Source: Nanobdellota archaeon (GTDB taxonomy: Archaea; Nanobdellota; Nanobdellia; Woesearchaeales; GW2011-AR9). Taken from it: a stretch of DNA of 64,000 nucleotides. The stretch spans positions 53,322 through 117,321 of the forward strand of contig JAUYPX010000026.1 in the NCBI GenBank assembly GCA_030697505.1. Reading direction: 5' to 3'. The translations under genes and the position numbers were made by a program. Of this stretch, positions 1 through 64,000 are shown in pieces (positions within the stretch are counted from its first letter, which is position 1; each line of letters opens with the position of its first letter). The notes below the pieces were generated by a model. The model was given only the letters and a program-made list of their open reading frames with translations, made no database searches and was not told where the DNA came from.

Positions 1-1762
1 CCCATTGCAGAGACCGGTCTGCCTCAATATCTCTGATTATTCTCTTCCCTAGCAAGCTCCAATAATATTTCGGCTTGATGCCAGTTTCTGGTTTTTTCAT
101 GCGCACCATTTCCGCAGTAAGTACTGTGCCCGCAGGAATATCGACATGCGCTACCACGCTCCGTCGAGCTGTTCTTGCAACTTCATCTTCACGCAGAGTT
201 CGCCGTTTCACTCCATCTCCTAAAGCCATCTCAATATTTCTAACTGCCCGTACTAAGGCTTCTAACTCTCCGAAAACTAACGACGCTTTATGATCAGGCC
301 CTGGCAAAGTTTTATCGAGAGTAAAATGCCGCTCCAATATTCTTGCTCCTAAGGCAACTGCAACCGTAGAAGCTTCAATACCCATGGTATGATCAGAATA
401 ACCAATATGTAATGTAGGATAGCGTTCACGCAAACGAGCAATAACATTCAGATTTGCATCTTGGAACTGAGTAGGGTAATCAGATACTGCATGGAGTAAA
501 ATTATTTGTTCATTTCCTACTTCTTGACAGACTTGAATAGCTTCATCAATTTCTTCATATGTTGCCATGCCTGTTGAAATGATCATCGGTTTTCCACATT
601 TGGCCGTATCTTTCAACAGAGGTAAATTAGTAATATGCGGAGATCCTATTTTGTAGGCAGGCGGATCAACCTTCTTTAAAACTTCCAGGCTTTCCGCATC
701 CGACGCAGTAGATAGAAAAATAGTCCCTTTCTTTGCCGCATATTCCGCCAGCATCTTGGTCTGATCTTCGGTGATTTTCAATCGTTCCAGCATGGTTTGA
801 TAATTCCCTTCTGGACCATCATTCTCTTTTTGATAGGTAACTTTCGGAGTAAACTTACTGGTGCCGGTCTGTGGATTAAAGTTTTGAAACTTCACTGCAT
901 CTGCGCCTGCTTCTACCGCTAAATCTATCAATTTGTGAGCCAGATCCATATCTCCATTATGATTAACCCCTATTTCAGCGATAATAAAGGTTGGATGCTC
1001 ATCACCGAGCTGCTTTCCGGCAATAGTTATTGGTTTCCGAGAGATATGGTTTTGTTTTCCTTGCTCTAACCTTTTTCTTTCCTCAAGTATTTTTTCCGCT
1101 ACCTGCCAATCAGCATACGTATCAATGTCTAAAGAATCATCTTGAGACATAATTACAGGGATATTCTTTTCTCCATACAAATTTCCGGTAGAGAGAAATA
1201 CTTCTTTGCGAACTACATAGGCTGCGCCATTAAGGATGTAATGAGTCCTTCGCAAAGATTTGTTAAAAAAAGCAGTCTTGTTTTGAAAAACTAATTTTTC
1301 GCCCTCTTCCACAAACATCAGTTCCGGTTTTTCCTTCACTAGTGCAACTGTTTGACTGGAATCAGCATCATTATCAACTAATTTCTTGATACATTTTTCA
1401 ATTTCAGCAGTTTTTCGAAAAGGACAGGTTGGCTGTAAAAGAACCACTAAATCATATTTTTCCTGTTGCTCTTTCTCAAATTCTGTCACCACATAGCGCA
1501 AGGAATCCTGTGAGGTGGTAGCGTCTTCCGCTAAATGCGCCGGCCTTTTTTGCACTACACAAGGAAACCTACTGCTTACTTTCAGAATTTCATCACTGTC
1601 GCTGGAAACGACGATCTTATCGATCAGCGCTGATCGTACTGCCGCCTGGATAGTATGTCCTATCAAAGGAACTCGACCTAAATTTTTTATATTTTTCCCC
1701 GGAAGTCTTTTTGAACCGCCCCGAGCTAAGATAACTGCAAGTATCTTTTTCCCTTTATACAT
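1..1762 (-). CDS. Bifunctional fusion. The N-terminal domain is an acylneuraminate/nonulosonate cytidylyltransferase (NeuA-like CMP-NulO synthetase). The C-terminal domain is a NeuB-type nonulosonic acid synthase with SAF domain. The 3' end runs a few codons past the window start.
   Basis: Absent from the ORF track because it is open at position 1. Manual minus-strand translation starts at the ATG at 1762..1760 and gives MYKGKKILAVILARGGSKRLPGKNIKNLGRVPLIGHTI (CMP-sugar synthetase motif). It continues without a stop through ...EERKRLEQGKQNHISRKPITIAGKQLGDEHPTFIIAEIGVNHNGD...KFQNFNPQ...PAYKIGSPHITNLPLL... (NeuB TIM-barrel). It reaches a SAF-like ...DIPAGTVLTAEMVRMKKPETGIKP... at the edge, about 587 codons in all. 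Confidence 0.8.
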   Translation of the reverse strand, partial: MYKGKKILAVILARGGSKRLPGKNIKNLGRVPLIGHTIQAAVRSALIDKIVVSSDSDEILKVSSRFPCVVQKRPAHLAEDATTSQDSLRYVVTEFEKEQQEKYDLVVLLQPTCPFRKTAEIEKCIKKLVDNDADSSQTVALVKEKPELMFVEEGEKLVFQNKTAFFNKSLRRTHYILNGAAYVVRKEVFLSTGNLYGEKNIPVIMSQDDSLDIDTYADWQVAEKILEERKRLEQGKQNHISRKPITIAGKQLGDEHPTFIIAEIGVNHNGDMDLAHKLIDLAVEAGADAVKFQNFNPQTGTSKFTPKVTYQKENDGPEGNYQTMLERLKITEDQTKMLAEYAAKKGTIFLSTASDAESLEVLKKVDPPAYKIGSPHITNLPLLKDTAKCGKPMIISTGMATYEEIDEAIQVCQEVGNEQIILLHAVSDYPTQFQDANLNVIARLRERYPTLHIGYSDHTMGIEASTVAVALGARILERHFTLDKTLPGPDHKASLVFGELEALVRAVRNIEMALGDGVKRRTLREDEVARTARRSVVAHVDIPAGTVLTAEMVRMKKPETGIKPKYYWSLLGKRIIRDIEADRSLQW

Positions 1763-1795
1763 ATATTCTCCTCCCAAAAAGACATTCTTAAATGT

Positions 1796-2734
1796 TTAGT
1801 ATCCTTGTTCTAAATCAACAACATTGGTGATCTTCCCGGTAGCGGCAAAAAGCCGTAAGTTCTTGATGACATCATCTAAATGCGGCGCTCCCTCTACCAC
1901 AGCAGCCCTATAAGGAGAAAGGATAATGTTATCTAATTTTTCAAAAGGAAATCTGGTTGAAAATTGTACTGAGTTAGCGCCTTTTAAAAAATCATCATAC
2001 CACACATCGATTGCTGCTGCCTGAATTTGTTTATTCTTTAATGCCGTATACAACGCTTCTTGGTCTATGACCGGCCCTCGTCCTACATTGATCAAGCCAG
2101 CTGACTTTTTCATAAACGCAAATTCTTTCTTTCCGATCAATCCCCTTGTCTCTGAAGTTAACGGCAAGGTCACCACGATGTAATCTGCCTGAGAAAGCAC
2201 TTCTTTCAAATTATTGGTAACATAAATCCCTGGATCTTTCTGCCCCATTTCCTGACGTCTGAAAACCATCAGCCTGCAGCCAAAAGGGCCAAGAAATTCC
2301 GACAATTTTTTTCCGATCTTCCCATACCCTAAAATGCCCACCACTTTTCCTTTCAGGGTTTCAGGTAATCGTTCCTGCCTCTGCACGACCATCTTCTTGG
2401 TTAAGGCCAGAAGCAGAGTGACGGCATATTCGGCGACATAGTGGCTGTTGGAATGCGAATTGCAGAGCAAAATATCTTTTCTTTTCAGCACAGAAAGAGG
2501 TAATTTTTCCACCCCTGCGCTGGGAGTTTGAATTAATTTCAAGTTAATGCAATTATCTAGCACTTTTTCAGTAACCTTCATCCCCAGCAAAACATCTGCT
2601 GAGCCAGCCAGGGAAGCTAGATGATCTTCCGTATACTCATCAGGAAAAATAATAGTGTAAAGATCTTGAAGGCCATTGACTAATTTCTCCTTATCCGTAT
2701 CGTTAAACTTATGCAATGAAAGAAGTGTTAGCAT
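1796..2734 (-). CDS. D-isomer-specific 2-hydroxyacid dehydrogenase family (NAD-binding), paralog 1
   Basis: ORF-track protein has the GxGxxG Rossmann signature VGILGYGKIGKKLSEF plus catalytic-domain similarity to glycerate/phosphoglycerate dehydrogenases. Confidence 0.75.
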   Translation of the reverse strand: MLTLLSLHKFNDTDKEKLVNGLQDLYTIIFPDEYTEDHLASLAGSADVLLGMKVTEKVLDNCINLKLIQTPSAGVEKLPLSVLKRKDILLCNSHSNSHYVAEYAVTLLLALTKKMVVQRQERLPETLKGKVVGILGYGKIGKKLSEFLGPFGCRLMVFRRQEMGQKDPGIYVTNNLKEVLSQADYIVVTLPLTSETRGLIGKKEFAFMKKSAGLINVGRGPVIDQEALYTALKNKQIQAAAIDVWYDDFLKGANSVQFSTRFPFEKLDNIILSPYRAAVVEGAPHLDDVIKNLRLFAATGKITNVVDLEQGY

Positions 2735-2757
2735 TTTTTTATTTCCCCATGCTAAAA

Positions 2758-3933
2758 TCAGAGCCGCAGCTCCTGCACAAATTCTTCAAGGTAGTGAACT
2801 CCTTTCGCAAATTCGGCTTCATCTACTCCTAAACTTATTCTGATATGATCATCCCAATGTTCGCCGAAGACCATTCCTGGGGTAGCCGCTACCCCTTTGC
2901 TCTCTACCAGCTTGGTACAAAATTCATCTGAGCCCAACCCTGATCCAGAGATGTTGATAAAACAGAACTGGCTGCCTTGAGGCTGGACTAATGATAATAG
3001 GCCATTTTGTGAAATCATCTTCTGAAGTTCCAGAGCATTCTTCTGTAACAAGGTACGGAAAGAAGACAAATAATCTGCAGGTAAAGAAAAAGCGGCGCAG
3101 GCTCCTTTTTGGATGAAAGTGCAGACATTGGTATTGACATGATGCTGCATTTCTGCGATATGCTGCGCGATTGGGAGCGGAGCTATCACATAGCCTAATC
3201 TCCATCCAGTCATGCTATACGCTTTGCTGAAGCCATTTACAGTTATCAGTTTTCCTGCCAATCCCTTGACTGAACCAAGACTAAAATGGGTTTCATCTGA
3301 ATAGGCTAACTTTTCATATACCTCGTCAGAAAGAAGATAAAAATCATGTTTTATCGCCAGCTCAGCCAGCTGCAGCAGCTGCTCTTTTGAAAACATTTTT
3401 CCGGTCGGATTATGCGGAGTGTTGACGATCAATAATTTCGTTTTGGGAGTGATATTTTTTTCAATCTCCTCAATATCTAAAGAAAAATCGTTCTTGTTCA
3501 AGTCAATGACATTTATTTTCACTGACGGTTCAGCCAATTTCAATTGAGGGATATAGCTGGGATAGCAAGGAGCGATGACTATGGCTTCATCTTCCGGTTC
3601 TAGTAATGCTAACAAACTTAGATAAATAGCCTGTTTCGCACCAGTAGTCATGACGATATTTTGGATGCCGCATTCAATGCCATTTTCTTCGGATAATTTT
3701 TTCTTGATCAATTCTCGTAATTCCACCAACCCATACTTATGGGAGTATTTGGTATATCCAGCATGTAGTGCGGCGACGGTGCTTTCTTTTACCGCTGCAG
3801 GAGTTGGATAGGGAGATTCGCCTAATCCCAAAGAAATAACTTCCTTTCCTTCCTGAATTCTTTTCCGGGTCGCTTCGCTCACCTTCAACTGTAGAGAACC
3901 GCTAAAATCCATTCGTTTACTTTTATTCATCAT
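2758..3933 (-). CDS. PLP-dependent aminotransferase, class I/II (aspartate/aromatic aminotransferase fold)
   Basis: Motifs NTPHNPTG and SKAYSMTGWRLGY (PLP-lysine region) are typical of fold-type I AAT-family enzymes. Confidence 0.8.
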   Translation of the reverse strand: MMNKSKRMDFSGSLQLKVSEATRKRIQEGKEVISLGLGESPYPTPAAVKESTVAALHAGYTKYSHKYGLVELRELIKKKLSEENGIECGIQNIVMTTGAKQAIYLSLLALLEPEDEAIVIAPCYPSYIPQLKLAEPSVKINVIDLNKNDFSLDIEEIEKNITPKTKLLIVNTPHNPTGKMFSKEQLLQLAELAIKHDFYLLSDEVYEKLAYSDETHFSLGSVKGLAGKLITVNGFSKAYSMTGWRLGYVIAPLPIAQHIAEMQHHVNTNVCTFIQKGACAAFSLPADYLSSFRTLLQKNALELQKMISQNGLLSLVQPQGSQFCFINISGSGLGSDEFCTKLVESKGVAATPGMVFGEHWDDHIRISLGVDEAEFAKGVHYLEEFVQELRL

Positions 3934-5194
3934 TCCGTTTCTCTACCCAAACCGGTTTCTTTAACTTCCAAGTTCCATCCGCAAATTCCCAGAGATTCTT
4001 ATTGCGAAACTTTTCAATACACTCCAAAAACCGTCCCTCGGTTATGCCCAGGTAGTCAAGGAAATCCTGGAAATACTTTTTAGGAAACTCCTGATCAAAC
4101 TTTTTAACTAAAGCGACTGCTTCTTCGCGGGTAATTTTATTGTTCCGGCATTCCTGTGCGGCATCATAAGTAGCCCGGCCGATCCCAAATTTGACTAATT
4201 GTGTATAATAATGGAAAGGATCGCTTTTATCATCGATGCTGCTATACTTGGAGTAAGACCCTTCCGTACGTTCGGTGTTTGCCTCAAATCCTATATGCTC
4301 CACCGCATAATAATACGCTTCCTGAGGATCCCATTTAACATACCATCCTAAATAATGGACTTGAATACCTTTTTGATCATACTCTTCTGGATCGATGGGA
4401 AGATATGCTTTTAGGTCAGTCATGCTAGCTCCGTGCTTTTCAATTAATTCCTTTATCGGAACTCCGCCTAAACACATCTTGTCATAATCGGCGCCAGTAT
4501 GATAATGTTTTTTGCGTTGCGCCCCATCATTTCCTGGGTCGCCATAATCAACTCCTGGTTCTCCATAAAAGACCAGAGGGATATCGAACTTAGCGGCAAT
4601 CTTAGGCGCCAGGTTCTTCTGCCCTAAAATAAACGGTTGGAACGGATGCAATAAATTTTCAAATGCCAGTTTAGTCAAGAGTTTATGCACTTTCCCATTT
4701 GGATGAAAAAGAATATTATCAAACCCTGCACCAATCCAATGCTGCATATTTCGCCAACCTACTTCAGTATACATGTGCGGAGCCCAGGTTACGGTGAGAG
4801 GATTCATTTTATATTTATATTTTAACAAGTGAGCTACCATCACGCTATCCTTGCCGCCGCTGCCGGAAACAATACAATCGTGCGACCCATCGCTCTTTCT
4901 ATATTTGTCGCATAAATCCCATAATAATTTCTCTCGTTCCTGCCAATCGATTTGATTAGTTTTTTTTTCATGATACCGACAGGCCGCGCATACTCCCGTC
5001 TCATCAAAATCAATGGTCTCTGTTGCCGAATTAGAATTATGTTTAAATTCGGATTTCTTGGCTAAAGGCCGCTGATTAGAGATGATGCATTTCGTGCAGT
5101 ATTTGACCTCCCGTGGTAATCCGTAAGGAACATCTACTACCTCAACTTGTTCTGTTTGTTGATGGTTTACATCTTCTAATCTATTTTCTGCCAT
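3923..5194 (-). CDS. N-acetyl sugar amidotransferase (WbuX/WbpG/PseA/AglX family; PP-loop ATP pyrophosphatase)
   Basis: N-terminal Cys pairs (CTKCIISNQRP...CAACRYHEKK, zinc-ribbon) precede the PP-loop IVSGSGGKDSVMVAHLL. It sits next to HisH/HisF paralogs, the canonical WbuXYZ/AglXYZ arrangement. Confidence 0.75.
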   Translation of the reverse strand: MAENRLEDVNHQQTEQVEVVDVPYGLPREVKYCTKCIISNQRPLAKKSEFKHNSNSATETIDFDETGVCAACRYHEKKTNQIDWQEREKLLWDLCDKYRKSDGSHDCIVSGSGGKDSVMVAHLLKYKYKMNPLTVTWAPHMYTEVGWRNMQHWIGAGFDNILFHPNGKVHKLLTKLAFENLLHPFQPFILGQKNLAPKIAAKFDIPLVFYGEPGVDYGDPGNDGAQRKKHYHTGADYDKMCLGGVPIKELIEKHGASMTDLKAYLPIDPEEYDQKGIQVHYLGWYVKWDPQEAYYYAVEHIGFEANTERTEGSYSKYSSIDDKSDPFHYYTQLVKFGIGRATYDAAQECRNNKITREEAVALVKKFDQEFPKKYFQDFLDYLGITEGRFLECIEKFRNKNLWEFADGTWKLKKPVWVEKRNDE

Positions 5195-5203
5195 TTTTCC
5201 ACC

Positions 5204-6703
5204 TCATGCATTAGCAAATAAATTGAGCATATCTAATCCAAATTCCCCGCTTTTTTCAGGATGAAACTGGCATCCATAGATGTTTCCTTTTTTAAAAACG
5301 GCGCAGAATTTTTGTCCACCATACTCAGTGGTAGCCAACACCGTGCCCTGATCATCCGGGACGAGGTAATAGGAATGGATAAAATAAACTTTGGTATTCA
5401 AAGGAGTGTCGCCTAAAATAGTATTGCTCCAAGCCAGGCTTGATGCCGGAGTAAGAGTATTCCACACCACATGCGGTACACGGTAACCTTTGACAGCAAC
5501 TTCTTGCGGTTTCTTGAATCCGACCACTTTTCCTTTGACGATATCTAAACCTTGATGCCTTCCAAATTCTTCACTTTCACTCAATAATAATTGCGCGCCT
5601 AAGCAGATCCCTAAGAGCGGCTTTCCTGAGGCGACATACTCTTTTATCGCTGACGCCAGTCCGCGTTTCTCGAGCTGGGCCATGCCTTCTCCATATGCGC
5701 CTACTCCTGGCAATACCAAATGTGTCGCCTCTTTAACTTCCCAGGAAGCACAGACTATTTTAACCTGAGCTCCAATCTTTTCAAAGGCGCTAATCACGCT
5801 CATGATATTTCCAACACCGTAATCGATGATCGAAATCACCTTTCCTTTTTTCTTCTCATGATTTTTAACTTCTCCTTTTACGGATTCATGATTTTTTCTA
5901 AAAGATAGGTTCGTTTTTTCCTTTTCCAATGCAGTTTTAATTTCAGGGAGGGTAGACTTTTTGTAATGCAATATCGAGCCCACGGCAACCGCATCACAGT
6001 TTGTTTCTATTGCACATTTTACCACGTGCTGCGGATTTCCTGCGCCGCCAGAAGCAATAATTGGAACAGACACTAATGTTGAAATTTTCTGCATCAATTC
6101 AAGGTCATAACCAGATTCGCAGCCATCTCTATCTACAGAAGTGATAAGCAGCTCGCCTGCTCCCAGTTCCACCAGTTTTACTGCCCACTCCACCGCATCC
6201 AAACCGGTCCTTTCCCGGCCATTGTCTACATACGCTTCCCATTTTTGAGGGCCTATTTTTTTAGCTTCGATGGAACCAACAATGCATTGTGAACCAAATC
6301 TCCTCGCCGCTTCCGTGATCAATTCAGGTCTCCGAGTAGCGGCAGTGTTTATAGCAACTTTATCTGCGCCCGCATGCAACAGCTCCTGAATATCTTCCAG
6401 TTTTCGTACCCCGCCGCCTACGGTCATGGGCACATACACGCCTAAGGAGATCGCTTCTTTTACCACATTCGATAAATTATTTCGCCCATATAAACTGGCC
6501 ACGATATCAATATATAAGATTTCATCGGCGCCTTGCTCATAATATTGTTTCGCTAATTCCGCCGGTTTTCCCACTACTCGCAGGCCTTCTAACCTGAGTC
6601 CCTTTACAACGTTAGAACCTTTAACATCCAACCTAGAAATAATCCGTACATTCCTCATGAAAATACCACTATAACGGGTGTTTTTAAAGATTATGATATC
6701 CAA
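5204..6703 (-). CDS. Fused imidazole-glycerol-phosphate-synthase paralog. HisF-like cyclase/ammonia-channel domain is N-terminal and HisH-like class-I glutamine amidotransferase is C-terminal (WbuZ-WbuY-like).
   Basis: N-terminal half has IISRLDVKGSNVVKG, DEILYIDIVAS, PMTVGGGVR, GAGELLITSVDRDGC and PIIASGGAG (HisF). C-terminal half has IIDYGVGNIMSV, LVLPGVGAYG, GICLGAQLL and QFHPEKS (HisH catalytic Cys/His). Confidence 0.85.
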   Translation of the reverse strand: MDIIIFKNTRYSGIFMRNVRIISRLDVKGSNVVKGLRLEGLRVVGKPAELAKQYYEQGADEILYIDIVASLYGRNNLSNVVKEAISLGVYVPMTVGGGVRKLEDIQELLHAGADKVAINTAATRRPELITEAARRFGSQCIVGSIEAKKIGPQKWEAYVDNGRERTGLDAVEWAVKLVELGAGELLITSVDRDGCESGYDLELMQKISTLVSVPIIASGGAGNPQHVVKCAIETNCDAVAVGSILHYKKSTLPEIKTALEKEKTNLSFRKNHESVKGEVKNHEKKKGKVISIIDYGVGNIMSVISAFEKIGAQVKIVCASWEVKEATHLVLPGVGAYGEGMAQLEKRGLASAIKEYVASGKPLLGICLGAQLLLSESEEFGRHQGLDIVKGKVVGFKKPQEVAVKGYRVPHVVWNTLTPASSLAWSNTILGDTPLNTKVYFIHSYYLVPDDQGTVLATTEYGGQKFCAVFKKGNIYGCQFHPEKSGEFGLDMLNLFANA

Positions 6704-6756
6704 GCTAACCTTCCGCTAAAGAAAATTTTATAAATAGCAAGACTGCTCACCGCATC

Positions 6757-7599
6757 ATGAACAGTTCTATATTAGTCATGGGCTATGATGTGGAAAGATA
6801 TATGTCTCCCGAAGATAGGATGTCTTCTCTGCAGGGAGTGAAAAAAATAATTGCCCTACATAGGGCTTACCACGCACCTTTCACCTTCTTCATGCTTGGC
6901 AAGCTTTTAGAATACGATGACTATGTCGCAGAATTGAAAAAAGAACTTGCCCTTGCTGGGGATTTAGCGGATATCCAACAACATACCTATTCTCATCCGC
7001 TCTTAAAAGTCAATGAGAGATACATGCGCGAGAAAAATAGGAAACCCCTTTCTGTCTCTGAAATAGACGCAGAAATTAAGAAAGCTAATCACATCATAGA
7101 AAGTAAATTAGGAGTAAAGGTATTTGGACTAAAAACTCCTATCGGTTTTCACAAAGGCCTTCAGGGAGAAAAAGCCATATTGGATGTCCTTAAAAAAAAT
7201 GGCATGCGCTTTGTTTCTTCAGACCTGGTTGGGAAAGGCGATCATCCGCCTGCGCTCTTGGAAGAAGACGGAAAGCTGAGGCAGCACTATGTATATGAAA
7301 ATGGCCTAACTGAAGTTCCCACTCACGGTTGGCACGACACCCATATACTGTTAAAGAACATGTCTCCCTATAAAGGCGTTAAGGAAGCCTGTGCATACTA
7401 CCAAAATGAATTAAGCAAGGCCCATAATAAAGGCATGATGTACGCTCCAAATTTACATCCTTTTATATATAGCGACCGTGATCACGACCCGCAGGCTTCC
7501 ATCGTGGAAACTTTCTTATCATTTGCAAAAGCAAATAAAATACCGGTGATGAGTTATGCGGGATATGTTGAGCATATTCAAAAAAAATCTAACCCTTAA
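6757..7599 (+). CDS. Polysaccharide deacetylase-like (NodB/CE4 homology domain), divergent
   Basis: HTYSHP-type His motif and overall NodB-like features. Weak, by-eye assignment. Confidence 0.45.
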   Translation: MNSSILVMGYDVERYMSPEDRMSSLQGVKKIIALHRAYHAPFTFFMLGKLLEYDDYVAELKKELALAGDLADIQQHTYSHPLLKVNERYMREKNRKPLSVSEIDAEIKKANHIIESKLGVKVFGLKTPIGFHKGLQGEKAILDVLKKNGMRFVSSDLVGKGDHPPALLEEDGKLRQHYVYENGLTEVPTHGWHDTHILLKNMSPYKGVKEACAYYQNELSKAHNKGMMYAPNLHPFIYSDRDHDPQASIVETFLSFAKANKIPVMSYAGYVEHIQKKSNP

Positions 7600-7610
7600 T
7601 AAGACTATCG

Positions 7611-8279
7611 CTAAGGCCATGACAGGAGGATCTTGCGAAGATCAGTGAAATTTTCGACTATGAAACTTATTTTTGATTTATCTGCCTTTTCCATCTCACC
7701 TAAACCCCAGCCAACCAGGATCATCTTGGTGCCCAGCTTATGGGAAGCCTCAATGTCCGTAGCAGTGTCGCCGACATAATAGTTTCCCTCAAAATCATGC
7801 GGCAAAAAATGTTCTACCAAACGCTGGTATTTTCTATCAGCATGACTCTGCCCAACGGGAACTGGACCGGTAAAGATCACTTTTGAAAAAAAATCTGAAA
7901 TTCCCAAATTTTTCAGCTGATTTACACTATTGTTGATATTATCTCTTAGAGATAGAAGCACTAATTCATATTTTTTTTCCTGCAGCTCAGCTAGGAGCGG
8001 CCGTACTGATTGATGCAGCCTATCCATATCTAGATATCTGCTTTCTTCAAGAATAGAATTTCTATACTGCTTAAAATTAATGATTCTATCTGAAGAGAGA
8101 TGATATTCTTGCACTAATATCTGAGCATCTTTTATCCCTTTCCTTTTAAGATGGAGATATTTTTCTTTGGAGAGGGGAGAAATATTGATCGCTGCACAGC
8201 ATTCACAAAAAACAGCATAATATCGTTCACTTATATCGATGAGCGTGCCATCAAAATCAAAAATTATTTTTTTTCCCAT
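7611..8279 (-). CDS. HAD-superfamily hydrolase/phosphatase
   Basis: N-terminal DxDGTL motif (IIFDFDGTLID). A C-terminal GD..D motif is likely (YVGDTATDIEAS). Confidence 0.7.
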   Translation of the reverse strand: MGKKIIFDFDGTLIDISERYYAVFCECCAAINISPLSKEKYLHLKRKGIKDAQILVQEYHLSSDRIINFKQYRNSILEESRYLDMDRLHQSVRPLLAELQEKKYELVLLSLRDNINNSVNQLKNLGISDFFSKVIFTGPVPVGQSHADRKYQRLVEHFLPHDFEGNYYVGDTATDIEASHKLGTKMILVGWGLGEMEKADKSKISFIVENFTDLRKILLSWP

Positions 8280-8287
8280 ACAACCAT

Positions 8288-9313
8288 CTAGTTCAACAAG
8301 GTATAATTTCGCGGCAATCGCTGCCCATTTTCTTCTACAAAAACTTCATCCCAGTGCCTATACATCCATAATTTATCCTTAAAGTTCCCCAACCGTGGCT
8401 CTACTTTTTCGCCATTGAACAACTTTAACATCAGATAAGGGGTGTTCAAACCGCTGGCGATAGTATGGGCATGAGTGGCGCCGATGCGGGGATTTATCTC
8501 AAAGAGCAATGCTTCTCCAGTCTGCAGGTTTTTGAATATCTGGACGTTTATAGGACCGATCAAACCTAAATGTTCCACAATCTCTTTGGCCATGGTAATC
8601 AAGAGTGGATCCTTGACTGTAACTCCTCTATACGCTGCTCCGTATCTAACTTCTTCTCGAGTTCTGGGTACCACTCCGAGTACTCTGCCATTAAAATCAG
8701 CAGCGACATCGACACTAAACTCTTTCCATGCGCCCAAGTATGGTTGAACAATAGGTATCGGCACTTGACTTGCCTTTTCCTGTAACTCTTCTAAACTATG
8801 GATTACATGAGTGTGTTTTGAGCCGGTTCCTATACGAGGCTTAATGAACAAAGGAAAAGATAATCCGCCAGCTTTCACTTTCTCAACTGCTTCTTCCAAT
8901 AGGAAGGTCGGTACCGTCTTAAAATGGTGTTTCGCAAAATACGTGTAAGCGAGATACTTATCATCACAGATCTTAACTCCCTCAAAATGAGAAACCGCCA
9001 CCATCGTTCCAGTTTCCTTCTCTATTAACTGTTTATGTTGAGAAAGGGCCATGACTTCGCCGTCTGCTCCAGGAAAAAGAATATCTATTTTTTCCTTCTT
9101 ACATACTTTGATGATCTCCGTGACATAAGTAGGATCATCCCCGCGAGGAACTTTGTAAAATGCGTCCGTGAAATATCTGCCTGCATTATCATCCCGCGCA
9201 TCGGTGCTTACCAGATAGACATCAAATTGGTCCTGCTGCCGCACTCCTTTTATGAAACCTTGTGCAGCTACCGTTCCGATTCCCGTTATTAAAACTCTTA
9301 TTTGTTTTTTCAT
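8288..9313 (-). CDS. ATP-grasp domain ligase (carboxylate-amine ligase-like)
   Basis: Domain layout and motifs resemble CPSase/PylC-like ATP-grasp enzymes (ALLFEINPRIG... region, central Gly-rich loop). About 340 aa. Confidence 0.65.
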   Translation of the reverse strand: MKKQIRVLITGIGTVAAQGFIKGVRQQDQFDVYLVSTDARDDNAGRYFTDAFYKVPRGDDPTYVTEIIKVCKKEKIDILFPGADGEVMALSQHKQLIEKETGTMVAVSHFEGVKICDDKYLAYTYFAKHHFKTVPTFLLEEAVEKVKAGGLSFPLFIKPRIGTGSKHTHVIHSLEELQEKASQVPIPIVQPYLGAWKEFSVDVAADFNGRVLGVVPRTREEVRYGAAYRGVTVKDPLLITMAKEIVEHLGLIGPINVQIFKNLQTGEALLFEINPRIGATHAHTIASGLNTPYLMLKLFNGEKVEPRLGNFKDKLWMYRHWDEVFVEENGQRLPRNYTLLN

Positions 9314-9382
9314 ACTTTATCAACAGAGTTGTCAGTTTAAAAGTTTTTTGAATACTAAATCTTTTTCTGATTAGGTTAAACC

Positions 9383-10345
9383 CTATCTGGATTTATCTTT
9401 CTGTTCCAGGTTATCAAAAAAATGAACTACCTTTTTACCGCTATCGCGAGCAATTGTTTGTTGGACTTCCATCACCTGCGCCCCAAGGTGAGGGGTTAGC
9501 AGAATATTATAACCCCGTTTTGCTAGTTTAATGAGTTCGTGCTCGGAATGAGGCGGTTCTTCTTCAAAAACATCGGTAGCATACCCTGCGACGTGGCCGC
9601 TTTCAATCGCCTCCGCCAAGGCCGTGAAATCGAAGAGCTGTTCTCGGGAAGAATTGATGATATAAACGCCTTTTTTTAGCAAAGATATCTTCTCCCTATT
9701 TAGCAATCGATGTGTTTCTTTATTCAAAGGAAGATGCAGAGTTAAAAAATCCGATTGCCGCAGTAATTCTGGTAATGATACTAAAGTAACCCCATGCTTC
9801 GTAGCATATTCTTCAGTTTTTTCCGTATCCTGGGCTATAACTTTCATGCCATGGGCTCTAGCTCTTATAGCTACTTCAGTTCCAATCCTTCCCAAACCTA
9901 AGATACCTAAGGTTTTATTTTTAAAACTGCACCCGGTTAGTAAATCTCTTTCCCATTTTCCATCCAGCATCGAAAGATGAGCTTTTATCAGATTCCTGGT
10001 TAGATTCACTAACATGGCTATGCTATAATCAGCTACATTTTCTTTGCTTAGTTCCGGGCAATTGAATATCTGTATGCCCTTCTTATTTGCCGTTTCCAGA
10101 TGAACATTGTCTAAGCCGTTACCGGCACGTACCGCGCACAGTAGATTGGAGTTGTTAAGCAGTTCTTGATCTAACTTTGTTCTACTTCGGAATATGATTC
10201 CATCATAACCTTTAATGATCGCCTTTAACTCCTCTGCCGAGATATCTGAGCGAACATCTACCTCTAGTTTGGAGTTCCCTTCTTCAACTCCTTCCATGAA
10301 TGCATTTATATCAATGTTATCGCTGATCAGAACTCTTCGGATCAT
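9383..10345 (-). CDS. D-isomer-specific 2-hydroxyacid dehydrogenase family, paralog 2
   Basis: LGILGLGRIGTEVA Rossmann motif. Paralogous to 1796..2734. Confidence 0.75.
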   Translation of the reverse strand: MIRRVLISDNIDINAFMEGVEEGNSKLEVDVRSDISAEELKAIIKGYDGIIFRSRTKLDQELLNNSNLLCAVRAGNGLDNVHLETANKKGIQIFNCPELSKENVADYSIAMLVNLTRNLIKAHLSMLDGKWERDLLTGCSFKNKTLGILGLGRIGTEVAIRARAHGMKVIAQDTEKTEEYATKHGVTLVSLPELLRQSDFLTLHLPLNKETHRLLNREKISLLKKGVYIINSSREQLFDFTALAEAIESGHVAGYATDVFEEEPPHSEHELIKLAKRGYNILLTPHLGAQVMEVQQTIARDSGKKVVHFFDNLEQKDKSR

Positions 10346-10429
10346 AGTAAATGACCCACATTGACCTTATTTTAAATAAGTTGTGAAAGTCCATAAAAAA
10401 TATAAACAAAGATTATGCTACTACGGAAG

Positions 10430-11206
10430 ATGACCCAACATTTCGCCCAAACTAATATTCAGCTCTACAACCAGATGATTAAGGCTGGTTACCCTGAGTC
10501 TGATCTCCACCGCATAACTGAAGCATATAAACTTGCGGCTAAGGTCTTCGCGGGCTGCTATCGTCGCTCCGGTAAAAACCAGCAAGCTCATCTTATCGGC
10601 ACCGCCAGCATCATGGCCTGGCTCAGAAGACCAAGCATTTCGATAGCTGCTGCATTGTTGCACGCTGTCTACGAAGAAGGTAACTTCGGAAGTCGGATCA
10701 ATTTCAAGGAACTGCAGAACGCAACTTGTCCAGAGGTACAGCAGCTGGTCGCTGCTTACTATAAACTAAAGTGGTCGCATGATCTTAAGGAAGTTGATAA
10801 TTTGATCGCGCGTGTCAGTAACATGAATGATTTCTATCGTGAAGTAGTATTACTTCGCGTCGTGAATGAACTTGAAGATTATATCGATCTCGCTCCCCAT
10901 TACCATCTTGGAAGAAAAGGAGATGGAAGTCCAACCTATCTGGATGATGTTTCGCTGCGCAAATTCGCCCTTGCCCTCGGACAACCAAGACTCGCGAAAG
11001 AGATAAGCGCCCAATCCGATGCAGTACGAACGGCACAGATCCCCGCTAGCTTACATTATACATACCCGCGATTCAATCCCTCAGATCCCTACTGCCTTAC
11101 TATACGTGGCCGCTGGCGGCAGCTGCTGCGTAACTATAGAAGAATACGCAAGCCAGGACTGATCAAAATTATTCAAGCGGTAAAGCGTCGGTTAAAAAAT
11201 GATTAA
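10430..11206 (+). CDS. Rel/SpoT-like HD-domain protein with degenerate active-site residues (HD changed to HA)
   Basis: By-eye alignment to the (p)ppGpp-hydrolase HD domain gives YRRSGKNQQAHLIGTASIMAWL ~ [21 protein letters not shown] and AAALLHAVYEEG ~ AALLHDTVEDT. The ADRLHN motif is replaced by NELEDY. Start is placed at the second in-frame ATG (MTQHF), 30-35 bp downstream of an AT-rich TATA-like box. The ORF track starts at 10415. Confidence 0.5.
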   Translation: MTQHFAQTNIQLYNQMIKAGYPESDLHRITEAYKLAAKVFAGCYRRSGKNQQAHLIGTASIMAWLRRPSISIAAALLHAVYEEGNFGSRINFKELQNATCPEVQQLVAAYYKLKWSHDLKEVDNLIARVSNMNDFYREVVLLRVVNELEDYIDLAPHYHLGRKGDGSPTYLDDVSLRKFALALGQPRLAKEISAQSDAVRTAQIPASLHYTYPRFNPSDPYCLTIRGRWRQLLRNYRRIRKPGLIKIIQAVKRRLKND

Positions 11207-11292
11207 CTCTTTAAAATTCTGTGAAACAATTGCAACTCTTCATATATCTATTTTTAACAAGACTTAAAAATAAACTTCTTCTAACTGTGTAG

Positions 11293-12300
11293 ATGAAGAT
11301 AGCCTTAATCACCAGAGAATCAAAAGTAACCAAAGAAGCGACCCACATCACTGCTGGCAATTTTACCAAAGAATTGTCGCGATACGGAGAGATCACGGTT
11401 ATTTCCGATAAGAAGGTATCAGCATTCCTCTCCAAAATAAAAGCCCAGCAACATACCTTTGACATCATCCATAACTTCAGCGCCTCTCCCTTATTCGCGC
11501 TTAAAACTATCCTTGCCAAGAGATATCAGAAAAACGCCAAGACCGTCCATACTCTAAAATCGTATTCCCGCTCCGCTGGGGGATCTTTATACTTTTCAAG
11601 AATTTTAAATCTTGTTGACGCAATAACGGTACCTACCCAGGTCATGGCCGAAAAGCTTCTAAAACAGGGAGTGAAAAAAGAGAAGATCCATATTATCCGT
11701 TCCCATATTGATACCACTAAATTTATACCCTTAGATAAACAAGAATTGAAAGAAAAGTACGGATATCCAAAACAAAAAGTAGTGCTATATTATGGCAGCA
11801 CCTATTTCAAAAAAGGATTACAAAGTTTAGTGCAAGGAAGCCGACTCATCGACACCCAGATTATCATCGCTCCTCGGGATTATCCTAATCAAGAATTTTT
11901 TAATTCAGTTAAAGATAAGCCCAACATCAAAGTGATTACCGATGATATCAATGTCGTTGAGTACGTTAATCTTGCAGATATTATTGTGCTTCCCTATCTT
12001 GATCTTACTGCCACAGAAGGAAATCCCTCCTGTTTATTGGAAGCGATGGCTTGCAAGACGCCGATAGTGACCAGCGATCTTCCTGAATTGCGCGAGATCG
12101 TCGAACCAGAAAAAGAGGTGCTTATGGCCAAGCCGGGAGATGTTGCTTCGTTAGCTTTCCAGATAAATAGATTATTAAAAAATCCCCAATTAGGAAAAAA
12201 ACTAGCAGAAAATGCCTATTCTAAATCAAAACAGTTTGATACTAAACCAATTACAAAACAGTTTTTAGGTTTATACAATAGATTATCAAATATCCTATGA
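11293..12300 (+). CDS. Glycosyltransferase family 1/GT4 (retaining GT-B)
   Basis: C-terminal EX7E-type motif TEGNPSCLLEAMACKTPIVTSD is typical of GT4 enzymes. Confidence 0.8.
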   Translation: MKIALITRESKVTKEATHITAGNFTKELSRYGEITVISDKKVSAFLSKIKAQQHTFDIIHNFSASPLFALKTILAKRYQKNAKTVHTLKSYSRSAGGSLYFSRILNLVDAITVPTQVMAEKLLKQGVKKEKIHIIRSHIDTTKFIPLDKQELKEKYGYPKQKVVLYYGSTYFKKGLQSLVQGSRLIDTQIIIAPRDYPNQEFFNSVKDKPNIKVITDDINVVEYVNLADIIVLPYLDLTATEGNPSCLLEAMACKTPIVTSDLPELREIVEPEKEVLMAKPGDVASLAFQINRLLKNPQLGKKLAENAYSKSKQFDTKPITKQFLGLYNRLSNIL

Positions 12301-12309
12301 TTTTTTCAG

Positions 12310-13662
12310 TCAATACCAATCAATGAGTAACTGAGTTATAACAAAATCAAGAACTTTCTGTTTATCTTCTTCAAAGCTTTTAGTTTCTACCCGCAGATCA
12401 TATCTTAGCTTGTTAAAGATCCCCATTTGCCTCTGCAGCTCTTGGATTGTTTCCGCTGGACGCCGTTGATGAAGAATCTCCGGTGTGTTGTATAATAAAA
12501 TAGAGATAGTCGGTTTAGGAAAAAAAGAATAAAGTTCTTTCTTCCACCATAAAGGAACATTTTTCATAAGTATTATATCGGTACAATAACGATCGGTGAC
12601 AACTATTCTATTGCGCATTCGTAAGGGAAAAACCACCAGCCAGTAACGCAGCAATAAATCTGAAACAAACAATAGCGAAGAGAAAGTATAGAAAAAAGAA
12701 CGTCTAGAAGAAAGATTGGCAGACCCACGCACATCTCGTTTCTTTTCCGCGCTTTTATATTTTCTGCCCAAGGTTGTAAAAGGTAAAATATGTCCCCTTC
12801 CTCTGCCCATGTAAACAACCGCCGGTTTTCTTTCGTTTTTCTCCAAATAAGCATGTAAGGAATGCACTAAAGTTGATTTTCCCGCCCCATCTGGACCAAC
12901 GATACTTATCAGGGGAGCTGGCATCAAAGGACGTTTCCATTGTATCCATCTCACCGTAAGCGCAGCAAAAGTAGTAATATTTTTAATTTTTTTAAATACA
13001 AAAATCAATAGCAGGGAAGGGATAGGAATTTTCTCGAATTGCTTCAATTTCATTAAACTTAGGATCTTCTTGGCCATGTTTTTTGTAAAAAGCATTGATA
13101 ATTTTTGAACAACTGCCTGCTCGTCTACTAATCCTTGCTCTAACAGTAACGACATCTGCTCTTGATATTTAGGCTTGAAATGACGTTTGCCAAGAATCGA
13201 ATGAACCAGCAGCATCAAGAAAAAATCATGGGCGCCGGGAACATAGAAAAATTCTTTTTTTGTCCGGTTGGCGATGATCGTTTCACCGATATACTTCATA
13301 TCATTCCAATATACTCCCCCTATCTGGATATCGAAACTCACTTTGAAACCTTCGACAATTTTAAAGTAAGCTCGATGTCTGAGGGAGAACTGTTGCTTTC
13401 GTTCCGTAAAGCCATGCAGGAGTAGAATTTGATTTACCCTCCCAAAATCTTCTTTACAAACCACCATATCTAAGCCTTCCCAAGGAAAATTAGGGTCAAA
13501 CAAAAATTCGAAATTGCGTAAGAGGCAGTATCCAACTCTACAATTATCAAGATCAAGAAATACTAATTTGAGATGCTCAAGAGGAACAGCATACTTGCTT
13601 TCCATTTGTTCCTGGTTTTTGTGTTGGTGAAAGGCCATATTCAAATTATCTTTTAGATTCAA
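12310..13662 (-). CDS. Two-domain protein. N-terminal uncharacterised nucleotidyltransferase-like domain (NTP_transf_5-like). C-terminal thymidylate-kinase-like P-loop kinase.
   Basis: N-terminal half has ...GYCLLRNFE...GLDMVVCKEDF (LKG...DiDlLV-like pattern). C-terminal half has Walker A IVGPDGAGKSTL followed by a DRY motif (VVTDRYCTD), characteristic of dTMP-kinase-fold NMP kinases. Confidence 0.45.
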   Translation of the reverse strand: MNLKDNLNMAFHQHKNQEQMESKYAVPLEHLKLVFLDLDNCRVGYCLLRNFEFLFDPNFPWEGLDMVVCKEDFGRVNQILLLHGFTERKQQFSLRHRAYFKIVEGFKVSFDIQIGGVYWNDMKYIGETIIANRTKKEFFYVPGAHDFFLMLLVHSILGKRHFKPKYQEQMSLLLEQGLVDEQAVVQKLSMLFTKNMAKKILSLMKLKQFEKIPIPSLLLIFVFKKIKNITTFAALTVRWIQWKRPLMPAPLISIVGPDGAGKSTLVHSLHAYLEKNERKPAVVYMGRGRGHILPFTTLGRKYKSAEKKRDVRGSANLSSRRSFFYTFSSLLFVSDLLLRYWLVVFPLRMRNRIVVTDRYCTDIILMKNVPLWWKKELYSFFPKPTISILLYNTPEILHQRRPAETIQELQRQMGIFNKLRYDLRVETKSFEEDKQKVLDFVITQLLIDWY

Positions 13663-13663
13663 A

Positions 13664-15151
13664 TTATTTTTTAAATACTTTTAAGAGGGTTGTTTTTAAT
13701 TCCAAAAAATCAATGATATTGAAAAGGTACAGCAATAAGGCATACATCATGGAAGCAAAAACAAACGCTAAAATGATCTCTGCATAAATATTGTATCGAA
13801 GGACCCTCGTAACATAAAAGATCATCATGACAAAAACTGCGGCGCTTAAGCATAGTTTGAACCAGTGCAGATAAGGCGAGGGAACGCCTACAGATTTCAT
13901 TAACGTATGTGTTGAAAGGATAAGAGTCAGTAGATAAGCCAAAGAGGTCGCTATCGCTGCCCCCGTAATGCCGTATAAAGGGATCAGAAAGAGGTTTAAA
14001 ACGACATTTAATAAAGCGGAAATTAATATGATTTTAGTGACCGTCTTCGGTTGGCCCATGCTGGAGATGATGATATTATTCACCGAAGCGATGATGAAAA
14101 ACATCGAGCCGACTAAAAGGATACGGAAAGCCAAGGTCCCCACCACGTATTCTTTCCCAAAGAAAACCAGCAGATAGTGGTCTGCAAACGCAAAAAGAAT
14201 AAAGATTAAAGGGATTATCAACGCCAGAGTATATTTATGCAGCAGTGAAATGCCTTTAGCTAGATTTTTAAAATCTTTTTTAAACGAAAGTTCGGTGGAG
14301 ATAGGAAAGACTATCGCTGAAATAGCCCTGCTGACGTGGATAAAGAAAAGAGAGGTGGGGAGGACAACATTGTAGATGCCCACTTCAGATAAAGAGCTGA
14401 AATGGGTCAGCATGATGGTATCAGTATAGGCAATGATCTTTCCACCGATATCCGCAGCCATCAATGGCAATCCGAATAGCAGAAGATCGCGGCTCATCTC
14501 TTTGAGATGTATCACCCGGTGCTTAAAAAAATAAAGTTTGCCTTGGATGAAAGGCTGAAATATGGCAAATAAGACTATGCAGACCAAAGCATACGGAATC
14601 GCTGCGGCCAGGATGCCAAGATTATAACGAAAAAGAATAAGAGTGAGCAGCAATATGAACAGATTTTTCACCGGTTCCATCAAGGAATAAGGGATGCTTT
14701 CTTGAAATCCATTAAAGAGCATCTTGGTGATGATGAACAAGAAACTGGTCATAGTGTATACGACGAGGATCAAAAGAATGATTTTAGATTCTGGAACTTT
14801 AAAATAATGTGTGGAAAGATACCCGGAGAAGATGATGATCAATATGCCGATGATTGAAGAGCTTGCCAGTTGCAGGCAGAAAACCGAAACGATCGCCGTC
14901 TTTATCTCGTTATACTTATTCTCAATCCTAAATTTAGCGATAAAGTTGACCAGCGCGCTGCCTAGGCCCAGATCACGGAAAAACAAGAAAAAAAGAATGA
15001 AGGTTAGCACGGCAGAGAATAGGCCATATTGTTCAGGCCCTAGTTTTCTGGCCACAATGACCCTGGTGGCATAACTGAACAACGCGGCGATAAAAGTCAT
15101 GCCGAATACTAAACCAATGCTTCTTAAGATCTTGCCCAGATGATTAGCCAT
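13664..15151 (-). CDS. Wzx-like oligosaccharide flippase (MOP/polysaccharide biosynthesis protein family)
   Basis: 495 aa with about 12-14 predicted TM helices. The N-terminus (KLGPEQYGLFSAVLTFILFF...) is typical of the PF01943-like family. Confidence 0.75.
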   Translation of the reverse strand: MANHLGKILRSIGLVFGMTFIAALFSYATRVIVARKLGPEQYGLFSAVLTFILFFLFFRDLGLGSALVNFIAKFRIENKYNEIKTAIVSVFCLQLASSSIIGILIIIFSGYLSTHYFKVPESKIILLILVVYTMTSFLFIITKMLFNGFQESIPYSLMEPVKNLFILLLTLILFRYNLGILAAAIPYALVCIVLFAIFQPFIQGKLYFFKHRVIHLKEMSRDLLLFGLPLMAADIGGKIIAYTDTIMLTHFSSLSEVGIYNVVLPTSLFFIHVSRAISAIVFPISTELSFKKDFKNLAKGISLLHKYTLALIIPLIFILFAFADHYLLVFFGKEYVVGTLAFRILLVGSMFFIIASVNNIIISSMGQPKTVTKIILISALLNVVLNLFLIPLYGITGAAIATSLAYLLTLILSTHTLMKSVGVPSPYLHWFKLCLSAAVFVMMIFYVTRVLRYNIYAEIILAFVFASMMYALLLYLFNIIDFLELKTTLLKVFKK

Positions 15152-15418
15152 ACTTTTCTGGGAGAATCTTCCTTTTTAAAATTAATGAATTAGAACCTTT
15201 TTTTCCAATGTAATCTTTAAACTCCTTAACAAGCCCCTTTAATGTCACGAAAGTGCGGAGCAAGAAAAGAAACACCTGAAAATCAACAACGATTGATTTT
15301 TAGCTCTGAAAACAAATAGTTTTTTGTTTTCATGAGTGGTTTCTTCATTTCTTGAGCTATCCATCCTTTTAATGTATTTGAGCTACGAAAAGCTTTTAAA
15401 AGATAGATTTTCACAAGA

Positions 15419-16690
15419 ATGAAGATGATCGTACGAGAGCGGTGCAGGGTAGACGATAGTGAACTCATTGAGTTATTTGATCTAGGAGAGTTATATCTCT
15501 CCCATTTTCAAGATCCCCGCCAGCCGCCGCAACAGCCGAAAGTTCCATTGGTTCTTTGTATGGGAAAAGACAGCAAGATGGTGCAGCTCAAACATAGCGC
15601 CCCTTCTTCTAATATGTACGAAGAATACTGGTACCGCTCCGGGATCAACCAGACTATGGCTGCTGAGTTGAAGTCTATCGCTGCCTCTGTATTGGAGACG
15701 ATGCCATTAAAAGAAAAGGATATCGTTGTCGATGTCGGCTGCAATGACGGGACTTTAGTCAAGAATTATCCGAAGCATCTTACTATTGTAGGTTTTGATC
15801 CTGCTAAAAATTTATATCAATATTCTTCTCAGCACACCACTAAAACTATAGTCAATTATTTTTCAGCAGAAGAATATTTCAAGCACTTTCAAGAGAAAGC
15901 AAAAGTCTTGACCAGTATCGCCATGTTTTATGATTTAGAAGATCCTAATAGATTTGTAAGCGACGTTTATAAAGTTCTAGATCAAGAAGGTTTGTGGATT
16001 ATCCAGATGAGTTATTTGCCCTTGATGCTGAAACAGATGGCTTTTGATAATATTTGTCACGAACATCTGGAATATTACTCGCTGCAAAGCCTAGCCTATC
16101 TCTTAGAACGGCATGATTTTAAGGTAGTAGATTGCCAGCTCAACGACATCAATGGGGGAAGTTATCGCATCTACATCCGCAAAAAAAATGCTAATCCTCT
16201 CTTATTCAGCACCGCGCAATACCGCGATGTCGCCGATTTCAGGGTGCAGAGCATTCTTGAATACGAAAAAAGCCTGAGATTGGACCGGCCGGAGACGTAT
16301 TTCAACTATTTTGAAAAAATGAAGGAAATCAAACAGGAAACTCTTGATTTTTTACAGCAAGAAAAAGCAAAAGGGAAAAAGATATTCGGCTATGGCGCTT
16401 CCACCAAAGGGAATACTTTACTGCAATGGTACGATATCAACCATCAGAATCAGCTTATTGAAAAGATAGCCGAACGCAATCCAGACAAATGGGGTAAAGT
16501 CACCATTGGGACAAACATACCGATCTGTTCAGAAGAAGAAGCAAGAACAGAAAAACCAGATTACTTGTTTGTCCTTCCTTGGCATTTCCGTTACGAGTTC
16601 TTGAAACGAGAGACTGATTTTCTACAGCGAGGAGGAAAATTCATCTTCCCACTTCCCAAGTTCGAAGTTGTTGGCATAGATGACATCTAA
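15419..16690 (+). CDS. TylCIII-like sugar C-methyltransferase family (SAM MTase with C-methyltransferase C-terminal domain), paralog 1
   Basis: VDVGCNDGTL SAM motif, IAMFYDLEDPNRF, GYGASTKGNT and KPDYLFVLPWHF. Paralogous to 20665..21915. The N-terminal zinc-ribbon is degenerate in this copy. Confidence 0.7.
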   Translation: MKMIVRERCRVDDSELIELFDLGELYLSHFQDPRQPPQQPKVPLVLCMGKDSKMVQLKHSAPSSNMYEEYWYRSGINQTMAAELKSIAASVLETMPLKEKDIVVDVGCNDGTLVKNYPKHLTIVGFDPAKNLYQYSSQHTTKTIVNYFSAEEYFKHFQEKAKVLTSIAMFYDLEDPNRFVSDVYKVLDQEGLWIIQMSYLPLMLKQMAFDNICHEHLEYYSLQSLAYLLERHDFKVVDCQLNDINGGSYRIYIRKKNANPLLFSTAQYRDVADFRVQSILEYEKSLRLDRPETYFNYFEKMKEIKQETLDFLQQEKAKGKKIFGYGASTKGNTLLQWYDINHQNQLIEKIAERNPDKWGKVTIGTNIPICSEEEARTEKPDYLFVLPWHFRYEFLKRETDFLQRGGKFIFPLPKFEVVGIDDI

Positions 16691-17435
16691 AATGTCAAAA
16701 CTCTTCATCTCCTATGTACTTCCTGCCTACAATGAGGAAGAAAACGTTCTTCTTCTGATGGACAAAATAACTTCTGCCATGAAAGATATCAAAGAGGAAT
16801 ATGAGATTATCTTTGTCATCGAAGGGACTGATCAGACCTATCCTCTTCTGCTAAAATATAAAGAAGAACATCCAGAAGTAAGCATGAGATTATTCTACCA
16901 GCCTGAACCTTTAGGGCTGACGTACGCCTTCAAGAAGGGATTTGAAAACATCGCAGAAGAAGCGACCCATGTCGTGACCATGGATGTGGATTTAAACCAT
17001 AAGCCTGAAGAATTGCCTTTGCTTATAAAAAAAGCAAAAGAAGGCTACAATGTAGTTATCGGTTCCCGAGCGTTGGATGGGGCGCAGGTCATGAACGTTC
17101 CTGCTTGGAAAATAATGATCAGCAAATTTGCTAATACAGTGTTTAATAAAGCTTTTAATATAGAGGTTAAAGATAAAACCAGCGGCTTTAGGATGATCGA
17201 TGCTGAAACCATCAAGGAAGTGGCGCCTTTAGTACAAGCTAAAAATTTTGAGGGATTGATGGAGTTTTTGTTGATCGCCAATTACCAGAACAAATCCATG
17301 GCCGAAGTGCCTATCACCTTAATCCATCGGCAGTTTGGGGAGACCAAATTCCATCTCTTTAAGACTGGAATAGATTATGCTAGATTGCTATTGAAGCAGA
17401 AATATAGGAAACGGAAGAAAAAAATAACAAAATAA
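16680..17435 (+). CDS. GT2 glycosyltransferase, DPM1/polyprenyl-phosphate sugar synthase-like
   Basis: N-terminal VLPAYNEEENV and D-rich DxD region (VTMDVDLNH). 251 aa, no obvious C-terminal TM. Confidence 0.8.
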   Translation: MTSKMSKLFISYVLPAYNEEENVLLLMDKITSAMKDIKEEYEIIFVIEGTDQTYPLLLKYKEEHPEVSMRLFYQPEPLGLTYAFKKGFENIAEEATHVVTMDVDLNHKPEELPLLIKKAKEGYNVVIGSRALDGAQVMNVPAWKIMISKFANTVFNKAFNIEVKDKTSGFRMIDAETIKEVAPLVQAKNFEGLMEFLLIANYQNKSMAEVPITLIHRQFGETKFHLFKTGIDYARLLLKQKYRKRKKKITK

Positions 17436-17454
17436 TGCTATTGATACGTAACTC

Positions 17455-18477
17455 ATGAAAAAAGCGCTCATTACCGGTATAACTGGACAAGATGGCTCCT
17501 ATCTGGCAGAATTTCTTCTCAAAAAAGGATATGAAGTGCATGGATTAGTGAGAAGGGTTTCAGTAGATACTTTAGGCAGGATAAATCATCTCAAAGATAA
17601 AATAATCCTACACCATGCCGATTTGATGGATCAATTCTCTATCACCAAGGTGATTAAGGAAGTACAGCCAGAGGAAGTGTATCATCTAGGGGCGATGAGT
17701 TTTGTCGGCACTAGCTGGCGTCAGCCCGTGCTTACTGGAGAAATCACCGGGATGGGGGTAGGAAGAATTTTAGAAGCGATCCGCTATGAAAATCCAAAAG
17801 TCAGATTTTACCAGGCCTCCAGCTCAGAAATGTTCGGCGCTGCTCCTGCGCCACAGCATGAAGAGACAAAATTTCATCCGCGCAGCCCATACGGAGTGGC
17901 TAAAGTATATGCTCATCATATGGTGGTCAATTATCGCGAGAGCTTTAACTTATTCGCTTGCAGCGGTATTTTATTCAACCACGAAAGTGAACGTAGAGGG
18001 TTGGAATTTGTCACCAGAAAAATAAGCCATGCTGTGGCGAGGATAAAACTTGGTGCGCAAGAAGTATTGGAATTAGGAAACTTATATGCGAAAAGAGATT
18101 GGGGACACGCCGAAGATTATGTCAAAGCGATGTGGCTGATGCTCCAGCAGGAAAAGCCGGATGATTTCGTCATAGCCACCGGGGAAACTCATAGTGTTAA
18201 GGAATTTGTAGATGAAGCTTTCAAAGTGGTAGGAATGCCCTTAACCTGGGAAGGAGAAGGCGTGCATGAAGTGGGCAAATTTCAAGGGAAGGTAGTTGTT
18301 CGGATCAATCCTAAATATATCCGTCCAGCTGAAGTGGATCACTTATGCGGCGATTACAGCAAAGCAAAAAAAATTCTTAAGTGGGAGCCTGCCATCAAGT
18401 TCTCGCAATTAGTTGAGAGAATGGTGTCAGCGGATTTGGAAAATGTCAGAAAAGAATTGGCTTATCACCGGCATTGA
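17455..18477 (+). CDS. gmd: GDP-mannose 4,6-dehydratase
   Basis: MKKALITGITGQDGSYLAEFLLKKGYEVHG is a near-canonical Gmd N-terminus. 340 aa, extended SDR. Confidence 0.9.
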   Translation: MKKALITGITGQDGSYLAEFLLKKGYEVHGLVRRVSVDTLGRINHLKDKIILHHADLMDQFSITKVIKEVQPEEVYHLGAMSFVGTSWRQPVLTGEITGMGVGRILEAIRYENPKVRFYQASSSEMFGAAPAPQHEETKFHPRSPYGVAKVYAHHMVVNYRESFNLFACSGILFNHESERRGLEFVTRKISHAVARIKLGAQEVLELGNLYAKRDWGHAEDYVKAMWLMLQQEKPDDFVIATGETHSVKEFVDEAFKVVGMPLTWEGEGVHEVGKFQGKVVVRINPKYIRPAEVDHLCGDYSKAKKILKWEPAIKFSQLVERMVSADLENVRKELAYHRH

Positions 18478-19381
18478 AGGTTTTGTAGGAAGTCATTTTT
18501 TCCCGGCGTTGCAGAAACGAGGATATTCAGTTTTTGGGACTACCTGGAAAAAGGAACTTGCAGACCATAAAACTATCTTTTACCTTGATCTTTCTGATCC
18601 TCAGCAGATCGAAGCGATGGTCCAAAAGATAAGACCGCGCTATCTGGCCTTAATCGCCGGGTTCAGTTCCATGCGAGATAGCTTCCAAAAACCAGAAGAA
18701 TGCCTGAAGATAAATTATGAAAGCACGCAGCATTTTTTAAAGGCAATCAGAAAGAACAAACTGAAAACAAAAGTGTTGATCATCTCTTCCGCCATGATGT
18801 ACTGTCCTTCAGATGAAATACTTACTGAAGCTTCAGCCATCTGCAATAGTTCTCCATATGCAGAATCAAAGATAAAACAAGAGGAGTTAATCAAAGAATT
18901 TCCCGAAATAGAAATAGTAGCAAGTAGAAGCTTCAACCACACTGGCCCAGGACAATTGGACAGCTTTATTGTGCCAAAATTAGCAAAAGGATTTGCTGAA
19001 ACAAAGGAGAATAATATTACATTTGAACTAGGAGATATAGACTCAGAACGTGATTTTCTAGACGTCAGAGATGTCTGTGACGCTTATAGGATATTATTAG
19101 AAGAACCCACTGACCATAACATTTATAACGTCTGCCGTTCGCAATGTTTTTCAGTGAGACAAATTATCAACATTTTAGAGAAAAAGACGGGAAAGAAAGC
19201 AAAAATAATCATTAATCCTGAGGTTGTAAATCGTAACGAACGAAAAATAATTCTGGGAGATAATCGCCGTATTTTAAATAATACCTCTTGGAGACCGGTT
19301 ATAAGTTTCGAACAGACCGTATATGACACGTATCTTTATTGGCAAGAGAGAAAAAATGAAGGAAAATGGAGCACTTACTGA
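18443..19381 (+). CDS. NAD(P)-dependent SDR acting on GDP-4-keto-6-deoxymannose (Rmd/Fcl-like reductase or epimerase)
   Basis: Rossmann WLITGIEGFVGSHF and YAESK (YxxxK). Directly follows and overlaps gmd. Start is chosen at the internal ATG (MSEKNW); the ORF track starts at 18413. Confidence 0.6.
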   Translation: MSEKNWLITGIEGFVGSHFFPALQKRGYSVFGTTWKKELADHKTIFYLDLSDPQQIEAMVQKIRPRYLALIAGFSSMRDSFQKPEECLKINYESTQHFLKAIRKNKLKTKVLIISSAMMYCPSDEILTEASAICNSSPYAESKIKQEELIKEFPEIEIVASRSFNHTGPGQLDSFIVPKLAKGFAETKENNITFELGDIDSERDFLDVRDVCDAYRILLEEPTDHNIYNVCRSQCFSVRQIINILEKKTGKKAKIIINPEVVNRNERKIILGDNRRILNNTSWRPVISFEQTVYDTYLYWQERKNEGKWSTY

Positions 19382-19453
19382 ATTTTAGAAATGTCAAAGA
19401 AATTCGACACCACTGGTGAACACCCCAGTAGCATGCCGGTCGAATTTCAGACC

Positions 19454-19479
19454 CTTCTTTTCAAGAAAAGAAGATTTTA
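19454..19479 (+). terminator. Hairpin plus T-run after the gmd-reductase pair
   Basis: CTTCTTTTC-aa-GAAAAGAAG inverted repeat followed by ATTTTA. Confidence 0.4.
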
Positions 19480-19550
19480 TAAAGGGAAGAATTTCTAAAA
19501 AAAAGATCATTCAAAATTCCACAGATCAAAATAAAAATGAGACCGCCGCT

Positions 19551-19949
19551 ATGAAATTCCAAGTGTTGAAACCGACCTGTAACCTTCAAACTATTTTTGA
19601 CGGTAGGGGCGGAATCTTTACCTGGGTTCCACAGGAAGCGATAATGGAGTTTAACCTGCTCTACTGCAATCCCGGAACGGTGAGAGGAAATCATTCCCAT
19701 CCTGAGTTTACGGAATACTTTCTGGTTGTTGAGGGTTCAGGAGTGATGGTATTCAAAGAAACTCCAGATTCAAAAGAAGAAGTGGTTCACATGTCCCGCG
19801 GAGTTTGCACTCGCGCCGAACCGGGGGTTGCTCATGCTTTTCATGCCATTACTCCCGTCGTTGTGGTGGCTATGCTTTCCAAACCCTGGGACACTTGTAA
19901 TCCGCCTATCGTCCATGAAGATGTTACTCTCAAAGGCATGAAAAAGTGA
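19551..19949 (+). CDS. Cupin-fold sugar ketoisomerase/epimerase-like protein (FdtA/WxcM-like)
   Basis: About 133 aa with RGNHSHPEF and a second His cluster (VAHAFHA). Start is at the internal ATG (MKFQV); the ORF track starts with GTG at 19416, spanning the upstream hairpin. Confidence 0.5.
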   Translation: MKFQVLKPTCNLQTIFDGRGGIFTWVPQEAIMEFNLLYCNPGTVRGNHSHPEFTEYFLVVEGSGVMVFKETPDSKEEVVHMSRGVCTRAEPGVAHAFHAITPVVVVAMLSKPWDTCNPPIVHEDVTLKGMKK

Positions 19950-20668
19950 AAACAGTTGCTTTGTTTGGGGCGAATGGATTTGTTGGCGGTGAAATTCTTA
20001 AAGCATTTCATCAAGCAAACCAATCAGCGGATCAATCATCAAACTATTCTGTATCTTCCATAACTCGGGAGAATTTTGAGAATTTTATGGGTAAAAGCTA
20101 CGACTATGTCATCAATGCGGCCATGCCTTCTGCTCGCTTCAAGGCAAAAAATGATCCTCTCTGGGATTTTCGCGAATCGGTGGAAAAAACGGCGAAAATG
20201 TATTATGGTTTTAAATGCAAGAAGTTCATCCAGATCAGTTCCATCTCTGCTCGCTGCCAGCCAGATACTATCTACGGCCGACATAAGCTTGCAGCAGAAT
20301 CGTTGGTGGATGACGGCAATAGTTTGATTGTGCGTCTCGGGCCGATGTATGCTTCTACTCTTTCCAAAGGAGTCTTGATAGACATGCTCAGAGGCGGCAA
20401 AGTCTTTGTCGGAGCTGATAGCAGATATGCTTTTGCTCCATTATCATTTATCGGCAAGTGGATTGTCAATAACTTGGATCGTAAAGGGATCGTTGAAGTG
20501 GGGGCAAAAAATTCGATTGCTTTAGGAGAATTGGCCAGGAAGTTGAACCTTGATGTGCATTTTGAAGGAAAAGATGACCATCAAGAAATACTGGGCCACG
20601 AGAATGATTTTCCAGACGTTGAGGTGGTTTTCGATTTTATGAGGGAACAGCAGAGGAAACTGAAATGA
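19946..20668 (+). CDS. Short-chain dehydrogenase/reductase-type NDP-sugar ketoreductase-like protein
   Basis: Rossmann ALFGANGFVGGE and YGRHK (YxxxK). 240 aa. 4-bp ATGA overlap with the upstream gene. Confidence 0.55.
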   Translation: MKTVALFGANGFVGGEILKAFHQANQSADQSSNYSVSSITRENFENFMGKSYDYVINAAMPSARFKAKNDPLWDFRESVEKTAKMYYGFKCKKFIQISSISARCQPDTIYGRHKLAAESLVDDGNSLIVRLGPMYASTLSKGVLIDMLRGGKVFVGADSRYAFAPLSFIGKWIVNNLDRKGIVEVGAKNSIALGELARKLNLDVHFEGKDDHQEILGHENDFPDVEVVFDFMREQQRKLK

Positions 20669-21915
20669 AAAGGCAAAAAATCAAGGCCTGCCGCATTTGT
20701 GGAAATGCAGATCTGATTCCCTGCATCGACATCGGCGCGCAGTATCTTTCCTCAATTTTTCCTGAAGATTTGAACTATAGGGACAGTTTACAAAAATATC
20801 CTCTGGAAATTGTCCAGTGTTTGAAGTCTAATGGGGACCGATGCGGGGTGCTGCAGTTGGCGTATGATTGTGACCTCTCTGAAATGTACAAATATTACCC
20901 TTATACGAGCAGTTCCAACACCTCCATGCGCAAGATTTTAGAAGAGGTAGCCAATAGCGCCAAGGCGCTCCAAAACTTAAAACCAGGAGATACGATTCTT
21001 GATATTGGTTGTAATGATGGCACCTTGCTTTCCTTTTTCGAATCAGAGGAATTCAATTTGATAGGGATCGATCCTGCTCAAAACATTGAGAGCAAAGTCA
21101 ATTCTTCGAAATTTAAAAGAGTCAAGGCTTTCTTTTCAGAACCATCTTTCAAAAGCGTGTCAAAGAAGAAAGCTAAAATAGTTTTTAGCGTCGCCATGTT
21201 CTATCACTTGAATGACCCGATCCAATTTTGCCGGGATATCAATTCCATTTTGGATGATCGAGGGGTAGTCATTATACAGATGGCTTATCTTCCTGCTATG
21301 ATCAAAACCAATATGTATGACAACATTGTCCATGAGCATATCGCTTATTATGGAACTCAACATCTTAAATGGATTCTCGACCGGGCCGGCCTGGAAATTT
21401 TTGACGTAGCGCTCAATGATGTTTATGGGGGAAGTTTTCGCGTCCTTGCCAAAAAGAAAGGAGACCCGACGTATAAAATCACTGACCGGCTTTTGAAAAA
21501 CTTGCAAGAGGAATTAGCAGGAGGGATTTTTGATAACCTTATCTATAAACGTTTCATGGAAAGAGTGGATTCCAGCAGACGTGAGTTGTGTGAAGTGATT
21601 GATAGATTAAAAAAAGAAGGAAAAAATATTTGGGTTTACGGCGCTTCCACCAAAGGGAATACTATAATGCAATATTGTGGGATCGGAGCTCGGGAGATAA
21701 CTGCAGCCGCTGACTCCAATCCTTTTAAATTTGGGAAATATCTGATCGGATCGGATATTCCGATACGGGATGAAAAGGCCATGAGATCTGAAAAGCCGGA
21801 TTATCTTTTAGTTTTGCCATACAGTTTTGTGCAGGCCTTTCAGGAGCGTGAATCAGATTTGATTCAGATGGGGACGCGTTTTATTGTTCCGCTTCCGGAA
21901 GTGAAAATTATCTAA
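20665..21915 (+). CDS. TylCIII-like sugar C-methyltransferase family, paralog 2 (intact N-terminal Cys4 zinc-ribbon)
   Basis: CRICGN...C...C N-terminal ribbon, LDIGCNDGTL, VAMFYHLNDPIQF, VYGASTKGNT and KPDYLLVLPYSF. Confidence 0.75.
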   Translation: MKRQKIKACRICGNADLIPCIDIGAQYLSSIFPEDLNYRDSLQKYPLEIVQCLKSNGDRCGVLQLAYDCDLSEMYKYYPYTSSSNTSMRKILEEVANSAKALQNLKPGDTILDIGCNDGTLLSFFESEEFNLIGIDPAQNIESKVNSSKFKRVKAFFSEPSFKSVSKKKAKIVFSVAMFYHLNDPIQFCRDINSILDDRGVVIIQMAYLPAMIKTNMYDNIVHEHIAYYGTQHLKWILDRAGLEIFDVALNDVYGGSFRVLAKKKGDPTYKITDRLLKNLQEELAGGIFDNLIYKRFMERVDSSRRELCEVIDRLKKEGKNIWVYGASTKGNTIMQYCGIGAREITAAADSNPFKFGKYLIGSDIPIRDEKAMRSEKPDYLLVLPYSFVQAFQERESDLIQMGTRFIVPLPEVKII

Positions 21916-22016
21916 TAAGAATTCGCAAGAGTTTTTCAAAGAATCTCTAACCAGTAGTGAAAACAAAGATTCTTAATCTTTAAATAGAAATCTGGCCCCA
22001 TCACCGGTTAAGAAAG

Positions 22017-23180
22017 TTGTGGTTACCTATGGATTGGAAAGTGCCGTTATTTAAAACCTATAATGACAATGATGACCTAGCGGCAGTCAGTTCTGTTATA
22101 CGTCGAGGGACCTATTGGGCTATAGGGCCGGAGATCCAAGAGTTTGAAAATAAGATTGCGCCATTCATTGGAAAAAAATATGCGCTTTCTTTTAACTCTG
22201 GAACTTCTGCCTTGCATGCTCTTCTAGAAGCATACAACATAAAAGGAAAAGAAGTGATCGTACCTTCATTTACCTTTATAGCTACTGCCAATGCAGTACT
22301 GCTTGCCGGCGGAATCCCCGTTTTCGCGGAATCAGAAGATACCACCTTTGGGTTGGATGCAGAAGATGTTGAGCGAAGGATTACGAAAAATACGGTTGCT
22401 GTGATGCCTATCCATTACGGTGGTTGTGTAGCTAGAGATATCGAAAAAATTCGGGATCTTTGTGTTCAGAAGGGGCTTCTCCTGATAGAAGATGCTGCCC
22501 AATCATTCGGAGCGGCCATGAACGGCACTAAAGCCGGCTGCTTTGGCGATGCTGCGATGTTCAGCTTTTGTCAGAATAAAGTTATTACCACTGGCGAAGG
22601 AGGAGTAATAGTTACTGACTCTCAAAAGCTCTATGAGAAGCTAAAATTACTAAGGTCTCATGGGCGGGTCGAGGCAACCCAGGATTACTTTTCTCATATC
22701 GGGGATAACGAATATGTAGAAGCAGGATATAATTTTAGAATGCCAAGCATTTCTGCGGCTTTAGGATTATCACAATTAAGAAAATTTGCAGTGCTACAGG
22801 AGAAGCGAAGGCATAATGCCTCAATTTTAGATTGTGAACTTGGTAAGATAGATCCGCGCCTTCTTCGCATACCTTTTAGATCAGGCCGCTTTGAACAGGT
22901 ATATCAGATGTATACGCTCTTACTGGAAAATAAAATAATCCGGGATGGATTGCAGAAATTCCTGGAGCAGAAAGGCATCATGTCTAAAATTTATTTTACG
23001 CCAGTGCATCTTAAAGAGTTATATATCAAGAGATCAGGATATCAGAAAGGCAATCTTCCGCGGACAGAATTATTGTCTGATAGAGTTCTTACCATTCCCC
23101 TCTATGCCGACCTAAGTCCAGATGATCTGCAGTACATCATCAATTCTATTGTTTCTTTCTGCGAAAAGGCGGCCCCATGA
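22017..23180 (+). CDS. DegT/DnrJ/EryC1-family PLP sugar aminotransferase
   Basis: NSGTSALHALL, and the catalytic Lys is retained in FSFCQNKVITTGEGGVIVTD (so not a ColD-type dehydratase). Confidence 0.85.
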   Translation: MWLPMDWKVPLFKTYNDNDDLAAVSSVIRRGTYWAIGPEIQEFENKIAPFIGKKYALSFNSGTSALHALLEAYNIKGKEVIVPSFTFIATANAVLLAGGIPVFAESEDTTFGLDAEDVERRITKNTVAVMPIHYGGCVARDIEKIRDLCVQKGLLLIEDAAQSFGAAMNGTKAGCFGDAAMFSFCQNKVITTGEGGVIVTDSQKLYEKLKLLRSHGRVEATQDYFSHIGDNEYVEAGYNFRMPSISAALGLSQLRKFAVLQEKRRHNASILDCELGKIDPRLLRIPFRSGRFEQVYQMYTLLLENKIIRDGLQKFLEQKGIMSKIYFTPVHLKELYIKRSGYQKGNLPRTELLSDRVLTIPLYADLSPDDLQYIINSIVSFCEKAAP

Positions 23181-24547
23181 CCTTGTCTGATGGTTATTTT
23201 GTGGAGGAAAAAGCAGGCATAAAGGAAGTTATGTCGGTGATAAATCATAACAGCATCAGGATGGTTATCGTGGCAGATCCTACGCGCAAATTGATAGGGG
23301 TCATTACCGATGGCGATATCCGCAGGGCTATCTTAAAGGGTTTTTCCATCAACGATCCTGTCGGCCTGATAGTGAATAGGGCCCCTTTTTTTGCTGCGGC
23401 AGATACTCCTCCGCAGGTACTTATTGAACAGTTTAGAAAAGAACGATACTTTGGAATTCCAATTGTTGATAAAGAAGGAAAGGTCATTGATATCGCCTTT
23501 CCTGATTCTGGCACCTTTTCTTTTTTGAGCGATAACCTACAAAAATCGCGCCGTCTTGAAAAGATACTGGTGATCGGCGGCGGAGGATACATCGGAAGTA
23601 ATCTCGTCCGGAGACTTCTTAAGCAGAGCTACACCGTAAGAGTTTTAGATAAGTTCATGTATGGTGAACAATCCTTAGCAGATATCCGAAATGATCCCAA
23701 ATTAGAAGTGGTCAATGGAGATACCCGGCATCTGGAAATACTAAGCCAAAGCATCCAAGATGTTGATGCGGTAGTTCATCTGGCAGAATTAGTTGGTGAC
23801 CACGCCTGTTCCATCAATACTAAAGTGACGCAGGATATCAATTACCTGGCCACTTCGTTGGTCGCATCTGTCTGTAAGCATTATCAGATCAATCGCTTGG
23901 TATATACTTCTTCTTGCAGTGTTTACGGTGGATCTGAAGGTAATGAATTACTCTCTGAGAATTCAATGTTAAATCCTATTTCTCTTTATGCTAAGATGAA
24001 AGTGAATTCAGAGCAAGCATTGATAGCTATGGCGGACAAAAATTTTGGCCCTACCATCCTTAGGCTTGCTACAGTATATGGATGGTCAGACCGCCCACGA
24101 TTTGATCTGGTAGTCAATACTCTAGCCGTCAAAGCATTGCAAGAAGGAAAAATCACCTTATTTGGCGGAGATCAATGGAGGCCAAATGTGCATGTGGCAG
24201 ACGTCGCCAAGGCCATCCAGCTGGTGCTGGAAGCCCCTTTTGATCTTGTCGCCAATCAAATATTTAATGTGGGATCTGAAGATCAAAATTATACCATCTC
24301 TCAGCTAGGGGACATCATTAAAGCGGAGATCCCTACTGCCTCGATCGAGGTACATTCAGAATTAACTGATAAAAGAAATTATAAAGTTGATTTTTCAAAG
24401 ATAAGAAACCAGCTTATTTTTAAGCCTGATTTTCAGATAGCCCATGCTGTCGCTGAAATCTCTAAGGCCTTTCAAGATAATAAAGTAGGAGACTATCTTA
24501 ACCCTATATACCATAATCATAAATTTCTTCAAGAAAAACTTTCCTAA
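23177..24547 (+). CDS. CBS-pair domain fused to an extended-SDR NAD-dependent epimerase/dehydratase
   Basis: N-terminal about 120 aa have two CBS-like repeats (VIVADPTRKLIGVITDGDIRRAIL...GIPIVDKEGKVIDI). They are followed by VIGGGGYIGSNLVRRLL and YAKMK. Confidence 0.7.
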   Translation: MTLSDGYFVEEKAGIKEVMSVINHNSIRMVIVADPTRKLIGVITDGDIRRAILKGFSINDPVGLIVNRAPFFAAADTPPQVLIEQFRKERYFGIPIVDKEGKVIDIAFPDSGTFSFLSDNLQKSRRLEKILVIGGGGYIGSNLVRRLLKQSYTVRVLDKFMYGEQSLADIRNDPKLEVVNGDTRHLEILSQSIQDVDAVVHLAELVGDHACSINTKVTQDINYLATSLVASVCKHYQINRLVYTSSCSVYGGSEGNELLSENSMLNPISLYAKMKVNSEQALIAMADKNFGPTILRLATVYGWSDRPRFDLVVNTLAVKALQEGKITLFGGDQWRPNVHVADVAKAIQLVLEAPFDLVANQIFNVGSEDQNYTISQLGDIIKAEIPTASIEVHSELTDKRNYKVDFSKIRNQLIFKPDFQIAHAVAEISKAFQDNKVGDYLNPIYHNHKFLQEKLS

Positions 24548-24548
24548 G

Positions 24549-24643
24549 TTTTAGTTGAGGACAATAGTTCTGCATATCTTTTCTTTTGAAAAGTCACGAA
24601 CGAAGTGACTTGAAATTTCTCCTCAACTAAAGTTTGGAAGACC
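24549..24643. terminator. Nested inverted repeats between convergent genes (bidirectional terminator candidate)
   Basis: Outer arms TAGTTGAGGA (24552-24561) and TCCTCAACTA (24620-24629). Inner perfect hairpin AAGTCAC-gaacga-AGTGACTT (24591-24611), with a T-run on the minus-strand side. Confidence 0.5.
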
Positions 24644-24650
24644 TGGATCA

Positions 24651-26513
24651 TTATGTATTAATTATGTCTTCCATTATTTTGCCAGTTTCTGTCGGATCCA
24701 ATACCTCATAAATAGTCACATCTTCATCTTGATACCTTACTACTGCAAATGTAGATATATCTCTTTGCATCAGCTGCTTTTCATAAGGGCCGATGATAAT
24801 GTAATCTAACTTAAAAATAGGAGTTAACTCTTCCCAATTTACCGGTAAGGCGTGATAAGAATCTTTAATCTTCTGTTTAAATTCTGGCGGCATATAACAT
24901 CCAGTATTTGAAAAGAAAGCCTCGAAGGTGATGAGAGAAGAAACTGTCTCTTCATAAGTTGAATAATTGAATTCTTTTTTTCCCCCTTCGAGATACTGTT
25001 TTAAACTATCTCGAGTAGAAGGACAGGGCTTATGTAAGAATACAAAGTTTTCTGTCGAAACATTAAGAAGCCGATATGCTACTAATCTTCGCATTATAAC
25101 TTCTGAAATTGAAACTGATTCTCCTCGAGCACTAGGCACGTAGTTCTGGTTATGTGTATATATGGGAACTAAAAGGATCACATCCGAACTTAAGGTTAAG
25201 ACCACCTCATCAGGATCAGTATTCTCTGTTAGCCACGTAAACGCGTTCCGCTGGTAATCAGGAAGAGAGTAAGAGGAGTACATAGTTGTAGCAAATGCCA
25301 CCTGCCAAATAAGCCCAAATAAAAGGAAGAAAATCATAATCATTATTGGAAACTTCTGTACCATCTTTATCTTGGTTTGGCTAGACCATAAACTCATAGC
25401 ATGAACTATAGTCAAGATCAGTACCGGCCAAACCGCAGCCGAGAGCCATTGCCGATGATCGAGCGAATAGCCGGTTAATACTTGTATATTCATAACTGCC
25501 AGGCTGGAAAATAACAAAGTGATTATAAAGAAAAAATTTTCCTTAGATTGTCCTAATTGTTCAACTCTTTTGTATGAGTAGTAACTATAACCTATGTAAA
25601 AGGCCGCCACGACTAATAAAAGCGCCGAATAAGGTAGGTCTGGAAAGTGGGTAAATTTTGCTCCACTTAATCTAAGAAGCAGAGCTGTTTTCTCGCCCAA
25701 ATTATGGCGTGTAAAAAGTAAAAAATTAGTTATTCCAAAGGAGAACACAATTAATAAATAAGTCCCTATTTTCAATAGGCTATTTTTTCTCAGAACCGTA
25801 AAAGTAAGTAATAAAATTATGATGGCCATGACGGCATAGACAGTCCAATAATAGAAATAAGTAAAAAACAATAAGCCGCCGCTTATACCGCTCAAGAATA
25901 CATATTTCCATTCTCTCTTCTGAAGTAAAAGTAATAAGAATAACAAAGCTAAAGCAAAGATAATAAAGTTAAAAAGAACCGGATAAAATCGAGAAAAATA
26001 TCCTATCGGCTGAGCAATTTTATGGGTTAGGAAATAAAACAGGTTGGTTGCGGGGAAATATAACAGCGGCGCAGCCATGCAAGAGATTTTTTTATTTGAA
26101 GTTAATCGAAAAGCAATTGCATACACTAATAATGAGCCTATGAAAGGGAATATGAAAAAAGAAAAAATGTATATTGGTGTAAGCCCGCCTAAAATTATAC
26201 CTAAGCCTCCTAAAACCATGGCTGGCAAAGGTCCTGCGTGAGAAGGAATTGTTTTGTCCTGCCATTCCCATATTGTAGACCTTGGAATCAAGTGCCCTTC
26301 TATAACATCATGCACATAACCAGCATAAAGCGCCTCATCAGTTAATCTACCGCCAACACCCTTCACGACAAGCGGTAAATATTCTACGCCTTCGTCTTGA
26401 AGTAGAGGTATCAGTATATGCGGTAAGAAAAAAATACTTCCAACTAGAAAAGCCACTAATATTCCATAACGATGTTCTAAAATTACTTTTAATATTTTAT
26501 TAACAGATTTCAT
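24651..26513 (-). CDS. Polytopic membrane protein, PMT_2/ArnT-like GT-C glycosyltransferase candidate, paralog A
   Basis: About 14 TM helices. First-loop acidic motif TDEALYAGYVHD plus SHAGPLPAMVLGG (hPPL-like), as in GT39/GT83. Paralog of 32685..34541. Confidence 0.45.
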   Translation of the reverse strand: MKSVNKILKVILEHRYGILVAFLVGSIFFLPHILIPLLQDEGVEYLPLVVKGVGGRLTDEALYAGYVHDVIEGHLIPRSTIWEWQDKTIPSHAGPLPAMVLGGLGIILGGLTPIYIFSFFIFPFIGSLLVYAIAFRLTSNKKISCMAAPLLYFPATNLFYFLTHKIAQPIGYFSRFYPVLFNFIIFALALLFLLLLLQKREWKYVFLSGISGGLLFFTYFYYWTVYAVMAIIILLLTFTVLRKNSLLKIGTYLLIVFSFGITNFLLFTRHNLGEKTALLLRLSGAKFTHFPDLPYSALLLVVAAFYIGYSYYSYKRVEQLGQSKENFFFIITLLFSSLAVMNIQVLTGYSLDHRQWLSAAVWPVLILTIVHAMSLWSSQTKIKMVQKFPIMIMIFFLLFGLIWQVAFATTMYSSYSLPDYQRNAFTWLTENTDPDEVVLTLSSDVILLVPIYTHNQNYVPSARGESVSISEVIMRRLVAYRLLNVSTENFVFLHKPCPSTRDSLKQYLEGGKKEFNYSTYEETVSSLITFEAFFSNTGCYMPPEFKQKIKDSYHALPVNWEELTPIFKLDYIIIGPYEKQLMQRDISTFAVVRYQDEDVTIYEVLDPTETGKIMEDIINT

Positions 26514-26609
26514 TTTCGAATAGGATTATATTGTTTTTCACCATATCATATAAAAACTTTTGCCCCTGAATTTCTTGCTTAAAAGTTATTTAAAATGTCT
26601 CTACAAAAA

Positions 26610-27812
26610 TCATCTATCTTGAGCTGTAAAAATAACCTTGGGATCCCATACTTTAGATTCCGGTTTAGATTCCGGCCTGATCAACCCTGACAACGCTTGG
26701 TGTTCAATTAATTTCTGATAAATCAGTTCAGCGCCTTTATTATTTCCTTTCTTATTCCAATGGGGATTTAGCGTCCAATATAAATCATCTTTTTCATCGT
26801 GCGCTAACAATCCGGGCAGGAGATCGATAACCACTATATTTTCTTCTTCAGCCCACTTTAAAAATATTTTATTTGGCTTAGCAAAATCATCATAGGCTTT
26901 ATTGGTAGCTGACCCTTCGTTAATTATATCTTTTTGCAGATCAGCATAAACCTGGAATTTTGCCGGGATAAAGACTATAGCAAAAGGAATATTGTTTTCC
27001 TCCGTGAATTGGTGCATTTCTTTGATTAAGGTAAAAGTCCTCTCCAACTTTAAATTGGTATCCTCGGTATAATTAACTTCATAAATATTAGAAATTCCGT
27101 CCCGATTATAAATTGTATCGCCTCCTACTAATTTCCCCAGCTTTGGGCCCATGATATTAACGGCGGTTCTTTCCGTCAGCCGGTAAGAATCTAAATTATT
27201 AAATAAAAAATTTCTAAACAGTTTCAATGGTTTTTGCTTGCTTTTTCTTTTAACGACTAACTGGCCTTCAGGATTAACTTCCCGTTCGCCTGAGACCATA
27301 TTATCGTCAAAGTCATTGGGGTAAAAATGCAGTAAAACCATATCTGGCTTCAATTTTATCCCTCTGCTTTTAAGGTACAACAATTCTTGATCCGTCCCGT
27401 ATCCAGGTACGCCTGCTTTCATAACTTGAAAATTTTTACCATTGCTATTCTCATTTAGCCTAACTTCCAATTGTTTAAGGAAGGTTTCATCTAATTCTGT
27501 GCCGTAAGCTCCCCAAACAAAAGAGTCGCCTAAGGCCAGTATCCTAAAGTCATCAATGTTTTTTTCAGAATATTCACGGTCATTCATCCCATCTGAATTG
27601 ATTTTAAATTTAGTTTTAAATTCTGGCTTGATAAGTTCCCCACTTATCCCTGGGACAATTTTATAGTCCAATAAATCATCATTTTCATATAAGCCATCTG
27701 GATAACCATACAGTGCGGACACCCCTGATATCCGCACCCCTATTTCCAAAAAGACTAAACACACCATAGTAGTGACCAAAAGTAAAAGAATATTAGACAG
27801 TAACTTGTTCAT
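26610..27812 (-). CDS. Membrane-anchored SGNH/GDSL-type hydrolase (esterase or O-acyl transferase-like)
   Basis: Single N-terminal TM, then the block-I motif ILALGDSFVWG. Confidence 0.6.
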   Translation of the reverse strand: MNKLLSNILLLLVTTMVCLVFLEIGVRISGVSALYGYPDGLYENDDLLDYKIVPGISGELIKPEFKTKFKINSDGMNDREYSEKNIDDFRILALGDSFVWGAYGTELDETFLKQLEVRLNENSNGKNFQVMKAGVPGYGTDQELLYLKSRGIKLKPDMVLLHFYPNDFDDNMVSGEREVNPEGQLVVKRKSKQKPLKLFRNFLFNNLDSYRLTERTAVNIMGPKLGKLVGGDTIYNRDGISNIYEVNYTEDTNLKLERTFTLIKEMHQFTEENNIPFAIVFIPAKFQVYADLQKDIINEGSATNKAYDDFAKPNKIFLKWAEEENIVVIDLLPGLLAHDEKDDLYWTLNPHWNKKGNNKGAELIYQKLIEHQALSGLIRPESKPESKVWDPKVIFTAQDR

Positions 27813-27888
27813 TTTCTCTCCTAAAAAATAACATTATTTAAATATTTCGCATCACCGGGCTCGTGAAAAATGAGAATACGTAACTTCC

Positions 27889-29649
27889 TCAATCCTTCGC
27901 AACCGTCTCACTATCCCACTTATCTTTAGGGTTTTCCTCTCGTTTAATAAGATACTTTCCCATCATTACGTAATCTATTCCCGTACCCATCATGCATTTA
28001 TACGCGTCATGCGGCGTACAGACAATCGGTTCTCCGCGGATATTAAATGAAGTGTTAATCAAAATAGGGACCCCGGAAAGTGTTCCAAATTCCTTAATAA
28101 GATCGTAGTAGGAAGGATTTTGTATTCTCCGAATAGTTTGCAGCCGTCCTGAACCGTCTACGTGAGTAACCGCAGGGATTTTCTTCCGCCATTCTTTCTT
28201 GACTGGATAGACCATCAGCATATAATCAGTTGGTTCAGGAATAGGCTGATCGCAGTCAAAATAGGTTAAGGCGTCGTCCTCGCAGACTACTGGAGCAAAA
28301 GGCCTGAATTTTTCCCGATGCTTAACTTTCTGATTTAAGATTTCCTGCATTTTTTTATTGCAAGGGTTGGAAAGGATACTCCTGGTTCCTAACGCTCTTG
28401 GTCCCCATTCCATTCTTCCTTGGAACCATCCTACCACGTTGTTTTCGTAAATTAGTTTAGCAGTAGTGGAGACCAGTTCTTTCTCATCGGCAAAGGCAGC
28501 GTAGGTAACTTTGTTGCTATCCAAAAAATTCTTAATTTCTGAGTTAGTAAAAGAAGGACCAAGATACGCAGTAGTTAAAGTGAAATTCCGCGGGTGATTG
28601 AGAATAGTATGATAAATATATGAAGCAACACCAATGCTATTTCCGCCATCAGTAGCATTAGGCTGGATCCATATTTTTTTAAAAGGAGTGTTACGAAGAA
28701 TCTTACCGTTAGCTACACTGTTAAGAGCGACTCCTCCACCAATAATGAGGTTATCGCATTTGGTAACCGCATGAAGATGCTTCAGCATTTTGAACAGCAC
28801 TTCTTCGGTTATCATTTGCAAGGCAGCAGCGATATCTTTATGGCGCTGAGTTACTTCAGATTCTGGTTTTCTGATTTTACCCTCTAGCAGCTTGCATAAT
28901 CTCCTGGAAGGCATCTTATCTCCATAATGATAGGTAAAATAACCCATATCCATGCGGTAGCTTCCATCATCTTTAATATCGATGATCTTCTTTAGCTGGT
29001 GATAGTATTTATTTTCAGTTTTATTCATATTGCCGTAAGGGCTTAAACCCATTACTTTATATTCGGAGTTGTTGACGCTGAATCCCAAATACCCAGTTAT
29101 GGTGGAATAAAGAAGTCCCAGAGAGTGCGGGAACTTAATTTCTTTCATCAAATGGATTTCGTTTCCTTCTGCCAATCCATAGGAAGTAGTGGTCCATTCC
29201 CCTACCCCATCTACAGTAAGCACCGCTGCTTTATCGAACGGGCTCACCAGAAATGAACTGGCAGCGTGGGCAAGATGGTGATGTATAAAAAAAACATTTC
29301 CTTGGTACTGTAATTTTTTTCGTATGGTTTTCATCACTCGCAGCTTTTGATTGATCCAAGAAGGAAGAGAACTGACAAAAGTTTTGAAACTAAAAGGAAA
29401 CATTTCTAAATGCTGGGAGAGGATACGCTCGAACTTGAGAAAGGGCTTTTCGTAAAATCCGACAAAAGCAACCTCGTTAATAGTAATATGCTGGCTTTCT
29501 AAGCAATACCTGATTGCATTAAGAGGGAAAGAGGCATCATGTTTCTTACGAGTGAATCGTTCTTCTTCTGCTGCCGCCACAATGACTCCATCTTTCAGCA
29601 ACGCCGCAGAGGAGTCATGATAATAACAGCTGATTCCTAGTACGTACAT
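27889..29649 (-). CDS. NodU/CmcH-family carbamoyltransferase
   Basis: Canonical N-terminus MYVLGISCYYHDSSAALLKDGVIVAAAEEERFTRKKHD. 586 aa. Confidence 0.85.
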   Translation of the reverse strand: MYVLGISCYYHDSSAALLKDGVIVAAAEEERFTRKKHDASFPLNAIRYCLESQHITINEVAFVGFYEKPFLKFERILSQHLEMFPFSFKTFVSSLPSWINQKLRVMKTIRKKLQYQGNVFFIHHHLAHAASSFLVSPFDKAAVLTVDGVGEWTTTSYGLAEGNEIHLMKEIKFPHSLGLLYSTITGYLGFSVNNSEYKVMGLSPYGNMNKTENKYYHQLKKIIDIKDDGSYRMDMGYFTYHYGDKMPSRRLCKLLEGKIRKPESEVTQRHKDIAAALQMITEEVLFKMLKHLHAVTKCDNLIIGGGVALNSVANGKILRNTPFKKIWIQPNATDGGNSIGVASYIYHTILNHPRNFTLTTAYLGPSFTNSEIKNFLDSNKVTYAAFADEKELVSTTAKLIYENNVVGWFQGRMEWGPRALGTRSILSNPCNKKMQEILNQKVKHREKFRPFAPVVCEDDALTYFDCDQPIPEPTDYMLMVYPVKKEWRKKIPAVTHVDGSGRLQTIRRIQNPSYYDLIKEFGTLSGVPILINTSFNIRGEPIVCTPHDAYKCMMGTGIDYVMMGKYLIKREENPKDKWDSETVAKD

Positions 29650-29658
29650 GGGATCCCC

Positions 29659-29910
29659 TCAAAATTGTTTATAATATTTCTCACGCTCTTGTTTTTTGAT
29701 ATTGAGATCGGACCAATAAGAATTTACTTTTTTAGAAGTTTTTCTTTCCAGGAAATGTTTTCCAAAAATACGTGCAACGAAAGAAGTAAGACCTACTCCC
29801 ACCAGGTATACCAGGAGCAAGAGCATGGTATTTACAAAGGCAGTGATTTTTTCTCCAAACCCTTTCATGCCCTTCCCTACCGATTTCAAGAATAGTTTTG
29901 CCGCAGTCAT
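29659..29910 (-). CDS. Small membrane protein (83 aa) in a conserved-looking trio next to the carbamoyltransferase
   Basis: One central TM (LLLLVYLVGVGLTSFVA). 4-bp overlap with the next small ORF. Confidence 0.35.
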   Translation of the reverse strand: MTAAKLFLKSVGKGMKGFGEKITAFVNTMLLLLVYLVGVGLTSFVARIFGKHFLERKTSKKVNSYWSDLNIKKQEREKYYKQF

Positions 29911-30110
29911 AATACAAACTTTTGAATAAGACCTCCCAGAGCGGCGACGATCAAGATCGCTGCGAATACTTTCAGAAGAGCGGAAGTGGAATACGAAATC
30001 TTCCCTAATGAAGTGAGAATGTAAAACACTATCAAGGAAGACAAAATATAGCTGATGAAAAATCCTACTTTTACTCCTACTTTTTCAAGAGAGGAAGTAT
30101 GCATGTTCAT
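29907..30110 (-). CDS. Small two-TM membrane protein (67 aa)
   Basis: Two hydrophobic helices. Translationally coupled to the neighbouring small ORFs. Confidence 0.35.
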   Translation of the reverse strand: MNMHTSSLEKVGVKVGFFISYILSSLIVFYILTSLGKISYSTSALLKVFAAILIVAALGGLIQKFVL

Positions 30111-30166
30111 AAACTCTCTTTAACTTGATTTCTTTATAAATTTTTAGAAACAAGGGCATAAATGAT

Positions 30167-30382
30167 CTAGAAAAGAGCATAAATGAATGGCGAGATAGCG
30201 CTGCTTTGTCCAAAGATTATCAAAACGCCCACAAAGACGAGCATGATTATAATGGGAGTAAGCCACCAGGCTTTCCGTTCCTTTAAAAAGTCCCAAATCT
30301 CAGCTAGAAATGATTTATTTCCTTCCATCTTACCGTAAAAAAGAGAGGTTATTTTTAAACGTTTCGACTCCGCGCAACTCAT
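30167..30382 (-). CDS. Small membrane protein (71 aa) with a KxWW..PII motif, DUF5989/SxtK-like by recollection
   Basis: LKERKAWWLTPIIIMLVFVGVLIIFGQSSAISPFIYALF is a pattern I recall from short proteins that co-occur with carbamoyltransferases. Confidence 0.4.
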   Translation of the reverse strand: MSCAESKRLKITSLFYGKMEGNKSFLAEIWDFLKERKAWWLTPIIIMLVFVGVLIIFGQSSAISPFIYALF

Positions 30383-31744
30383 CTACTTTTGCTGGAAAGG
30401 ATCAGGAGGATATGCTGCCGCTGCAGGAAGTTTGATCATTTCTTCTTCTACCAATGATGAAAATAAAACATCTGCGGCCAGCTTATGCCCTTCCCGATTG
30501 ATATGGCCATCGTAAGGGAAATACAGCGGAAAAACAGATGATTCCTGGAAAGGTTCCAGCATCTCAACATATATTATACCATTCTCTTCAGCATATTTCT
30601 TCACTTTTTGCTGTGGAGCATCACTCTGCACGGCGCCTGGACTAAATCCAAACAGATGTCTTCCCAAACTCCATTCGTCGGGAGAAACTTGCACTCCGTA
30701 AGGATAGAGAGTTAAAATAAAAGTGATGTCATTCTTTTTACACAATTCACTAATGAGAGTTATGTAATGAAACGTTCTATCCCAATGTTCCTCTTCATCC
30801 TGCACCGGCAGATCTCTGAGAATAGCATACCGGTCAGTTTTGGGATCTCCTTGCGGCATGGTATTCTGCTTTCCTTCCTTTTTAACAAATCTGGAATCGA
30901 TTAAATTCACCTTATCAAATATAAAACGATTTAGCTGCATCTTGTTTCTGATTTTATATAAGAGCGTGATTTGTTCTTTAATTCCGGAAACACGAATTAT
31001 ATTTCCTTCTTGGTCAAATTCTGCAGCTTGTTCTCGAAAGTAATCATCTTGGATGTCGCTCACATCCAAGTTTAGAATGACGATATCGGGCTGGTAAGAT
31101 AGCCCTTTATATTTGAGCAAGAGGTATTCTAAAGTGGGGGAGTATGAGGTTGCGCCAGCGTTGATGACATCAGCATTGACTCCTTTTGCGTTTAGTTTCT
31201 GTTGTAATACCTCGCTAAAAGTCTCTTCTTTTTCCACCCCATAACCCCAGGTCATGGAGTCGCCTAACATCAAAATCCTGAGATCAAATCGTTCTTTTGG
31301 TAAAATTTCATCGTCACGAAAACCTTCAGCATTAATCTTCACCTTAGTGTCCCATTCAAAGGTAGTAAAGCGCGAATGGCAGTTAGGCGTATATGAATGT
31401 TCGTAGACTGCATCATCCTGCTTGCAGCTTTCGGGAAAAGTAACTTGTAAAATTATCTCAAAAATAACTGCGCAGAGAAAAGTAGTAATTACTAAGATAG
31501 CGATATTCTGCAGATATTTTCGTATTTTGTGATGCTTGAATAATGATGCCGCAGAACCAATCGAAATGACCGCAAAGAGTAATACTAAGGTTCCCATCGT
31601 AATAGCGGTATATTTTATGATGGAAAAAAATATGACCATGCTTTGATTGTAGCTTTCTGGGATAGAGATAAATCGTAAACCTACTGCGATAATGAAAACA
31701 CCAAGAAGTACTGAGATCATTTCACTGATGGTAATTTTACGCAT
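30383..31744 (-). CDS. Polytopic N-terminus plus SGNH/GDSL-type hydrolase domain
   Basis: About 3 N-terminal TM helices, then LRILMLGDSMTWGYG. Confidence 0.6.
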   Translation of the reverse strand: MRKITISEMISVLLGVFIIAVGLRFISIPESYNQSMVIFFSIIKYTAITMGTLVLLFAVISIGSAASLFKHHKIRKYLQNIAILVITTFLCAVIFEIILQVTFPESCKQDDAVYEHSYTPNCHSRFTTFEWDTKVKINAEGFRDDEILPKERFDLRILMLGDSMTWGYGVEKEETFSEVLQQKLNAKGVNADVINAGATSYSPTLEYLLLKYKGLSYQPDIVILNLDVSDIQDDYFREQAAEFDQEGNIIRVSGIKEQITLLYKIRNKMQLNRFIFDKVNLIDSRFVKKEGKQNTMPQGDPKTDRYAILRDLPVQDEEEHWDRTFHYITLISELCKKNDITFILTLYPYGVQVSPDEWSLGRHLFGFSPGAVQSDAPQQKVKKYAEENGIIYVEMLEPFQESSVFPLYFPYDGHINREGHKLAADVLFSSLVEEEMIKLPAAAAYPPDPFQQK

Positions 31745-31747
31745 GCA

Positions 31748-32638
31748 TCACCGAGAAGCGGAACTATTTTCCGGCTTTCTTCCAAAAGTTATCCAATAGC
31801 CTCCTTCGCGATTAGTGCTCCAGATCCAGCCAAGCTGTTTGTATAATTGCACGGGGAAGGAGGGGGGATTTTCTACTTTACTCCAGACTCCGCCAATATC
31901 AATAGCAGATTCAGAGAATAGTGAAGTTGAAGGGACGGTATGATTAAATTGTATGCCATTTTTTGTAAACCAATCGATAACTTCTCCCACCGTGTGGGTA
32001 GTTTCATGAGGGTGTAAATATTGGTCATTCCACCAGCCGCGAGCTCGTTCTTTATCTTCTACCTCTCCTATCTGCATCCTAATATATTTGTCTTTAACCG
32101 CATTGTTATTTTTAAAAATAGTTTTGGCTAAAAAAATACGTTTTTTTAAGAGAAGCCTCCCATACGAATTGTACAACCCAATGGCAACATGACCACCAGG
32201 TTTGACTAGCTTCATAATATTTTTAAACGCTCGGTAAGCATCTCCAGTATGATGCAGTACGCCCAAGCAGAGCACATAATCAAATTGCTTTCCAATAGCA
32301 TCAATCTGCTCTGGATCAAGAATGTCTACTTTTTTAAGATTCCAAGAATCTAATCCTAGTTTTTCTTGTAAGGCTTTGGCCTTCTTTAAGGAACTATCAG
32401 AAAAATCAATACCCCAGACGCATTCTCGCCGCAAGGAGAGAAAAGCAGAAAGTTGGCCGGTACCAGTACCGACATCGATAACAGAAGCATTTTCCGGAAT
32501 ACTCCGGTCAAGTATTTTAGCAAATGAATAAGCAGCTAAAGAAAGATCTTCCTTACTGTTAAATCTGGCTAAGTCGTAGTCTGGAAAAGGCGTTTTATTG
32601 TAAAACCCTTGTACTAGGTTGCCTATCTTTGTGGTCAT
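31748..32638 (-). CDS. Class I SAM-dependent methyltransferase
   Basis: VIDVGTGTGQLSAF motif I and post-I acidic residue (WGIDFSD). Confidence 0.75.
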   Translation of the reverse strand: MTTKIGNLVQGFYNKTPFPDYDLARFNSKEDLSLAAYSFAKILDRSIPENASVIDVGTGTGQLSAFLSLRRECVWGIDFSDSSLKKAKALQEKLGLDSWNLKKVDILDPEQIDAIGKQFDYVLCLGVLHHTGDAYRAFKNIMKLVKPGGHVAIGLYNSYGRLLLKKRIFLAKTIFKNNNAVKDKYIRMQIGEVEDKERARGWWNDQYLHPHETTHTVGEVIDWFTKNGIQFNHTVPSTSLFSESAIDIGGVWSKVENPPSFPVQLYKQLGWIWSTNREGGYWITFGRKPENSSASR

Positions 32639-32684
32639 GTTAATAAGTCTTGAAGAATGTATTTATAACATTTATGCTACTGCA

Positions 32685-34541
32685 CTATTTATCTACCTTG
32701 TAAACGGTAAATTCGGCGTTGCTATACACTAGCTGAGCATAGTCTTCTATTTCACGATGAGAAATGTTTTTTTCATAAGGACCCAAAATAATGTAATTAA
32801 CAACGTATCTGTGGGTTAATTGCTCCCACTCTTCTGGAAGATTGGCATATGTTTTGAAAACTCCTTCTCTGAAATCCTTGGGAATGGTGCATCCTTTACT
32901 TCTGGGAAATGATGCCTCAAAAGTGAGAAGATGGGAAAATGCTTCTTCAAATAAAGAAGAATTATATTTCCCATCCTTAGTGCGTTCAAAACTCATCATT
33001 TCACTAAAAGCGCAAGGATTATTGAGAAATAGGATGTTTTCCTCGGAAACGCCCAACAGTTTATAAGCGATCAATCTTCGTGCGATTATTTCTGGAATGG
33101 GAATCGGTTCTACCACTGCATTGGGTATAAAATTATTGTTGTGAGTATAAACTGGAACAAGGAGGACCATTTCCGAGCTTAACGAGAGGATCACTTCATC
33201 TTTTGCAGTATGGTGGTTCAGCCATTCAAATAATTCTACTTGAGGACCAGAAAGTGTGTACACTGAGTAAGTATTATAAGAAAATGTTACCTGCCAAATA
33301 AGTCCAAATAAGAGCAGTAAGCCGATAAAGATAAAACTTGAGGATTTAATTATTTCTTTCAAAATCTCTCTTTTGAAAAATTTTTTTTCTGTAAAATTCA
33401 AAATATATATCCCTGCCAGAACCAGTGCCGGCCATATAGCTGTGGTCAACCAATGGCGAGGATTGATAGTGTACCCCATAATCACTTGCACATTCATGGC
33501 AACTATTCCTGCAAAAATTAGTATCAGCAGAAAATAAAAACTAGTTTCATTCTTTTCTTCTTTATTATTTCTGTCTTCAGACCTTTCAGATCTTTCACAA
33601 GCAGCGTATGTTAATACTATCACTATACTCAGAAGGAAAAGAGTTATGGGCCAATCTGGACTTCTAGTAAAGATAGGGTTAAGCCGGTGTAGTATTTCAG
33701 CCCGGTTAGCAATGGTGCTAATTGAGTTCAAGAAAAACGTTGTTCCTATTACTGCAGTTACTAGCCCAGATAAGGTTATTTTTTTGAACAGAGTAAAATC
33801 TTTTCTTAAAAGAGAGGTTATCCATATCAAACTTATAAAAATTATGTAAAAAGTCCAATAATAAAAATAGGTGTAAAACAATAATCCTCCTAAAATTCCG
33901 CTGATGAGAGCAGCTTTCCATTTCTGTTTCTTTAAAAGCCACCAAACCGCAAGCAAAGTTATAGCAAAAATAGGAAAATCTACTAAAACTGGATAAAAGC
34001 GGGAAAAGTAACTTATAGGTTGAACAATCTGATCGTTGAAGAATTTAAGCATATAAGTGGGAGAAAAGAACAGCAAAGGAGGAGCGATAAGAGAGAGCGT
34101 TTTGTTTTTAGTCAGCAGATATGAAAGGGCATATATCAATAATGAGCCTATGAAGGTAAAAAAGAAATAAGAAAAAATATAGGTGTTTACCACTCCACCC
34201 AATAACCAGGACATCACTCCTAAAATAAGGGAAGGAAAAGGAGAACCTGCATGCGATAAGATCGAAGTATCTTTCCATTCTAGGATATTAGAACGGGGGA
34301 TGAGATGCCCTTCTGCTGCTTCCTGCACATAGGCAGCGTAAAAAACTTCATCAACGCCTCGTGCATCCACACCTTTCACCACCAGAGGAGAATATATCCT
34401 AGAATCCTCCTGGAGCAAGGGAATGAGCAAGCTAGGCAAAAGAAAAATAAGCCCAATCAGCAATGATACTATTAATGCCGCTCGATGTTCCTTTATCTTT
34501 TTGTAATGATGGTGCAATCGTTCTTTCATTTTTATAAACAT
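32685..34541 (-). CDS. Polytopic membrane protein, PMT_2/ArnT-like GT-C glycosyltransferase candidate, paralog B
   Basis: N-terminus parallels 24651..26513 (LPSLLIPLLQEDSRIYSPLVVKGVDARGVDEVFYAAY...SHAGSPFPSLILGV). Confidence 0.45.
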   Translation of the reverse strand: MFIKMKERLHHHYKKIKEHRAALIVSLLIGLIFLLPSLLIPLLQEDSRIYSPLVVKGVDARGVDEVFYAAYVQEAAEGHLIPRSNILEWKDTSILSHAGSPFPSLILGVMSWLLGGVVNTYIFSYFFFTFIGSLLIYALSYLLTKNKTLSLIAPPLLFFSPTYMLKFFNDQIVQPISYFSRFYPVLVDFPIFAITLLAVWWLLKKQKWKAALISGILGGLLFYTYFYYWTFYIIFISLIWITSLLRKDFTLFKKITLSGLVTAVIGTTFFLNSISTIANRAEILHRLNPIFTRSPDWPITLFLLSIVIVLTYAACERSERSEDRNNKEEKNETSFYFLLILIFAGIVAMNVQVIMGYTINPRHWLTTAIWPALVLAGIYILNFTEKKFFKREILKEIIKSSSFIFIGLLLLFGLIWQVTFSYNTYSVYTLSGPQVELFEWLNHHTAKDEVILSLSSEMVLLVPVYTHNNNFIPNAVVEPIPIPEIIARRLIAYKLLGVSEENILFLNNPCAFSEMMSFERTKDGKYNSSLFEEAFSHLLTFEASFPRSKGCTIPKDFREGVFKTYANLPEEWEQLTHRYVVNYIILGPYEKNISHREIEDYAQLVYSNAEFTVYKVDK

Positions 34542-34602
34542 GTACCTTAAAGCTTAACTCTCATAAAGAACAAAACTTAACCTCAATTTTTAAAACCTAC
34601 CT

Positions 34603-35322
34603 TCAAGAATCACTTTTCTTTGCCACAATGACCACTTGGGTAAAAAAATCTTTAGCTCCAAAGTAATAGTCTACCACCGAAAAACCGGCTTTACTAAATA
34701 TCTCTGTTGCATGCTTCTTAGAATTGATCCTGGATACTTCTGGAGGATGTAGCTGTATATTTCTTCGTAAGATTTTATTGAGAATGAAGTGAAGCGCATC
34801 AAGAGTGTTGGTAGTAGACCCGAAGGTTGGCGGCCAGAATATTACCAACTTGCCGTCATCTCGCAAAATTCGCTTAAATTCAGAAAGGATAACCTTTATT
34901 TCATCTTCACTAAAATGTTCCATAACCCCTTGATTATAGATGCCATCAAAAGTTTTGTTTTCGAAAGGAAGATTCAAAATATCCCCTAAAATCACCTTAC
35001 ATTTATCTCCATGATTTTTCTTATAAATTTCTAATGCATTGGAAGAATTATCAAGAGCCGTTATGGTAGCATAATCCACTATGCATATATCTGCATACCC
35101 TCCTCCGCAACCGGCATGAAGAAGTGTTGAACCTGAAGAGAAGTTTTTTTTAATAAAATGGTCAAATATATTGGTCATAATATATTTTCGATAAAACTTT
35201 GCTATCCGGTCATAGATATTGTTACTTACCTTATTTTTTTCTGACCAGTACGAGTCCCACCCCTGGGCTGGTTTATCATCGCTGTTCTCTTTTTTTTGTT
35301 TTTCTTTTTTTGCTGAGACCAT
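34603..35322 (-). CDS. SAM-dependent methyltransferase
   Basis: LLHAGCGGGY motif I and Methyltransf_11-like layout. Confidence 0.7.
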   Translation of the reverse strand: MVSAKKEKQKKENSDDKPAQGWDSYWSEKNKVSNNIYDRIAKFYRKYIMTNIFDHFIKKNFSSGSTLLHAGCGGGYADICIVDYATITALDNSSNALEIYKKNHGDKCKVILGDILNLPFENKTFDGIYNQGVMEHFSEDEIKVILSEFKRILRDDGKLVIFWPPTFGSTTNTLDALHFILNKILRRNIQLHPPEVSRINSKKHATEIFSKAGFSVVDYYFGAKDFFTQVVIVAKKSDS

Positions 35323-35387
35323 GGCCTAATTTTTCATATAATTTTTTTGTAGGAAGTCTTTTTATGCTTTTTGGTATAAAATGCTCC

Positions 35388-37148
35388 CTACTTCTCGATC
35401 TTAAACAAAAGCACGAATACGAATGGTATTGTAAGTAAAGCTAACAACAAATCTAAATATAAAAATAAAAGCCCAATCATATGAAAAATCTTATTACTAC
35501 CCTGCTTGGGATATTCATCAATATTCAAATCCGAATACTTCCATCCTATCGAAGATCCCCAAAAGACATGGGTCAGATCTATGCTTTGAAATATCGCGGG
35601 AGGTACGGCTATAGTTCCTTGATGAACAAAAAAATGATGATTTGCATCTACCTCACCAACATATCTTAAATGTTGTTTCAAATAATCAGATAAACCTTCA
35701 GCAAATGAATTTACCCGATCATAATCTTCACGTTTCCATCCGCAGGTTGTGTCTCCGCTGCACTCAATGTAATACAATGGCACTTCTACTTTGGGAGAAG
35801 CAGAAGTTCCAATTTCGTTTAGTAATGCTTGGAAATGCATTCCGTTCAAATAATGTCGCTCGTGTAATATCCAAGAATAACTTCCATAGTAAATGCGTGG
35901 ATCCATAATGATAATAGCATTTTTAGGAATATTCTCGACAACATATTTCCTCAGTTCCATGCTGGCTGTTTTTTTAGATATAATTGATTGAAAGTAAATA
36001 GAGGATATAGCCATTATCATAAAGATAATAATAAAAATTACCAACGCCGAACGCAGATTAAACCTTGTAATAAAGATGCGGCCTTTTTCTATAGAATAAC
36101 CGGCAAACAAACTTAAAACTAAAGGAACCCAGAGATAATGTGTAGCACTGCCCGTAATTCCACCTACATAAAACAGTAAAAGCAACGCTGAAAGCAGTAA
36201 TAGGAACGGGCCAGATCTTCTCTGAGGAATCACCAAGAATACTCCAATTATCCCTAATGTTACTATGATCGGATCTGGTATAAAAAACTTAGCAAAAAAA
36301 CGTTTTAAAAAACCCAGCATGGTAGAAAAATTCCATGGATCTACTTGGGAAGTTTCCGGATGAAACTGTGCTCCGATACCCAGCAACGTAGAAACAGTAT
36401 TTTCTGTTTTTCCATTATTCTTAAATTCTAAATAATTGTACATGATAGTCGGCATGAGAAGCAAGAAGACTATAGCTAGACATCCTAATATCATCTTAAG
36501 CAGCTTTATATCGAATATATTTTTATCAAATAAACTTTTATCCTGTTCTTCTTTATAATCTTGACCACTTTTAAGATATCCTTTAGTGTGGAGAAAAAAA
36601 ACCAATGCATACACTGGCACAAATAGAAGTGGTAAAATTTTACAAAGAACAGCCAAAGTCAGGCAAGCGGTAGAAAGATAAAGATAATTCCTCTTTCCGT
36701 CAAGGAAAAATAAGAAAAAGTACATGCTTAGTAAAGCAAAAAAGAAAGCAACCATGTCTGATTCAGTATTATTTTCCAGCACATACCCGGAAAGAGCAAA
36801 TAAAAAGGAGCTGAATAAAGCTGCCTTTCTATTCTCAAATAGCTTTAAAGAGCATAGATAAATAAGGATAACCGTGAGAGAACCAAAAATAATAGAAGGA
36901 AATCTAGTAGAGATTGCATTTACCTCACCAAATAAGATATAGCCAAGATCAGTAAGGTAAGAAAAAAGTGGGCCACCTTCTACCGTACTTAAACGCTGCG
37001 CTGAGATTATCTTCCAGGGAAGAAGAGAATAAACAATCTCATCCGGGACAATTTCAACCGCCTGAGCAACAATTAAGCGTAAAATGAAGGCTAGAATAAC
37101 TACCACAAAAAGAATCAGAAGTGTTTTTTTTATTTTCATGATTATCAC
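35388..37148 (-). CDS. PMT_2/ArnT-like GT-C glycosyltransferase (GT39/GT83-like)
   Basis: First-loop VPDEIVYSLLPW and GGPLFSYL (hPPLyy-like). About 13 TM helices. Confidence 0.55.
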   Translation of the reverse strand: MIIMKIKKTLLILFVVVILAFILRLIVAQAVEIVPDEIVYSLLPWKIISAQRLSTVEGGPLFSYLTDLGYILFGEVNAISTRFPSIIFGSLTVILIYLCSLKLFENRKAALFSSFLFALSGYVLENNTESDMVAFFFALLSMYFFLFFLDGKRNYLYLSTACLTLAVLCKILPLLFVPVYALVFFLHTKGYLKSGQDYKEEQDKSLFDKNIFDIKLLKMILGCLAIVFLLLMPTIMYNYLEFKNNGKTENTVSTLLGIGAQFHPETSQVDPWNFSTMLGFLKRFFAKFFIPDPIIVTLGIIGVFLVIPQRRSGPFLLLLSALLLLFYVGGITGSATHYLWVPLVLSLFAGYSIEKGRIFITRFNLRSALVIFIIIFMIMAISSIYFQSIISKKTASMELRKYVVENIPKNAIIIMDPRIYYGSYSWILHERHYLNGMHFQALLNEIGTSASPKVEVPLYYIECSGDTTCGWKREDYDRVNSFAEGLSDYLKQHLRYVGEVDANHHFFVHQGTIAVPPAIFQSIDLTHVFWGSSIGWKYSDLNIDEYPKQGSNKIFHMIGLLFLYLDLLLALLTIPFVFVLLFKIEK

Positions 37149-37439
37149 TTAATCAAACAAACAAATATACGGGGACTCTCCCGGAGCAGGATTATTAGCC
37201 GCGGAAAGAGTTCCACCAGCACCTGAGCAGCAATTGGAGAGTTCTCTGATCTTTGAACAGAATTGCTCTCCTTTTTCATAGCATTTTTTTTCCACACATT
37301 TCGTATAACCTTTTTTCCCCACATTTTGTACCGCCATTAAGGAAAAGATTACCATCAAGATGATAAGAAAATATAAGCAGCCCAGTAATAATTTCTGAGC
37401 AAGTTTCAAATCATTAAATTTATTGCCTGGCTTATCCAT
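37149..37439 (-). CDS. Small membrane-anchored Cys-rich protein (96 aa)
   Basis: One TM, then CVEKKCYEKGEQFCSKIRELSNCCSGAGG. Confidence 0.3.
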   Translation of the reverse strand: MDKPGNKFNDLKLAQKLLLGCLYFLIILMVIFSLMAVQNVGKKGYTKCVEKKCYEKGEQFCSKIRELSNCCSGAGGTLSAANNPAPGESPYICLFD

Positions 37440-39437
37440 TTAATTCACCTTAAATAAAACTACATTTTCATTAGAGTAAATAGGCGTTAACTTAGTTGAA
37501 GTTAAAAATTCCTGGTAGCGTACCGGAAGCATAGCTTTTACCTCATCTTGGCCAAATTTATCGCTTAAATATTTATAATCCATATTTTTATTGATCATAA
37601 AATATTCATAATTATTGCTTAGTAGGAAAGAATATAACTCATCGTGATTTTTATAAATAATCTCCTTTCTGAAGTCCTTTACCTCCTGGCACCAAGAGCA
37701 GCTAAACCGGCCATACCCAAATACTAGCTTGTCGCGAGGCGCATATAGAAATACCTTGGAATTAAGAGGAATTTGCTTAAAAAGCTCAGCATACAGAAAT
37801 GGTTCCTGCGCGTTAGAGAACGATCCGGAAGTCGGCCAGATAGAAGTATTAGCTTCATATTTGTGCACCCCAGAAGTTAAGATCGCCCCTGCCACTATAA
37901 GCATAGTAAGAGCTACTTGCAACAACTTATTTTTCTTAAAGGTATTGATAAAAACGTAAGTTCCTTCTGCCGCTATAATAGAAACCGGAATCGCCAGCAA
38001 AAACCAGGCTCTAAACGCATCTCGAGCTATGGAAATCGGAAAAGTCATCCCGTTTACCACCCAGAAAGTATAGATCAGCCAAAACAGGACCACTATCCTC
38101 CAACAATTTTCTTGAGAGACTAAAGAAGAACGGTATTTGAAGACTAGATACGCTAATCCAAATAAAGCCAGGATACTAAGAACAACACCTATTCCTATCG
38201 GAGCATTTATCATATTATTTGATTTTGCCACAAAAAAATCTCCAAAGGTATATGCTCTTGATCCTGATCCTCCAGGATGAGTTATAGCTTTAATTACGGA
38301 GAAAAATTTTCCAAAGAAGCTAAACCCCGCAGTATTAGCCACAGCTTCCACACTTGAATTTGAAACCATGGTCTCTCGAAGTGCAACCGGCACCCTCACA
38401 TAGGCACCAATAAAAAATTGTAAAGAATATTTATGTATCATCGCCATCCACCAAAACAGAGAAAGAACCATCCCGCCAAAAATCCCTGCAACGTGATATT
38501 TCAAAAAACGATAGTGGACAACTGATGCTACCAATGCATAAATCAAGAGCATAGTGGTAAGTTTAATCGGTTGGGAGAGATTCTGGGTTACCCAGATGCC
38601 CGCGACCATCACTGCTAAGATTAAAGCCCATTTTTTATTTTCAAATGTCTTGTTAAAGGCATACAGGGCTGGAAAAAGAAGAGTAATGGTCATAGAGTGA
38701 GCCCAAATAAAATGGGAAAGATAGGAAGGAATAACTGCTAAGAAGAAAGTAGCGGCAAGAGCCTTGGTTTTATTCTGCATAAAACTATTCGCAAAAAAAT
38801 AAAAGAAAAAGAATCCTAAAGAAATAATCAAGGCATTAAAGAACTTTATAGTCCAATTAAGGTCTTGGGAAGTTTGGTGTAAAACACCCATCAGAACATC
38901 ATACGCAGGAGGATAGGGATCGATGTAGGAAAAAAATGACTCCGTTTCCTGAGCAGTAGTAGTAATTGGATTATATGCATCTTTGTGGAGAGCAACATAT
39001 TTAACTCCAACAGAATGTCCCCAGGGATCTTCATCTTCAAGATAAGGATAGGCAAAAGCTCCTGAAGCATAGACATAAAGAGAAACTGCAAAAATCAGTA
39101 AAACTGCAGCAACAAAAAGATTGCTTTTAGTTAAGGTTGGCTTAGGGATTTTGGTCGGAAATTTGAAACCATGCTTCTTACAGATTGTAAATCCTGCATA
39201 TAGTGGAACAATCAAGCTCAACAGGAGGAAAATTTTCCAATCTAAAGGAATGCGAAAAAAATTAATGATTATGGAAAGGATGGCAAATACGCCCAGGCCA
39301 ATTCCTATATTCATAATATGCCGCTCAAAAAGATCAGCTTTTGGATTTGCAGATTTAGAATATATAAAATAAGTAAGAGAAAAGCCAAAACCCCAAAGAT
39401 AAATGAAAAATAATAATATGGTTATAACGCTTATCAT
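37440..39437 (-). CDS. Large polytopic membrane protein, PMT_2/ArnT-like GT-C candidate
   Basis: YPYLEDEDPWGHS acidic loop motif and PYPPAYDVLMGVL (hPPLyy-like). 665 aa. Confidence 0.45.
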   Translation of the reverse strand: MISVITILLFFIYLWGFGFSLTYFIYSKSANPKADLFERHIMNIGIGLGVFAILSIIINFFRIPLDWKIFLLLSLIVPLYAGFTICKKHGFKFPTKIPKPTLTKSNLFVAAVLLIFAVSLYVYASGAFAYPYLEDEDPWGHSVGVKYVALHKDAYNPITTTAQETESFFSYIDPYPPAYDVLMGVLHQTSQDLNWTIKFFNALIISLGFFFFYFFANSFMQNKTKALAATFFLAVIPSYLSHFIWAHSMTITLLFPALYAFNKTFENKKWALILAVMVAGIWVTQNLSQPIKLTTMLLIYALVASVVHYRFLKYHVAGIFGGMVLSLFWWMAMIHKYSLQFFIGAYVRVPVALRETMVSNSSVEAVANTAGFSFFGKFFSVIKAITHPGGSGSRAYTFGDFFVAKSNNMINAPIGIGVVLSILALFGLAYLVFKYRSSLVSQENCWRIVVLFWLIYTFWVVNGMTFPISIARDAFRAWFLLAIPVSIIAAEGTYVFINTFKKNKLLQVALTMLIVAGAILTSGVHKYEANTSIWPTSGSFSNAQEPFLYAELFKQIPLNSKVFLYAPRDKLVFGYGRFSCSWCQEVKDFRKEIIYKNHDELYSFLLSNNYEYFMINKNMDYKYLSDKFGQDEVKAMLPVRYQEFLTSTKLTPIYSNENVVLFKVN

Positions 39438-39461
39438 TATTTTTAATCTCCCTGCTCGCGA

Positions 39462-41348
39462 CTATTTAAGTTTATCTGTGGCAAACTTTTCATATTCTCC
39501 ATCTATAAAAATCCTGCACCACAGCTCTATATTTAGAAGAGACCAGATCCGCGCCGCATTGACTAGATCTCTAAGGCCGTCGCTTTTACTATTACAATGA
39601 GTATCCAGCAATTTTCTGACATATTTTTGATTGAATATCCCTCTATTCCCAGTTCTCTCATCTAATAAAACTGAATAAACGTATCGTTTCAAATCCTTGC
39701 GGATCCATAAAGAGAACGGAGTAGGGTACCCTTTCTTAGGTTGGCGGTAATGTATAGAAGGCAGATCTTTTCTCATGCTCTGTTTTATTATGTGTTTAAG
39801 TTCATGATGGTGCAATTTAAATTTCAGAGGGACAGAATTGGCAAAATCCACCATCTCATTGTCGCAGAACGGGACTCTTGCTTCTATCGAATGGGCCATC
39901 CCCATCTTATCCTCACAGACCAGAAGCGAAGGAAGGTACGTTTTGAGATATAAGTATTGGGCCTTATCGGCAGAAGAAGTTATATCCTTGCGTTGAAACT
40001 TTTCAAGTACAACGGTGGTATTTTTATTTTGCAGAGCGCCATAAAAAGATTTAGACAATAATCGTTTACGATGCTTTTTGTTGAACATGATGAATAGGCC
40101 ATGCTTAACTTCTTCATCAAAAAGAGGGAAGAACATAAAATAAAGGCTGCGCGGCAGTTCGCTCCAGGTAAAAAAAGAAAAGAATTTCAGGGCCATAAAG
40201 GGATTTTTCCTGACCAGATCCTTAAAATAAGCGACCTTGTAAACTGGATACCCGGCGAATAGTTCGTCGCCGGCATGGCCGGTGAGCACAACTTTGACGT
40301 GTTGAGATACTAATTTCGAGACTACATCTTGAGAGATGACCGGTATTCCCGTCTTTGGCTCGTCAAGATGATAGAGTATTTTTTCGATGTTTGACAAAAA
40401 ATCTTGAGGGGAGATGGTTGCTTCGTGGACCACGGCGCCGATCTTTTTGGCCACTAACCTTGAACCTTTTGTTTCATCATAAATTCCACCTTCTTTAAAA
40501 GTGCCGGTAAATGTCTCTATTCTCTTCTTACTTTTTCCTGCGGCAAAAGTGGCTACTGAACTTGAATCAAATCCTCCGCTTAGATAACTGCCCAAAGGAA
40601 CATCGCTGACCATGTGCCGAGTTACTGACCTTGATAGTATTGACCTAAATTCGTCATAATAATCTTCCACTCTTTGTTTATCGCTCTTCTTATAAGAAGC
40701 ATCCCAATATTGAGTGATCGATACTGCCCCATTTTGCACCAGAAGATAATGCCCTGGAAGGAGCATCTTTACCCCTTCAAAAAAAGTTTTTTCATCCATG
40801 ATATTCTGAAAGGTGAGATATTCTGCCGCTGCTTGCATATTCAATTTGCGAGGGAACTGTTCATCAGCAAGAAACGCTTTGATCTCAGAAGCAAACATAA
40901 ACCGTTTTGCCTGGTCAAAATAATACAACGGTTTAACTCCTACCCTATCCCGGGCCAGAAAAAGAAGATCTTTTTTTGCATCCCAGATCGCAAAGGCGAA
41001 CATTCCATTGAACTTTTGCACACACTCCGGGCCATGCTCTTCATAAGCCCGTAAGATCACTTCCGTATCGCTTTTTGTTTTGAATCTATACTTATTCTCC
41101 AGTTCTTTTCTGATCTCTTTATAGTTATAGATTTCCCCGTTAAAGACGATAACTGCTGACCGGTCATCATTATAGATGGGTTGCTGCCCGGTTTTGAGGT
41201 CGATGATGCTCAGTCTTTTATGTCCCAAGGAAACATTCTTATCAGCAAAAAAACCTTCTCCATCCGGGCCTCGATGGTCCAAAAAAGAAGTCATCCTTCT
41301 CAAAAGCTTGATATCCTTTGGTCCATACCACCCGGAAATTCCACACAT
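39462..41348 (-). CDS. Asparagine synthase (glutamine-hydrolysing)-family amidotransferase (AsnB/WbpS-like)
   Basis: MCGISGWYG N-terminal Cys nucleophile and PP-loop SGGFDSS. Confidence 0.85.
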   Translation of the reverse strand: MCGISGWYGPKDIKLLRRMTSFLDHRGPDGEGFFADKNVSLGHKRLSIIDLKTGQQPIYNDDRSAVIVFNGEIYNYKEIRKELENKYRFKTKSDTEVILRAYEEHGPECVQKFNGMFAFAIWDAKKDLLFLARDRVGVKPLYYFDQAKRFMFASEIKAFLADEQFPRKLNMQAAAEYLTFQNIMDEKTFFEGVKMLLPGHYLLVQNGAVSITQYWDASYKKSDKQRVEDYYDEFRSILSRSVTRHMVSDVPLGSYLSGGFDSSSVATFAAGKSKKRIETFTGTFKEGGIYDETKGSRLVAKKIGAVVHEATISPQDFLSNIEKILYHLDEPKTGIPVISQDVVSKLVSQHVKVVLTGHAGDELFAGYPVYKVAYFKDLVRKNPFMALKFFSFFTWSELPRSLYFMFFPLFDEEVKHGLFIMFNKKHRKRLLSKSFYGALQNKNTTVVLEKFQRKDITSSADKAQYLYLKTYLPSLLVCEDKMGMAHSIEARVPFCDNEMVDFANSVPLKFKLHHHELKHIIKQSMRKDLPSIHYRQPKKGYPTPFSLWIRKDLKRYVYSVLLDERTGNRGIFNQKYVRKLLDTHCNSKSDGLRDLVNAARIWSLLNIELWCRIFIDGEYEKFATDKLK

Positions 41349-41406
41349 GATAGTCTTCTCTCCTTCTCTCCTTTACGGAGTTATCTTCTTGCTCCTAATG
41401 CCATCT

Positions 41407-42342
41407 CTAGCCCTGTTTTCGTTTCTGCTTCTCCGTATGAGAGACAATAAGTTCGCTGACAAATCCCAATCCAAATAACTGCAAGCCCGCCACCAATAGA
41501 AAAACCGTCAGTAAGACTAAAGGCACACGGGTGCCTACTGCCTCTAAAGCCACAAAATTGAGATACAAGACGTAAATTCCGCATAATAATCCAAAAGCTA
41601 TCAAGAAAGCGCCGAGAGAGCCAAACATGCGCATCGGCCTCTTGGAAAAAGAAGTGAGAAACTTAATCACCAGTAGATCTAAGAACCCGCCCGGTATTCT
41701 TTTTAATCCTATCCTTCCATATTTAGATTTTCCAGATTTTCGAGGATAGAACCTAAGCGGCACTTCTTTAATTTTATATTCCTGTTGTGCGGCTAAAATG
41801 ACAAAATATCGATGCCAATCTGAACGCATCGATTCAATATTATAATATACTTCCTTACGAAATGCCCGCACCCAGCCGACATCGCGGAAATGTACCTTAA
41901 ATAAATGACGCACCAAAGCGTTAAAACTTTTAGAGAGAATGGTTTTCAATAAACCCTGCCGTTTATTCACCCTCCAGCCTATCGCTACGTCATATCCTTG
42001 TTCTAAAGCATTGATCAGCTTAGGGAGATCTTCCCGAGGATGCGATTCCAGATCAGAAGAGGTAAAAAAAATGATATCGTAACGGGCATTTTCAATGCCG
42101 GTGATCATGGAAGAGGTAAGGCCGCGATTCTTGCGATGAGAAATGATCCGTAAACGTGGAAATCGTTTCTGTAGATCTTGCAGTATTGGCAGCGTTTTAT
42201 CTTTGCTAGCATCATTAACAATGATTATCTCTCCGGAATAACTATTTTCTTCAAATGCTAGGTTCATCTCGGTTACAAATTCCTCAATACACCCCTGTTC
42301 ATTATATGCAGGAGCTACTACGCTGATTTTAGATTTCATCAT
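41407..42342 (-). CDS. GT2 polyprenyl-phosphate sugar synthase (GtrB/ArnC/DPM1-like) with C-terminal TM pair
   Basis: ISVVAPAYNEQGCIEEF, DxD region and two C-terminal hydrophobic helices. Confidence 0.75.
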   Translation of the reverse strand: MMKSKISVVAPAYNEQGCIEEFVTEMNLAFEENSYSGEIIIVNDASKDKTLPILQDLQKRFPRLRIISHRKNRGLTSSMITGIENARYDIIFFTSSDLESHPREDLPKLINALEQGYDVAIGWRVNKRQGLLKTILSKSFNALVRHLFKVHFRDVGWVRAFRKEVYYNIESMRSDWHRYFVILAAQQEYKIKEVPLRFYPRKSGKSKYGRIGLKRIPGGFLDLLVIKFLTSFSKRPMRMFGSLGAFLIAFGLLCGIYVLYLNFVALEAVGTRVPLVLLTVFLLVAGLQLFGLGFVSELIVSHTEKQKRKQG

Positions 42343-42452
42343 TTGAAGGCCATTCTTACGATTTTACCTTAAACAACCACATATAAACTTTATGATTATG
42401 AGGCACATAGCCTTAGAATCAGCCTGAAGAAAAGAGTAGAATATTACAGAGA

Positions 42453-43433
42453 TCACCCGTTTTTATTTCGGAGCTGTCCGGCAATCCATTGCTTTGTTCT
42501 TTCCAACCCTTCATCAAAAGTTATTGATTCCTTGAATCCCACATTTTCTATTTTTTTAGTGCTGGGTATGGGCTTAAGATTTTCTCCCAACCGGGGAGCG
42601 ATAAATTCTGGCCTCATCCCGGGAGGACCGTACTTAGATATCACTTGATTGGCTAATTGCAGCACACTGATCCTATTTCTAGATGCCACATTGTAATCCT
42701 GGCCGATCGAGCGGTTATTTTTATATAAAATGAGGTTGGCATCAACTGCATCATCCACAAAAGTGAAACATCTGATCGCTTCACCGGTGCCGCATACTTG
42801 GGGAGGCAGCCCTTTAAGGACCCGCGATAAAAAGATACCGACTACCCCCGCTTCACCAGTATAATCCTGCCGTGGTCCAAAGACATGAAAATAACGCAAG
42901 ACGGTAGCTTTAATGCCGTAAAGCCGATGGTATAATAAGAAATATTTTTCTGCTGCCAATTTGCTTATACCGTACACAGTAGAAGGATTCATAGCGTCAA
43001 CTTCTTCAAAAGGCTTGTCGCTGCTGCCAAAAACTGAACCCGTGGAAGCATGTATTATTCTGGCATCGCTCTCGCTTTTTCTCATGATTTCCGCGATATT
43101 AAAATTTCCGACCACATTTGTTTGAACATCGATAGTCGGGTCTTTTAAACTGACCACCAGTTTGGAAGCGGCTTCATTAAAAATGATATCGCTTTCTTCG
43201 ACCCAGGGCTTTACCTCCTGATAATCCTTAATATCAGCTTTGACGAATGTAAATCGCGGATCGGTTTTCCAATGAGCTATATTATTAAGGCTGCCATTAG
43301 TGCCGGCGAGGTTATCATAACAAATCACTTTTTCAGCACCTAATTCTAACGCTTTATCAACTAAATGACTGCCTATAAATCCGGCTCCGCCGGTTACCAA
43401 GACTACTTTATTTTTAAATAGGTCCTTATTCAT
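42453..43433 (-). CDS. NAD-dependent nucleotide-sugar epimerase/dehydratase (extended SDR)
   Basis: VLVTGGAGFIGSHLVDKALELG and YGISK. Confidence 0.8.
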   Translation of the reverse strand: MNKDLFKNKVVLVTGGAGFIGSHLVDKALELGAEKVICYDNLAGTNGSLNNIAHWKTDPRFTFVKADIKDYQEVKPWVEESDIIFNEAASKLVVSLKDPTIDVQTNVVGNFNIAEIMRKSESDARIIHASTGSVFGSSDKPFEEVDAMNPSTVYGISKLAAEKYFLLYHRLYGIKATVLRYFHVFGPRQDYTGEAGVVGIFLSRVLKGLPPQVCGTGEAIRCFTFVDDAVDANLILYKNNRSIGQDYNVASRNRISVLQLANQVISKYGPPGMRPEFIAPRLGENLKPIPSTKKIENVGFKESITFDEGLERTKQWIAGQLRNKNG

Positions 43434-45058
43434 GGCATTTGCTCATTCTCTTTACTTAAACATTCATTAACCTTCTCCGCTACATACCTAATCTGTTCTT
43501 CAGTCATTTCAGGATACATGGGCAAGGAAACTATTTCCTTTGTAATCTTCTCGACCATGGGAAAATCTCCCTCTTTATATCCCAAAGAAGCATACGCCGG
43601 TTGCAGATGTAAAGGAGTGGGATAATTTATGCCGGAACTGATTCCATTTTCTTTTAAGAAATTAATTAATTTTTCCCTATTTTTAACCCTGATTACATAT
43701 TGGTGATAAACGTGTTTATGATTCTCAGGAACATGCGGTAGAATAATTCCTGAAGAGCTGAGATACCGATGGTATAATCGCGCATTTTCAATCCTTTGCT
43801 GATTCCATCCCTGAAGATGCTTTAATTTCACCGTAAGAACCGCTGCTTGAAGACTATCCAGCCTTTCGTTATATCCCTCCAGTTCATGGATATACTTTTC
43901 ACCCGGCTTTCTGCCATGGTTTCGTAACATCAATATTTTTTCTGCGATGGGATCATGGTTAGTGATGACTGCTCCGGCGTCTCCAAAAGCGCCGAGATTT
44001 TTTCCTGGAAAAAAACTAAAGGTTGCGGCATCGCTGTAAAATCCTGGAGGATTGTTGTTGTACAGGGCACCATGCGCTTGCGCAGCATCTTCTATGACCT
44101 TAAGATGGTGCTTATCGGCAATTTTTCGTATGCTTTCCATATCGCACATCAAACCATTCAAATGAACCGCGAGGATAGCTTTCGTATTTTCAGTGATTGC
44201 TGAGTCTATTTTTGTGACATCCAGCAGCTGGGTCTTTTCTTCGATATCGACAAATTTTATTTTCGCGCCAACTTTTGAGATCGCTTCTGTCGTCGCTATA
44301 AAGGTATGGGGGGCAGTTATTACCTCATCGCCGCCCTTGACTCCGCAAGCTTCCAGTGCCAATGAAATCGCGCTGGTGCCGTTGCTGACGCCAATGGCAT
44401 GTTTAACCTGGCAATAAGCCGCGAAATCTTTTTCAAAATGGCCGATCTGCTCCGACATGATGAAGGAACAATCATCTACTGTCTTTTTAATAGCTAGATC
44501 CAGTTCATCCCGTATTTTTGAATGCTGTAATCTTAAATCTGCTAAAGGAATTTTCATTGCACCAGCTTCTTTTTGAGCTTTAGGCAGATGCCGTATAATT
44601 TTTGCGGGATTTCCTGCAACCACACAATCATCTGGAACATCTTTAGTAACCACCGCTCCTGCACCGACTATTGAATTTTCCCCAATCGTTACCGGCATAA
44701 GGGTGGCATTGCTGCCTATTACTGCATTTCTTTTAATTACGGTAGATTTCCATTCTTTATCCGAACCGGTCCTTCTTTTAGAAGGAGGATGCAGATCATT
44801 TATAGTCATGACTCCATGACCGATAAAAACATTATCCTCAATGGTAACTAAGGAACAGATAAATGAATGAGAAGAGATAATGACATTATCTCCTATTTTA
44901 GTGTTGTTTTGCACTTCCACGTAAGAGCCTATTTTAGTATTTTTTCCGATCTTTGTCCCATATACATTTGCAAATTCCCACACCTGTGACCCTTCCCCGA
45001 TTACTGAATCTTTAACTATTGAGGTACCCGAAATTTTCACTCCGCTGGTCTTTTCCAT
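43430..45058 (-). CDS. Bifunctional fusion. N-terminal hexapeptide-repeat (LbH) N-acetyltransferase plus C-terminal DegT-family aminotransferase (WbpD-WbpE-like).
   Basis: Residues 1-170 carry repeated [LIV]G..x..[LIV] hexapeptides (VIGEGSQVWEFANVYGTKIGKNTKIGSYVEV...). Residues about 180-542 have GVSNGTSAISLALEA, FSFFPGKNLGAFGDAGAV and LRNHGRK. Confidence 0.8.
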   Translation of the reverse strand: MEKTSGVKISGTSIVKDSVIGEGSQVWEFANVYGTKIGKNTKIGSYVEVQNNTKIGDNVIISSHSFICSLVTIEDNVFIGHGVMTINDLHPPSKRRTGSDKEWKSTVIKRNAVIGSNATLMPVTIGENSIVGAGAVVTKDVPDDCVVAGNPAKIIRHLPKAQKEAGAMKIPLADLRLQHSKIRDELDLAIKKTVDDCSFIMSEQIGHFEKDFAAYCQVKHAIGVSNGTSAISLALEACGVKGGDEVITAPHTFIATTEAISKVGAKIKFVDIEEKTQLLDVTKIDSAITENTKAILAVHLNGLMCDMESIRKIADKHHLKVIEDAAQAHGALYNNNPPGFYSDAATFSFFPGKNLGAFGDAGAVITNHDPIAEKILMLRNHGRKPGEKYIHELEGYNERLDSLQAAVLTVKLKHLQGWNQQRIENARLYHRYLSSSGIILPHVPENHKHVYHQYVIRVKNREKLINFLKENGISSGINYPTPLHLQPAYASLGYKEGDFPMVEKITKEIVSLPMYPEMTEEQIRYVAEKVNECLSKENEQMP

Positions 45059-45098
45059 GTCTCTTTTTCTAACTGTTATCTATTTTTCTTATTCTATC

Positions 45099-46076
45099 TT
45101 ATTCTATTTTGCAGATCTCATGATTTTGCGCCGACTTTATGGCCAGCAAACACATCTTTGTGGTAAGGATATTCTCAGCAGAAAGATTGGAATGCACTTC
45201 TTCGCCCATATTTTTTTTATTGCAAAGATGGACAAAATATTTTAATTCTTCAAGCAAAGGCTGGTTTTTTCCGACCTGCGGATCACGAAAGGTTTCCTTC
45301 TTTTCTGTTTTATCTTCTTGGACCACCAGAGGGTGTCTTTCAATGACTTGATCTAAGAAATCAAGATAGAGTTTTTCTTTAGAGCCGATTATCCACATAT
45401 CTCTTTTCTTCAAGGGATGGCAGCAGCTAACCTCAAGATGGGCGCTAAATTTCCCATAGTCAATGGTTATGACGGAAGAATCTTCATTCTGTTTAGAGAT
45501 CAAATGCGAATTTCGAGCATAGATATTTTGCGGGCTAGGCTCTAGCAGGGTATTCAAAAAATCAATAAGATGCACGCCTAGATTAAAAATAACGCCTGAA
45601 TCCTTACGCGGCGGGACCGTAGAATGGATGTACCTGCCGGAGATGTAATGTATTTCACCGATCTCTGATAACAGCTCTTTCATCCTGTTGATGAGGGGAT
45701 TAAAGCGAAGAACGTACCCTACAGAAAGGATAGCTTTCTTTTCCTGGGCCAGCTCCATCAATTCCTGCACCTCCCGGTATTCAAAACAGAGCGGCTTTTC
45801 TACAAAAATATGTTTTCCCTGCAGAAGACATTCTTTAGCCACTTGGTGATGAAGGGTGGTGGGCACCACTATGGTTACTGCATCGACGAAAGGAAGCATC
45901 TCTTTATAATTTTGAAAAAATCGGATATTGTGCTTGGAGGCCAGCTCTCTCTTGCTTTCATCGATATCTGCAAGAGCGACCAGATGACAAGAGGAGATTT
46001 TAGATAAGTCTCGGAGATGGTTTTCGCCCCATTTTCCCGATCCTATTATTCCTATCTTAACCACTCTTAACCACAA
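45099..46076 (-). CDS. Gfo/Idh/MocA-family NAD-dependent oxidoreductase (WbpB-like nucleotide-sugar 3-dehydrogenase candidate)
   Basis: KIGIIGSGKWGENHLRD Rossmann N-terminus and EKPL motif (FVEKPLCF). Confidence 0.75.
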   Translation of the reverse strand: MWLRVVKIGIIGSGKWGENHLRDLSKISSCHLVALADIDESKRELASKHNIRFFQNYKEMLPFVDAVTIVVPTTLHHQVAKECLLQGKHIFVEKPLCFEYREVQELMELAQEKKAILSVGYVLRFNPLINRMKELLSEIGEIHYISGRYIHSTVPPRKDSGVIFNLGVHLIDFLNTLLEPSPQNIYARNSHLISKQNEDSSVITIDYGKFSAHLEVSCCHPLKKRDMWIIGSKEKLYLDFLDQVIERHPLVVQEDKTEKKETFRDPQVGKNQPLLEELKYFVHLCNKKNMGEEVHSNLSAENILTTKMCLLAIKSAQNHEICKIE

Positions 46077-46105
46077 CTAACCTCAAAACCCTTAATTTAA
46101 ATAGA

Positions 46106-47623
46106 TTATGATTCTAAGACCTCATATTTATAGATGGTCACACCTATGAATTTCCTTTCCTCTTTCAATTCGTATAACGAATCCAATCGCAGTTTAAAAT
46201 AATCTTTGGTGTGAAAATTATGGCTTAAAATTAAGTAAGCATCCCTTTTTTCTGAAGCTCTTTCTATCAGCAAGTAATCATCCTCACCTGGTGTTATCAA
46301 CCGCACTTCTTCAACATTGCCGGAATAGTAGTAATCAAAACATAACTTAGCTATAGTGGCGCGATGAAGAAAGAGCACGTCTGCCGAAGTAGCATGACTT
46401 TCTATGTACTCAGCAGCTTCATGAAATTGTTCCTTGGAATCGATATCATAATAAGTGTATAACTCCGCTGAGGCGCTTATCACTATAAGGATGAAAAACC
46501 CAGTTGCCAGGCTATTTTGTTTTATTCGCAATAAGATTCTAGAAAGTAGGATGTAACCTAAAGGAAGCAGAAAGAAGCCGAACCTGATGATATGGACAGA
46601 TGAAAAAAAATACCTGCTCCAGATAAGATCCATCATGATAAAAGAAAGCAGCAGCAAAGAGATTATTTTTTGGTTTGAAAAATAAGTGAAGATGCGTTTA
46701 AGATGGCCAATCAATATGTTCAAATTAATTTTATCGGCCATGACCAGATATAAAGTTATGAAATAGAATAAACCGAGAAAAGCTGCGACAACTACCGCCA
46801 GGGGAAGTAAATCAAAGCCTAATTTTTCAATCAATTTTCCCCCAAGGGATTTATACAGGAGAGGAAGCTGATAAAAGGCCAAGATGTTGAGCCAGGGTAA
46901 AAAGAGCAGAAAGACCATCAAAAGAGCTAAGAAGAACTTTGGAGAAAAAATCTGCCTCTGGAAGAAAGGAGAAACAGTATCTTTTTTCTTCTGCTTAAAA
47001 AAATAACCGGTAGAATAAAATACGATATAACCTGCCAGAATCGCCAGGCTTATAATGTGCGTATAGAGCAACAAAGCTACAGAAACCGAAAAGAACAAGG
47101 TGTTTAGAACAGACGGTTTTTTCATGAATGCAATAAAAGATAGGAGAGACAGCAGGAAAAATGCTGCGAACATACTGTACATCTTCGCTTCCTGAGAATA
47201 AAGTACAGAAGTATACGAAATACTGACCAAAAAGGCAGCCAACAACCCTTCCTTCCAGGAGAAGATTTTTCGTGCCAAAAGAAAGGTAAGAAAAACGGTA
47301 AGAACCCCAAAAAAAACAGAAAGGATACGTAAACTGATCTCTGAATATCCAAAATACTCCATCAACAGATGCTGAGGAAGGTAATACCCGATAGGATGGA
47401 CATCTTTCTTGAGAGTTTCAATTAGAAGATTAACAGGTTTTGAAGCATAATCAAGCGTAAAACATTCATCCAGCCATAAACTCTCTTCACCTAAATCGTA
47501 CAGCCTGAGGATGCCTGCTCCTAAAAGTATTATTGCTAATACCCAAGCTATAATGACTTTATCTCTCAAATCCTTCCTCATGACACCTTTTTTAGAAGAT
47601 GGTTTAAAAGATTTCTGAAGCAA
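46106..47623 (-). CDS. PMT_2/ArnT-like GT-C glycosyltransferase (GT39/GT83 family)
   Basis: LRLYDLGEESLWLDECFT first-loop DE motif and HPIGYYLPQHLL (hPPLyyWl-like). Confidence 0.6.
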   Translation of the reverse strand: MLQKSFKPSSKKGVMRKDLRDKVIIAWVLAIILLGAGILRLYDLGEESLWLDECFTLDYASKPVNLLIETLKKDVHPIGYYLPQHLLMEYFGYSEISLRILSVFFGVLTVFLTFLLARKIFSWKEGLLAAFLVSISYTSVLYSQEAKMYSMFAAFFLLSLLSFIAFMKKPSVLNTLFFSVSVALLLYTHIISLAILAGYIVFYSTGYFFKQKKKDTVSPFFQRQIFSPKFFLALLMVFLLFLPWLNILAFYQLPLLYKSLGGKLIEKLGFDLLPLAVVVAAFLGLFYFITLYLVMADKINLNILIGHLKRIFTYFSNQKIISLLLLSFIMMDLIWSRYFFSSVHIIRFGFFLLPLGYILLSRILLRIKQNSLATGFFILIVISASAELYTYYDIDSKEQFHEAAEYIESHATSADVLFLHRATIAKLCFDYYYSGNVEEVRLITPGEDDYLLIERASEKRDAYLILSHNFHTKDYFKLRLDSLYELKEERKFIGVTIYKYEVLES

Positions 47624-47681
47624 AGACCACTAAACCTACTGATTCACAAAATATTTAAGCTGAACTTCAGCCGATAAAGAG

Positions 47682-48614
47682 ATGGAATCTATCCCCGCAT
47701 CATCAAAAGTTAAACCTTCAAAAAAGCCGAAGGTCATCATTTCTATCCCGGCTTATAACGAAGAAAGAGACCTAGGAAGAACTATCGGCGAAATAAAAGA
47801 AACATTGAGAGAGACTTCTTACCATTATAAAATTTTAGTATTAAATGACGGAAGCAGGGATAACACCGCCAAGATCGCTGAAGAGCAAGGGGCGATGGTT
47901 GTCTCCCATCGGCGCAACAAGGGATTGGCAGAGACCTTCCGTACGGAGATGAAGGAATGTCTGGAACGCCAGGCAGATATCATCGTCCATACCGATGCCG
48001 ATGGCCAATATGATCCGCGGCATATTCCCCAGCTTATAGCGAAAGTGCAGCAAGGATATGATCTCGTCCTGGGCAGCCGCTTCCGTGGGAAGATCCAATA
48101 CATGCCTTTCACCAAACGCGTGGGAAACATTCTTTTTTCCAAAGTGTTAAGCTCTCTGGCCAAAGTGAGAATTACCGACTCGACCACGGGATTCCGGGCC
48201 TTCACTTCCGAGCTGGCCAGAGAGATAGATTTCATCAACACCTTTACCTACACTCAGGAACAGATCATCAAGGCAGCCAAGCAGGGCTTTAGGATCGCTG
48301 AGATTCCCATCGACTCAAGAAGAACCAGAAAAAGCAGGCTTTTCAAGAATCCGCTCCAGTATGCAGTCAAGGCTTGGATAAATATTTTTAGGATCTACCG
48401 AAACTACGAGCCGCTGCAATTCTTCGGAAAAATTGGATTGACTTTCTTCGGCATTGGCATCCTCTTGGGAGTTTGGCTCGTATACCGTTTTATCACTTTA
48501 GGTAATGTAGGAAGACTCCCTACGACCGTCTTAAGCGCTTTGTTTATGCTGGTGGGAATCCAGATTGTTCTGTTTGGTTTTTTAGCGGATATGATCAATA
48601 ATAGAAAGATCTAA
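47682..48614 (+). CDS. GT2 polyprenyl-phosphate sugar synthase (GtrB/ArnC-like) with C-terminal TM helices
   Basis: ISIPAYNEERDL, VLNDGSRDNT and C-terminal hydrophobic pair (GLTFFGIGILLGVWLVY...LFMLVGIQIVLFGFL). Confidence 0.8.
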   Translation: MESIPASSKVKPSKKPKVIISIPAYNEERDLGRTIGEIKETLRETSYHYKILVLNDGSRDNTAKIAEEQGAMVVSHRRNKGLAETFRTEMKECLERQADIIVHTDADGQYDPRHIPQLIAKVQQGYDLVLGSRFRGKIQYMPFTKRVGNILFSKVLSSLAKVRITDSTTGFRAFTSELAREIDFINTFTYTQEQIIKAAKQGFRIAEIPIDSRRTRKSRLFKNPLQYAVKAWINIFRIYRNYEPLQFFGKIGLTFFGIGILLGVWLVYRFITLGNVGRLPTTVLSALFMLVGIQIVLFGFLADMINNRKI

Positions 48615-48665
48615 AGAAAAAACATAGAGAAAAATCAGCCAGACAAAAAGAGATGCCAGTGGAGG

Positions 48666-49394
48666 TCATTTATTCTGTGCAGAAAAAAAATCATCATCAG
48701 CTTTCTGCAGTTTGATGAGCGTCGTAGCTAACTTCTTCACCATCTCTATCGTATGCATCGCCGCATAACATGCCAGACCAACAAATGGTTGATTAAGCAG
48801 AATGCAGAAAAACATGAGATTAAGAGGATGTTCTATGCGCACGAATCCAAATATGAAAACAGTTAATTTACTTCTTTTCCGGGGATTCAGCTGAGTCATG
48901 ATTTCTGCTACCCGTTCCCGCTGCTCTCCTTTGTAGGAGATCAAATTTAAGTTGAAAAGCTTGGCAAATACAAATGCGCCGACAGCTATTCCGCCTAAAT
49001 ACAATGAACGTAGGTCATTAGTCATCTTATATGTGCCAAGAGTCAAGCCGCATAGTACTGCGATTATAGTTATATGATGCGCGATCTGCTCAAGATACTG
49101 GCCTTTCAAGGTGGATTTATTGCGGTATCTAGCCAAATTGCCGTCGACACAATCAAAGAAATGTCCAAGATGGTAAATGACTATTCCTAAAAGCATCCAC
49201 TTATACAAACCGGTCGACAACAAAACTGCACCGGCCAAACCCAAAAATAACCAGAACAAGGTAACCTGATTGGAAGTGATGGGAGTATTGATGAACGGTT
49301 TGGTAAAATAAAATCCGATTTCATGAACTAATTTGTTTGAAAAACCCCAATATTCCTTTTTGCATTTTTCCCTGAGTTCGTTTATAGTGACCAT
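48666..49394 (-). CDS. CDP-alcohol phosphotransferase-superfamily membrane protein with a divergent signature
   Basis: DCVDGNLARYRNKSTLKGQYLEQIAH resembles D-G-x2-A-R-x8-G-x3-D-x3-D, but the last two Asp are E and H. It has multiple TM helices. Confidence 0.5.
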   Translation of the reverse strand: MVTINELREKCKKEYWGFSNKLVHEIGFYFTKPFINTPITSNQVTLFWLFLGLAGAVLLSTGLYKWMLLGIVIYHLGHFFDCVDGNLARYRNKSTLKGQYLEQIAHHITIIAVLCGLTLGTYKMTNDLRSLYLGGIAVGAFVFAKLFNLNLISYKGEQRERVAEIMTQLNPRKRSKLTVFIFGFVRIEHPLNLMFFCILLNQPFVGLACYAAMHTIEMVKKLATTLIKLQKADDDFFSAQNK

Positions 49395-49404
49395 GATTCT
49401 TTCT

Positions 49405-50142
49405 TTATTTTTTGTTTAAGTTATTAATATTACTAATGTTACTGATCATCTCGTGTTTTTTAGTAATATAATACCACATTACGATAGCATCCTGTTCTGC
49501 AGTTGGACTCTCAGAATTATCGTAGGGAATGGCATCCTTCGCTCTAGTCAAAGGGCTTATTATCCTGGTACGGTCACGTTCATCGATATCCTCGATTATC
49601 TTGCGAACCTCTTCCGGAGTATGTTTTGTTTTCTCCCCGGGAGGCAGCATTTTGAAGAACCTCTTTACTTTCACGTCCATGGAAGCATCCAAAAAGAATT
49701 TCCAATCGGCATTAGGAAATACCGTTGTTCCAGTATCACGCCCTTCGACAACAAAACCGCCTTGGCTGGCAATACTGCGTTGAAGCTCCAGAAGCTTTTC
49801 TCTGACCGCAGGAATGCTTGCGACTTTTGAAGCTAAAGAAACAACTTCATTTGAAGTTATGCTCGCAGCCACGTCCTCGCCGTTCAAAAATAAATGACTC
49901 TCGCCTTGGACTGATCTAAATTCCATAGTCACCGCTTTCATGGCCTTGATGATATCCTTCTCCTCTGCCAAACCTTTTTTTTTGACGAAGTATCCGATAG
50001 CGCGGAACATCGCTCCCGTATTCAGATACTGGTATCCCATCAGCTTAGCCAGCGCTTTTGCAGAAGTTGATTTTCCGGTCCATGAAGAGCCATCGATGGT
50101 AATGATCATCTTTTCTCTTTTCTTTCCGCCTTCCATGACCAA
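49405..50142 (-). CDS. cmk: Cytidylate kinase, bacterial type
   Basis: ITIDGSSWTGKSTSAKALAKLMGYQYLNTGAMFRAIGY aligns closely to E. coli Cmk (ITIDGPSGAGKGT...DSGAIYR). DERDRTRIISPL ~ ERDDRDRNRAVAPL. The ORF track uses a TTG start; the true start is probably an internal ATG near 50115. Confidence 0.8.
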   Translation of the reverse strand: MVMEGGKKREKMIITIDGSSWTGKSTSAKALAKLMGYQYLNTGAMFRAIGYFVKKKGLAEEKDIIKAMKAVTMEFRSVQGESHLFLNGEDVAASITSNEVVSLASKVASIPAVREKLLELQRSIASQGGFVVEGRDTGTTVFPNADWKFFLDASMDVKVKRFFKMLPPGEKTKHTPEEVRKIIEDIDERDRTRIISPLTRAKDAIPYDNSESPTAEQDAIVMWYYITKKHEMISNISNINNLNKK

Positions 50143-50199
50143 AACGAAGCAGAAAAGGTTTAAGAAGATTATGGAATAAGGTTTTATGTGAAAGGGTGA

Positions 50200-51351
50200 T
50201 CAACTGATTCTCTTTAATATATCTCGTAAAGCTCCTTCCGTAAGCTCCCGCGGATTGTTATTCACCCTCTCCGGATTAAATCCATGAGCAACAATGATAT
50301 CATGATGTTCTGGAGAGTTTATCTTGAGATCAACCAATCTTCTGGTAAGCCCGATCTGATCCATGAGATTATTTATCTTCTCTTGCAGCTGTTTAGAGGC
50401 CTGCACCTGAAAGAGCGAACATAATTCAGAAAGAGTTTTCTTGACAGATTCGGCGCCTCTTCCGTCAAGACAATCGTCATCGGTCACTGCACTATTGTAC
50501 AAACACATCTCTCCTAAAGTCAACGCGCAGGCATGGCCATGGGAAACTCCAAAATAAGAGGTCATCGGATATGAGACAGCATGGCAGGCAGTAGTCTTAG
50601 ACACATTTATCGCTTTTCCAGCCAGATTGGCTCCCAGCAGCATCGCTTCACGATTCGGTGCGGAAGGATTGTTCACCGCCGAGGCCAAATTATCCAGAAT
50701 TATCTTTATTGCTTTCCGGGCATATTCTTTAGATTCCTCTGTTGACTGGGTAGACCAATATGATTCCACGGCCTGGCATAATGCATCTATCCCTGTAGAA
50801 GCCGTGATATACTTGGGCAGATTGAAAGAAAGGTTTGGATCTAGAAAAACATATTTTGGCAGCATCCATCCCTGATGACCGAGAGAATATTTTGTTTTCC
50901 CGATGTATACGACGGCAAAATGTGTGGCTTCCGATCCCGTACCGGCGGTAGTGGGAATGGCCACAAAAGATTTCGGCTTATGAGCTGCAATCAATTTCTT
51001 AGTGATATAATCTTCCGGTACTTCATATTGAGCTGCAAGAAAATTAATCGATTTTGCTATATCAATGACGCTTCCTCCCCCGATAGCAATTACCAAGTCA
51101 CAGCCTGATCGTCTGAATAAAGCGATCCCTTTTTTAACATCTTCAAGCTGGGGATTGACTGAAAAATCAGAGAAAAAAATAACCTTGTAATCTGAAAGCA
51201 GGGATTCAAACATTTTTTGCGCTCCAGAACGTTGGTAAGAATTTTTCCCCGTCACTACAAAAACAGATGATGGTTTCTCCTTTTCTAAAACCTCACTGAG
51301 TCGAGCAAGACTTCCTGGACCGATATATTCATATTGCATCTTTATCTTCAA
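50200..51351 (-). CDS. Iron-containing alcohol dehydrogenase family (phosphonoacetaldehyde reductase candidate)
   Basis: GGGSVIDIAKSINFLAA Fe-ADH signature. 4-bp overlap with upstream ppd. Confidence 0.75.
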   Translation of the reverse strand: MKIKMQYEYIGPGSLARLSEVLEKEKPSSVFVVTGKNSYQRSGAQKMFESLLSDYKVIFFSDFSVNPQLEDVKKGIALFRRSGCDLVIAIGGGSVIDIAKSINFLAAQYEVPEDYITKKLIAAHKPKSFVAIPTTAGTGSEATHFAVVYIGKTKYSLGHQGWMLPKYVFLDPNLSFNLPKYITASTGIDALCQAVESYWSTQSTEESKEYARKAIKIILDNLASAVNNPSAPNREAMLLGANLAGKAINVSKTTACHAVSYPMTSYFGVSHGHACALTLGEMCLYNSAVTDDDCLDGRGAESVKKTLSELCSLFQVQASKQLQEKINNLMDQIGLTRRLVDLKINSPEHHDIIVAHGFNPERVNNNPRELTEGALRDILKRIS

Positions 51352-52484
51352 CTGCTTTCTTTTTGCAGAAATTCCATGAATTGTTTCTTATTTTCAAGAG
51401 GCGATTGAGTCGGCCTTCCAAGATTTTTACGCGCTCCTTTATTGCAGCGTATTTCCAATAACATAGGGCCGGTCTCCTGTTTCATTTTTAACAAGACTCC
51501 TTTGATCTCTTCAGCCGTTTCCGCTCTGAAAACAGCCTTATACCCATTTCCTTTTGCTATCTCTAAGATATCGATGGCATCAGCGGCAGTGGGTTGTCCG
51601 CCGACTGAATCGTGAGCAAAATTATTGAAGACGATATGATTAAAATTAACTGGCTGCAGTTTGCCGACCGTGGAAAGGATGCCCATGTGCATGATCAAGG
51701 CACCATCGCCATCAAAACAATACACCTTTCTATTCTGCTTCTGGAGAGCAATGCCTACCGCGATGGCAGAAGAATGTCCCATCGAGCCAACCGTCAAGAA
51801 ATCTTGGTGATGCCCTTTCCCGGTTGCTTTACGGAATTCAAACAACTCCCGCGAGGTTTTTCCTGTGGTAGAAACAATGATATCATCTTTATCAAGAAGT
51901 GATGCTACTAATTTAATCGCCTCTTCTCTAACCAACGGAAAATGAGTCTCTTGTTTAGTTTTTAAGGAGTAGGAATCAAAAGTCCCTTCCCTAACTACAA
52001 GAGCATAAGGTGTTTTGTGGTTATTCAGATGTTCTGCTGCTTTTTGCACCGCTGCCTTTGCTTCTTCTTCATTTTCAGGAAGAACAGCATAAGGAATCTC
52101 TAACACTTCCAGCAATGACAAAGTTATTCTTCCCATCTTGCGATGCTGAGGCTCATCTTTTCTGCCTGGTTCTGCTCTCCATCCGATCAGCAGCAGTAAC
52201 GGCAGAGAATAAATCTCTTTATCTGTAAGGGAAGTCAAAGGATTGACACAGTTGCCTAATCCTGAATTCTGCAGATAGACTACCCCTGCTTTTCCTGTCG
52301 CCAAATGATAGCCAGCAGCTAAGGCGATAGCATTTCCTTCATTTGCAGCAATAATGTGATCCTTAGCCGAAGTATTATCCGTGACATAGGCGCAGAAATC
52401 TTTTAGCAATGAATCTGGAACTCCGGCATAGAAAGTTAGGTCGTGTCCCTTCAACTGATCAAAAAAATATCGTGGTGAGATCAT
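51348..52484 (-). CDS. ppd: Phosphonopyruvate decarboxylase (ThDP-dependent)
   Basis: ThDP-binding GDG-X24-N motif (FDGDGALIMHMGIL...NNFAHDS) and N-terminal pyrimidine-binding domain. Operon context with PEP mutase. Confidence 0.75.
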   Translation of the reverse strand: MISPRYFFDQLKGHDLTFYAGVPDSLLKDFCAYVTDNTSAKDHIIAANEGNAIALAAGYHLATGKAGVVYLQNSGLGNCVNPLTSLTDKEIYSLPLLLLIGWRAEPGRKDEPQHRKMGRITLSLLEVLEIPYAVLPENEEEAKAAVQKAAEHLNNHKTPYALVVREGTFDSYSLKTKQETHFPLVREEAIKLVASLLDKDDIIVSTTGKTSRELFEFRKATGKGHHQDFLTVGSMGHSSAIAVGIALQKQNRKVYCFDGDGALIMHMGILSTVGKLQPVNFNHIVFNNFAHDSVGGQPTAADAIDILEIAKGNGYKAVFRAETAEEIKGVLLKMKQETGPMLLEIRCNKGARKNLGRPTQSPLENKKQFMEFLQKESS

Positions 52485-52507
52485 AAAAAAGAGAAATAAA
52501 TACGCTT

Positions 52508-53404
52508 TTATAAAGATGATGAAAGAAGGTTATTGACTATATTAAGATAAGATTCCATCCTCTGCAAGCCGCTCTTCTCAACTAAAGCTACTCCGAAAGC
52601 AGTAGGCGCTTTGCCGGCTTTAATTTTGTTGCCATAACTCCTGGCCACCACATCGGACATGCGCAGATCAAAATTTGCTTTAAGCTTCTCTCGGTCATCT
52701 AATTCAAGCAGATAAGACTTGCCATCATCAATACAATCGGCGACAGTTAATGCCATTAAAGCAAGCTTATCTTTTCCATGAGCAAAATCGTTTCCGCTCG
52801 CTGCACAAGGATTTCCATACTCTTCAAACATAGCTAAAATACTGTGAGGATTGTTCGGATAGTTATATGCTTCAGACCAGGCTGAATAATGTCCCACATT
52901 ATTGAAGCCAGTTCTTTTAGCGATCATGTTCGCAATTTCCAGATAGGCATTATGCTGAGCCGCATCGGCAAGAATTTGAGCATCTAATTCTATAGCCAAA
53001 TGATAAAATGACAATTCTTTTTCTTCTTGATCAAATTCAACACCATATTTCGCAAAAGCATTGGAAAGATCGTGAACTAATCCCATCGCGTACCCCACTT
53101 TAGGAGAAGGCAGTTCCAAATCAGGATTTCTTTCAGAGATGGCTGCGACCAATTGTGAAGTAAGATTGCCGACGCGTAGAAAATGGGCCATCCTTTCATC
53201 TTTTTTAGCAAGCTGTGAATTTGCATCATACACGACCGCGCTAACATCTCTTGCCCTTAACTGCGTAGGATCTTCACGCATGATCTCAAAAACATGGTGA
53301 ACTTTTCTGGTCAGATCAGAAACGCCACTGCCCGGAGAGCGCTGCACCATATTTTCTCCGTCGTAGAGAAAAGGCACTAGAAATTGGATATCTGTCGAAA
53401 CCAT
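52508..53404 (-). CDS. Hypothetical protein, possible HD-domain metal-dependent phosphohydrolase
   Basis: Spaced H...HD...H...D residues (MAHFL...GLVHDLSNAF...FYHLAIELD). Weak. Confidence 0.3.
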   Translation of the reverse strand: MVSTDIQFLVPFLYDGENMVQRSPGSGVSDLTRKVHHVFEIMREDPTQLRARDVSAVVYDANSQLAKKDERMAHFLRVGNLTSQLVAAISERNPDLELPSPKVGYAMGLVHDLSNAFAKYGVEFDQEEKELSFYHLAIELDAQILADAAQHNAYLEIANMIAKRTGFNNVGHYSAWSEAYNYPNNPHSILAMFEEYGNPCAASGNDFAHGKDKLALMALTVADCIDDGKSYLLELDDREKLKANFDLRMSDVVARSYGNKIKAGKAPTAFGVALVEKSGLQRMESYLNIVNNLLSSSL

Positions 53405-53463
53405 AAGATAAGAACCCTGATAGTTATTTTATAAAGGTTATGTAACCTAATGACCAAACTTTA

Positions 53464-54834
53464 CTAAATTTTATTTTTTCCTTCCTTGTTAAACCAAGGC
53501 ATTAGTTCGCTCACCGCGCGATCAGCATTTTCCTTTCCAATCAAAGAAAGCTCACGCTGCGGTTCGCCGGCAGCCCTTCCGCCTATCCTTAAGACTAGCA
53601 GCTTCCCATCTTTTCCACGGAAATTATGATGAACAAACGGTTTTAGGTACAGAGAATCGTCCGGATGAATAAAATCGTGATGCGTTTGTCCAGCAGAATA
53701 CCAATTGACATTTACTGGTGTTTTCCCAACATTATACACATATTGATGCAGGCCAACTTTTAGATCTAAACTGCCTACATCACTGCCTGCATCTTTCAGC
53801 ACCTCCATTTCCAAGGCTTTAGAATGAGGAAGATGACGTGTACCTGCTAATTCGACTAATTTGTATGCCGGATGAGTACTTGGACAATTCCATCTAAAAG
53901 TATCTTGATAATTCTTTACTATCACTTTTTCTCCTACCTTATTTGGCGGCAATAATTCCCTCGCATCAATATTCAAAGCTTCAGCTATAGATTCTAAGTC
54001 AACTCTATTTGGCAAAATATTTCCAGATTCATACCTTACTAAAAGAGCAACAGGAAGCGTAGTTCTCCATTCCAATTCCTCATAATCCATACTCGCTGCT
54101 TCCCTATGAAAGCGCAATAAAGAACCGAACGCTTTCATGGGAGTGGAAAAATCCATAGCATACTGCGAAGCTAACTCTGTTCCCAGCGCCGACAATTCTT
54201 GCTGAGTTTCCCCCGCTAATTTGTTGCCATAGGTCAAGGCGAGGATTAATCCGCTTTCTCCCGCATCGTTTTTGCGGGTAGCGAACGTGTGAGGCACAAA
54301 TGGAGTGATGTACATGGAATCACCGGTATTCATCACCGCTATTTTTTTCTTTCCATCTTCACCTTGGTAATAAAAATTAACAGGTCCCACGAAGTAGGTA
54401 AACTGATGCATGAAGTGGCCGTTGTTCCATTGCACTTCTGGATTGTCAGCCTCATCGTTATTGACAACACAAAGTTCTTTGATCCATTCCGGACGGAATT
54501 GGCTGACGCTGCTGGCGGCAGTATCGCGATATTCGTAATATGGTTTCCCGGCCCGTTCCATGACTCTGCTGCTCTGCGCTGATTCAGTTGCCCGCATGAT
54601 TTTAATGCCATTTGGAGCATCATCGCGCAGACAATAGAAATCACGTTCATTTACCGGCCAGATCTCTGTCGCGCGCTTGGCCACCTTCGCAGGAATTTCC
54701 CGTTCACCGCGCAAATAAGAATTAAATTTTTCGAGAGGAACATTAAGCTCGCGTGCCGCATCTTCTGGACGGCGTTTAAGATCGTTGATGATCCCTTGAA
54801 GATTCTGTCCGCTTCTTTTTTGATAATTGCCCAT
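53464..54834 (-). CDS. mpnS: Methylphosphonate synthase-like bicupin of the HEPD/MPnS family
   Basis: NNGHFMHQFTYF...TGDSMYITPFVPHTF parallels the HEPD NNGH...TGDSYVEPSYCPHTY block. Relative to the first His there is Gln at +4, Phe at +14, Ile at +36 and His at +42. No Glu ligand is present. Start is placed at the ATG preceded by a GGGAGG SD (Met7 of the ORF-track GTG-start ORF at 54852). Confidence 0.7.
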   Translation of the reverse strand: MGNYQKRSGQNLQGIINDLKRRPEDAARELNVPLEKFNSYLRGEREIPAKVAKRATEIWPVNERDFYCLRDDAPNGIKIMRATESAQSSRVMERAGKPYYEYRDTAASSVSQFRPEWIKELCVVNNDEADNPEVQWNNGHFMHQFTYFVGPVNFYYQGEDGKKKIAVMNTGDSMYITPFVPHTFATRKNDAGESGLILALTYGNKLAGETQQELSALGTELASQYAMDFSTPMKAFGSLLRFHREAASMDYEELEWRTTLPVALLVRYESGNILPNRVDLESIAEALNIDARELLPPNKVGEKVIVKNYQDTFRWNCPSTHPAYKLVELAGTRHLPHSKALEMEVLKDAGSDVGSLDLKVGLHQYVYNVGKTPVNVNWYSAGQTHHDFIHPDDSLYLKPFVHHNFRGKDGKLLVLRIGGRAAGEPQRELSLIGKENADRAVSELMPWFNKEGKNKI

Positions 54835-54848
54835 ATAGATTGCCTCCC

Positions 54849-56156
54849 TCACTCATCTCCATTAGGTATGAGCGTGATGATTTCCTTTATGGGCATGCAG
54901 AGTTCCTTGCTTGCCTCGTGACATCGCTTATGCTTTAAAATTGATTCTGCCGCCTTCACCATCGAAGGATAGGCGCTGCGCAATAGATGATTGGCATAAA
55001 TAACGATATTAACTCCGGCTTTCATGAGTTCCTCTTCAGTTACAGTAGCATAGGTGCTGGGTACAGCGATCAAAGGCACCCTATTTTCAAACTTCCGGTA
55101 TTCTTCGCAAAACTGCAGCACTTCATCAGGAGATTTCTCTTTGCTATGGATCATAATGCCGTCGGCTCCGGCTGCGATATACGCTTTCGCCCTAGCCAGA
55201 GCATCATCTATGCCTTTCTCCAAAATCAGACTTTCGATCCTAGCGATGATCATAAAGTCGTCAGACGCTTGAGCCTTCTTGCCTTCAGAGATTTTATGGC
55301 AGAAATTATCTATAGTGTCCTGGATTTGTTCTACTTCCGTCCCAAACAAGGAATTTCTTTTCGATCCGACCTTATCTTCGATTACTACCGCAGAAACGCC
55401 TAACCTTTCCAGCGTTTTCACCGTAAAACGGAAATGCTCGATCAGGCCTCCGCTGTCCGCATCTACGACCATGGGCTTGGAAGTCACTTCAAAAATTTCA
55501 CTGACCGTGTTGCTGATGGAAGTGATATCTACATATTCAATATCTGGCTTTCCTTTAGAGGTAGCATGGGTCAGACTGCTCAGCCAGGTCGCATCAAAAG
55601 TTTGCGGTACCTGGTTCTCATCTTTCACCATCGCTTTTTCGACAATAAGTCCGGTCAGGCCGTTATGAGCTTCCATCACCCGCACCATCGACTTGGCATT
55701 GAGCAGACGACGCAGCATATATCTGCGAACATCGGGAGTGACGCCTCGCTGCTTTACCTTAGTGATCATTTGAGTTGAAGAAATTCCCTGCGTATAAGCT
55801 GGTTCAATTACCTGGCCGCCCCATTCTTTCATCACCTCAATCACTCGTTCCCTTTTTTTGGCTTGTACGCCTGTTTTCCAGTCATCGCCATGGACAAAAT
55901 AATCTGGTTTCAATTCTTGCAGCGCCGGAATGTAATCATCATCTTCCTGCACGTAGACCCTGTTGACCATACGTATATTTTCAATAACTTTTTTACGCTG
56001 CTCAAAAGTCAATAATGGAAGCCGTTTGTAATTGGCGATAGCCCGATCAGTCAGAAGACCGACAATTACTTCGCCTAACTTACTCGCTTCATGAAGGATA
56101 TTCATATGGCCGTCATGCAATAAGTCAGCGGCCATGGGAACGTATACTGTTTTCAT
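54849..56156 (-). CDS. ppm: Fusion of an N-terminal cytidylyltransferase (HxGH nucleotidyltransferase, TagD/PntC-like) and a C-terminal phosphoenolpyruvate phosphomutase
   Basis: N-terminus AADLLHDGHMNIL (HxGH). C-terminal domain has IEDKVGSKRNSLFG (PEP mutase EDKxxxKxNSL) and IIARIES. A strong AGGAGG SD lies 7 nt upstream. Confidence 0.8.
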   Translation of the reverse strand: MKTVYVPMAADLLHDGHMNILHEASKLGEVIVGLLTDRAIANYKRLPLLTFEQRKKVIENIRMVNRVYVQEDDDYIPALQELKPDYFVHGDDWKTGVQAKKRERVIEVMKEWGGQVIEPAYTQGISSTQMITKVKQRGVTPDVRRYMLRRLLNAKSMVRVMEAHNGLTGLIVEKAMVKDENQVPQTFDATWLSSLTHATSKGKPDIEYVDITSISNTVSEIFEVTSKPMVVDADSGGLIEHFRFTVKTLERLGVSAVVIEDKVGSKRNSLFGTEVEQIQDTIDNFCHKISEGKKAQASDDFMIIARIESLILEKGIDDALARAKAYIAAGADGIMIHSKEKSPDEVLQFCEEYRKFENRVPLIAVPSTYATVTEEELMKAGVNIVIYANHLLRSAYPSMVKAAESILKHKRCHEASKELCMPIKEIITLIPNGDE

Positions 56157-56235
56157 CTCAAACTCCTCTTAACCATTTCCATACTGGCAAAAAATCAGTA
56201 TATAAACTTTTAGGAACAACAATACTTTTATGTAG

Positions 56236-56745
56236 TCACAAAGAGAAGTCTCTGTCTTTTATTTTTCGAGCTGGAACTCCGCAATAGACGCTGTTAGGGT
56301 CGACATCCTTAACTACCACGCTGCCCGCGCCGATGACAGAATTTGAACCTACCTTTATGTTTCCCAAAATACAAGAATTCGCACCGATATCAACTCCAGA
56401 ACCGATGATTGGAAATAGGGATCTTCTTTCTTCGATAGTCTTATTTTTACTTTTGTGCGCAGGTAAAAAGCGGTATTTGCTGCCGATGGTTACATTTTGG
56501 CTGATGATGCAATTTTCTCCCATGGTGCTGGCCCCAATGACTATTCCGATATAATGAGGGAACTTTGTTGACCAAGGTACCTGAGCATATGGAGAGATAT
56601 CGCATTTGAAAATGAATATCAATACTTTTCTGAATATTGTCCCAATACAGATTAAAAAAAATATGTTGGATATATAGAACGGCCTAACTAAATATCGTAT
56701 CAAAAATAGATGAATTTTGTCAAACATTTGCTTTAAAAGCGACAA
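56236..56745 (-). CDS. Hexapeptide-repeat acetyltransferase (serine/sugar O-acetyltransferase-like, CysE/WcaB family)
   Basis: IGASTMGENCIISQNVTIG...IGANSCILGNIKVGSNSVIGAGSVV hexapeptide repeats. Confidence 0.7.
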   Translation of the reverse strand: MSLLKQMFDKIHLFLIRYLVRPFYISNIFFLICIGTIFRKVLIFIFKCDISPYAQVPWSTKFPHYIGIVIGASTMGENCIISQNVTIGSKYRFLPAHKSKNKTIEERRSLFPIIGSGVDIGANSCILGNIKVGSNSVIGAGSVVVKDVDPNSVYCGVPARKIKDRDFSL

Positions 56746-56809
56746 AGTTAAAGATATATAAACCTAATTAAACTAGAATCAAAATTATTAAAAAGAGAGT
56801 TGTAATTTT

Positions 56810-57799
56810 GTGATTATGGACAAACCCCCCTTCATCTCCATCATCATTTCTGTTTATAATGAAGAGAAAACATTACGGCCATGTTTGGATTCCCTGCTGG
56901 CATCAGAATATCCAAACTACGAAGTGATCATGGTCAATGATGCTTCTAAAGACCATACTCTTGCCATATTGCGCGAATATCAAAAGAAAAGCAAGAAGAT
57001 ACGGGTTGTCACCTATGCTGTAAATAAAGGCGTCCCTGGAGCGCGGAATGAAGGCATGAAAGCGGCAAAAGGCGATATCTTTGTCTTTACTGATGCCGAT
57101 GCGACCTTTCCCAAAGAATGGCCCATAAAATTGATCGAACCCTTCACCGATCTAAAAGTCGGCGCCACCGGAGGAAGAGACCTAGCTCCGCCAAATCAGC
57201 CCTTGATCCAAAGATGCATAGATTACACTTTGACTTCTTTCATCGGCACTGCCGGATTACGTGGAGCGAAGGTGCGCCTGGCTAAATATGCGGTCACCGG
57301 ATGCAACTTCGCGGTGAAGCGCGAGGTAGTCGAAAAAGTAGGCATGCATGATGAAAAGATACGTTGGCGTGGAGAAGAAAAAGAATGGTGCCAGCGCATC
57401 AGGGAAGCAGGGTATGAGATTCTATTCATCCCTGAATCCTACATCCTCCATTACCGCCGGATCTCTTTGAGATCATTCTGGACCCAAACTTATAAATCGG
57501 GGAAAGCGCGCTTTGACATATTAAAGGCAGCTCCTGGCTCCTTCCAATTGATCCATGTTGTGCCATCATTGTTTGTACTCTATCTCATAATCATGGGTAT
57601 TTTTTCGTTTATTTCGGCAGATGCATTTTCCATGTTCGGCTTAGCCATGGGAATATACCTATCGGTCTTATTGGTCCAATCCGCGCTTGGAACCCTTAAG
57701 ACTAAAAATCCAGGTTCATTTTGTATAGTTCCAATAACCACCATCATCATGCACTTCGCCTACGGAATTGGATTTATCAGAAAATTTCTACATGATTAA
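56810..57799 (+). CDS. GT2 glycosyltransferase with C-terminal membrane segment
   Basis: ISIIISVYNEEKTL, VIMVNDASKDHT, DAD motif (FTDADATF) and C-terminal TM helices. Confidence 0.8.
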   Translation: MIMDKPPFISIIISVYNEEKTLRPCLDSLLASEYPNYEVIMVNDASKDHTLAILREYQKKSKKIRVVTYAVNKGVPGARNEGMKAAKGDIFVFTDADATFPKEWPIKLIEPFTDLKVGATGGRDLAPPNQPLIQRCIDYTLTSFIGTAGLRGAKVRLAKYAVTGCNFAVKREVVEKVGMHDEKIRWRGEEKEWCQRIREAGYEILFIPESYILHYRRISLRSFWTQTYKSGKARFDILKAAPGSFQLIHVVPSLFVLYLIIMGIFSFISADAFSMFGLAMGIYLSVLLVQSALGTLKTKNPGSFCIVPITTIIMHFAYGIGFIRKFLHD

Positions 57800-58619
57800 A
57801 AGTACTGGACTCATGAAAAAATATATCTATAAAGTGTGGGATAATCTTCCGGCGAGAGAAATAATACGCGATAGAATATTTTGGCCGCTAGGTGGAGCAT
57901 TGCAAGACCTTCCTAAAGGGAATATCCGCGATCCTCTTAGAACTACGCTAAAATTAATGTTTGGAAAGGAAAAAATACAGATACGGCTCAGAAAGATACG
58001 GCATCCGATCGCTCTCCGGCCAGGGACATCAGATGTGCCATTATTATACCATATCTTTGTAGAAAAGGAGTACAGCATCAAACCAAAAAAAGAACCTGCT
58101 TTTATCATCGATGCCGGCGCTAACATCGGTTTCACGGCGGTTTACTTCGCCAACAGATTCCCTAAAGCCAGAATAATCGCTATAGAACCAGAAGAATCTA
58201 ATTTTAGGCTTTTGCAAAAAAATACCAGATACTATCCCCACATCAGTTGCGTCAAAGCTGGACTGTGGAACAGCAAAACGCTGCTTCGCATAACCAATCT
58301 CGAAAAAGATAGTAAATGGGGATTTCAGGTTGAAGAGACTACTGGCCACGGACCAGGCACTTGTCAGGCGATTTCTATAAACAGTATTCTCTCGCAGGAA
58401 AAAATAAAAGAAATCGACATTGCCAAGATAGATATAGAAGGATCAGAAAAAGAACTATTTGAGAAAAACTGCCAATGGCTTCCCAAGACTAACCTGATTG
58501 TGATTGAGTTTCATGACCGCATCAGACCAGGCAGCAGCCAGCCGTTCTGGGATGCAGTTAAAGGAATGAAATTTAAGAGATACAAGAAACGTAAGAATAT
58601 TATATTGGTAAAAGAATGA
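57768..58619 (+). CDS. FkbM-family methyltransferase
   Basis: FIIDAGANIGFTAVYFA and VIEFH are typical of the FkbM domain. Confidence 0.7.
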   Translation: MDLSENFYMIKSTGLMKKYIYKVWDNLPAREIIRDRIFWPLGGALQDLPKGNIRDPLRTTLKLMFGKEKIQIRLRKIRHPIALRPGTSDVPLLYHIFVEKEYSIKPKKEPAFIIDAGANIGFTAVYFANRFPKARIIAIEPEESNFRLLQKNTRYYPHISCVKAGLWNSKTLLRITNLEKDSKWGFQVEETTGHGPGTCQAISINSILSQEKIKEIDIAKIDIEGSEKELFEKNCQWLPKTNLIVIEFHDRIRPGSSQPFWDAVKGMKFKRYKKRKNIILVKE

Positions 58620-58658
58620 ATGGGATGGATTATTAGAGATTGATTTAATGTTGATTTT

Positions 58659-59627
58659 CTATCCCTTGTCTTTATGAAATTCCCAGGCGCTCCTGATTAT
58701 ATCCTTGATGTCATACTCTGCTTTCCATCCCCAGTCCTGCTCTATTTTCTTCGGATCAGCGACTAAAAAAGCAGCATCACCACTTCTGGGCGGAGCATCA
58801 ACTAGAGGTATTTTTTTTCCGGTAATTTCTTCTGCAATTTTGATTATTTCACGAACTGAATGGCCTTTTCCTGTACCCACATTATAGATTTGAGGGACAT
58901 CGCTTATTTTTTCCAACGCCAGAAGATGAGCCCTAGCCAGATCCATAACATGAATGTAATCACGGACACAAGTTCCATCTGAAGTGGGATAATCACTGCC
59001 AAATACTTTGATGCAATCTCGTTGGCCAAGAGCTGCTTGCAAAATTAAAGGTATTAAATGAGTCTCTTGCTTATGACGTTCACCAAGGCCATAGGCTGCG
59101 CCGCTGGCATTAAAATAACGAAGAGAAACAAACTTGATCCCATAGATACGATTATACCAATGTAAAAGGCGTTCAAATTTTAATTTAGTCTCTCCATAAA
59201 AATTTTCTGGTGCGAGTATATCGTTTTCAGTTAAAACCCCATCCTTCGTCTTATATACGGCTGCAGAAGAAGAAAAGATGATCTTTGTAACATTATGTTT
59301 GACCATCATGTCCAGAATATTAATTCCATTCACCACATTATTCTGAAAGAAGATAGAGGGGTTCTTCATAGAGTCTCCTGCTTCGATTGAACCGGCAAAA
59401 TGCATAACTGCATCAAAAGAATATTTTTTGAATACGCTGTCTAAAAAATCCCGATCGCCTAGATCACCATTGATAACCTGCACTTTATCTTTAACCTCAG
59501 AAAAAATAGCCTGTGCACGGTCAAGATGAATTTTGTCGACTACTATCGGCTGATGCCCTTGCTCAATCAGGCGCATCACCACATGAGAACCGATGTACCC
59601 TGCCCCGCCAGTAACTAAGATTTTCAT
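58659..59627 (-). CDS. galE: UDP-glucose 4-epimerase-like extended SDR
   Basis: MKILVTGGAGYIGSHVV, YGETK and YNVGTGKGHSVREI. Confidence 0.8.
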   Translation of the reverse strand: MKILVTGGAGYIGSHVVMRLIEQGHQPIVVDKIHLDRAQAIFSEVKDKVQVINGDLGDRDFLDSVFKKYSFDAVMHFAGSIEAGDSMKNPSIFFQNNVVNGINILDMMVKHNVTKIIFSSSAAVYKTKDGVLTENDILAPENFYGETKLKFERLLHWYNRIYGIKFVSLRYFNASGAAYGLGERHKQETHLIPLILQAALGQRDCIKVFGSDYPTSDGTCVRDYIHVMDLARAHLLALEKISDVPQIYNVGTGKGHSVREIIKIAEEITGKKIPLVDAPPRSGDAAFLVADPKKIEQDWGWKAEYDIKDIIRSAWEFHKDKG

Positions 59628-59644
59628 GATATTGACACCTGTCT

Positions 59645-60952
59645 TTACTTGCGCCCCATCCCGATATATTCAAACCCTTCATCCTTCAACAATTCAGGCT
59701 CATAGATATTTCGCCCGTCAAAAATTATTTTCTCTTTCATCAACTTTCCCAGCTCGCTGAAATTGATGCCCCTAAACTCATCCCATTCAGTGACCAGAAT
59801 AACGGCGCTGCTTCCCAGCGCCGCTTCTTCAGCAGAAGAACAGTACGTTATTTTATCGTTAAATATTTTCCTTGCATCTTCCAATGCACAGGGATCATGC
59901 ACCCTAAGCTCCGCGCCATGTGCGAGCAATTCGCTGATGATACTAATTGAAGGCGCTTCCCTCATATCATTAGTCTTCGGTTTAAAAGAAAGCCCCAAGA
60001 CACCAAAAGTTTTTCCTTGGATATCATTATTAAACCGCTCTTTTATTTTGGTGACCATCAGTTTCTTCTGCCGTTCGTTCAAAGCATCCACTTCTTCCAG
60101 AAGTCTCGCTTGATATCCTTTTTCATGCGCAGTTTTTATCAGCGCTTTGACATCTTTCGGGAAACAGCTTCCCCCGTATCCTACGCCGGGGTTAAGAAAT
60201 CGCGGAGAGATGCGATAATCTAGGCCTAAAGCCATGGAAACGATCTTTACATCCGCACCGGTACGATCACAGATATTGGAAATCTCATTGATAAAAGAGA
60301 TCTTGGTGGCTAAGAAAGCATTATTCGCATATTTAATCAGTTCGGCTGTCTCCCAATCAGTTTCCACTATTGGTAAATAGGTCCTCATTCTTCCGGAATA
60401 TACCTTACGCATGATAGGAAGGGCCTTTTCCGAAGCTGTTCCCACCACAATCTTATCAGGATAATTGAAAGCCCTGATAGCATTGCCTTCCCGCAGAAAT
60501 TCAGGATTGGAGACTACATCAAAAGACACCCCGTTTTTATTGTGCTCTGAGATTATTTCTGCCGTTTTTCTGGCTGTTCCAGGAGGTACAGTGCTCTTAT
60601 TGACCACCACTTTGTAATCATTGAGGTGTTCCCCGACAATTTTGGCGACTGAAAACACATATTCTAGGTTAGCAGAGCCATCGCCGTTGCTGGGAGTGCC
60701 AACGCAGTTAAATATCACTTCTCCGAATTTTACCCCTTCCTCCGCCGAAGTGCTGAAACGCAATTTTCCTTTCCTGGCATTCTGAGTCACCAGTTCCTGC
60801 AGCCCTGGTTCAAAAAAAGGGACTTTTCCTGATTGCAGGATCTTAATTTTACTTTCATCGACGTCGACGCAAAGGATGGTATGTCCTAAATTTGCCAGAC
60901 ATGCTCCGGTGGTCAAACCGACATACCCTACACCAAATACGGTGATGTTCAT
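59645..60952 (-). CDS. Nucleotide-sugar 6-dehydrogenase (UDP-glucose/GDP-mannose/UDP-GlcNAc dehydrogenase family; WbpA/Ugd-like)
   Basis: MNITVFGVGYVGLTTGACLA Rossmann N-terminus and catalytic GGSCFPKDV. Confidence 0.85.
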   Translation of the reverse strand: MNITVFGVGYVGLTTGACLANLGHTILCVDVDESKIKILQSGKVPFFEPGLQELVTQNARKGKLRFSTSAEEGVKFGEVIFNCVGTPSNGDGSANLEYVFSVAKIVGEHLNDYKVVVNKSTVPPGTARKTAEIISEHNKNGVSFDVVSNPEFLREGNAIRAFNYPDKIVVGTASEKALPIMRKVYSGRMRTYLPIVETDWETAELIKYANNAFLATKISFINEISNICDRTGADVKIVSMALGLDYRISPRFLNPGVGYGGSCFPKDVKALIKTAHEKGYQARLLEEVDALNERQKKLMVTKIKERFNNDIQGKTFGVLGLSFKPKTNDMREAPSISIISELLAHGAELRVHDPCALEDARKIFNDKITYCSSAEEAALGSSAVILVTEWDEFRGINFSELGKLMKEKIIFDGRNIYEPELLKDEGFEYIGMGRK

Positions 60953-61692
60953 CTTTCATACACCTTTTTTGCTTCTTCTAACGATTCAAATGTTCCTACA
61001 TCAAACCAATGCTCGTCAAAAACAAACCCATGCACTTCTGATTGTTCTGCCAGATATCTGATCAAATTGCCTGGCGCGTCCACTTTTCTTGTTTTTACTA
61101 AATTTCTAATATGGCGTAAATCATCTCTTTTAAAAAAATAGCAAGCGGTGCTGGCCAGGCTGCTTTTCGGTTCTGCTGGTTTCTCTTCAAAATCGATCAC
61201 TTTACTTCCTTCCACTATACCTACTCCATATTTGCCTTTCACTTTATTCTTATCTTTCAGATCATGGAAAGCCACTACTGAAGAATTCTTGTTCTTGAAA
61301 AAATCAGTGAAAGCAAGCAACGAAAAACCAAACAGATTATCTCCAGCTATGACTAAGAGATCCTCGTTAATATTTTCCTGTTGAACTGCAAATTGAATGT
61401 CGCCGATCGCGCCCAAGCGATCCTCATTGCTTTTTGTGCCATCATTGAGTATTTTTAATTTAAATGGCGTTTTGATATTCTTAACCCAACTAGTAAAAGC
61501 AGGATAAAATTTATCATTGGTGACAACATACACTTCTTTGACATTCTCGACTTCTTCCAATTTATCTAGAATATGGTTGAGGATAGTTTTTTCACCTACT
61601 TTCAATAGAGGTTTTGGCGTGTTTTCTGTTAAAGGGTATAGACGTGTGGCATATCCCGCAGCAAGTAGTAAAACCCTAATTTTTACCACCAC
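60949..61692 (-). CDS. Sugar-1-phosphate nucleotidyltransferase (short NTP-transferase)
   Basis: LLAAGYATRLYPLTENTPKPLL signature. 247 aa. Confidence 0.8.
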   Translation of the reverse strand: MVVKIRVLLLAAGYATRLYPLTENTPKPLLKVGEKTILNHILDKLEEVENVKEVYVVTNDKFYPAFTSWVKNIKTPFKLKILNDGTKSNEDRLGAIGDIQFAVQQENINEDLLVIAGDNLFGFSLLAFTDFFKNKNSSVVAFHDLKDKNKVKGKYGVGIVEGSKVIDFEEKPAEPKSSLASTACYFFKRDDLRHIRNLVKTRKVDAPGNLIRYLAEQSEVHGFVFDEHWFDVGTFESLEEAKKVYER

Positions 61693-61793
61693 CTACTAAA
61701 ACCAATACTTCCATAGGATAAAACAAAAGAAAATGCTTTAAAAGTATTATGGAAGAGGAGTTTTACTGAGAATAAAGATAAAAGTCGTTGCTC

Positions 61794-61838
61794 GTGGAAC
61801 TGAACGTAGAGAAGTTCCACTTGACAGAATTTTGGTTC
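61794..61838. repeat. 45-bp direct repeat, copy 1, containing an internal palindrome TGGAAC...GTTCCA
   Basis: GTGGAACTGAACGTAGAGAAGTTCCACTTGACAGAATTTTGGTTC is identical to 61925..61969. Confidence 0.9.
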
Positions 61839-61924
61839 TGCAGCCAGTTACACTAGGCGAATCGTATTCAAGTAGGGTATTCGCGTGGCTCAACCCTACG
61901 ATATTTTAATGAATTACGTTGATT

Positions 61925-61969
61925 GTGGAACTGAACGTAGAGAAGTTCCACTTGACAGAATTTTGGTTC
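61925..61969. repeat. 45-bp direct repeat, copy 2
   Basis: Perfect copy of 61794..61838, 131 bp downstream. Confidence 0.9.
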
Positions 61970-61984
61970 AGCTTTTTTCGCTTA

Positions 61985-62145
61985 GGCGCAAAAAAGATGA
62001 GTGGACAGCTTACCGGGATTCCCGCACGCTAATGCAGTACTGCCCCAGTACGGAGACGCTCTTAACTTCCGAGATCGAAACGGGATCGGGTGAACCGCGC
62101 CCCTATGGCCGTCCGAGAGATTCAATTGGGGGCTTATTTATAAAG
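61985..62145 (+). ncRNA. Candidate structured noncoding RNA or regulatory leader of unknown class
   Basis: A local GC-rich (>55%) island in a roughly 40% GC locus. Several stems: perfect palindrome GCAGTACTGC, CGGGA/TCCCG, and GCCCC...GGGGGC followed by a TTATTTAT run. The only ORF (93 aa) has atypical CG-rich codons. Confidence 0.3.
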
Positions 62146-62198
62146 ATTACGATTACTTTTTCATAACGATTTAAAAATCAAAGATAAACTAGGCTAAT

Positions 62199-63983
62199 GT
62201 GATCGACACAGCAATTATCATCGCCGGGGGCTTAGGGACTAGACTTAGGCCTCTCACCGAATCTACCCCAAAACCATTACTGCCCATACGGGGAAAACCA
62301 ATAATAGAGCACGTCATCAGGAATCTTAGGAAGCATGGAATCACTAATATCATCATTTCTATTGGATATAAAGCTGACCAAGTACAGGAATATTTCAAAG
62401 ATGGCAGCTCTCTCGGGGTAAATATCTCCTATTCCCTGGAAACTCAACCTCTAGGCACAGGAGGGGCAGTAAAACAAGCCTCAAAATTCCTTTCCAAACC
62501 TTTCTTCTTGCTCTGGGGTGATAATCTCATGGATATCAATATCTCCAAAATGAAAGAAGATTACCTCAATTATAACGCCGCTATACTTATGGCTCTTACT
62601 CATCGTGAGGATGTGGAAAACTTTGGGGTAGCCAAATTAGAACAACATAAGATCATCACTTTTGTAGAAAAACCGAAACGGGAAGAAGCTCCTTCTACCT
62701 TGATAAATGCCGGCGCTTTTATTGTTGATCCCTCTTGTTTGCAGCTTCTTCCAGAAGGGATATCCTCATTAGAGAAAGATTGTTTTGAGAAGCTTGCTCC
62801 GCAGGGAAAAATCGCCGCGCACATCCATCAAGGGCAGTGGTTTCCTACCGACACTTTGGAGAAATATTATTGGGCTAATACTGCATTTCAGCCTGATATC
62901 TATCTGCAAGAAAAGAAAGTGATCATCGCCGATGTCGATGACACTATCTGCGAAACTTGCCAGCAGATCTCTTCGGAGATGGCGGAACAGATTTCTCGGA
63001 TGATCAGACAAGGATATGAATTTGCCTTCATCAGCGGCACCAAAAGTGAAGACCTTCAGAAGATGATTTCCTCCAGAGTGAAAGAAAAACATCATCTTCT
63101 CGCTACTACCGGAACAAATTATTCCATCATCGAAAAAGATACCGTAAATGTCATATACAATAATTCCTTTAGCCAGGAAGAAAAAGAAGAGATTATGGCT
63201 GCCTTACAAAAACTTATCTCCAACTACGGGATTATCTCTTTAACTACCCCGGAAGATCAGCTCCAAGACCGAGAATCTCAGATCACTTTATCAGCTATCG
63301 GTAGAAATGCGCCGATAGAGGTTAAAAAGAAGTACGACCCTTCTGGAGAAAAACGCAAGGTCTGGACAGAATTCCTTAAGAAACATCTCGATGAAAATAA
63401 ATATGATCTTAAAATTGGCGGAACTACTTCCATCGACATCACTCGGAAAGGCTTAGATAAGGAATGGGGAATTAAAACCTTCGCAGAGCATCATAAAATA
63501 CCTCTAAATTCTATTGTCTTTATAGGAGATAAGATTTTTCCCGGAGGAAATGACTTCCCGGCAACCAGGATTGTAGACTGCATCTCCGTAAAGTCGCCTC
63601 AAGAAACATTGCAACAGCTGCGAAAAATAGAAATCTTAAGCAGAATCATCATCTCAGAAAGACCTTGGGGAGCATTTGAACGATTTACCGCAAACCAGAT
63701 CAGCACGGTCAAAATACTGGAAGTAAACCCGCAGCAGCGCCTTTCCTTGCAGTCGCATCAGCATCGGGAAGAATTATGGATCGCTCTTGATGATGGAGTG
63801 ATAGCCGAGATAAATGGAGTAAAACTATATCTCAAAAAAGGGGATAAGATAGTGGTTCCAAAAGAAGCCAAACACCGGCTCTCTTCCGAGAGCGGAACTG
63901 TCCGGGTCTTAGAGATAGCCTTCGGGAACTTTGATGAGAATGACATTACTCGCTATGAAGATGATTTTGGCAGAATGAAATAA
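62199..63983 (+). CDS. Trifunctional fusion: sugar-1-P nucleotidyltransferase, HAD-type phosphatase (PMM-like) domain, and type-II phosphomannose isomerase cupin (ManC-like)
   Basis: N-terminus AIIIAGGLGTRLRPLTESTPKPLLPI. The middle has HAD motifs (IIADVDDTICE...FIGDKIFPGGND). The C-terminal cupin has WGAFERF...LSLQSHQHREELWI...GDKIVVPKEAKHRL. Confidence 0.75.
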   Translation: MIDTAIIIAGGLGTRLRPLTESTPKPLLPIRGKPIIEHVIRNLRKHGITNIIISIGYKADQVQEYFKDGSSLGVNISYSLETQPLGTGGAVKQASKFLSKPFFLLWGDNLMDINISKMKEDYLNYNAAILMALTHREDVENFGVAKLEQHKIITFVEKPKREEAPSTLINAGAFIVDPSCLQLLPEGISSLEKDCFEKLAPQGKIAAHIHQGQWFPTDTLEKYYWANTAFQPDIYLQEKKVIIADVDDTICETCQQISSEMAEQISRMIRQGYEFAFISGTKSEDLQKMISSRVKEKHHLLATTGTNYSIIEKDTVNVIYNNSFSQEEKEEIMAALQKLISNYGIISLTTPEDQLQDRESQITLSAIGRNAPIEVKKKYDPSGEKRKVWTEFLKKHLDENKYDLKIGGTTSIDITRKGLDKEWGIKTFAEHHKIPLNSIVFIGDKIFPGGNDFPATRIVDCISVKSPQETLQQLRKIEILSRIIISERPWGAFERFTANQISTVKILEVNPQQRLSLQSHQHREELWIALDDGVIAEINGVKLYLKKGDKIVVPKEAKHRLSSESGTVRVLEIAFGNFDENDITRYEDDFGRMK

Positions 63984-64000
63984 TTTTAGCTCTTAGCACG

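What the first reader, a model, noticed from the sequence alone, without database searches (positions are those of the whole stretch)
43430..46076. WbpB/WbpD/WbpE-like route to a 2,3-diacetamido uronic acid, with acetyltransferase and aminotransferase fused
Four enzymes match the known UDP-GlcNAc(3NAc)A logic of Pseudomonas O5 and Methanococcus Agl17-20. They are a Gfo/Idh/MocA oxidoreductase (45099..46076), a single LbH-acetyltransferase::DegT-aminotransferase polypeptide (43430..45058), a nucleotide-sugar 6-dehydrogenase (59645..60952) and an SDR epimerase (42453..43433). The adjacent AsnB-type amidotransferase could convert the uronate to a uronamide, or attach an amino acid. The D and E steps are non-consecutive in the pathway (oxidation, transamination, acetylation), so their fusion is unusual.
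Basis: partly seen in the sequence, partly recalled or inferred. Interest (0 to 1): 0.5.

Follow-up and report, generated by a model that had tools for sequence, protein, structure and literature searches.

The report
Fused acetyltransferase–aminotransferase in an archaeal sugar cassette
A DPANN archaeon carries an ordinary, widely distributed gene cassette for putting an acetylated amino group on carbon 3 of an activated sugar; two neighbouring genes have simply merged, and nothing in the window shows that the product is a uronic acid.

Summary
The ORFs and domains are exactly as described. The window matches a Nanoarchaeota (DPANN) MAG. Gfo/Idh/MocA oxidoreductase (45099..46076), LbH::DegT fusion (43430..45058) and a GalE-like SDR (42453..43433) lie in one tight minus-strand array.

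The core reading holds. The aminotransferase half groups with sugar C-3 aminotransferases. The LbH half is the single-domain WlbB/QdtC/FdtD type, not PglD type. A Gfo-LbH-DegT cassette recurs in archaea and bacteria.

- WbpE and WbpD catalyse consecutive steps.
- The fusion is not unusual. Over 100 fused clusters exist. Relatives at 61-69% identity are unfused, and one has the two genes overlapping by 4 nt. The window reads through and keeps the old start Met. Gfo::DegT, DegT::Gfo and DegT::SDR fusions also occur.
- The 6-dehydrogenase is Ugd-class, 14 kb away next to GalE. No WbpA-class dehydrogenase or WbpI-type 2-epimerase is in the window.

The most likely product is a UDP-2,3-diacetamido-2,3-dideoxyhexose made from UDP-GlcNAc, probably passed to an ArnC-like GT2 and a GT-C. 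The role of AsnB is unresolved. This is a new member of a known kind, of low interest.

The parts
45099..46076 (-). Gfo/Idh/MocA NAD-dependent oxidoreductase, predicted nucleotide-sugar (UDP-GlcNAc) 3-dehydrogenase. This is step 1.
   Evidence: Pfam GFO_IDH_MocA N and C3 domains. The best NCBIfam model is NF040723, archaeal UDP-GlcNAc 3-dehydrogenase, at 197.6 bits over the full length (below its cutoff of 450; the next best family scores 97 bits). The best PDB hit is 7bvj = GnnA at 74 bits, against WlbA 3q2i/3q2k at 34-38 bits. A homologue lies immediately upstream of LbH/DegT in most related loci. Gfo::DegT and DegT::Gfo fusions exist.
44564..45058 (-). N-terminal left-handed beta-helix N-acetyltransferase domain of the fusion (residues 1-165). 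This is step 3.
   Evidence: Hexapep/LbH Pfam hits. PDB: 4mzu FdtD-N 100 bits, 7s3u 99, WlbB 3mqg 81, QdtC 3fs8 79, aligned over essentially the whole domain. It has no N-terminal alpha/beta domain of the PglD class. TIGR03570 NeuD/PglB scores only 76 bits, below its cutoff of 161.
44555..44563 (-). End of the ~11-residue linker (HLPKAQKEAGA, residues ~158-168). The linker is a former intergenic spacer that is now read through.
   Evidence: Junction alignment against unfused LbH and DegT neighbours. The DNA is in frame. L040 has the two genes separate with a 4-nt overlap.
43430..44554 (-). C-terminal DegT/DnrJ/EryC1 PLP-dependent sugar C-3 aminotransferase domain (residues 169-542, beginning at the retained ancestral start Met169). 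This is step 2.
   Evidence: Pfam DegT E 1e-117. PDB: 7b0d 365 bits, QdtB 333, DesV 306, WlaRG-type 264, WbpE 234. The PLP-Lys motif SFFPGK (K353) and the EDAAQ motif (D324) are present.
42453..43433 (-). GalE-like SDR, start overlapping the fusion's stop by 4 nt. Predicted nucleotide-sugar 4-epimerase acting on the substrate or the product.
   Evidence: Best PDB hits are UDP-glucose 4-epimerases 4zrm and 7ys8. The ASTGSVFG...YGISK motifs lack the Asp-Glu pair of 4,6-dehydratases (read from the sequence). An SDR accompanies the cassette in L006, L007, L039, L040 and the P0141 locus. It is fused to DegT in the P0146 locus and in P0270.
41407..42342 (-). GT2 with two C-terminal TM helices, a polyprenyl-phosphate sugar synthase type (ArnC/PgfS/AglJ-like). 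Inferred to load the modified sugar onto dolichyl phosphate.
   Evidence: NCBIfam PgfS 107 bits and ArnC PRK10714 100 bits over the full length, AglJ 76 bits, all below cutoffs. Two C-terminal TM segments. Syntenic in L001, L006 and L007.
39462..41348 (-). AsnB-family glutamine-dependent amidotransferase. Its role in this cassette is unresolved.
   Evidence: TIGR01536 at 502 bits (above cutoff 267). eps_aminotran_1 TIGR03108 at 480 bits (below cutoff 817). E. coli-type AsnB at 327 bits (below 499). An AsnB-family gene lies within 10 kb of 8 of 11 archaeal cassettes, and is embedded as Gfo-DegT-AsnB-LbH in L038 and L041.
46106..47623 (-). Polytopic (~11 TM) PMT_2/GT-C-type glycosyltransferase at the head of the array. 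Inferred to be the extracytoplasmic transferase that uses the lipid-linked sugar.
   Evidence: Pfam PMT_2 30 bits. Weak Agl23-family hit. ~11 TM segments. Conserved directly upstream of Gfo in L004-L007. PMT_2 plus GT2 pairs lie near the cassettes in the P0146 and P0172 loci and in L041.
47682..48614 (+). Divergently oriented GT2, AglJ/dolichyl-phosphate hexose transferase-like, with two C-terminal TM helices. It is part of the conserved block.
   Evidence: NCBIfam AglJ 157 bits, DPhHxTase 111 bits (below cutoffs). TM segments. Conserved in L001 and L004-L007.
59645..60952 (-). UDP-glucose 6-dehydrogenase-class enzyme.
   Evidence: PDB BceC 2y0c/2y0e 436-440 bits, against archaeal UDP-HexNAc DH 4r16 at 171 bits. 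NCBIfam TuaD 506, AglM 412, TviB 66 bits. It is flanked by an NTP_transferase (60949..61692) and a GalE above its cutoff (58659..59627, 378 bits vs 262). It lies 14 kb from the fusion.

Best explanation
The minus-strand array 47623->39462 is a sugar-tailoring and delivery cassette of a DPANN archaeon.

Steps supported by homology and conserved gene context:
- The Gfo/Idh/MocA enzyme oxidises C-3 of a UDP-hexose, most likely UDP-GlcNAc.
- The DegT domain of the fusion transaminates the 3-keto sugar.
- The LbH domain of the same polypeptide N-acetylates the new 3-amine.
- The result is a UDP-2,3-diacetamido-2,3-dideoxyhexose.

The fusion joins two consecutive steps. It arose by read-through of the short spacer between two neighbouring, translationally coupled genes.

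Inferred steps:
- The translationally coupled GalE-like SDR 4-epimerises the substrate or the product.
- The ArnC/AglJ-like GT2 loads the sugar onto dolichyl phosphate.
- The PMT_2-type GT-C adds it to a surface acceptor outside the membrane, which is an Arn-pathway-like logic.

C-6 oxidation is not encoded in the cassette, so as far as the window shows the product is not a uronic acid. The AsnB-family enzyme's substrate is unknown.
For: - Domain and family assignments.
- 7bvj is GnnA, a UDP-GlcNAc 3-dehydrogenase.
- Conserved Gfo-LbH-DegT order, fused or as separate adjacent genes, in archaeal, Chloroflexi, Bacteroidota and Planctomycetota loci.
- Rosetta-stone fusions Gfo::DegT, DegT::Gfo and DegT::SDR in the same aminotransferase clade.
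- Junction anatomy and the unfused 65% relative with a 4-nt overlap.
- The DegT-domain tree nests the fused clade inside unfused sisters.
- Intact PLP-Lys and Asp motifs; soluble enzymes; GT2s with two C-terminal TM helices; polytopic GT-C; gaps of -4 to 110 nt along the array.
- The dehydrogenase is Ugd-class and sits elsewhere.
- A Ugd-family gene lies within +-10 kb in only 1 of the loci surveyed and in 2 of 11 archaeal cassettes.
Against: - No biochemical data exist for any member of this clade.
- The Gfo scores well below the curated cutoff of the UDP-GlcNAc 3-dehydrogenase model (198 vs 450 bits), so UDP-Glc (kanosamine-type) or UDP-GlcNAcA substrates are not excluded.
- Both halves of the fusion score somewhat higher against dTDP-3-amino-3,6-dideoxyhexose enzymes than against WbpE/WlbB.
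- The recurrent, sometimes operon-embedded AsnB hints at a carboxylate somewhere in the product. A WbpA-class dehydrogenase could be encoded outside the 64-kb window.
- The related cassette in L037 does have a UDP-HexNAc-class dehydrogenase directly upstream.
- The GT2/GT-C delivery step rests on gene content alone.
Confidence: 0.55

Rival explanations
1. The cassette makes UDP-GlcNAc3NAcA, a 2,3-diacetamido uronic acid. The 6-oxidation is supplied in trans by the Ugd-class enzyme at 59645..60952 or by a dehydrogenase outside the window. AsnB then converts the uronate to a uronamide or an amino-acid amide.
For: - P. gingivalis WbpS (AsnB-type, eps_aminotran_1 family) lies next to wbpE and makes the uronamide of the Wbp sugar (PMC7468200).
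- The window AsnB aligns over the full length of that family model (480 bits).
- An AsnB-family gene accompanies 8 of 11 archaeal cassettes and is embedded in the operon in L038 and L041.
- L037 has a UDP-HexNAc-class dehydrogenase directly upstream of Gfo-LbH-DegT.
- M. maripaludis N-glycans contain GlcNAc3NAcA and a Thr-amidated derivative (PMC11407970).
Against: - The window's dehydrogenase is Ugd-class, not WbpA-class, and belongs to an NTP-transferase-Ugd-GalE trio 14 kb away.
- No other UDPG_MGDP_dh and no Epimerase_2 protein is in the window.
- Across archaeal cassettes, AsnB and a nearby 6-dehydrogenase never co-occur within 10 kb.
- The Gfo is closer to GnnA and the archaeal UDP-GlcNAc 3-dehydrogenase model than to WlbA.
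- The AsnB is below the eps_aminotran_1 cutoff (480 vs 817 bits).
Confidence: 0.25
2. Kanosamine-type chemistry. The Gfo oxidises UDP-glucose (RifL/RifK- or NtdC/NtdA-like logic), and the fusion yields UDP-3-acetamido-3-deoxyglucose, with no 2-acetamido group.
For: - The Gfo is below the curated cutoff for UDP-GlcNAc 3-dehydrogenase.
- NtdA-type aminotransferases are detectable relatives (4k2b, 173 bits).
- UDP-Glc-supplying genes (NTP-transferase, GalE, Ugd) are in the island.
Against: - The best curated family and the best structure for the Gfo both act on UDP-GlcNAc.
- NtdA is a far weaker match than the nucleotide-sugar C-3 aminotransferases.
- An LpxC-like deacetylase::DegT::GT2 fusion in the same clade points to HexNAc substrates.
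Confidence: 0.1
3. dTDP-Qui3NAc/Fuc3NAc-type chemistry. The fusion acts on a dTDP-3-keto-6-deoxyhexose made by a 4,6-dehydratase and a 3,4-ketoisomerase (QdtA/B/C logic), and the Gfo is unrelated to the pathway.
For: QdtB (333 bits), DesV (306 bits), FdtD-N (100 bits) and the H. pullorum enzyme (99 bits) outscore WbpE (234 bits) and WlbB (81 bits).
Against: - The cassette has no RmlB-type dehydratase and no cupin isomerase. The SDR lacks the dehydratase Asp-Glu pair and is GalE-like.
- The window's only cupin and 4,6-dehydratase belong to a separate plus-strand GDP-mannose module with its own DegT.
- The Gfo partner is conserved across phyla and is even fused to this DegT clade.
Confidence: 0.05

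Closest known systems
   Same: The central three steps are the same: a Gfo/Idh/MocA 3-dehydrogenase, a DegT-family C-3 aminotransferase, and a single-domain LbH N-acetyltransferase. They are encoded side by side (pathway order from PMC10622841).
   Different: There is no WbpA-class 6-dehydrogenase and no WbpI-type 2-epimerase in the window. The Gfo is not WbpB/WlbA-like by sequence (34-38 bits against 74 for GnnA). The E and D enzymes are one polypeptide. An SDR, an ArnC-like GT2, a GT-C and an AsnB travel with the cassette.
GnnA/GnnB (UDP-GlcNAc 3-dehydrogenase plus transaminase giving UDP-GlcNAc3N for lipid A) and the archaeal UDP-GlcNAc 3-dehydrogenase family NF040723
   Same: These are the best structural and curated-family matches for the Gfo. 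They start from UDP-GlcNAc with no prior C-6 oxidation.
   Different: Here the 3-amine is predicted to be acetylated by a dedicated LbH domain rather than acylated by LpxA for lipid A. The organism is an archaeon without lipid A. The score is below the family cutoff.
QdtB/QdtC and FdtD (dTDP-3-acetamido-3,6-dideoxyhexose pathways). FdtD is a known bifunctional LbH acetyltransferase::ketoisomerase.
   Same: These are the highest-scoring solved relatives of both halves. FdtD is a precedent for fusing this LbH class to another pathway enzyme (reference list in PMC9271549).
   Different: The fusion partner is different (an aminotransferase, not a cupin isomerase). The predicted route to the 3-keto sugar is different (direct 3-dehydrogenation, not 4,6-dehydration plus isomerisation).
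Arn (L-Ara4N) pathway: ArnA/ArnB/ArnC/ArnT
   Same: The overall logic is the same. A UDP-sugar is oxidised, transaminated by a DegT enzyme and N-acylated. A GT2 transfers it to polyprenyl phosphate, and a GT-C uses it outside the membrane. ArnA is likewise a fusion of the acyltransferase with another pathway enzyme. The GT2 at 41407..42342 aligns over the full length of ArnC (100 bits).
   Different: The position modified differs (C-3, not C-4), there is no decarboxylation, and the acyl group is acetyl rather than formyl. The resemblance rests on gene content only, and all scores are below equivalog cutoffs.
P. gingivalis Wbp/Vim pathway with the WbpS amidotransferase
   Same: An AsnB-family amidotransferase is encoded next to the C-3 aminotransferase gene of a diacetamido-sugar pathway (PMC7468200).
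   Different: P. gingivalis has WbpA and makes a uronic acid for WbpS to amidate. The window shows no WbpA-class enzyme, and its AsnB is below the eps_aminotran_1 cutoff.

Membership tests
Wbp/Wlb UDP-GlcNAc3NAcA / ManNAc3NAcA pathway | UDP-GlcNAc 6-dehydrogenase (WbpA class) supplying UDP-GlcNAcA | tested here: not met
   The only UDPG_MGDP_dh protein in the window is Ugd-class (TuaD 506, AglM 412, TviB 66 bits; BceC 440 bits vs 4r16 171 bits). For contrast, L037's cassette-adjacent DH408 scores UDP-ManNAc DH 202, TviB 146 and TuaD 94 bits. The rest of the genome could not be searched.
Wbp/Wlb UDP-GlcNAc3NAcA / ManNAc3NAcA pathway | Gfo/Idh/MocA 3-dehydrogenase orthologous to WbpB/WlbA | tested here: not met
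   The fold family is met. However, WlbA structures 3q2i/3q2k score only 34-38 bits, below many inositol dehydrogenases, and GnnA scores 74 bits. Whether it works like WbpB was not testable.
Wbp/Wlb UDP-GlcNAc3NAcA / ManNAc3NAcA pathway | PLP-dependent C-3 aminotransferase (WbpE class) with the catalytic Lys | tested here: met
   WbpE 3nyu/3nu7 at E 3e-68, 234 bits, over the full length. K353 and D324 motifs present. Closer relatives exist (QdtB, DesV).
Wbp/Wlb UDP-GlcNAc3NAcA / ManNAc3NAcA pathway | Single-domain LbH N-acetyltransferase (WbpD/WlbB class) | tested here: met
   WlbB 3mqg at 81 bits, aligned 8-154 of 192 residues. No extra N-terminal domain.
Wbp/Wlb UDP-GlcNAc3NAcA / ManNAc3NAcA pathway | UDP-sugar 2-epimerase (WbpI, non-SDR) | tested here: not met
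   No Epimerase_2-family hit among the window ORFs of 150 aa or more that were scanned. The SDR present is GalE-like.
Archaeal UDP-GlcNAc 3-dehydrogenase (NCBIfam NF040723) / GnnA | Score at or above the curated equivalog cutoff | tested here: not met
   197.6 bits against a cutoff of 450, although this is the best family by about 100 bits and the alignment is full length. The best PDB hit is GnnA 7bvj.
Archaeal UDP-GlcNAc 3-dehydrogenase (NCBIfam NF040723) / GnnA | NAD+-dependent oxidation of UDP-GlcNAc at C-3 | not testable with these tools
   Requires an enzyme assay.
PglD/PglE (4-amino-6-deoxy, diNAcBac-type) chemistry | Bilobal acetyltransferase with an N-terminal alpha/beta nucleotide-binding domain and a catalytic His; C-4 aminotransferase | tested here: not met
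   The beta-helix starts at about residue 5, leaving no room for the ~90-residue N-terminal domain described for this class (PMC8040287; PMC9271549). TIGR03570 scores 76 bits (cutoff 161), and its best stretch matches only the last ~47 residues. PglE-type structures (1o61, 4ztc) score only 82-84 bits against 234-365 bits for C-3 aminotransferases.
QdtA/QdtB/QdtC dTDP-Qui3NAc pathway | Accompanying dTDP-glucose 4,6-dehydratase and cupin 3,4-ketoisomerase | tested here: not met
   Neither is in the cassette or in related cassettes. The window's cupin (19416..19949) and 4,6-dehydratase (17455..18477) are in a separate GDP-mannose module.
WbpS / eps_aminotran_1 uronamide-forming amidotransferases (TIGR03108) | Score at or above the curated cutoff; a uronic-acid substrate is available | tested here: not met
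   480 bits against a cutoff of 817. The protein passes only the generic TIGR01536 model (502 vs 267 bits). No cassette-linked 6-dehydrogenase.
UDP-glucose 6-dehydrogenase | Nucleotide-sugar dehydrogenase subfamily membership and closest similarity to characterised UDP-Glc dehydrogenases | tested here: met
   TIGR03026 at 467 bits (cutoff 190). TuaD at 506 bits (below the equivalog cutoff of 700). Top PDB hits are all UDP-glucose dehydrogenases.

The most novel reading that the evidence does not exclude
The AsnB that is repeatedly embedded in archaeal Gfo-DegT-(AsnB)-LbH operons lacking any nearby 6-dehydrogenase may perform an undescribed amidation on a 2,3-diamino sugar pathway. The whole array would then be an Arn-like, dolichyl-phosphate-monosaccharide route by which DPANN archaea decorate their surface with a new diacetamido (amide) sugar.
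Probability: 0.1. Interest if true: 0.5.

Novelty: new member of a known kind. Interest (0 to 1): 0.18.

Why it matters
The main value is in correcting the annotation. The locus is a standard C-3 amino-sugar tailoring cassette. The fusion is a common Rosetta-stone event joining consecutive steps. Gene content does not support calling the product a uronic acid. It adds a small point of interest for archaeal glycobiology: DPANN genomes, usually described as biosynthetically poor, carry large glycan islands. The cassette's fusions (LbH::DegT, DegT::SDR, Gfo::DegT) give useful functional-linkage evidence for an uncharacterised but very widespread enzyme set.

Tried and rejected
- **Residue-level test for a C-6 carboxylate pocket.** I tried to read the WlbB, WbpB/E/D and H. 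pullorum papers (PMC2879449, PMC2694220, PMC2673254, PMC8605375). None is held, so no such test was possible.
- **Identity of 7b0d.** The best aminotransferase structure could not be identified from the literature.
- **Literature on MMP0350-0353 / Agl17-20.** Nothing searchable was found.
- **First GnnA literature query.** It returned noise.
- **Borg-element hypothesis.** It was prompted by 'Methanosarcinales' labels on L004-L006 and by a preprint describing GnnA-like, PEP mutase and CDP-alcohol phosphotransferase clusters on Borgs. I rejected it for lack of support: only three marginal tandem-repeat rows in 64 kb, mixed strand organisation, and the NCBI label is Nanoarchaeota.
- **PglD/PglE-type chemistry.** Rejected.
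- **Assembly artefact as the origin of the fusion.** Rejected.
- **Structure prediction and fold search.** Not run. Sequence matches to solved structures were already at E 1e-20 to 1e-108, and a model would not have resolved substrate identity.
- **Rest of the MAG.** The 122-kb contig outside the window could not be retrieved.

Full report
**Observation.**
- 43430..45058 encodes a 542-aa protein. It has a hexapeptide/left-handed beta-helix (LbH) region over residues ~5-160 and a full-length DegT/DnrJ/EryC1 aminotransferase domain over 183-530 (E 1e-117).
- 45099..46076 is a Gfo/Idh/MocA oxidoreductase. 42453..43433 is an extended SDR. 59645..60952 is a three-domain nucleotide-sugar 6-dehydrogenase. 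39462..41348 is an AsnB-type amidotransferase.
- The fusion is real. The junction is in frame with no stop. A 100% identical protein is deposited as 'DegT/DnrJ/EryC1/StrS family aminotransferase [Nanoarchaeota archaeon]' on a 122-kb contig. Fused orthologues at 77-83% identity occur in several independent MAGs.

**The enzymes of the core cassette.**
- *Aminotransferase half.* Its best solved relatives are 7b0d (365 bits), QdtB (333), DesV (306), the C. jejuni-type 5u1z (264) and WbpE (234). All those I can identify are sugar C-3 aminotransferases. PglE/PseC-type C-4 enzymes score far lower. The PLP lysine (K353 in SFFPGK) and the cofactor aspartate (D324 in EDAAQ) are present.
- *LbH half.* It aligns over its whole length with FdtD-N (4mzu, 100 bits), the H. 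pullorum N-acetyltransferase (7s3u, 99), WlbB (3mqg, 81) and QdtC (3fs8, 79). It lacks the ~90-residue N-terminal alpha/beta domain that characterises PglD/PerB/VioB-type enzymes (PMC8040287; PMC9271549).
- *Gfo.* Its best curated family is the archaeal UDP-GlcNAc 3-dehydrogenase model NF040723. The score is 198 bits over the full length, about 100 bits above any other family but below the cutoff of 450. Its best structure is 7bvj (74 bits), which is GnnA, a UDP-GlcNAc 3-dehydrogenase. WlbA structures score only 34-38 bits. Its closest database relatives are DPANN and Thermoplasmata proteins, and where a source names them they are called UDP-N-acetylglucosamine 3-dehydrogenase.

**Gene context decides between routes.** On similarity alone, a dTDP-Qui3NAc-type route (QdtA/B/C) would be a serious rival. 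Context argues against it.
- I surveyed 33 loci from named genomes plus metagenomic contigs. A Gfo homologue sits directly beside the LbH and DegT genes across archaea, Chloroflexi, Bacteroidota and Planctomycetota.
- None of these cassettes has a 4,6-dehydratase plus cupin isomerase.
- An exhaustive search of 1.8 billion representatives found Gfo::DegT (P0248, P0301) and DegT::Gfo (P0273) fusion proteins in this same aminotransferase clade. That is direct Rosetta-stone evidence that the aminotransferase uses the Gfo's 3-keto product.

**The fusion.**
- *The steps are consecutive.* The established pathway order is WbpA, WbpB, WbpE, WbpD, WbpI (PMC10622841). Aminotransferase and acetyltransferase therefore act one after the other.
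- *The architecture is common.* Of the 120 best 90%-identity clusters, 114 are full-length LbH::DegT proteins of 519-583 aa, including ones from Pelotalea chapellei and a Desulfuromonadaceae MAG. At the 50%-identity level, at least 8 of the 150 best representatives are LbH::DegT.
- *The origin is visible.* In many loci LbH (150-170 aa) and DegT (~370 aa) are separate genes in the same order. In five of the six loci checked they are separated by -4 to +10 nt; in L010 the spacer is 138 nt. The 65%-identical relative L040 has them overlapping by 4 nt. The window protein reads '...GNPAKIIRHLPKAQKEAGA-M-KIPLADL...', keeping the ancestral DegT start Met at residue 169 behind an ~11-residue linker.
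- *It arose more than once.* A DegT-domain tree nests the window's fused clade (8 clusters, 77-100% identity) inside successive unfused sisters at 69, 68, 65, 61, 54 and 53% identity. The other ~108 fused clusters lie outside that group. So the fusion arose at least twice.
- *Other partners fuse too.* DegT::SDR occurs in the P0146 locus (684 aa) and in P0270. LpxC::DegT::GT2 occurs in P0288.

**The uronic-acid claim.** The only 6-dehydrogenase in the window is Ugd-class.
- Its top structures are all UDP-glucose dehydrogenases (BceC 436-440 bits), against 171 bits for the archaeal UDP-HexNAc dehydrogenase 4r16.
- Its NCBIfam profile is TuaD 506, AglM 412, UDP-ManNAc DH 203 and TviB 66 bits.
- It lies 14 kb from the fusion. 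A phosphonate module and opposite-strand genes lie in between. It sits between a sugar-1-phosphate nucleotidyltransferase and a GalE that passes its curated cutoff.
- A related archaeal locus (L037) shows what a WbpA-type partner looks like. A 408-aa dehydrogenase directly upstream of Gfo-LbH-DegT scores UDP-ManNAc DH 202, TviB 146 and TuaD 94 bits. The same locus also has a separate Ugd-class enzyme (TuaD 579) resembling the window's.
- The window has no second UDPG_MGDP_dh protein and no Epimerase_2 (WbpI-type) protein.
I could not search the remainder of the MAG, so a trans-encoded WbpA-class enzyme is not excluded.

**The SDR.** It is GalE-like. Its best structures are the UDP-glucose 4-epimerases 4zrm and 7ys8. 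The ASTGSVFG...YxxxK motifs lack the Asp-Glu pair of 4,6-dehydratases (read from the sequence). It is not the equivalent of WbpI, which is a non-SDR 2-epimerase. It does belong to the cassette: its start overlaps the fusion's stop by 4 nt, it recurs in related loci, and it is fused to DegT elsewhere. A 4-epimerase role is inferred.

**Downstream logic (inferred).**
- The array 47623->37440 has gaps of 29, 40, -4, 110, 58 and 24 nt.
- It contains a polytopic PMT_2/GT-C protein (~11 TM), the three soluble tailoring enzymes, a GT2 with two C-terminal TM helices, AsnB, and another ~11-TM protein. The GT2 aligns over the full length of ArnC and PgfS (100-107 bits, below cutoffs).
- A second AglJ-like GT2 lies divergently upstream.
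- The block is syntenic in L001 and L004-L007. PMT_2/GT2 pairs accompany more distant archaeal cassettes.
- This is the gene content of an Arn-like route: tailor a UDP-sugar, load it on polyprenyl phosphate, then transfer it outside the membrane with a GT-C.

**AsnB.**
- It passes only the generic asparagine-synthase model (502 vs 267 bits). It aligns over the full length of eps_aminotran_1 at 480 bits, below the cutoff of 817.
- eps_aminotran_1 is the family of WbpS, WbqG and PGN_1234, which make uronamides. PGN_1234 lies near wbpE (PMC7468200).
- An AsnB-family gene lies within 10 kb of 8 of 11 archaeal cassettes. In L038 and L041 it is embedded as Gfo-(MT)-DegT-AsnB-LbH.
- Yet in none of those loci is a 6-dehydrogenase within reach. 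The two loci with a nearby dehydrogenase (L037 and the P0172 locus) lack AsnB.
- I cannot explain this pattern. The sample is small and the flanks are limited.

**Verdict.** This is a well-described, correctly located observation of an ordinary and widespread C-3 amino-sugar tailoring cassette.
- The Wbp-like core is supported.
- The uronic-acid end product, the SDR's place in the 'known logic', the 'non-consecutive' argument and the claim of unusualness are not supported.
- The most likely product is a UDP-2,3-diacetamido-2,3-dideoxyhexose derived from UDP-GlcNAc (confidence about 0.55). A uronic acid or uronamide is the main rival (0.25).
- Novelty: new member of a known kind. Interest is low.

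Noticed in passing
window 48666..56156 (minus strand): A complete phosphonate module. It contains a cytidylyltransferase::PEP mutase fusion (54849..56156; TIGR02320 389 bits, cutoff 320), phosphonopyruvate decarboxylase (51348..52484; 500 bits, cutoff 313), an Fe-ADH (50200..51351), a cytidylate-kinase-like protein (49405..50142) and a CDP-alcohol phosphatidyltransferase (48666..49394). This suggests a CMP-activated phosphonate head group attached to a glycan or lipid. The same module lies next to a Gfo-LbH-DegT cassette in the P0172 locus.
   Followed up: partly
window 3923..6703 (minus strand): A WbuX-family N-acetyl-sugar amidotransferase (3923..5194; 358 bits, cutoff 203) sits next to a HisF-like::HisH-like fusion (5204..6703; WbuZ 270 bits, HisH 195 bits). 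This is the machinery that converts an acetamido group to an acetamidino group. It could act on the 3-acetamido sugar made by the cassette 38 kb away, but no linkage was tested.
   Followed up: partly
window 15419..24547 (plus strand): A second, separate sugar module: two C-methyltransferases, a GT2, a GDP-mannose 4,6-dehydratase (457 bits), an SDR, a cupin, an RmlD-like protein, a stand-alone DegT (22017..23180) and an SDR with an N-terminal extension. It looks like a GDP-6-deoxy, C-methylated amino-sugar pathway.
   Followed up: no
P0146 locus; P0270, P0248, P0301, P0273, P0288: The same aminotransferase clade occurs fused in several other ways: DegT::SDR, Gfo::DegT, DegT::Gfo, LpxC-like::DegT::GT2, HAD::DegT and DegT::DegT. 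Any pair of cassette members seems able to fuse.
   Followed up: partly
L006, L007, L011, L037, L038, L039, L041, P0141/P0146/P0172 loci and window 39462..41348: An AsnB-family gene accompanies 8 of 11 archaeal cassettes. A 6-dehydrogenase lies within 10 kb of 2 of 11. The two never occur together. This is unexpected if AsnB amidates a C-6 carboxylate of the cassette's product.
   Followed up: partly
L004, L005, L006 versus L007 and the window: Three loci 78-81% identical and syntenic to the window are labelled 'uncultured Methanosarcinales archaeon' MAGs, whereas the window's own protein and L007 are labelled Nanoarchaeota. This is either mis-binning or mislabelling, or a mobile island. A Borg-like origin was checked and found no support.
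   Followed up: partly
window 62199..63983 (plus strand): A 594-aa protein combines an NTP_transferase domain, a HAD/phosphomannomutase-like domain and a mannose-6-phosphate isomerase C-terminal cupin. It is an apparent three-domain fusion for GDP-mannose supply.
   Followed up: no
window 24651..26513, 32685..34541, 37440..39437 (minus strand): Three large (618-665 aa) proteins have 10-11 predicted TM segments and no Pfam or NCBIfam match. They are interspersed with PMT-type GT-C genes, methyltransferases, GDSL proteins and a carbamoyltransferase (27889..29649). They may be divergent GT-C-type transferases or polymerases.
   Followed up: no
window 45062..45110: A marginal 25-nt x2 tandem repeat spans the 40-nt spacer between the Gfo stop and the fusion start. 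Separately, the Gfo ORF as listed starts at TTG and is 325 aa, whereas close orthologues are 321 aa, so the true start may be a few codons downstream.
   Followed up: no

Follow-up and report, generated by a model that had tools for sequence, protein, structure and literature searches.

How would an archaeon equipped to make methylphosphonate (MPn) deliver it to an acceptor, and does its operon carry the machinery to do so? We analyzed a 64-kb window (the whole stretch of 64,000 nucleotides, from whose first letter positions are counted) from a tiny, uncultured DPANN ("Nanoarchaeota") archaeon. ORF translation of the window yields seven tightly spaced minus-strand ORFs that span 48666-56156 exactly, where a preliminary description of this DNA had placed seven co-directional genes; opposite-strand GT2 genes flank the block on both outer sides. 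That description also spoke of several 4-bp overlaps; overlaps exist, but there are only two, both resting on GTG/TTG starts of maximal ORFs (separate gene calls replace them with short gaps), and elsewhere neighboring genes are 10-59 bp apart. The features, from upstream to downstream, are:

56236-56745, co-directional with and upstream of gene 1: hexapeptide-transferase gene
56199..56206, (-): TTTATATA, an archaeal TATA-box-like element read from the sequence, ~43 nt upstream of the gene 1 ATG
54849..56156, (-): gene 1, bifunctional Fom1-type cytidylyltransferase (residues ~1-140) and PEP mutase (Ppm; residues ~148-435)
53464..54852, (-): gene 2, methylphosphonate synthase (MPnS), best match to N. 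maritimus MPnS (6b9s)
52508..53404, (-): gene 3, orphan HD-fold protein, putative metal-dependent phosphohydrolase/phosphodiesterase
51348..52484, (-): gene 4, phosphonopyruvate decarboxylase (Ppd; TIGR03297, 499.6 bits, cutoff 312.5)
50200..51351, (-): gene 5, Group III Fe-alcohol dehydrogenase (Fe-ADH; PF00465 and PF25137), candidate phosphonoacetaldehyde reductase yielding 2-HEP
49405..50142, (-): gene 6, bacterial-type cytidylate (CMP) kinase (Cmk; TIGR00017 bacterial cmk, 181 bits, cutoff 136)
48666..49394, (-): gene 7, variant CDP-alcohol phosphotransferase (CDP-OH-PT; PF01066, 45 bits, cutoff 22), putative CMP-phosphonate:acceptor phosphonyltransferase

A GAGGAG Shine-Dalgarno-like element can be read downstream of the TTTATATA box, before gene 1. 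The gene assignments made earlier hold up, with domain or family matches directly backing six of the seven; the remaining gene, gene 3, is an orphan with a predicted HD-hydrolase fold.

Judged by homology, the operon is a complete MPn-making pathway: Ppm would convert PEP to phosphonopyruvate, Ppd would take this to phosphonoacetaldehyde, Fe-ADH would make 2-HEP, and MPnS would turn free 2-HEP into MPn. Gene 1 carries a cytidylyltransferase domain (PF01467, 64 bits) and a PEP mutase domain (PF13714, 194 bits; 389 bits against the TIGR02320 PEP mutase model, cutoff 320), and its translation shows an HxGH motif (HDGH), a GISST motif, and the Ppm motif EDKVGSKRNS. Gene 2 matches N. maritimus MPnS (6b9s) at E 4.6e-159 versus 3e-86 for HEPD (6b9r) and keeps every MPnS marker residue (H146, Q150, F160, I182, and H188, equivalent to Nm H148, Q152, F162, I184, and H190). 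The ATG at codon 7 of gene 2 may be its true start. Gene 4 has TPP_enzyme_N and TPP_enzyme_C domains; the top NCBIfam model for gene 5 is TIGR03405 (Phn_Fe-ADH), at 196 bits under a cutoff of 424, and Fe-ADH comes after Ppd in every related locus. Gene 3, whose HD-fold resembles nucleotide phosphodiesterases, is probably a nucleotide-type phosphodiesterase; several loci have the CDP-OH-PT without it (L003, L014, L015), and it is accessory rather than core to the pathway.

The cytidylyltransferase had been described as PntC-type, but the gene 1 domain is Fom1-type (PF01467), not PntC/LicC-type (PF12804), and aligns to the Fom1 CyTase domain (5x3d) with E 1.6e-47 and 57% identity across 134 residues. 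The Fom1 domain cytidylylates HEP (PMC6697681, PMC9088020), and this relationship gives more weight to CMP-2-HEP as the donor. Cytidylylation might be transient, as in fosfomycin biosynthesis, with CMP-HEP serving as a tailoring handle that is later hydrolyzed, for instance by a FomD-like HD protein, while the roles of the CDP-OH-PT and Cmk would be unrelated and lie in the neighboring glycan or lipid pathway. The Fom1 parallel, in which CMP-HEP is a transient intermediate (PMC9088020), the HD-fold hydrolase in the operon, and the occurrence of CDP-OH-PT paralogues and cmk in phosphonate-free loci as well (L010, L081, L094) all agree with such a scheme. We nevertheless consider it quite improbable: the window has no Fom3-like B12 radical-SAM enzyme and the radical-SAM genes of related loci are SPASM-type, the active site of MPnS retains the residues of the enzyme that uses free 2-HEP, L003, L014, and L015 have a CDP-OH-PT but no HD gene, and at least five rearrangements have not parted the CDP-OH-PT from the phosphonate genes.

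Gene 7 encodes an integral membrane protein with about six hydrophobic segments, whose best solved structure is AF2299 (4o6m; E 2.6e-7, residues 19-222 aligned); DIPPS is matched at E 0.03. Its motif reads D81xxD84G85xxA88R89-x8-G98xxxE102xxxH106. Asp3 of the CDP-OH-PT family is metal binding and Asp4 is the putative catalytic base; Glu and His occupy these sites in gene 7, so that its activity is an assumption; some paralogues have I, L, V, or M at that position. The preliminary description had named an ordinary phospholipid synthase, such as PgsA, as the identity that would speak against its proposal; gene 7 falls far under the cutoff of every curated lipid-synthase model: archaetidylinositol-phosphate (AIP) synthase, 46 bits (cutoff 180); PgsA, 17 (109); PssA, 18 (107). 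The first of these is its best NCBIfam similarity, and AIP synthase uses CDP-archaeol and a phosphorylated alcohol. By analogy, gene 7 might work with the opposite polarity, joining a CDP-archaeol donor to a 2-HEP acceptor to give archaetidyl-2-hydroxyethylphosphonate and CMP, in parallel to PgsA/AIP synthase; 2-HEP is predicted to be made in the operon, and cmk would still fit because CMP is still released. This is very unlikely in our view, given how far the AIP synthase score lies under its cutoff, the lack of any role for the fused cytidylyltransferase or MPnS, and the fact that no CDP-archaeol synthase was seen in the 64-kb window.

In all close relatives, the gene 7 counterpart is linked to phosphonate genes. 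Across 54 species-level MPnS loci (9 DPANN-type and 45 thaumarchaeal or bacterial), a CDP-OH-PT is present in 8/9 of the former, in at least five gene orders, versus 0/45 of the latter (Fisher's test, p ~9e-9, with phylogenetically non-independent loci). Relatives of gene 7 at 48-60% identity adjoin cytidylyltransferase-Ppm, MPnS, and Fe-ADH in varying order (L003, L002, L005), and cmk and Fe-ADH are adjacent in 12/12 metagenome loci with a gene 7 homologue of at least 74% identity (L069-L080). Because all close gene 7 homologues come from one narrow lineage, conservation of synteny among them is partly shared descent. In loci that lack MPnS (L100, L104, L107, L108, L128, L135), further-off CDP-OH-PTs directly adjoin Ppm, Ppd, and Fe-ADH.

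Gene 6 scores only 36 bits against the archaeal model TIGR02173 (cutoff 102), matches PDB Cmk structures with E 1e-37 to 1e-33, and has a visible P-loop (GSSWTGKST). A cmk gene adjoins the CDP-OH-PT in the window, in L003, L011, L012, L014, and L018, and in all of L069-L080; some DPANN MPnS loci are without one (L015, L016, L037, L044). The cmk/CDP-OH-PT pair, whose co-occurrence with phosphonate genes in relatives had been put forward as a check, does keep this company despite reordering, an outcome in favor of the preliminary description. The cmk of the operon could be the housekeeping copy, and one may ask whether gene 7, as an ordinary phospholipid synthase, and a housekeeping CMP kinase lie beside the phosphonate genes by chance, in a small genome with few places for genes and with a cmk that fits the housekeeping equivalog model. 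We find this hardly credible, since the linkage holds at 48-60% identity with shuffled order and in every close metagenome locus, since independent, distant CDP-OH-PT lineages adjoin Ppm, Ppd, and ADH, and since gene 7 lies below all curated lipid-synthase thresholds.

As to the acceptor, the window as a whole (64 kb) encodes glycan biosynthesis, placing the operon inside a glycan island of >60 kb. Two genes lie beyond gene 7:

47682..48614, (+): DPMS/GtrB/ArnC-like polyprenyl-phosphate glycosyltransferase (GT2; PF00535), convergent neighbor and candidate acceptor maker
46106..47623, (-): PMT_2 (GT-C type) membrane glycosyltransferase (PF13231, 30 bits), possible user of the lipid-linked sugar

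The GT2 matches P. furiosus DPMS (5mlz, 1e-17), GtrB (5ekp, 3e-14), and ArnC (2e-13) in the PDB. It is kept directly downstream in L011, L002/L018, L003, and 11/12 of L069-L080, and it is also found near paralogous CDP-OH-PTs in phosphonate-free loci (L081, L087, L094). Conservation of the PMT_2 gene beside the GT2 is limited to the window/L001 and L011, and its membership in the module is tentative. His-type relatives of gene 7 in glycan loci adjoin nucleotidyltransferases that would make a CDP-alcohol, together with Wzx-type flippases and sugar-pathway genes; examples are L066 (Ins-1-P synthase, nucleotidyltransferase, and flippase) and L009 and L010 (nucleotidyltransferase and flippase, with cmk too in L010).

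The main alternative acceptor is a plain lipid. Gene 7 would then be a phosphonolipid synthase, moving the phosphonyl group from the CMP-phosphonate straight to an archaeol/DAG-type diether or diacyl-glycerol lipid and producing a membrane phosphonolipid, methylphosphonyl- or hydroxyethylphosphonyl-archaeol. All characterized family members that we know of act on lipids or small soluble alcohols (none has a glycan-type acceptor), and gene 7 is itself a membrane protein. The nearest described cluster type, Burkholderiales_CDP-OH, whose CDP-OH-PT is detectably related to gene 7, is predicted to make a phosphonolipid (PMC8942020, PMC5987646), and the scheme matches the proposal for the Burkholderiales/Nostoc "group 1" clusters and eukaryotic use of CMP-AEP with DAG. 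However, the glycan-island setting, the DPMS-like GT2 as the most constant partner, and the flippases and sugar-pathway genes next to His-type relatives all argue against a plain lipid, and we regard this alternative as unlikely.

On balance, we lean toward a reading in which an MPn pathway is built into a cell-surface glycan island together with a CMP-based delivery module for activation, transfer, and recycling. The Fom1-type domain fused to Ppm would convert CTP and a phosphonate (MPn, 2-HEP, or both) to a CMP-phosphonate and PPi; the six-helix CDP-OH-PT would take this CDP-alcohol analogue as donor and move the phosphonyl group to a hydroxyl of a membrane-bound acceptor at the cytoplasmic face, releasing CMP; and Cmk would return CMP to CDP, then CTP, sparing an organism with a small genome a drain on its cytidine pool. 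The preferred acceptor would be a polyprenyl-phosphate-linked sugar from the adjacent conserved GT2; the phosphonylated intermediate would then be flipped, and GT-C enzymes would use it to decorate a surface glycan or glycoprotein. The HD-fold protein might act like FomD, hydrolyzing the CMP-phosphonate for release or editing. We infer the donor (CMP-MPn or CMP-HEP), the acceptor, and all activities, and the steps beyond the gene assignments rest on synteny. Several points count against this reading: the Glu and His at the Asp3 and Asp4 sites of gene 7, the lipid or small-alcohol acceptors of the characterized family members known to us, the DPANN MPnS loci without cmk, and the narrow lineage of the close homologues. 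In addition, the Fom1 precedent is one of transient cytidylylation, not transfer, and MPnS by homology uses free 2-HEP, so that the cytidylylated species could be either MPn or HEP. Overall, the interpretation in the preliminary description is partly supported.

Its claim of novelty goes too far, since ppm clusters with a CDP-OH-PT gene had already been described: the "Burkholderiales_CDP-OH" group comprises 318 such neighborhoods (Li & Horsman 2022, PMC8942020), and Nostoc ppm clusters also have the gene (PMC5987646). Only the combination of MPnS, an archaeal host, and cmk appears to be new. The Burkholderiales/"group 1 phosphonolipid" clusters share with the window a Ppm-nucleotidyltransferase fusion, Ppd, a CDP-OH-PT family gene, and a predicted logic, known from predictions in both cases, in which the CDP-OH-PT transfers a CMP-phosphonate. 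In Burkholderia stagnalis (L067), a CDP-OH-PT distantly related to gene 7 (E 1.6e-16) lies upstream, 2 kb away from the fused Ppm and Ppd. The Burkholderia clusters differ in making AEP or 1-hydroxy-AEP (AEP transaminase and alpha-KG oxygenase), in using PF12804 PntC enzymes and a CDP-OH-PT with canonical Asp3 and Asp4, and in having neither cmk nor MPnS, whereas the window combines an MPn/HEP head group, a PF01467/Fom1-type cytidylyltransferase, a Glu + His transferase, cmk, and an HD-fold gene in a DPANN host and a glycan island.

Nitrosopumilus-type MPnS loci (Metcalf et al. 2012, summarized in PMC9381506) share the biosynthetic core of Ppm, Ppd, Fe-ADH, and MPnS (MPnS 53-57% identical), and there, too, MPn esters are predicted on cell-surface polymers. 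In the thaumarchaeal locus L030, Ppm is unfused, the nucleotidyltransferase belongs to PF12804, and MPnS is flanked by three sulfatase-family genes; the locus has neither CDP-OH-PT nor cmk, so that its proposed attachment machinery differs from that of the window; if our reading is true, the phosphonate attachment route differs from that proposed for marine archaea. The fosfomycin pathway of Streptomyces shares the two-domain CyTase-Ppm protein, followed by Ppd and Fe-ADH, with 2-HEP as an intermediate; there, Fom3, a B12 radical-SAM enzyme, methylates CMP-HEP, and hydrolysis by FomD (DUF402) follows (Cho et al. 2017, via PMC6697681, PMC9088020). The window is without Fom3 and FomD and has MPnS, CDP-OH-PT, and Cmk instead.

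Eukaryotic choline/ethanolamine phosphotransferases, which belong to the CDP-OH-PT family, accept CMP-AEP in place of a CDP-alcohol and release CMP; they have the canonical signature, a DAG acceptor, and an AEP head group, and their relationship to gene 7 is no more than remote. Among solved archaeal proteins, gene 7 would resemble DIPPS of IPCT-DIPPS in that its donor would be a CDP-alcohol, not a CDP-lipid, whereas it differs from AF2299 in having no cytosolic N-domain and in carrying Glu102/His106 where AF2299 has Asp3/Asp4.

The phosphonate operon comprises seven co-directional ORFs at positions 48666-56156, just as the preliminary description had it, and profile searches firmly identify six of the seven genes, gene 3 being the exception.

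Genes of the phosphonate operon
54849-56156, minus strand: gene 1, cytidylyltransferase (CT) fused to PEP mutase (Ppm)
53464-54852, minus strand: gene 2, methylphosphonate synthase (MPnS)
52508-53404, minus strand: gene 3, orphan HD-fold protein
51348-52484, minus strand: gene 4, Ppd
50200-51351, minus strand: gene 5, group III Fe-ADH
49405-50142, minus strand: gene 6, bacterial-type cytidylate kinase (Cmk)
48666-49394, minus strand: gene 7, CDP-alcohol phosphotransferase (CDP-OH-PT)

The several 4-bp overlaps described earlier reduce to two junctions, both of which hold only if translation begins at the GTG/TTG that opens the maximal ORF, whereas the remaining junctions are gaps of 10-59 bp. 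A TTTATATA box ~43 nt upstream of the gene 1 ATG, with GAGGAG after the box, would fit an archaeal promoter for the gene string. A co-directional hexapeptide-repeat acyltransferase with a hydrophobic N-terminus (56236-56745) lies 80 bp upstream of gene 1 and has its own TTTATATA box; this position is kept in two comparison loci from other genomes (L012 and L013) and not in a third (L011).

Homology shows a predicted pathway leading from PEP through phosphonopyruvate, phosphonoacetaldehyde, and 2-hydroxyethylphosphonate (2-HEP) to methylphosphonate (MPn). The translation of gene 1 scores 389.3 bits against the TIGR02320 cutoff of 319.55 and contains EDKVGSKRNS, the Ppm motif being EDKxxxxxNS (PMC6697681); with both PF01467 and PF13714 found, the proposed cytidylyltransferase-PEP mutase fusion is confirmed. 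Gene 2 matches the N. maritimus (Nm) MPnS structure 6b9s at E 4.6e-159 (533 bits), as against 3e-86 for HEPD (6b9r) and 9e-8 for HppE. The diagnostic features of MPnS we take to be the 2-His-1-Gln iron ligands (Nm H148, Q152, and H190) and a Phe162/Ile184 pair that fixes the Gln and is Tyr/Gly in HEPD (Born et al. 2017). Residues H146, Q150, H188, F160, and I182 of gene 2 align to these five Nm positions in that order, and HEPD indeed has Tyr and Gly at the Phe162/Ile184 positions in the same alignment output; with its closer match to 6b9s than to HEPD and all marker residues kept, the protein first called MPnS-like is a genuine MPnS. The Ppd and Fe-ADH assignments likewise hold, gene 4 exceeding the TIGR03297 equivalog cutoff (499.6 against 312.5 bits) and gene 5 being a generic group III Fe-ADH by Pfam. 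Because gene 5 scores only 196.3 bits against the 423.7-bit cutoff of the phosphonate Fe-ADH equivalog TIGR03405, which is still its best model, its presumed role as phosphonoacetaldehyde reductase rests on conserved position and context.

The N-terminal domain of gene 1 had been taken for a PntC-type cytidylyltransferase, but it matches PF01467 only (64 bits against 21) and not PF12804 (PntC/LicC). Placed N-terminal to Ppm and highly similar to the CyTase domain of Fom1 (5x3d; E 1.6e-47, 57% identity over 134 residues), it is of the Fom1 type. Fom1 itself has the identical CyTase-Ppm architecture, and its CyTase turns 2-HEP and CTP into CMP-HEP (PMC6697681, PMC9088020); as 23.6% of Ppm proteins carry a PF01467 fusion (PMC6697681), the fusion in itself is ordinary. 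Given such a domain, CMP-HEP would be a serious candidate donor beside CMP-MPn, and a mixed CMP-MPn/CMP-HEP donor would be plausible, because MPn esters and 2-HEP esters are both present in marine high-molecular-weight organic matter (as summarised in PMC9381506). Fusions of a PntC-type PF12804 domain to Ppm occur in other DPANN MPnS loci (L016 1733-3436, L037 3875-5581, and L044 1171-3615; Pfam-confirmed in L016 and L044). In L016 and L037, this is a second Ppm beside a PF01467-Ppm fusion, with two nucleotidyltransferase types per locus; L044 has the PF12804 type only.

Gene 3 gave nothing in searches of Pfam, NCBIfam, and the PDB (phmmer and profile search), and no HD Pfam model matched it at E < 0.01, the best result being one of 14 family members at E 0.057 to PF01966. 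Its orphan family numbers 26 proteins; a profile search of a 5.8-billion-protein set brought in only three distant members. An AF2 model based on 14 near-identical family members failed (pLDDT 49), but once the three divergent proteins had been added, the model reached a pLDDT of 89.8 and a pTM of 0.90. Since this predicted model is confident and H74, H111-D112, H151, and D223 are invariant, in keeping with the H...HD...D metal-ligand pattern of the HD fold, the earlier label "HD-like" stands by fold and motif, though sequence models do not return it. Its nearest structural neighbors are nucleotide phosphodiesterases and pyrophosphatases rather than HD oxygenases; the protein may act as a CMP-phosphonate hydrolase with an editing or releasing function. 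The gene is dispensable in several of the comparison loci, and L014 and L015 lack it; L018 retains an HD-like gene upstream of CT-Ppm.

The two downstream genes are also of the predicted families. Gene 6 is a bacterial-type Cmk, with 181.3 bits against the TIGR00017 cutoff of 135.55, the P-loop GSSWTGKST, and matches to solved Cmk structures at E ~1e-37, whereas the archaeal cmk model TIGR02173 gives 35.7 bits against a cutoff of 102.1. Gene 7, of 242 aa, is a CDP-OH-PT-like membrane protein (PF01066, 45.4 bits against 22; approximately six hydrophobic segments) whose best structural alignment is to AF2299 (E 2.6e-7). Neither a second cmk nor a second CDP-OH-PT was found in the 64-kb window. 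The gene 7 motif, D81xxD84G85xxA88R89-x8-G98xxxE102xxxH106, departs from the full signature D1xxD2G1xxAR...G2xxxD3xxxD4 in having E102 for D3 and H106 for D4, and this Glu/His replacement is kept in all close homologues. An exhaustive search returned 4,405 relatives, of which no more than 7 reach E <= 1e-30; among the sequences checked, 84 have D..H at D3..D4, 35 have E..H, and only 10 the canonical D..D. Because most of its nearest relatives carry His at D4, gene 7 falls in a large "His-type" branch, of which we know of no characterised member. The possibility raised in the preliminary description that gene 7 is an ordinary phospholipid synthase is disfavored, as it scores far below the cutoff of every curated NCBIfam model (AIP synthase, 46.4 bits against 180; PIP synthase, 32.2 against 170; PgsA, 16.6 against 109; PssA, 17.7 against 107; ClsA, 22.9 against 240). 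In one paralogous subtype of CDP-OH-PT, Asp3 is Glu and Asp4 is Ile, Leu, Val, or Met, which leaves no candidate base at the latter position (L018 500-1267; L010 700-1437; L009 2-511; L081-L086); it often shares a locus with a His-type copy and adjoins flippases.

Homologues of gene 7 form only 28 clusters in the 5.8-billion-protein set. Its divergent relatives stay linked to phosphonate genes even though gene order is shuffled: L003 (60% identity to gene 7) has CDP-OH-PT, CT-Ppm, MPnS, Ppd, ADH, and Cmk in that order, L002/L018 (48%) has MPnS ... ADH, CDP-OH-PT, Cmk, and L005 (57%) has flippase, CDP-OH-PT, CT-Ppm. Absence of the cmk/CDP-OH-PT pair beside phosphonate genes in relatives had been named as evidence against a joint function; instead, the linkage is kept. 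A metagenome scan yielded 12 loci with a gene 7 homologue of at least 74% identity, in all of which cmk and Fe-ADH adjoin the CDP-OH-PT. In an MPnS-anchored survey of 54 species-level genome loci, scanned locally, a CDP-OH-PT is present in eight of nine DPANN-type loci (L011, L012, L014, L015, L016, L018, L037, and L044; the ninth, L013, is truncated) and in none of 45 thaumarchaeal, Chloroflexota, and other bacterial loci (Fisher p ~9e-9, for loci that are not phylogenetically independent). The expected co-occurrence with ppm-mpnS holds for the CDP-OH-PT in the DPANN-type loci; cmk is found in a subset (the window, L003, L011, L012, L014, and L018).

Farther afield, distant CDP-OH-PTs (25-35% identity) directly adjoin Ppm (often CT-fused), Ppd, and Fe-ADH in metagenome loci L100, L104, L107, L108, L128, and L135, from which MPnS and cmk are absent, an arrangement pointing to a widespread form of the module with a 2-HEP head group. 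Further His-type relatives are found in glycan loci, beside genes whose products would supply a CDP-alcohol. They are accompanied by Ins-1-P synthase, NTase, flippase, and GT2 genes in L066 and by an NTase and a flippase in each of L009 and L010, with a HIT gene and a CT-PPDK fusion in addition in L009 and a cmk adjoining a second CDP-OH-PT in L010. Fusions of 951-1006 aa that combine CTP_transf_like, PPDK_N, and a PEP-utilizers mobile domain recur adjoining His-type CDP-OH-PTs (L004 165-3020, L009 8675-11695, L094 14473-17454) and may phosphorylate some alcohol before turning it into a CDP-X donor by cytidylylation.

Several further features of the comparison loci are of note. A PhnD-like phosphonate ABC substrate-binding protein (L018 5253-6218; PF12974, 256 bits) directly follows CT-Ppm in a producer locus, with an ABC permease gene nearby. 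Opposite-strand radical-SAM genes of 518-539 aa lie between MPnS and Ppd in L014 (2904-4457) and L015 (11562-13130) and upstream of MPnS in L018 (7953-9569). A Fom3-like identity, which would imply CMP-HEP tailoring, was rejected, because L015 has a SPASM domain and the scanned L014 and L015 proteins have no B12-binding domain. Three MAGs titled "uncultured Methanosarcinales archaeon" (L011, L012, and L014) have loci collinear with the window and MPnS 74-80% identical; other loci, just as similar, bear Nanoarchaeota or Woesearchaeota titles, and the Methanosarcinales MAGs appear to have been misclassified.

The entire 64-kb window is a single surface-glycan biosynthesis island.

Landmarks of the glycan island
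13664-15151: Wzx-type flippase
17455-18477: GDP-mannose 4,6-dehydratase
27889-29649: carbamoyltransferase
47682-48614, plus strand: convergent DPMS/GtrB/ArnC-like polyprenyl-phosphate glycosyltransferase (GT2)
62199-63983: tri-domain NTP-transferase/PMM/mannose-6-P-isomerase fusion

It also encodes two C-methyltransferases, aminotransferases, SGNH/GDSL proteins, and GT1, GT2, and GT-C glycosyltransferases, including two PMT_2 GT-C enzymes; no tRNA genes were found in it. Four long ORFs (423-665 aa; 3923-5194, 24651-26513, 32685-34541, and 37440-39437) have no Pfam match at E <= 1e-3, and a 450-aa ORF adjoining the Wzx flippase (12310-13662), whose sole match, weak and C-terminal, is thymidylate-kinase-like (PF02223, 28.6 bits), may be a further nucleotide-salvage kinase within the glycan locus.

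The GT2 at 47682-48614 adjoins the cmk/CDP-OH-PT pair in the window, L011, L003, L002/L018, and 11 of the 12 metagenome loci, and close homologues (E 1e-128 to 1e-140) also turn up in loci devoid of phosphonate genes, near CDP-OH-PT paralogues (L081, L087, and L094). From the glycan-island setting and this conservation of GT2 beside CDP-OH-PTs, we infer that the acceptor is probably tied to the lipid-linked sugar product of GT2. A plain lipid acceptor, which would give a phosphonolipid, is a strong alternative; we know of no CDP-OH-PT with an established glycan-type acceptor.

In the proposed mechanism, the Fom1-type domain would cytidylylate MPn and/or 2-HEP, the variant CDP-OH-PT would transfer the phosphonyl group with release of CMP, and Cmk would convert CMP to CDP. 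That His106 stands in for Asp4 as general base is speculation. We consider it possible, if rather unlikely, that the His-at-Asp4 clade as a whole comprises not phospholipid synthases but cytoplasmic-face head-group transferases acting from CDP-X or CMP-phosphonate onto polyprenyl-phosphate-linked sugars and that, in DPANN archaea, it works with a dedicated CMP kinase to esterify MPn and/or 2-HEP onto cell-surface glycans. Dissolved organic matter contains methylphosphonate esters, which are regarded as a major substrate of methane production in oxygenated water, and we know of no organism in which attachment of MPn to polymers has been shown. If the proposal is true, non-marine DPANN archaea would be an unrecognised source of methylphosphonate esters fuelling aerobic methane formation. 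(The isolate names of two related MAGs, L015 and L017, contain "groundwater.")

The locus places MPnS in DPANN archaea and offers a compact candidate attachment route, unlike the sulfatase/LicD route proposed for marine Thaumarchaeota, a combination noteworthy to specialists and directly testable: the system (CT domain, 242-aa membrane enzyme, and Cmk) is small enough for in vitro reconstitution. It also points to a large clade of His-variant CDP-alcohol phosphotransferases, and its in-cluster CMP kinase is an unusual case of cofactor salvage encoded in a tailoring operon. In the literature searched, no paper mentions MPnS and DPANN archaea together, and we found no description of a CDP-OH-PT module with MPnS or in DPANN archaea, of an in-cluster cmk, of the Glu/His variant signature, or of a conserved DPMS-like partner. 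MPnS and a CDP-alcohol transferase are likewise not described together in the literature searched, a statement that does not extend to PMC8976061 (argolaphos/glyphosate biosynthesis), the one paper in which "methylphosphonate synthase" and "cytidylyltransferase" both occur.

The view that a CDP-OH-PT phosphonate transferase in an MPn locus is uncharacterised therefore stands for the combination with MPnS, but CDP-alcohol phosphatidyltransferase genes in ppm clusters have been described bioinformatically, in the 318 neighbourhoods of "Burkholderiales_CDP-OH" (PMC8942020) and in Nostoc (PMC5987646). Those clusters are AEP or hydroxy-AEP based, with a phosphonolipid as predicted product (PMC8942020, PMC5987646). 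The logic of the proposed module has precedent. The seven-gene Burkholderiales_CDP-OH core consists of Ppm, Ppd, an AEP transaminase, an alpha-KG oxygenase, two PntC, and two lipid genes (PMC8942020), whereas the present operon lacks an aminotransferase, an alpha-KG oxygenase, and a PF12804 gene; Ppm, Ppd, and a CDP-OH-PT of distant relationship are all that the two have in common. The B. stagnalis cluster (L067) has its CDP-OH-PT 2 kb upstream of a fused Ppm and Ppd; this protein aligns to gene 7 at E 1.6e-16 but has the canonical D..D in place of E..H. The Nitrosopumilus locus L030, with an unfused Ppm, a PF12804 NTase, and three sulfatase-family genes, has the published architecture (PMC9381506), unlike the operon described here.

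Follow-up and report, generated by a model that had tools for sequence, protein, structure and literature searches.

The final gene of a methylphosphonate (MPn) array in this DPANN archaeon encodes a genuine membrane relative of the CDP-alcohol phosphotransferases in which the last two aspartates of the family signature are glutamate and histidine. This Glu/His change marks a large uncharacterised subfamily encoded in cell-surface glycan clusters, not a phosphonate-specific adaptation, and the gene (48666..49394, minus strand; an intact open reading frame of 242 amino acids with an ATG start) has good credentials as a candidate for the step that attaches phosphonate to a surface glycan. We refer to its product as the transferase, to family members with His at the last signature position as His-type, and to the whole 64,000-nucleotide stretch of DNA analysed as the window; the role that we propose for the transferase is that of a CMP-phosphonate:acceptor phosphonyltransferase.

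Family, fold, and signature of the transferase

In a profile search, the transferase matched PF01066 (CDP-OH_P_transf) with an E-value of 1.4e-11 and a score of 45.4 bits, well over the gathering threshold of 22, which bears out the family assignment made in a preliminary description of this DNA. No named equivalog reached its curated NCBIfam cut-off: the best, NF040950, scored 46.4 against 180 bits, and the archaetidylinositol-P, PIP, PGP, PS, and cardiolipin synthases and IPCT-DIPPS all fell far under theirs, with the PIP, PGP, and PS synthases among the weak matches. The AF2 model (pLDDT 86.9, pTM 0.81) has an N-terminal helix and about six long helices, with D81-R89 in helix 64-90 and G98, E102, and H106 in helix 96-125, so that the signature begins late in TM2 and finishes early in TM3 of the six-TM fold. 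All top Foldseek matches of this model were CDP-alcohol phosphotransferases, the best being AF2299 (4q7c/4o6n; E 1.6e-6, TMq 0.68); the lipid-acceptor enzyme CHPT1 (8ero) was a poor match (E 0.31). AF2299 was also the best sequence match (E 2.6e-7), at an identity of only about 20%.

The family signature, D1xxD2G1xxAR...G2xxxD3xxxD4, has been described as eight absolutely conserved residues (PMC4634129), of which the transferase retains six (D81, D84, G85, A88, R89, and G98). Its version, D81xxD84GxxAR-x8-G98xxxE102xxxH106 (49077..49154, minus strand), reads in full D81-C-V-D84-G85-N-L-A88-R89-YRNKSTLK-G98-QYL-E102-QIA-H106: D3 is conservatively changed to E102 and D4 is H106. The codons, read by hand on the minus strand, are GAG at 49089-49091 for E102 and CAT at 49077-49079 for H106. 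The preliminary description had named the same Glu and His, and had asked whether a PF01066 search and alignment to characterised members would put the motif out of register, with canonical Asp residues elsewhere. The register is upheld: phmmer alignments to AF2299 (4o6m; 'DGCDGEIARLKFMESKYGAWLDGVLDR') and to M. tuberculosis PgsA1 (6h53; 'DMLDGAMARERGGGTRFGAVLDATCDR') both set E102 at D3 and H106 at D4, and residues 98-125 contain no Asp. Since these two independent structure-anchored alignments concur and Asp is absent from that stretch, a mis-registered motif is ruled out.

The TM1 motif P(D/N)xx(T/S), which contacts the cytosine amine in CDP-alcohol phosphotransferases, is also recognizable: S41-N42-Q43-V44-T45 aligns with P-N-Q-I-T of AF2299, with Pro replaced by Ser, and N42 and T45 are nearly invariant across a 34-sequence His-type alignment. 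R186, in the loop preceding the last helix, is invariant. The idea that the altered signature reflects a different nucleotide donor fares poorly against the retention of N42/T45, G85, A88, R89, and G98 and against an operon that encodes a CMP kinase as well as a Fom1-like cytidylyltransferase domain dependent on CTP. In canonical enzymes D4 is the presumed catalytic base and a ligand of the second Mg ion (Mg-2); His is chemically capable of acting as base (PMC4634129, PMC6506517); since the D4N mutant (D93N) of a canonical enzyme is nearly devoid of activity (PMC4634129), activity with His at D4 is an assumption.

Distribution of the Glu/His signature

The E..H pair is present in 25 of 25 homologs at 48-100% identity, a range over which the six signature residues, E, and H are all invariant. 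Over 15 DNA loci, D3 is encoded by GAA in 10 and GAG in 5, and D4 by CAT in 8 and CAC in 7. Because every homolog carries the pair and both synonymous codons are in use at each position, chance and sequencing error are ruled out, as is a pseudogene, the reading frame being intact. The 34-sequence His-type alignment, which spans 23-74% identity, keeps D1, D2, G, A, R, G, and H106 invariant. Among 177 sequences (the best 150 cluster representatives and the close homologs), the signature state was DDDH in 69, DDEH in 36, and DDDD in 28, with T, Y, G, N, Q, and K sporadic at D4; of the 103 sequences in a second search, 46 were DH and 24 EH. Judged from these sequences, most members of a large uncharacterised subfamily, the His type, carry His at D4. 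A neighbor-joining tree places the transferase inside the His-type group and apart from a canonical phosphonate-linked verrucomicrobial protein (L030). In a sister clade D4 is Leu, Ile, Met, or Val, but the genes still lie in a CMP kinase (Cmk) or MPn-cluster neighbourhood (L020, L021, and L022), including two Cmk-transferase pairs without phosphonate genes (L020 and L021); the position may be non-catalytic in that lineage, or those proteins may function otherwise.

The distribution across loci and sequences also rules out E/H as a phosphonate-specific adaptation. In our genome sample of related loci, which was drawn with an alignment (A3) narrower than the 34-sequence one and is biased by the patterns of A3 toward 'DCVDG[ND]LA' sequences, the PEP mutase motif is absent near the His-type genes of L007/8, L009, L018, L019, L021, L093, L094, L095, and the Streptomyces locus L050 (L018, L019, and L021 were scanned just for the phosphonate genes of the window). 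All five annotated non-phosphonate His-type neighbourhoods (L007/8, L009, L093, L094, and L095) are glycan or polysaccharide clusters, and the Streptomyces gene lies in a natural-product cluster. Conversely, ten bacterial loci have a canonical D..D enzyme at a distance of about 2 kb from a true PEP mutase (EDKxxxxxNS) and a phosphonopyruvate decarboxylase (Ppd) gene, and a divergent D..H member that keeps Asp at D3 (28% identity) occurs in another Woesearchaeota cluster with methylphosphonate synthase (MPnS), L092. In the local clade, linkage to phosphonate genes holds for E..H members and fails for their D..H sisters (L018, L019, and L021), but Glu at D3 is rejected as a general marker of phosphonate clusters because E..H also occurs without PepM (L095 and L050) and D..H occurs in the MPnS cluster L092. 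The preliminary description had read the Glu/His change as a possible switch from phosphodiester to phosphonate-ester chemistry. The gene does lie in a methylphosphonate operon, which bears the description out in part, but a switch of chemistry as the meaning of E/H is unsupported because His is the majority state, His-type loci occur free of PepM, D..D enzymes occur near PEP mutases, and L092 is D..H.

A methylphosphonate operon ending in the transferase

Seven same-strand genes run from 56156 to 48666 on the minus strand with gaps of -4 to 59 bp, an operon-like arrangement in the order Fom1-like cytidylyltransferase-PEP mutase, MPnS, a 298-aa protein, Ppd, Fe-dependent alcohol dehydrogenase (Fe-ADH), CMP kinase, and transferase. 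The first gene (54849..56156) fuses a Fom1-like cytidylyltransferase domain (residues 1-136) to a PEP mutase (residues 146-432): residues 3-136 match 5x3d (E 2.8e-46), which we take to be the cytidylyltransferase domain of Fom1, the protein matches TIGR02320 with 389 bits (cut-off 319.55), and the PEP mutase motif EDKVGSKRNS lies at 55379. The MPnS (53464..54852, minus strand) is far closer to N. maritimus MPnS (6b9s, E 4.6e-159) than to HepD (6b9r, E 3.1e-86), and its residues aligned with H148, Q152, F162, I184, and H190, which take in the 2-His-1-Gln site of MPnS, are identical; a 2017 MPnS structure paper reportedly gives these residues their diagnostic meaning. Next come the 298-aa protein (52508..53404, minus strand), Ppd (51348..52484, minus strand; TIGR03297, 499.6 bits against a cut-off of 312.5), and the Fe-ADH (50200..51351, minus strand; PF00465/PF25137), which we assign as the phosphonoacetaldehyde reductase yielding 2-HEP. 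The best NCBIfam match of the Fe-ADH is the phosphonate-cluster family TIGR03405, under its cut-off, and the gene is syntenic in L002, L010-L013, and L092. The bacterial-type (d)CMP kinase (49405..50142, minus strand; TIGR00017, 181.3 bits against 135.55) lies 10 bp upstream of the transferase.

With an EDKxxxxxNS PEP mutase, Ppd, Fe-ADH, and MPnS, the array is a methylphosphonate cluster; it has MPnS instead of an AEP transaminase and so differs from the Burkholderiales_CDP-OH core (Ppm, Ppd, AEPT, and PntC). Its sole cytidylyltransferase is the Fom1-like phosphonate type, with no further one for a CDP-alcohol in the operon. The 298-aa protein has an invariant H...HD...H...H...D pattern and is conserved in L010, L013, and L022; it had zero matches in Pfam (a lenient scan included), NCBIfam, or PDB sequences, and its single-sequence AF2 model (pLDDT 38.9) is too low in confidence to use. 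Complete MPnS pathways of DPANN archaea are currently annotated only as 'helix-turn-helix domain-containing protein'.

From 30 to 64 kb, the window consists of a surface-glycan island. Convergent with the transferase, 3' ends facing, is a polyprenyl-phosphate glycosyltransferase-like GT2 of the Dol-P-sugar synthase type (47682..48614, plus strand; PF00535), whose PDB sequence matches are led by P. furiosus Dol-P-Man synthase (5mlz, 9.7e-18), followed by GtrB and ArnC. Beyond it lies a GT-C (PMT_2) membrane glycosyltransferase (46106..47623, minus strand; PF13231 with 30.1 bits, the cut-off being 26.1), which may transfer the modified sugar at the outer face.

The synteny of this array recurs among related DPANN MAGs. 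Among loci at 48% identity or more, Cmk adjoins the transferase wherever flanking DNA is present (L001/L017, L002, and L010-L016; nine distinct places), and transferase, Cmk, and phosphonate genes are syntenic in L002, L010, L011, and L013 and partially so in L012, L015, L016, and L001/L017 with L022. The linkage is maintained from 90% to 48% identity and through rearranged gene order: the L002 array opens with the transferase gene, immediately 5' of the CyTase-PepM fusion. The GT2 gene adjoins the transferase in L001/L017, L012, L013, L015, and L016, whereas in L002 the phosphonate array separates the two, and the GT-C gene is syntenic in L012, L013, L015, and L016 (61-67% identity), with a PMT_2 gene near the transferase also in L092 and L093.

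Proposed function and alternatives

We judge there to be about an even chance that the transferase is an active AF2299-like enzyme that takes methylphosphonyl (or 2-HEP) off a CMP-phosphonate and places it on a lipid-linked sugar; its activity, its donor, its acceptor, and what E102 and H106 do are inferred along the following lines. The array makes MPn from PEP by way of phosphonopyruvate (PEP mutase), phosphonoacetaldehyde (Ppd), and 2-HEP (Fe-ADH), with MPnS for the last step, and the Fom1-like domain would join the phosphonate (MPn, possibly 2-HEP) to CTP, giving a CMP-phosphonate anhydride. The transferase would hold the CMP moiety through N42/T45, G85, A88, R89, and G98 and metal through D81, D84, and E102, with H106 as a general base that deprotonates the acceptor hydroxyl for attack on the phosphonyl phosphorus and expulsion of CMP, which the adjacent CMP kinase could recycle to the CTP pool. 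For such a reaction, a metal-dependent transfer of a substituted phosphoryl group from a CMP-linked donor to an alcohol in which CMP would be released, the one indirect indication is the adjacent CMP kinase and cytidylyltransferase. From the gene neighbourhood, the likeliest acceptor may be a sugar of a glycan carried on polyprenyl phosphate, the product of the Dol-P-sugar-synthase-like GT2 next door; the GT-C (PMT_2) protein may later carry the modified sugar outside, leaving methylphosphonate esters on surface glycans. A glycan acceptor is also consistent with the island at 30-64 kb, the five glycan-cluster His-type loci, and the polyprenyl-phosphate-type GT2. The Fom1 cytidylyltransferase domain produces CMP-HEP, and nucleotidyl activation is the general route to surface phosphonates (PMC6697681); literature searches on CDP-alcohol with methylphosphonate synthase, phosphonate with cytidylyltransferase, or DPANN returned nothing relevant. 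A bolder reading, which we hold to be less likely than not, is that the His type is a mechanistically distinct class, with a His base and altered second-metal ligation, that adds phospho- or phosphono-substituents to lipid-linked glycans instead of building lipid head groups; its E..H clade would then be the enzyme esterifying MPn (or 2-HEP) onto surface glycans.

Two alternatives would make the product a lipid. A phosphonolipid synthase would pass the phosphonyl group from CMP-phosphonate to a membrane lipid alcohol of the archaeol or diacylglycerol type, and the best-known family members do produce lipid head groups, with parallels in the eukaryotic ethanolamine phosphotransferases acting on CMP-AEP and in the activity predicted for the Burkholderiales_CDP-OH clusters. 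Canonical CDP-OH genes adjoin PEP mutase in the ten bacterial loci, and CDP-OH transferases beside Ppm and PntC have been interpreted as phosphonolipid genes (PMC8942020). We nonetheless consider this unlikely for the transferase, whose nearest relative in both structure and sequence is AF2299, a soluble-donor type (PMC4634129), and to which CHPT1 and other lipid-acceptor enzymes are poor matches; glycan clusters, rather than lipid genes, surround the His-type gene in all five non-phosphonate neighbourhoods that were annotated, and MPn has been reported in polysaccharide and glycoprotein fractions, not lipids (PMC8931226, PMC9381506). The phosphonate could instead serve as the alcohol, with a CDP-archaeol or CDP-DAG donor and the 2-HEP hydroxyl giving an archaetidyl-hydroxyethylphosphonate lipid, as in the PGP and PIP synthases. 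DPANN archaea are generally not known to make CDP-archaeol, which counts against such a reaction; MPnS moreover consumes 2-HEP and its product has no hydroxyl, and the operon cytidylyltransferase would be left without a role. The operon does produce 2-HEP, a small anionic alcohol like glycerol-3-phosphate, and we suggest that the invariant R186 could bind an anionic group as do acceptor-site arginines of PIP synthases (PMC4634129), but AF2299-like proteins have no lipid-donor groove (PMC4634129), and we give this reaction very little credence.

The transferase might also be an ordinary glycan-decorating enzyme with, for example, a CDP-glycerol or CDP-ethanolamine donor, that merely lies next to the phosphonate genes within a large glycan island and does not act on phosphonates. 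At least half of the examined His-type loci lack PEP mutase, and Cmk-transferase pairs stand without phosphonate genes in L020 and L021; set against this are the tight linkage in the window (the transferase gene closes the MPn array on a shared strand, with just 10 bp between it and Cmk), its retention from 90% to 48% identity despite the rearrangement in L002, and an operon whose only cytidylyltransferase is of the Fom1-like phosphonate type, and we regard an ordinary CDP-alcohol donor as improbable. Loss of the catalytic base could in principle have left a dead pseudoenzyme acting as a scaffold or a CMP/CDP-binding regulator, a possibility raised by the near-dead canonical D93N mutant (PMC4634129), the hydrophobic D4 of the sister clade, and the sporadic T, Y, G, N, Q, and K at that position. 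We think this very improbable: 34 diverse sequences at 23-74% identity all retain D1, D2, G, A, R, G, and His, so His at D4 is too conserved for a relaxed site, and codons turn over synonymously with the amino acid kept.

The His-type subfamily and its hydrophobic-D4 sister clade would qualify the rule of an 'absolutely conserved' signature with D4 as base, and nature has thereby provided, in the His-type enzymes, a test of the base and the two-metal mechanism that have been proposed. Methylphosphonate is a substrate of aerobic methane formation, DPANN archaea carry complete MPnS pathways, and the operon, with its Fom1-like cytidylyltransferase, His-type transferase, and CMP kinase, is a concrete candidate system for MPn esterification to cell-surface or dissolved polysaccharide. 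If the E..H clade does esterify MPn onto glycans, DPANN archaea would be an unrecognised source of glycan-bound methylphosphonate feeding aerobic methane production.

Comparison with known systems

The closest known relatives, AF2299 and IPCT-DIPPS of Archaeoglobus fulgidus (4o6m/4o6n/4q7c and 4mnd), use soluble CDP-alcohol donors and share with the transferase the six-TM core, D1, D2, G, A, R, G, and the NxxT cytosine contact in TM1. The transferase differs in its Glu at D3, His at D4, and lack of an N-terminal cytosolic domain, and in its genomic context, which is a cluster for phosphonate and glycan and not an osmolyte pathway. Eukaryotic CEPT/EPT enzymes of the same family accept CMP-AEP and form phosphonolipids, a precedent for a CMP-phosphonate donor, but they have ten TM helices, canonical D..D, and a lipid (DAG) acceptor, and are a poor structural match (8ero, E 0.31).

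Bacterial phosphonate clusters (Burkholderiales_CDP-OH / Group 1 phosphonolipid, PMC8942020; the verrucomicrobial L030 and others) set a PF01066 gene beside PEP mutase, Ppd, and a cytidylyltransferase, as here, and share the logic of a CMP-activated phosphonate passed to a membrane transferase. The sampled bacterial proteins (L025, L030, and others, the Burkholderia proteins not among them) have canonical D..D and form a clade separate from the transferase, and the Burkholderiales_CDP-OH clusters encode AEP pathways with AEPT and predicted lipid products (PMC8942020). Thaumarchaeal MPn clusters of the Nitrosopumilus and Nitrosotenuis type share their enzymatic core with the array, namely PEP mutase, Ppd, Fe-ADH, and MPnS at 56-58% identity, but their PEP mutase is unfused, Ppd is split, the nucleotidyltransferase is of the IspD/NTP_transf_3 type, and two sulfatase-family genes are present. 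Because these clusters have sulfatase-family genes and, unlike the array in the window, neither a PF01066 gene nor Cmk, the attachment modules of the two systems differ. The PEP mutase of the window carries a close homolog of the 5x3d domain, the cytidylyltransferase domain of Fom1 from fosfomycin biosynthesis, and B12 radical-SAM genes, a Fom3-like trait, occur in relatives of the cluster (L015, L092, and L001). In fosfomycin biosynthesis the CMP group is transient and is hydrolysed off; in the window the Fom1-like step is followed by a membrane transferase together with a CMP kinase, which implies transfer to an acceptor.

A subfamily-wide change in the catalytic signature

The window's transferase, a 242-residue entry in a mechanical ORF list (48666–49394, minus strand), scores 45.4 bits against PF01066 (CDP-OH_P_transf; gathering score 22). 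Its CDP-alcohol phosphotransferase signature, at 49077–49154, reads D81-CV-D84-G85-NL-A88-R89-YRNKSTLK-G98-QYL-E102-QIA-H106, exactly as spelled in the preliminary description, which had noted Glu and His at the two terminal Asp positions. Because phmmer alignments to PDB sequences bring every column of this stretch into register with AF2299 (DGCDGEIARLKFMESKYGAWLDGVLDR) as well as M. tuberculosis PgsA1, Glu102 and His106 occupy the third and fourth of the four signature aspartates (D1–D4). The TM3 helix has no Asp at all, and thus the concern that the motif had been mis-registered, with canonical residues elsewhere, did not materialize. The AF2 model (input of 16 homologs; pLDDT 86.9, pTM 0.81) puts D81–R89 at the end of helix 64–90, with helix 96–125 carrying G98, E102, and H106 at its start, and its top Foldseek matches are AF2299, IPCT-DIPPS, and PIP synthases.

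Glu and His are present in 25 of 25 homologs found by a word-indexed search (48–100% identity), the 100%-identical NCBI entry coming from a 'Nanoarchaeota archaeon' MAG. Since both synonymous codons are used across 15 DNA loci (GAA:GAG 10:5 at D3, CAT:CAC 8:7 at D4) while the amino acids stay constant, these residues are selected and are not errors.

Structural papers describe the eight signature residues as absolutely conserved and assign D4 as catalytic base and Mg-2 ligand, with D93N nearly inactive (PMC4634129, PMC6506517). A profile search over 1.84 billion cluster representatives returned 16,359 matches at E ≤ 1e-3; among the best 150 of these and close homologs, the D1-D2-D3-D4 states were DDDH (69), DDEH (36), and DDDD (28), with scattered DDE[MLIV] and DDD[YTGNQK]. 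Seeding a second search with a D..H member (D3..D4) gave 103 further sequences (DH 46, EH 24, ED 9, DD 2). A rough neighbour-joining tree separates a clade of 32 canonical D..D sequences from a group of 111 leaves typified by His at D4 (His-type), and in the latter the D3-to-Glu change occurs many times; the window transferase's clade holds 8 EH and 4 DH. A 34-sequence His-type alignment (23–74% identity) has D81, D84, G85, A88, R89, G98, and H106 as invariant columns. Measured against the published rule, the deviation is real and is a property of the whole subfamily, not of the window gene alone.

A methylphosphonate operon in a surface-glycan island

The transferase is the last of seven minus-strand genes separated by gaps of −4 to 59 bp. 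The operon contains a cytidylyltransferase-PEP mutase fusion (CyTase-PepM; 54849–56156), which matches PDB 5x3d, the Fom1 cytidylyltransferase domain, at E 2.8e-46 and whose PEP mutase part exceeds the TIGR02320 cut-off and carries an EDKVGSKRNS motif; methylphosphonate synthase (MPnS; 53464–54852), with E 4.6e-159 to N. maritimus MPnS versus 3.1e-86 to HepD and the equivalents of H148, Q152, F162, I184, and H190 all identical; a conserved 298-residue protein (52508–53404); phosphonopyruvate decarboxylase (Ppd; 51348–52484; TIGR03297, 499.6 bits); Fe-alcohol dehydrogenase (ADH; 50200–51351); and a bacterial-type CMP kinase (Cmk; 49405–50142; TIGR00017, 181 bits). The 298-residue protein is also kept inside methylphosphonate operons of other genomes (L010 5974–6867, L013 5189–6046, L022 12221–13087). 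Searches of Pfam, NCBIfam, and PDB sequences gave no match for it, and its AF2 single-sequence model is unusable (pLDDT 38.9); its invariant H74, H111-D112, H135, H151, D206, and D223 form a pattern resembling the ligands of HD-domain enzymes.

The entire 30–64 kb of the window is a surface-glycan island. Downstream of the transferase lie a polyprenyl-phosphate-sugar-synthase-like GT2 (top PDB matches Dol-P-Man synthase, GtrB, and ArnC) and a GT-C (PMT_2). A WbpB/WbpE/WbpD-like set, in which a GFO_IDH_MocA oxidoreductase accompanies a fusion of hexapeptide acetyltransferase and DegT aminotransferase, and a UDP-sugar 6-dehydrogenase (all within 43430–48614 and 59645–60952) suggest a 2,3-diacetamido-uronic-acid sugar, assignments that lean on Pfam domains and on the Wbp pathway; an Asn-synthase-like amidotransferase (39462–41348) could amidate that sugar.

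This arrangement recurs in DPANN MAGs. The full gene set is present in L002, L010, L011, and L013, and is interrupted by a contig end in L012. L001/L017 and L022 are parts of one 780-kb contig, on which MPnS, ADH, Cmk, and GT2 flank the E..H gene and a second, E..I paralog adjoins the 298-residue-protein gene, CyTase-PepM, and MPnS. L015 and L016 retain CyTase-PepM, Cmk, transferase, GT2, and PMT_2; Ppd, ADH, and MPnS were not seen on these contigs, B12 radical-SAM and HIT-like genes standing in their place. Cmk adjoins the transferase in all nine distinct places with at least 48% identity and the flank covered (L001/L017, L002, L010–L016). A different Woesearchaeota MPnS cluster, L092, holds a 209-residue D..H PF01066 gene 28% identical to the window transferase. 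The complete methylphosphonate pathway (CyTase-PepM, MPnS, Ppd, Fe-ADH) is found in Nanoarchaeota/Woesearchaeota MAGs (window 53464–56156 and 50200–52484, minus strand; L002, L010, L011, L013, L092), where NCBI annotates the MPnS merely as 'helix-turn-helix domain-containing protein'. Several of the MAG records for L010, L011, L013, L015–L018, and L022 are titled 'uncultured Methanosarcinales archaeon', probably a taxonomic mislabel; near-identical loci are titled Nanoarchaeota.

The motif change is not a signature of phosphonate chemistry

If Glu/His were an adaptation to phosphonates, one would expect PEP mutase to accompany His-type genes but not canonical ones; the reverse is observed. At nine His-type loci there is no EDKxxxxxNS PEP mutase within a flank of ≤10 kb. 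The five with annotated neighbors (L007/8, L009, L093, L094, L095) are clusters for glycans or polysaccharides, in which the neighbors include Wzx-type flippases, GT2/GT4, STT3, PMT_2, and nucleotidyltransferases; L018, L019, and L021 were scanned for the window's phosphonate genes only, and Streptomyces L050 is a natural-product cluster. Conversely, a canonical D..D transferase lies 2–4 kb from a true PEP mutase and Ppd at ten bacterial loci, most of them from Verrucomicrobiota, and these match published 'Burkholderiales_CDP-OH' phosphonolipid-type clusters (PMC8942020). From these two sets of loci, the motif is not a signature of phosphonate chemistry. Of the switch to phosphonate-ester chemistry proposed earlier, what survives is that the transferase probably handles a CMP-phosphonate. 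The other early suggestion, a different nucleotide donor, gives way to cytidine, very likely still the nucleotide because the TM1 cytosine contacts N42/T45 are retained, as are the G, A, and R residues of the pocket, Cmk is tightly tied to the transferase, and the operon's activating enzyme is Fom1-like, the product of Fom1 being CMP-HEP (PMC6697681).

Two of these settings have further features. In Streptomyces spp. L050 (9782–11713) and L043, the E..H PF01066 domain (DCVDGDLARSRNRPSVSGTLLEQLAHW) and an Aminotran_5 region are encoded together in a single long ORF, in a cluster with a Lys/Orn N-monooxygenase, ATP-grasp ligase, APH-type kinase, AMP-binding enzyme, and PKS and no PEP mutase. The L095 glycan cluster (2544–8118 and 11317–13272) contains two PF01066 genes (one E..H), CTP_transf_3, NTP_transferase, and a B12 radical-SAM gene, with a PhnD-family (Phosphonate-bd) ABC transporter close by and no PEP mutase; that its glycans are decorated with imported phosphonate is pure speculation.

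A proposed mechanism and its rivals

From the observed identities, motif states, conservation, and synteny we infer an activity, donor, acceptor, and residue roles for the transferase, in an account whose chances as a whole we put at about even. PEP mutase, Ppd, ADH, and MPnS would produce methylphosphonate, which the Fom1-like domain would convert to CMP-methylphosphonate (possibly CMP-HEP). The His-type transferase would bind CMP and metal through its retained residues and E102, with H106 as a putative general base for a sugar hydroxyl of a polyprenyl-phosphate-linked glycan; the released CMP would be re-phosphorylated by Cmk, and the modified sugar may reach the cell surface, possibly via the syntenic GT2 and GT-C pair.

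The chief weakness of this mechanism is the sister of the window's clade, ten leaves with the motif DHxDGNLARMKEKFSxLGPYLEQLxxFF (Glu at D3, Leu/Ile/Met/Val at D4; L018 26+, L019 477−, L020 10238+, L021 11239−, L022 10241+). A hydrophobic D4 can be neither base nor metal ligand, yet the neighbors are the same: the gene adjoins Cmk in L020 and L021, and the 298-residue-protein gene and CyTase-PepM in L022. It may be that this clade has no catalytic activity; otherwise D4 must matter less in this lineage than it does in PIP synthases. That the window gene is itself a pseudoenzyme seems highly improbable given the selected Glu and His. A phosphonolipid synthase is an unlikely reading. We similarly doubt that it is an unrelated CDP-alcohol glycan decorator, co-located by position only; the His-type loci free of PEP mutase speak for this, and the tight, conserved linkage to Cmk and the methylphosphonate genes against it. 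Catalysis in the canonical direction, in which 2-HEP would serve as the alcohol, has very little to recommend it beside an operon that encodes MPnS and a Fom1-like activating domain.

Comparison with known systems

Neither the occurrence of CDP-OH transferases within phosphonate clusters nor the cytidylyl activation of phosphonates is a new idea. In open-access papers, where absence is weak evidence, we found no description of the His-type signature, of its link to glycan clusters, or of DPANN MPnS operons with this attachment module. The B12 radical-SAM genes of the DPANN relatives recall Fom3, which acts on CMP-HEP, and by this analogy hint that CMP-bound phosphonates may be further modified in some clusters; in L015 (1018–4662) the radical-SAM enzyme, which is B12-binding, and a HIT-like protein lie beside CyTase-PepM, we infer the same for L016, and further radical-SAM genes occur in L092 (11562–13100) and L001 (811–2367). 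According to published surveys, MPnS is carried by Thaumarchaeota, a 'Crenarchaeota archaeon', and several bacterial orders, with no mention of DPANN, and LicD, sulfatase, and nucleotidyltransferase genes are named as its neighbors. In thaumarchaeal clusters (Nitrosotenuis sp. DW1 L090, CP030846; L091), PEP mutase is unfused, Ppd is split, and MPnS is flanked by a pair of sulfatase-family genes and by an IspD/NTP_transf_3 nucleotidyltransferase, with no PF01066 gene or Cmk in either cluster, and therefore the thaumarchaeal attachment module differs from that of DPANN archaea.
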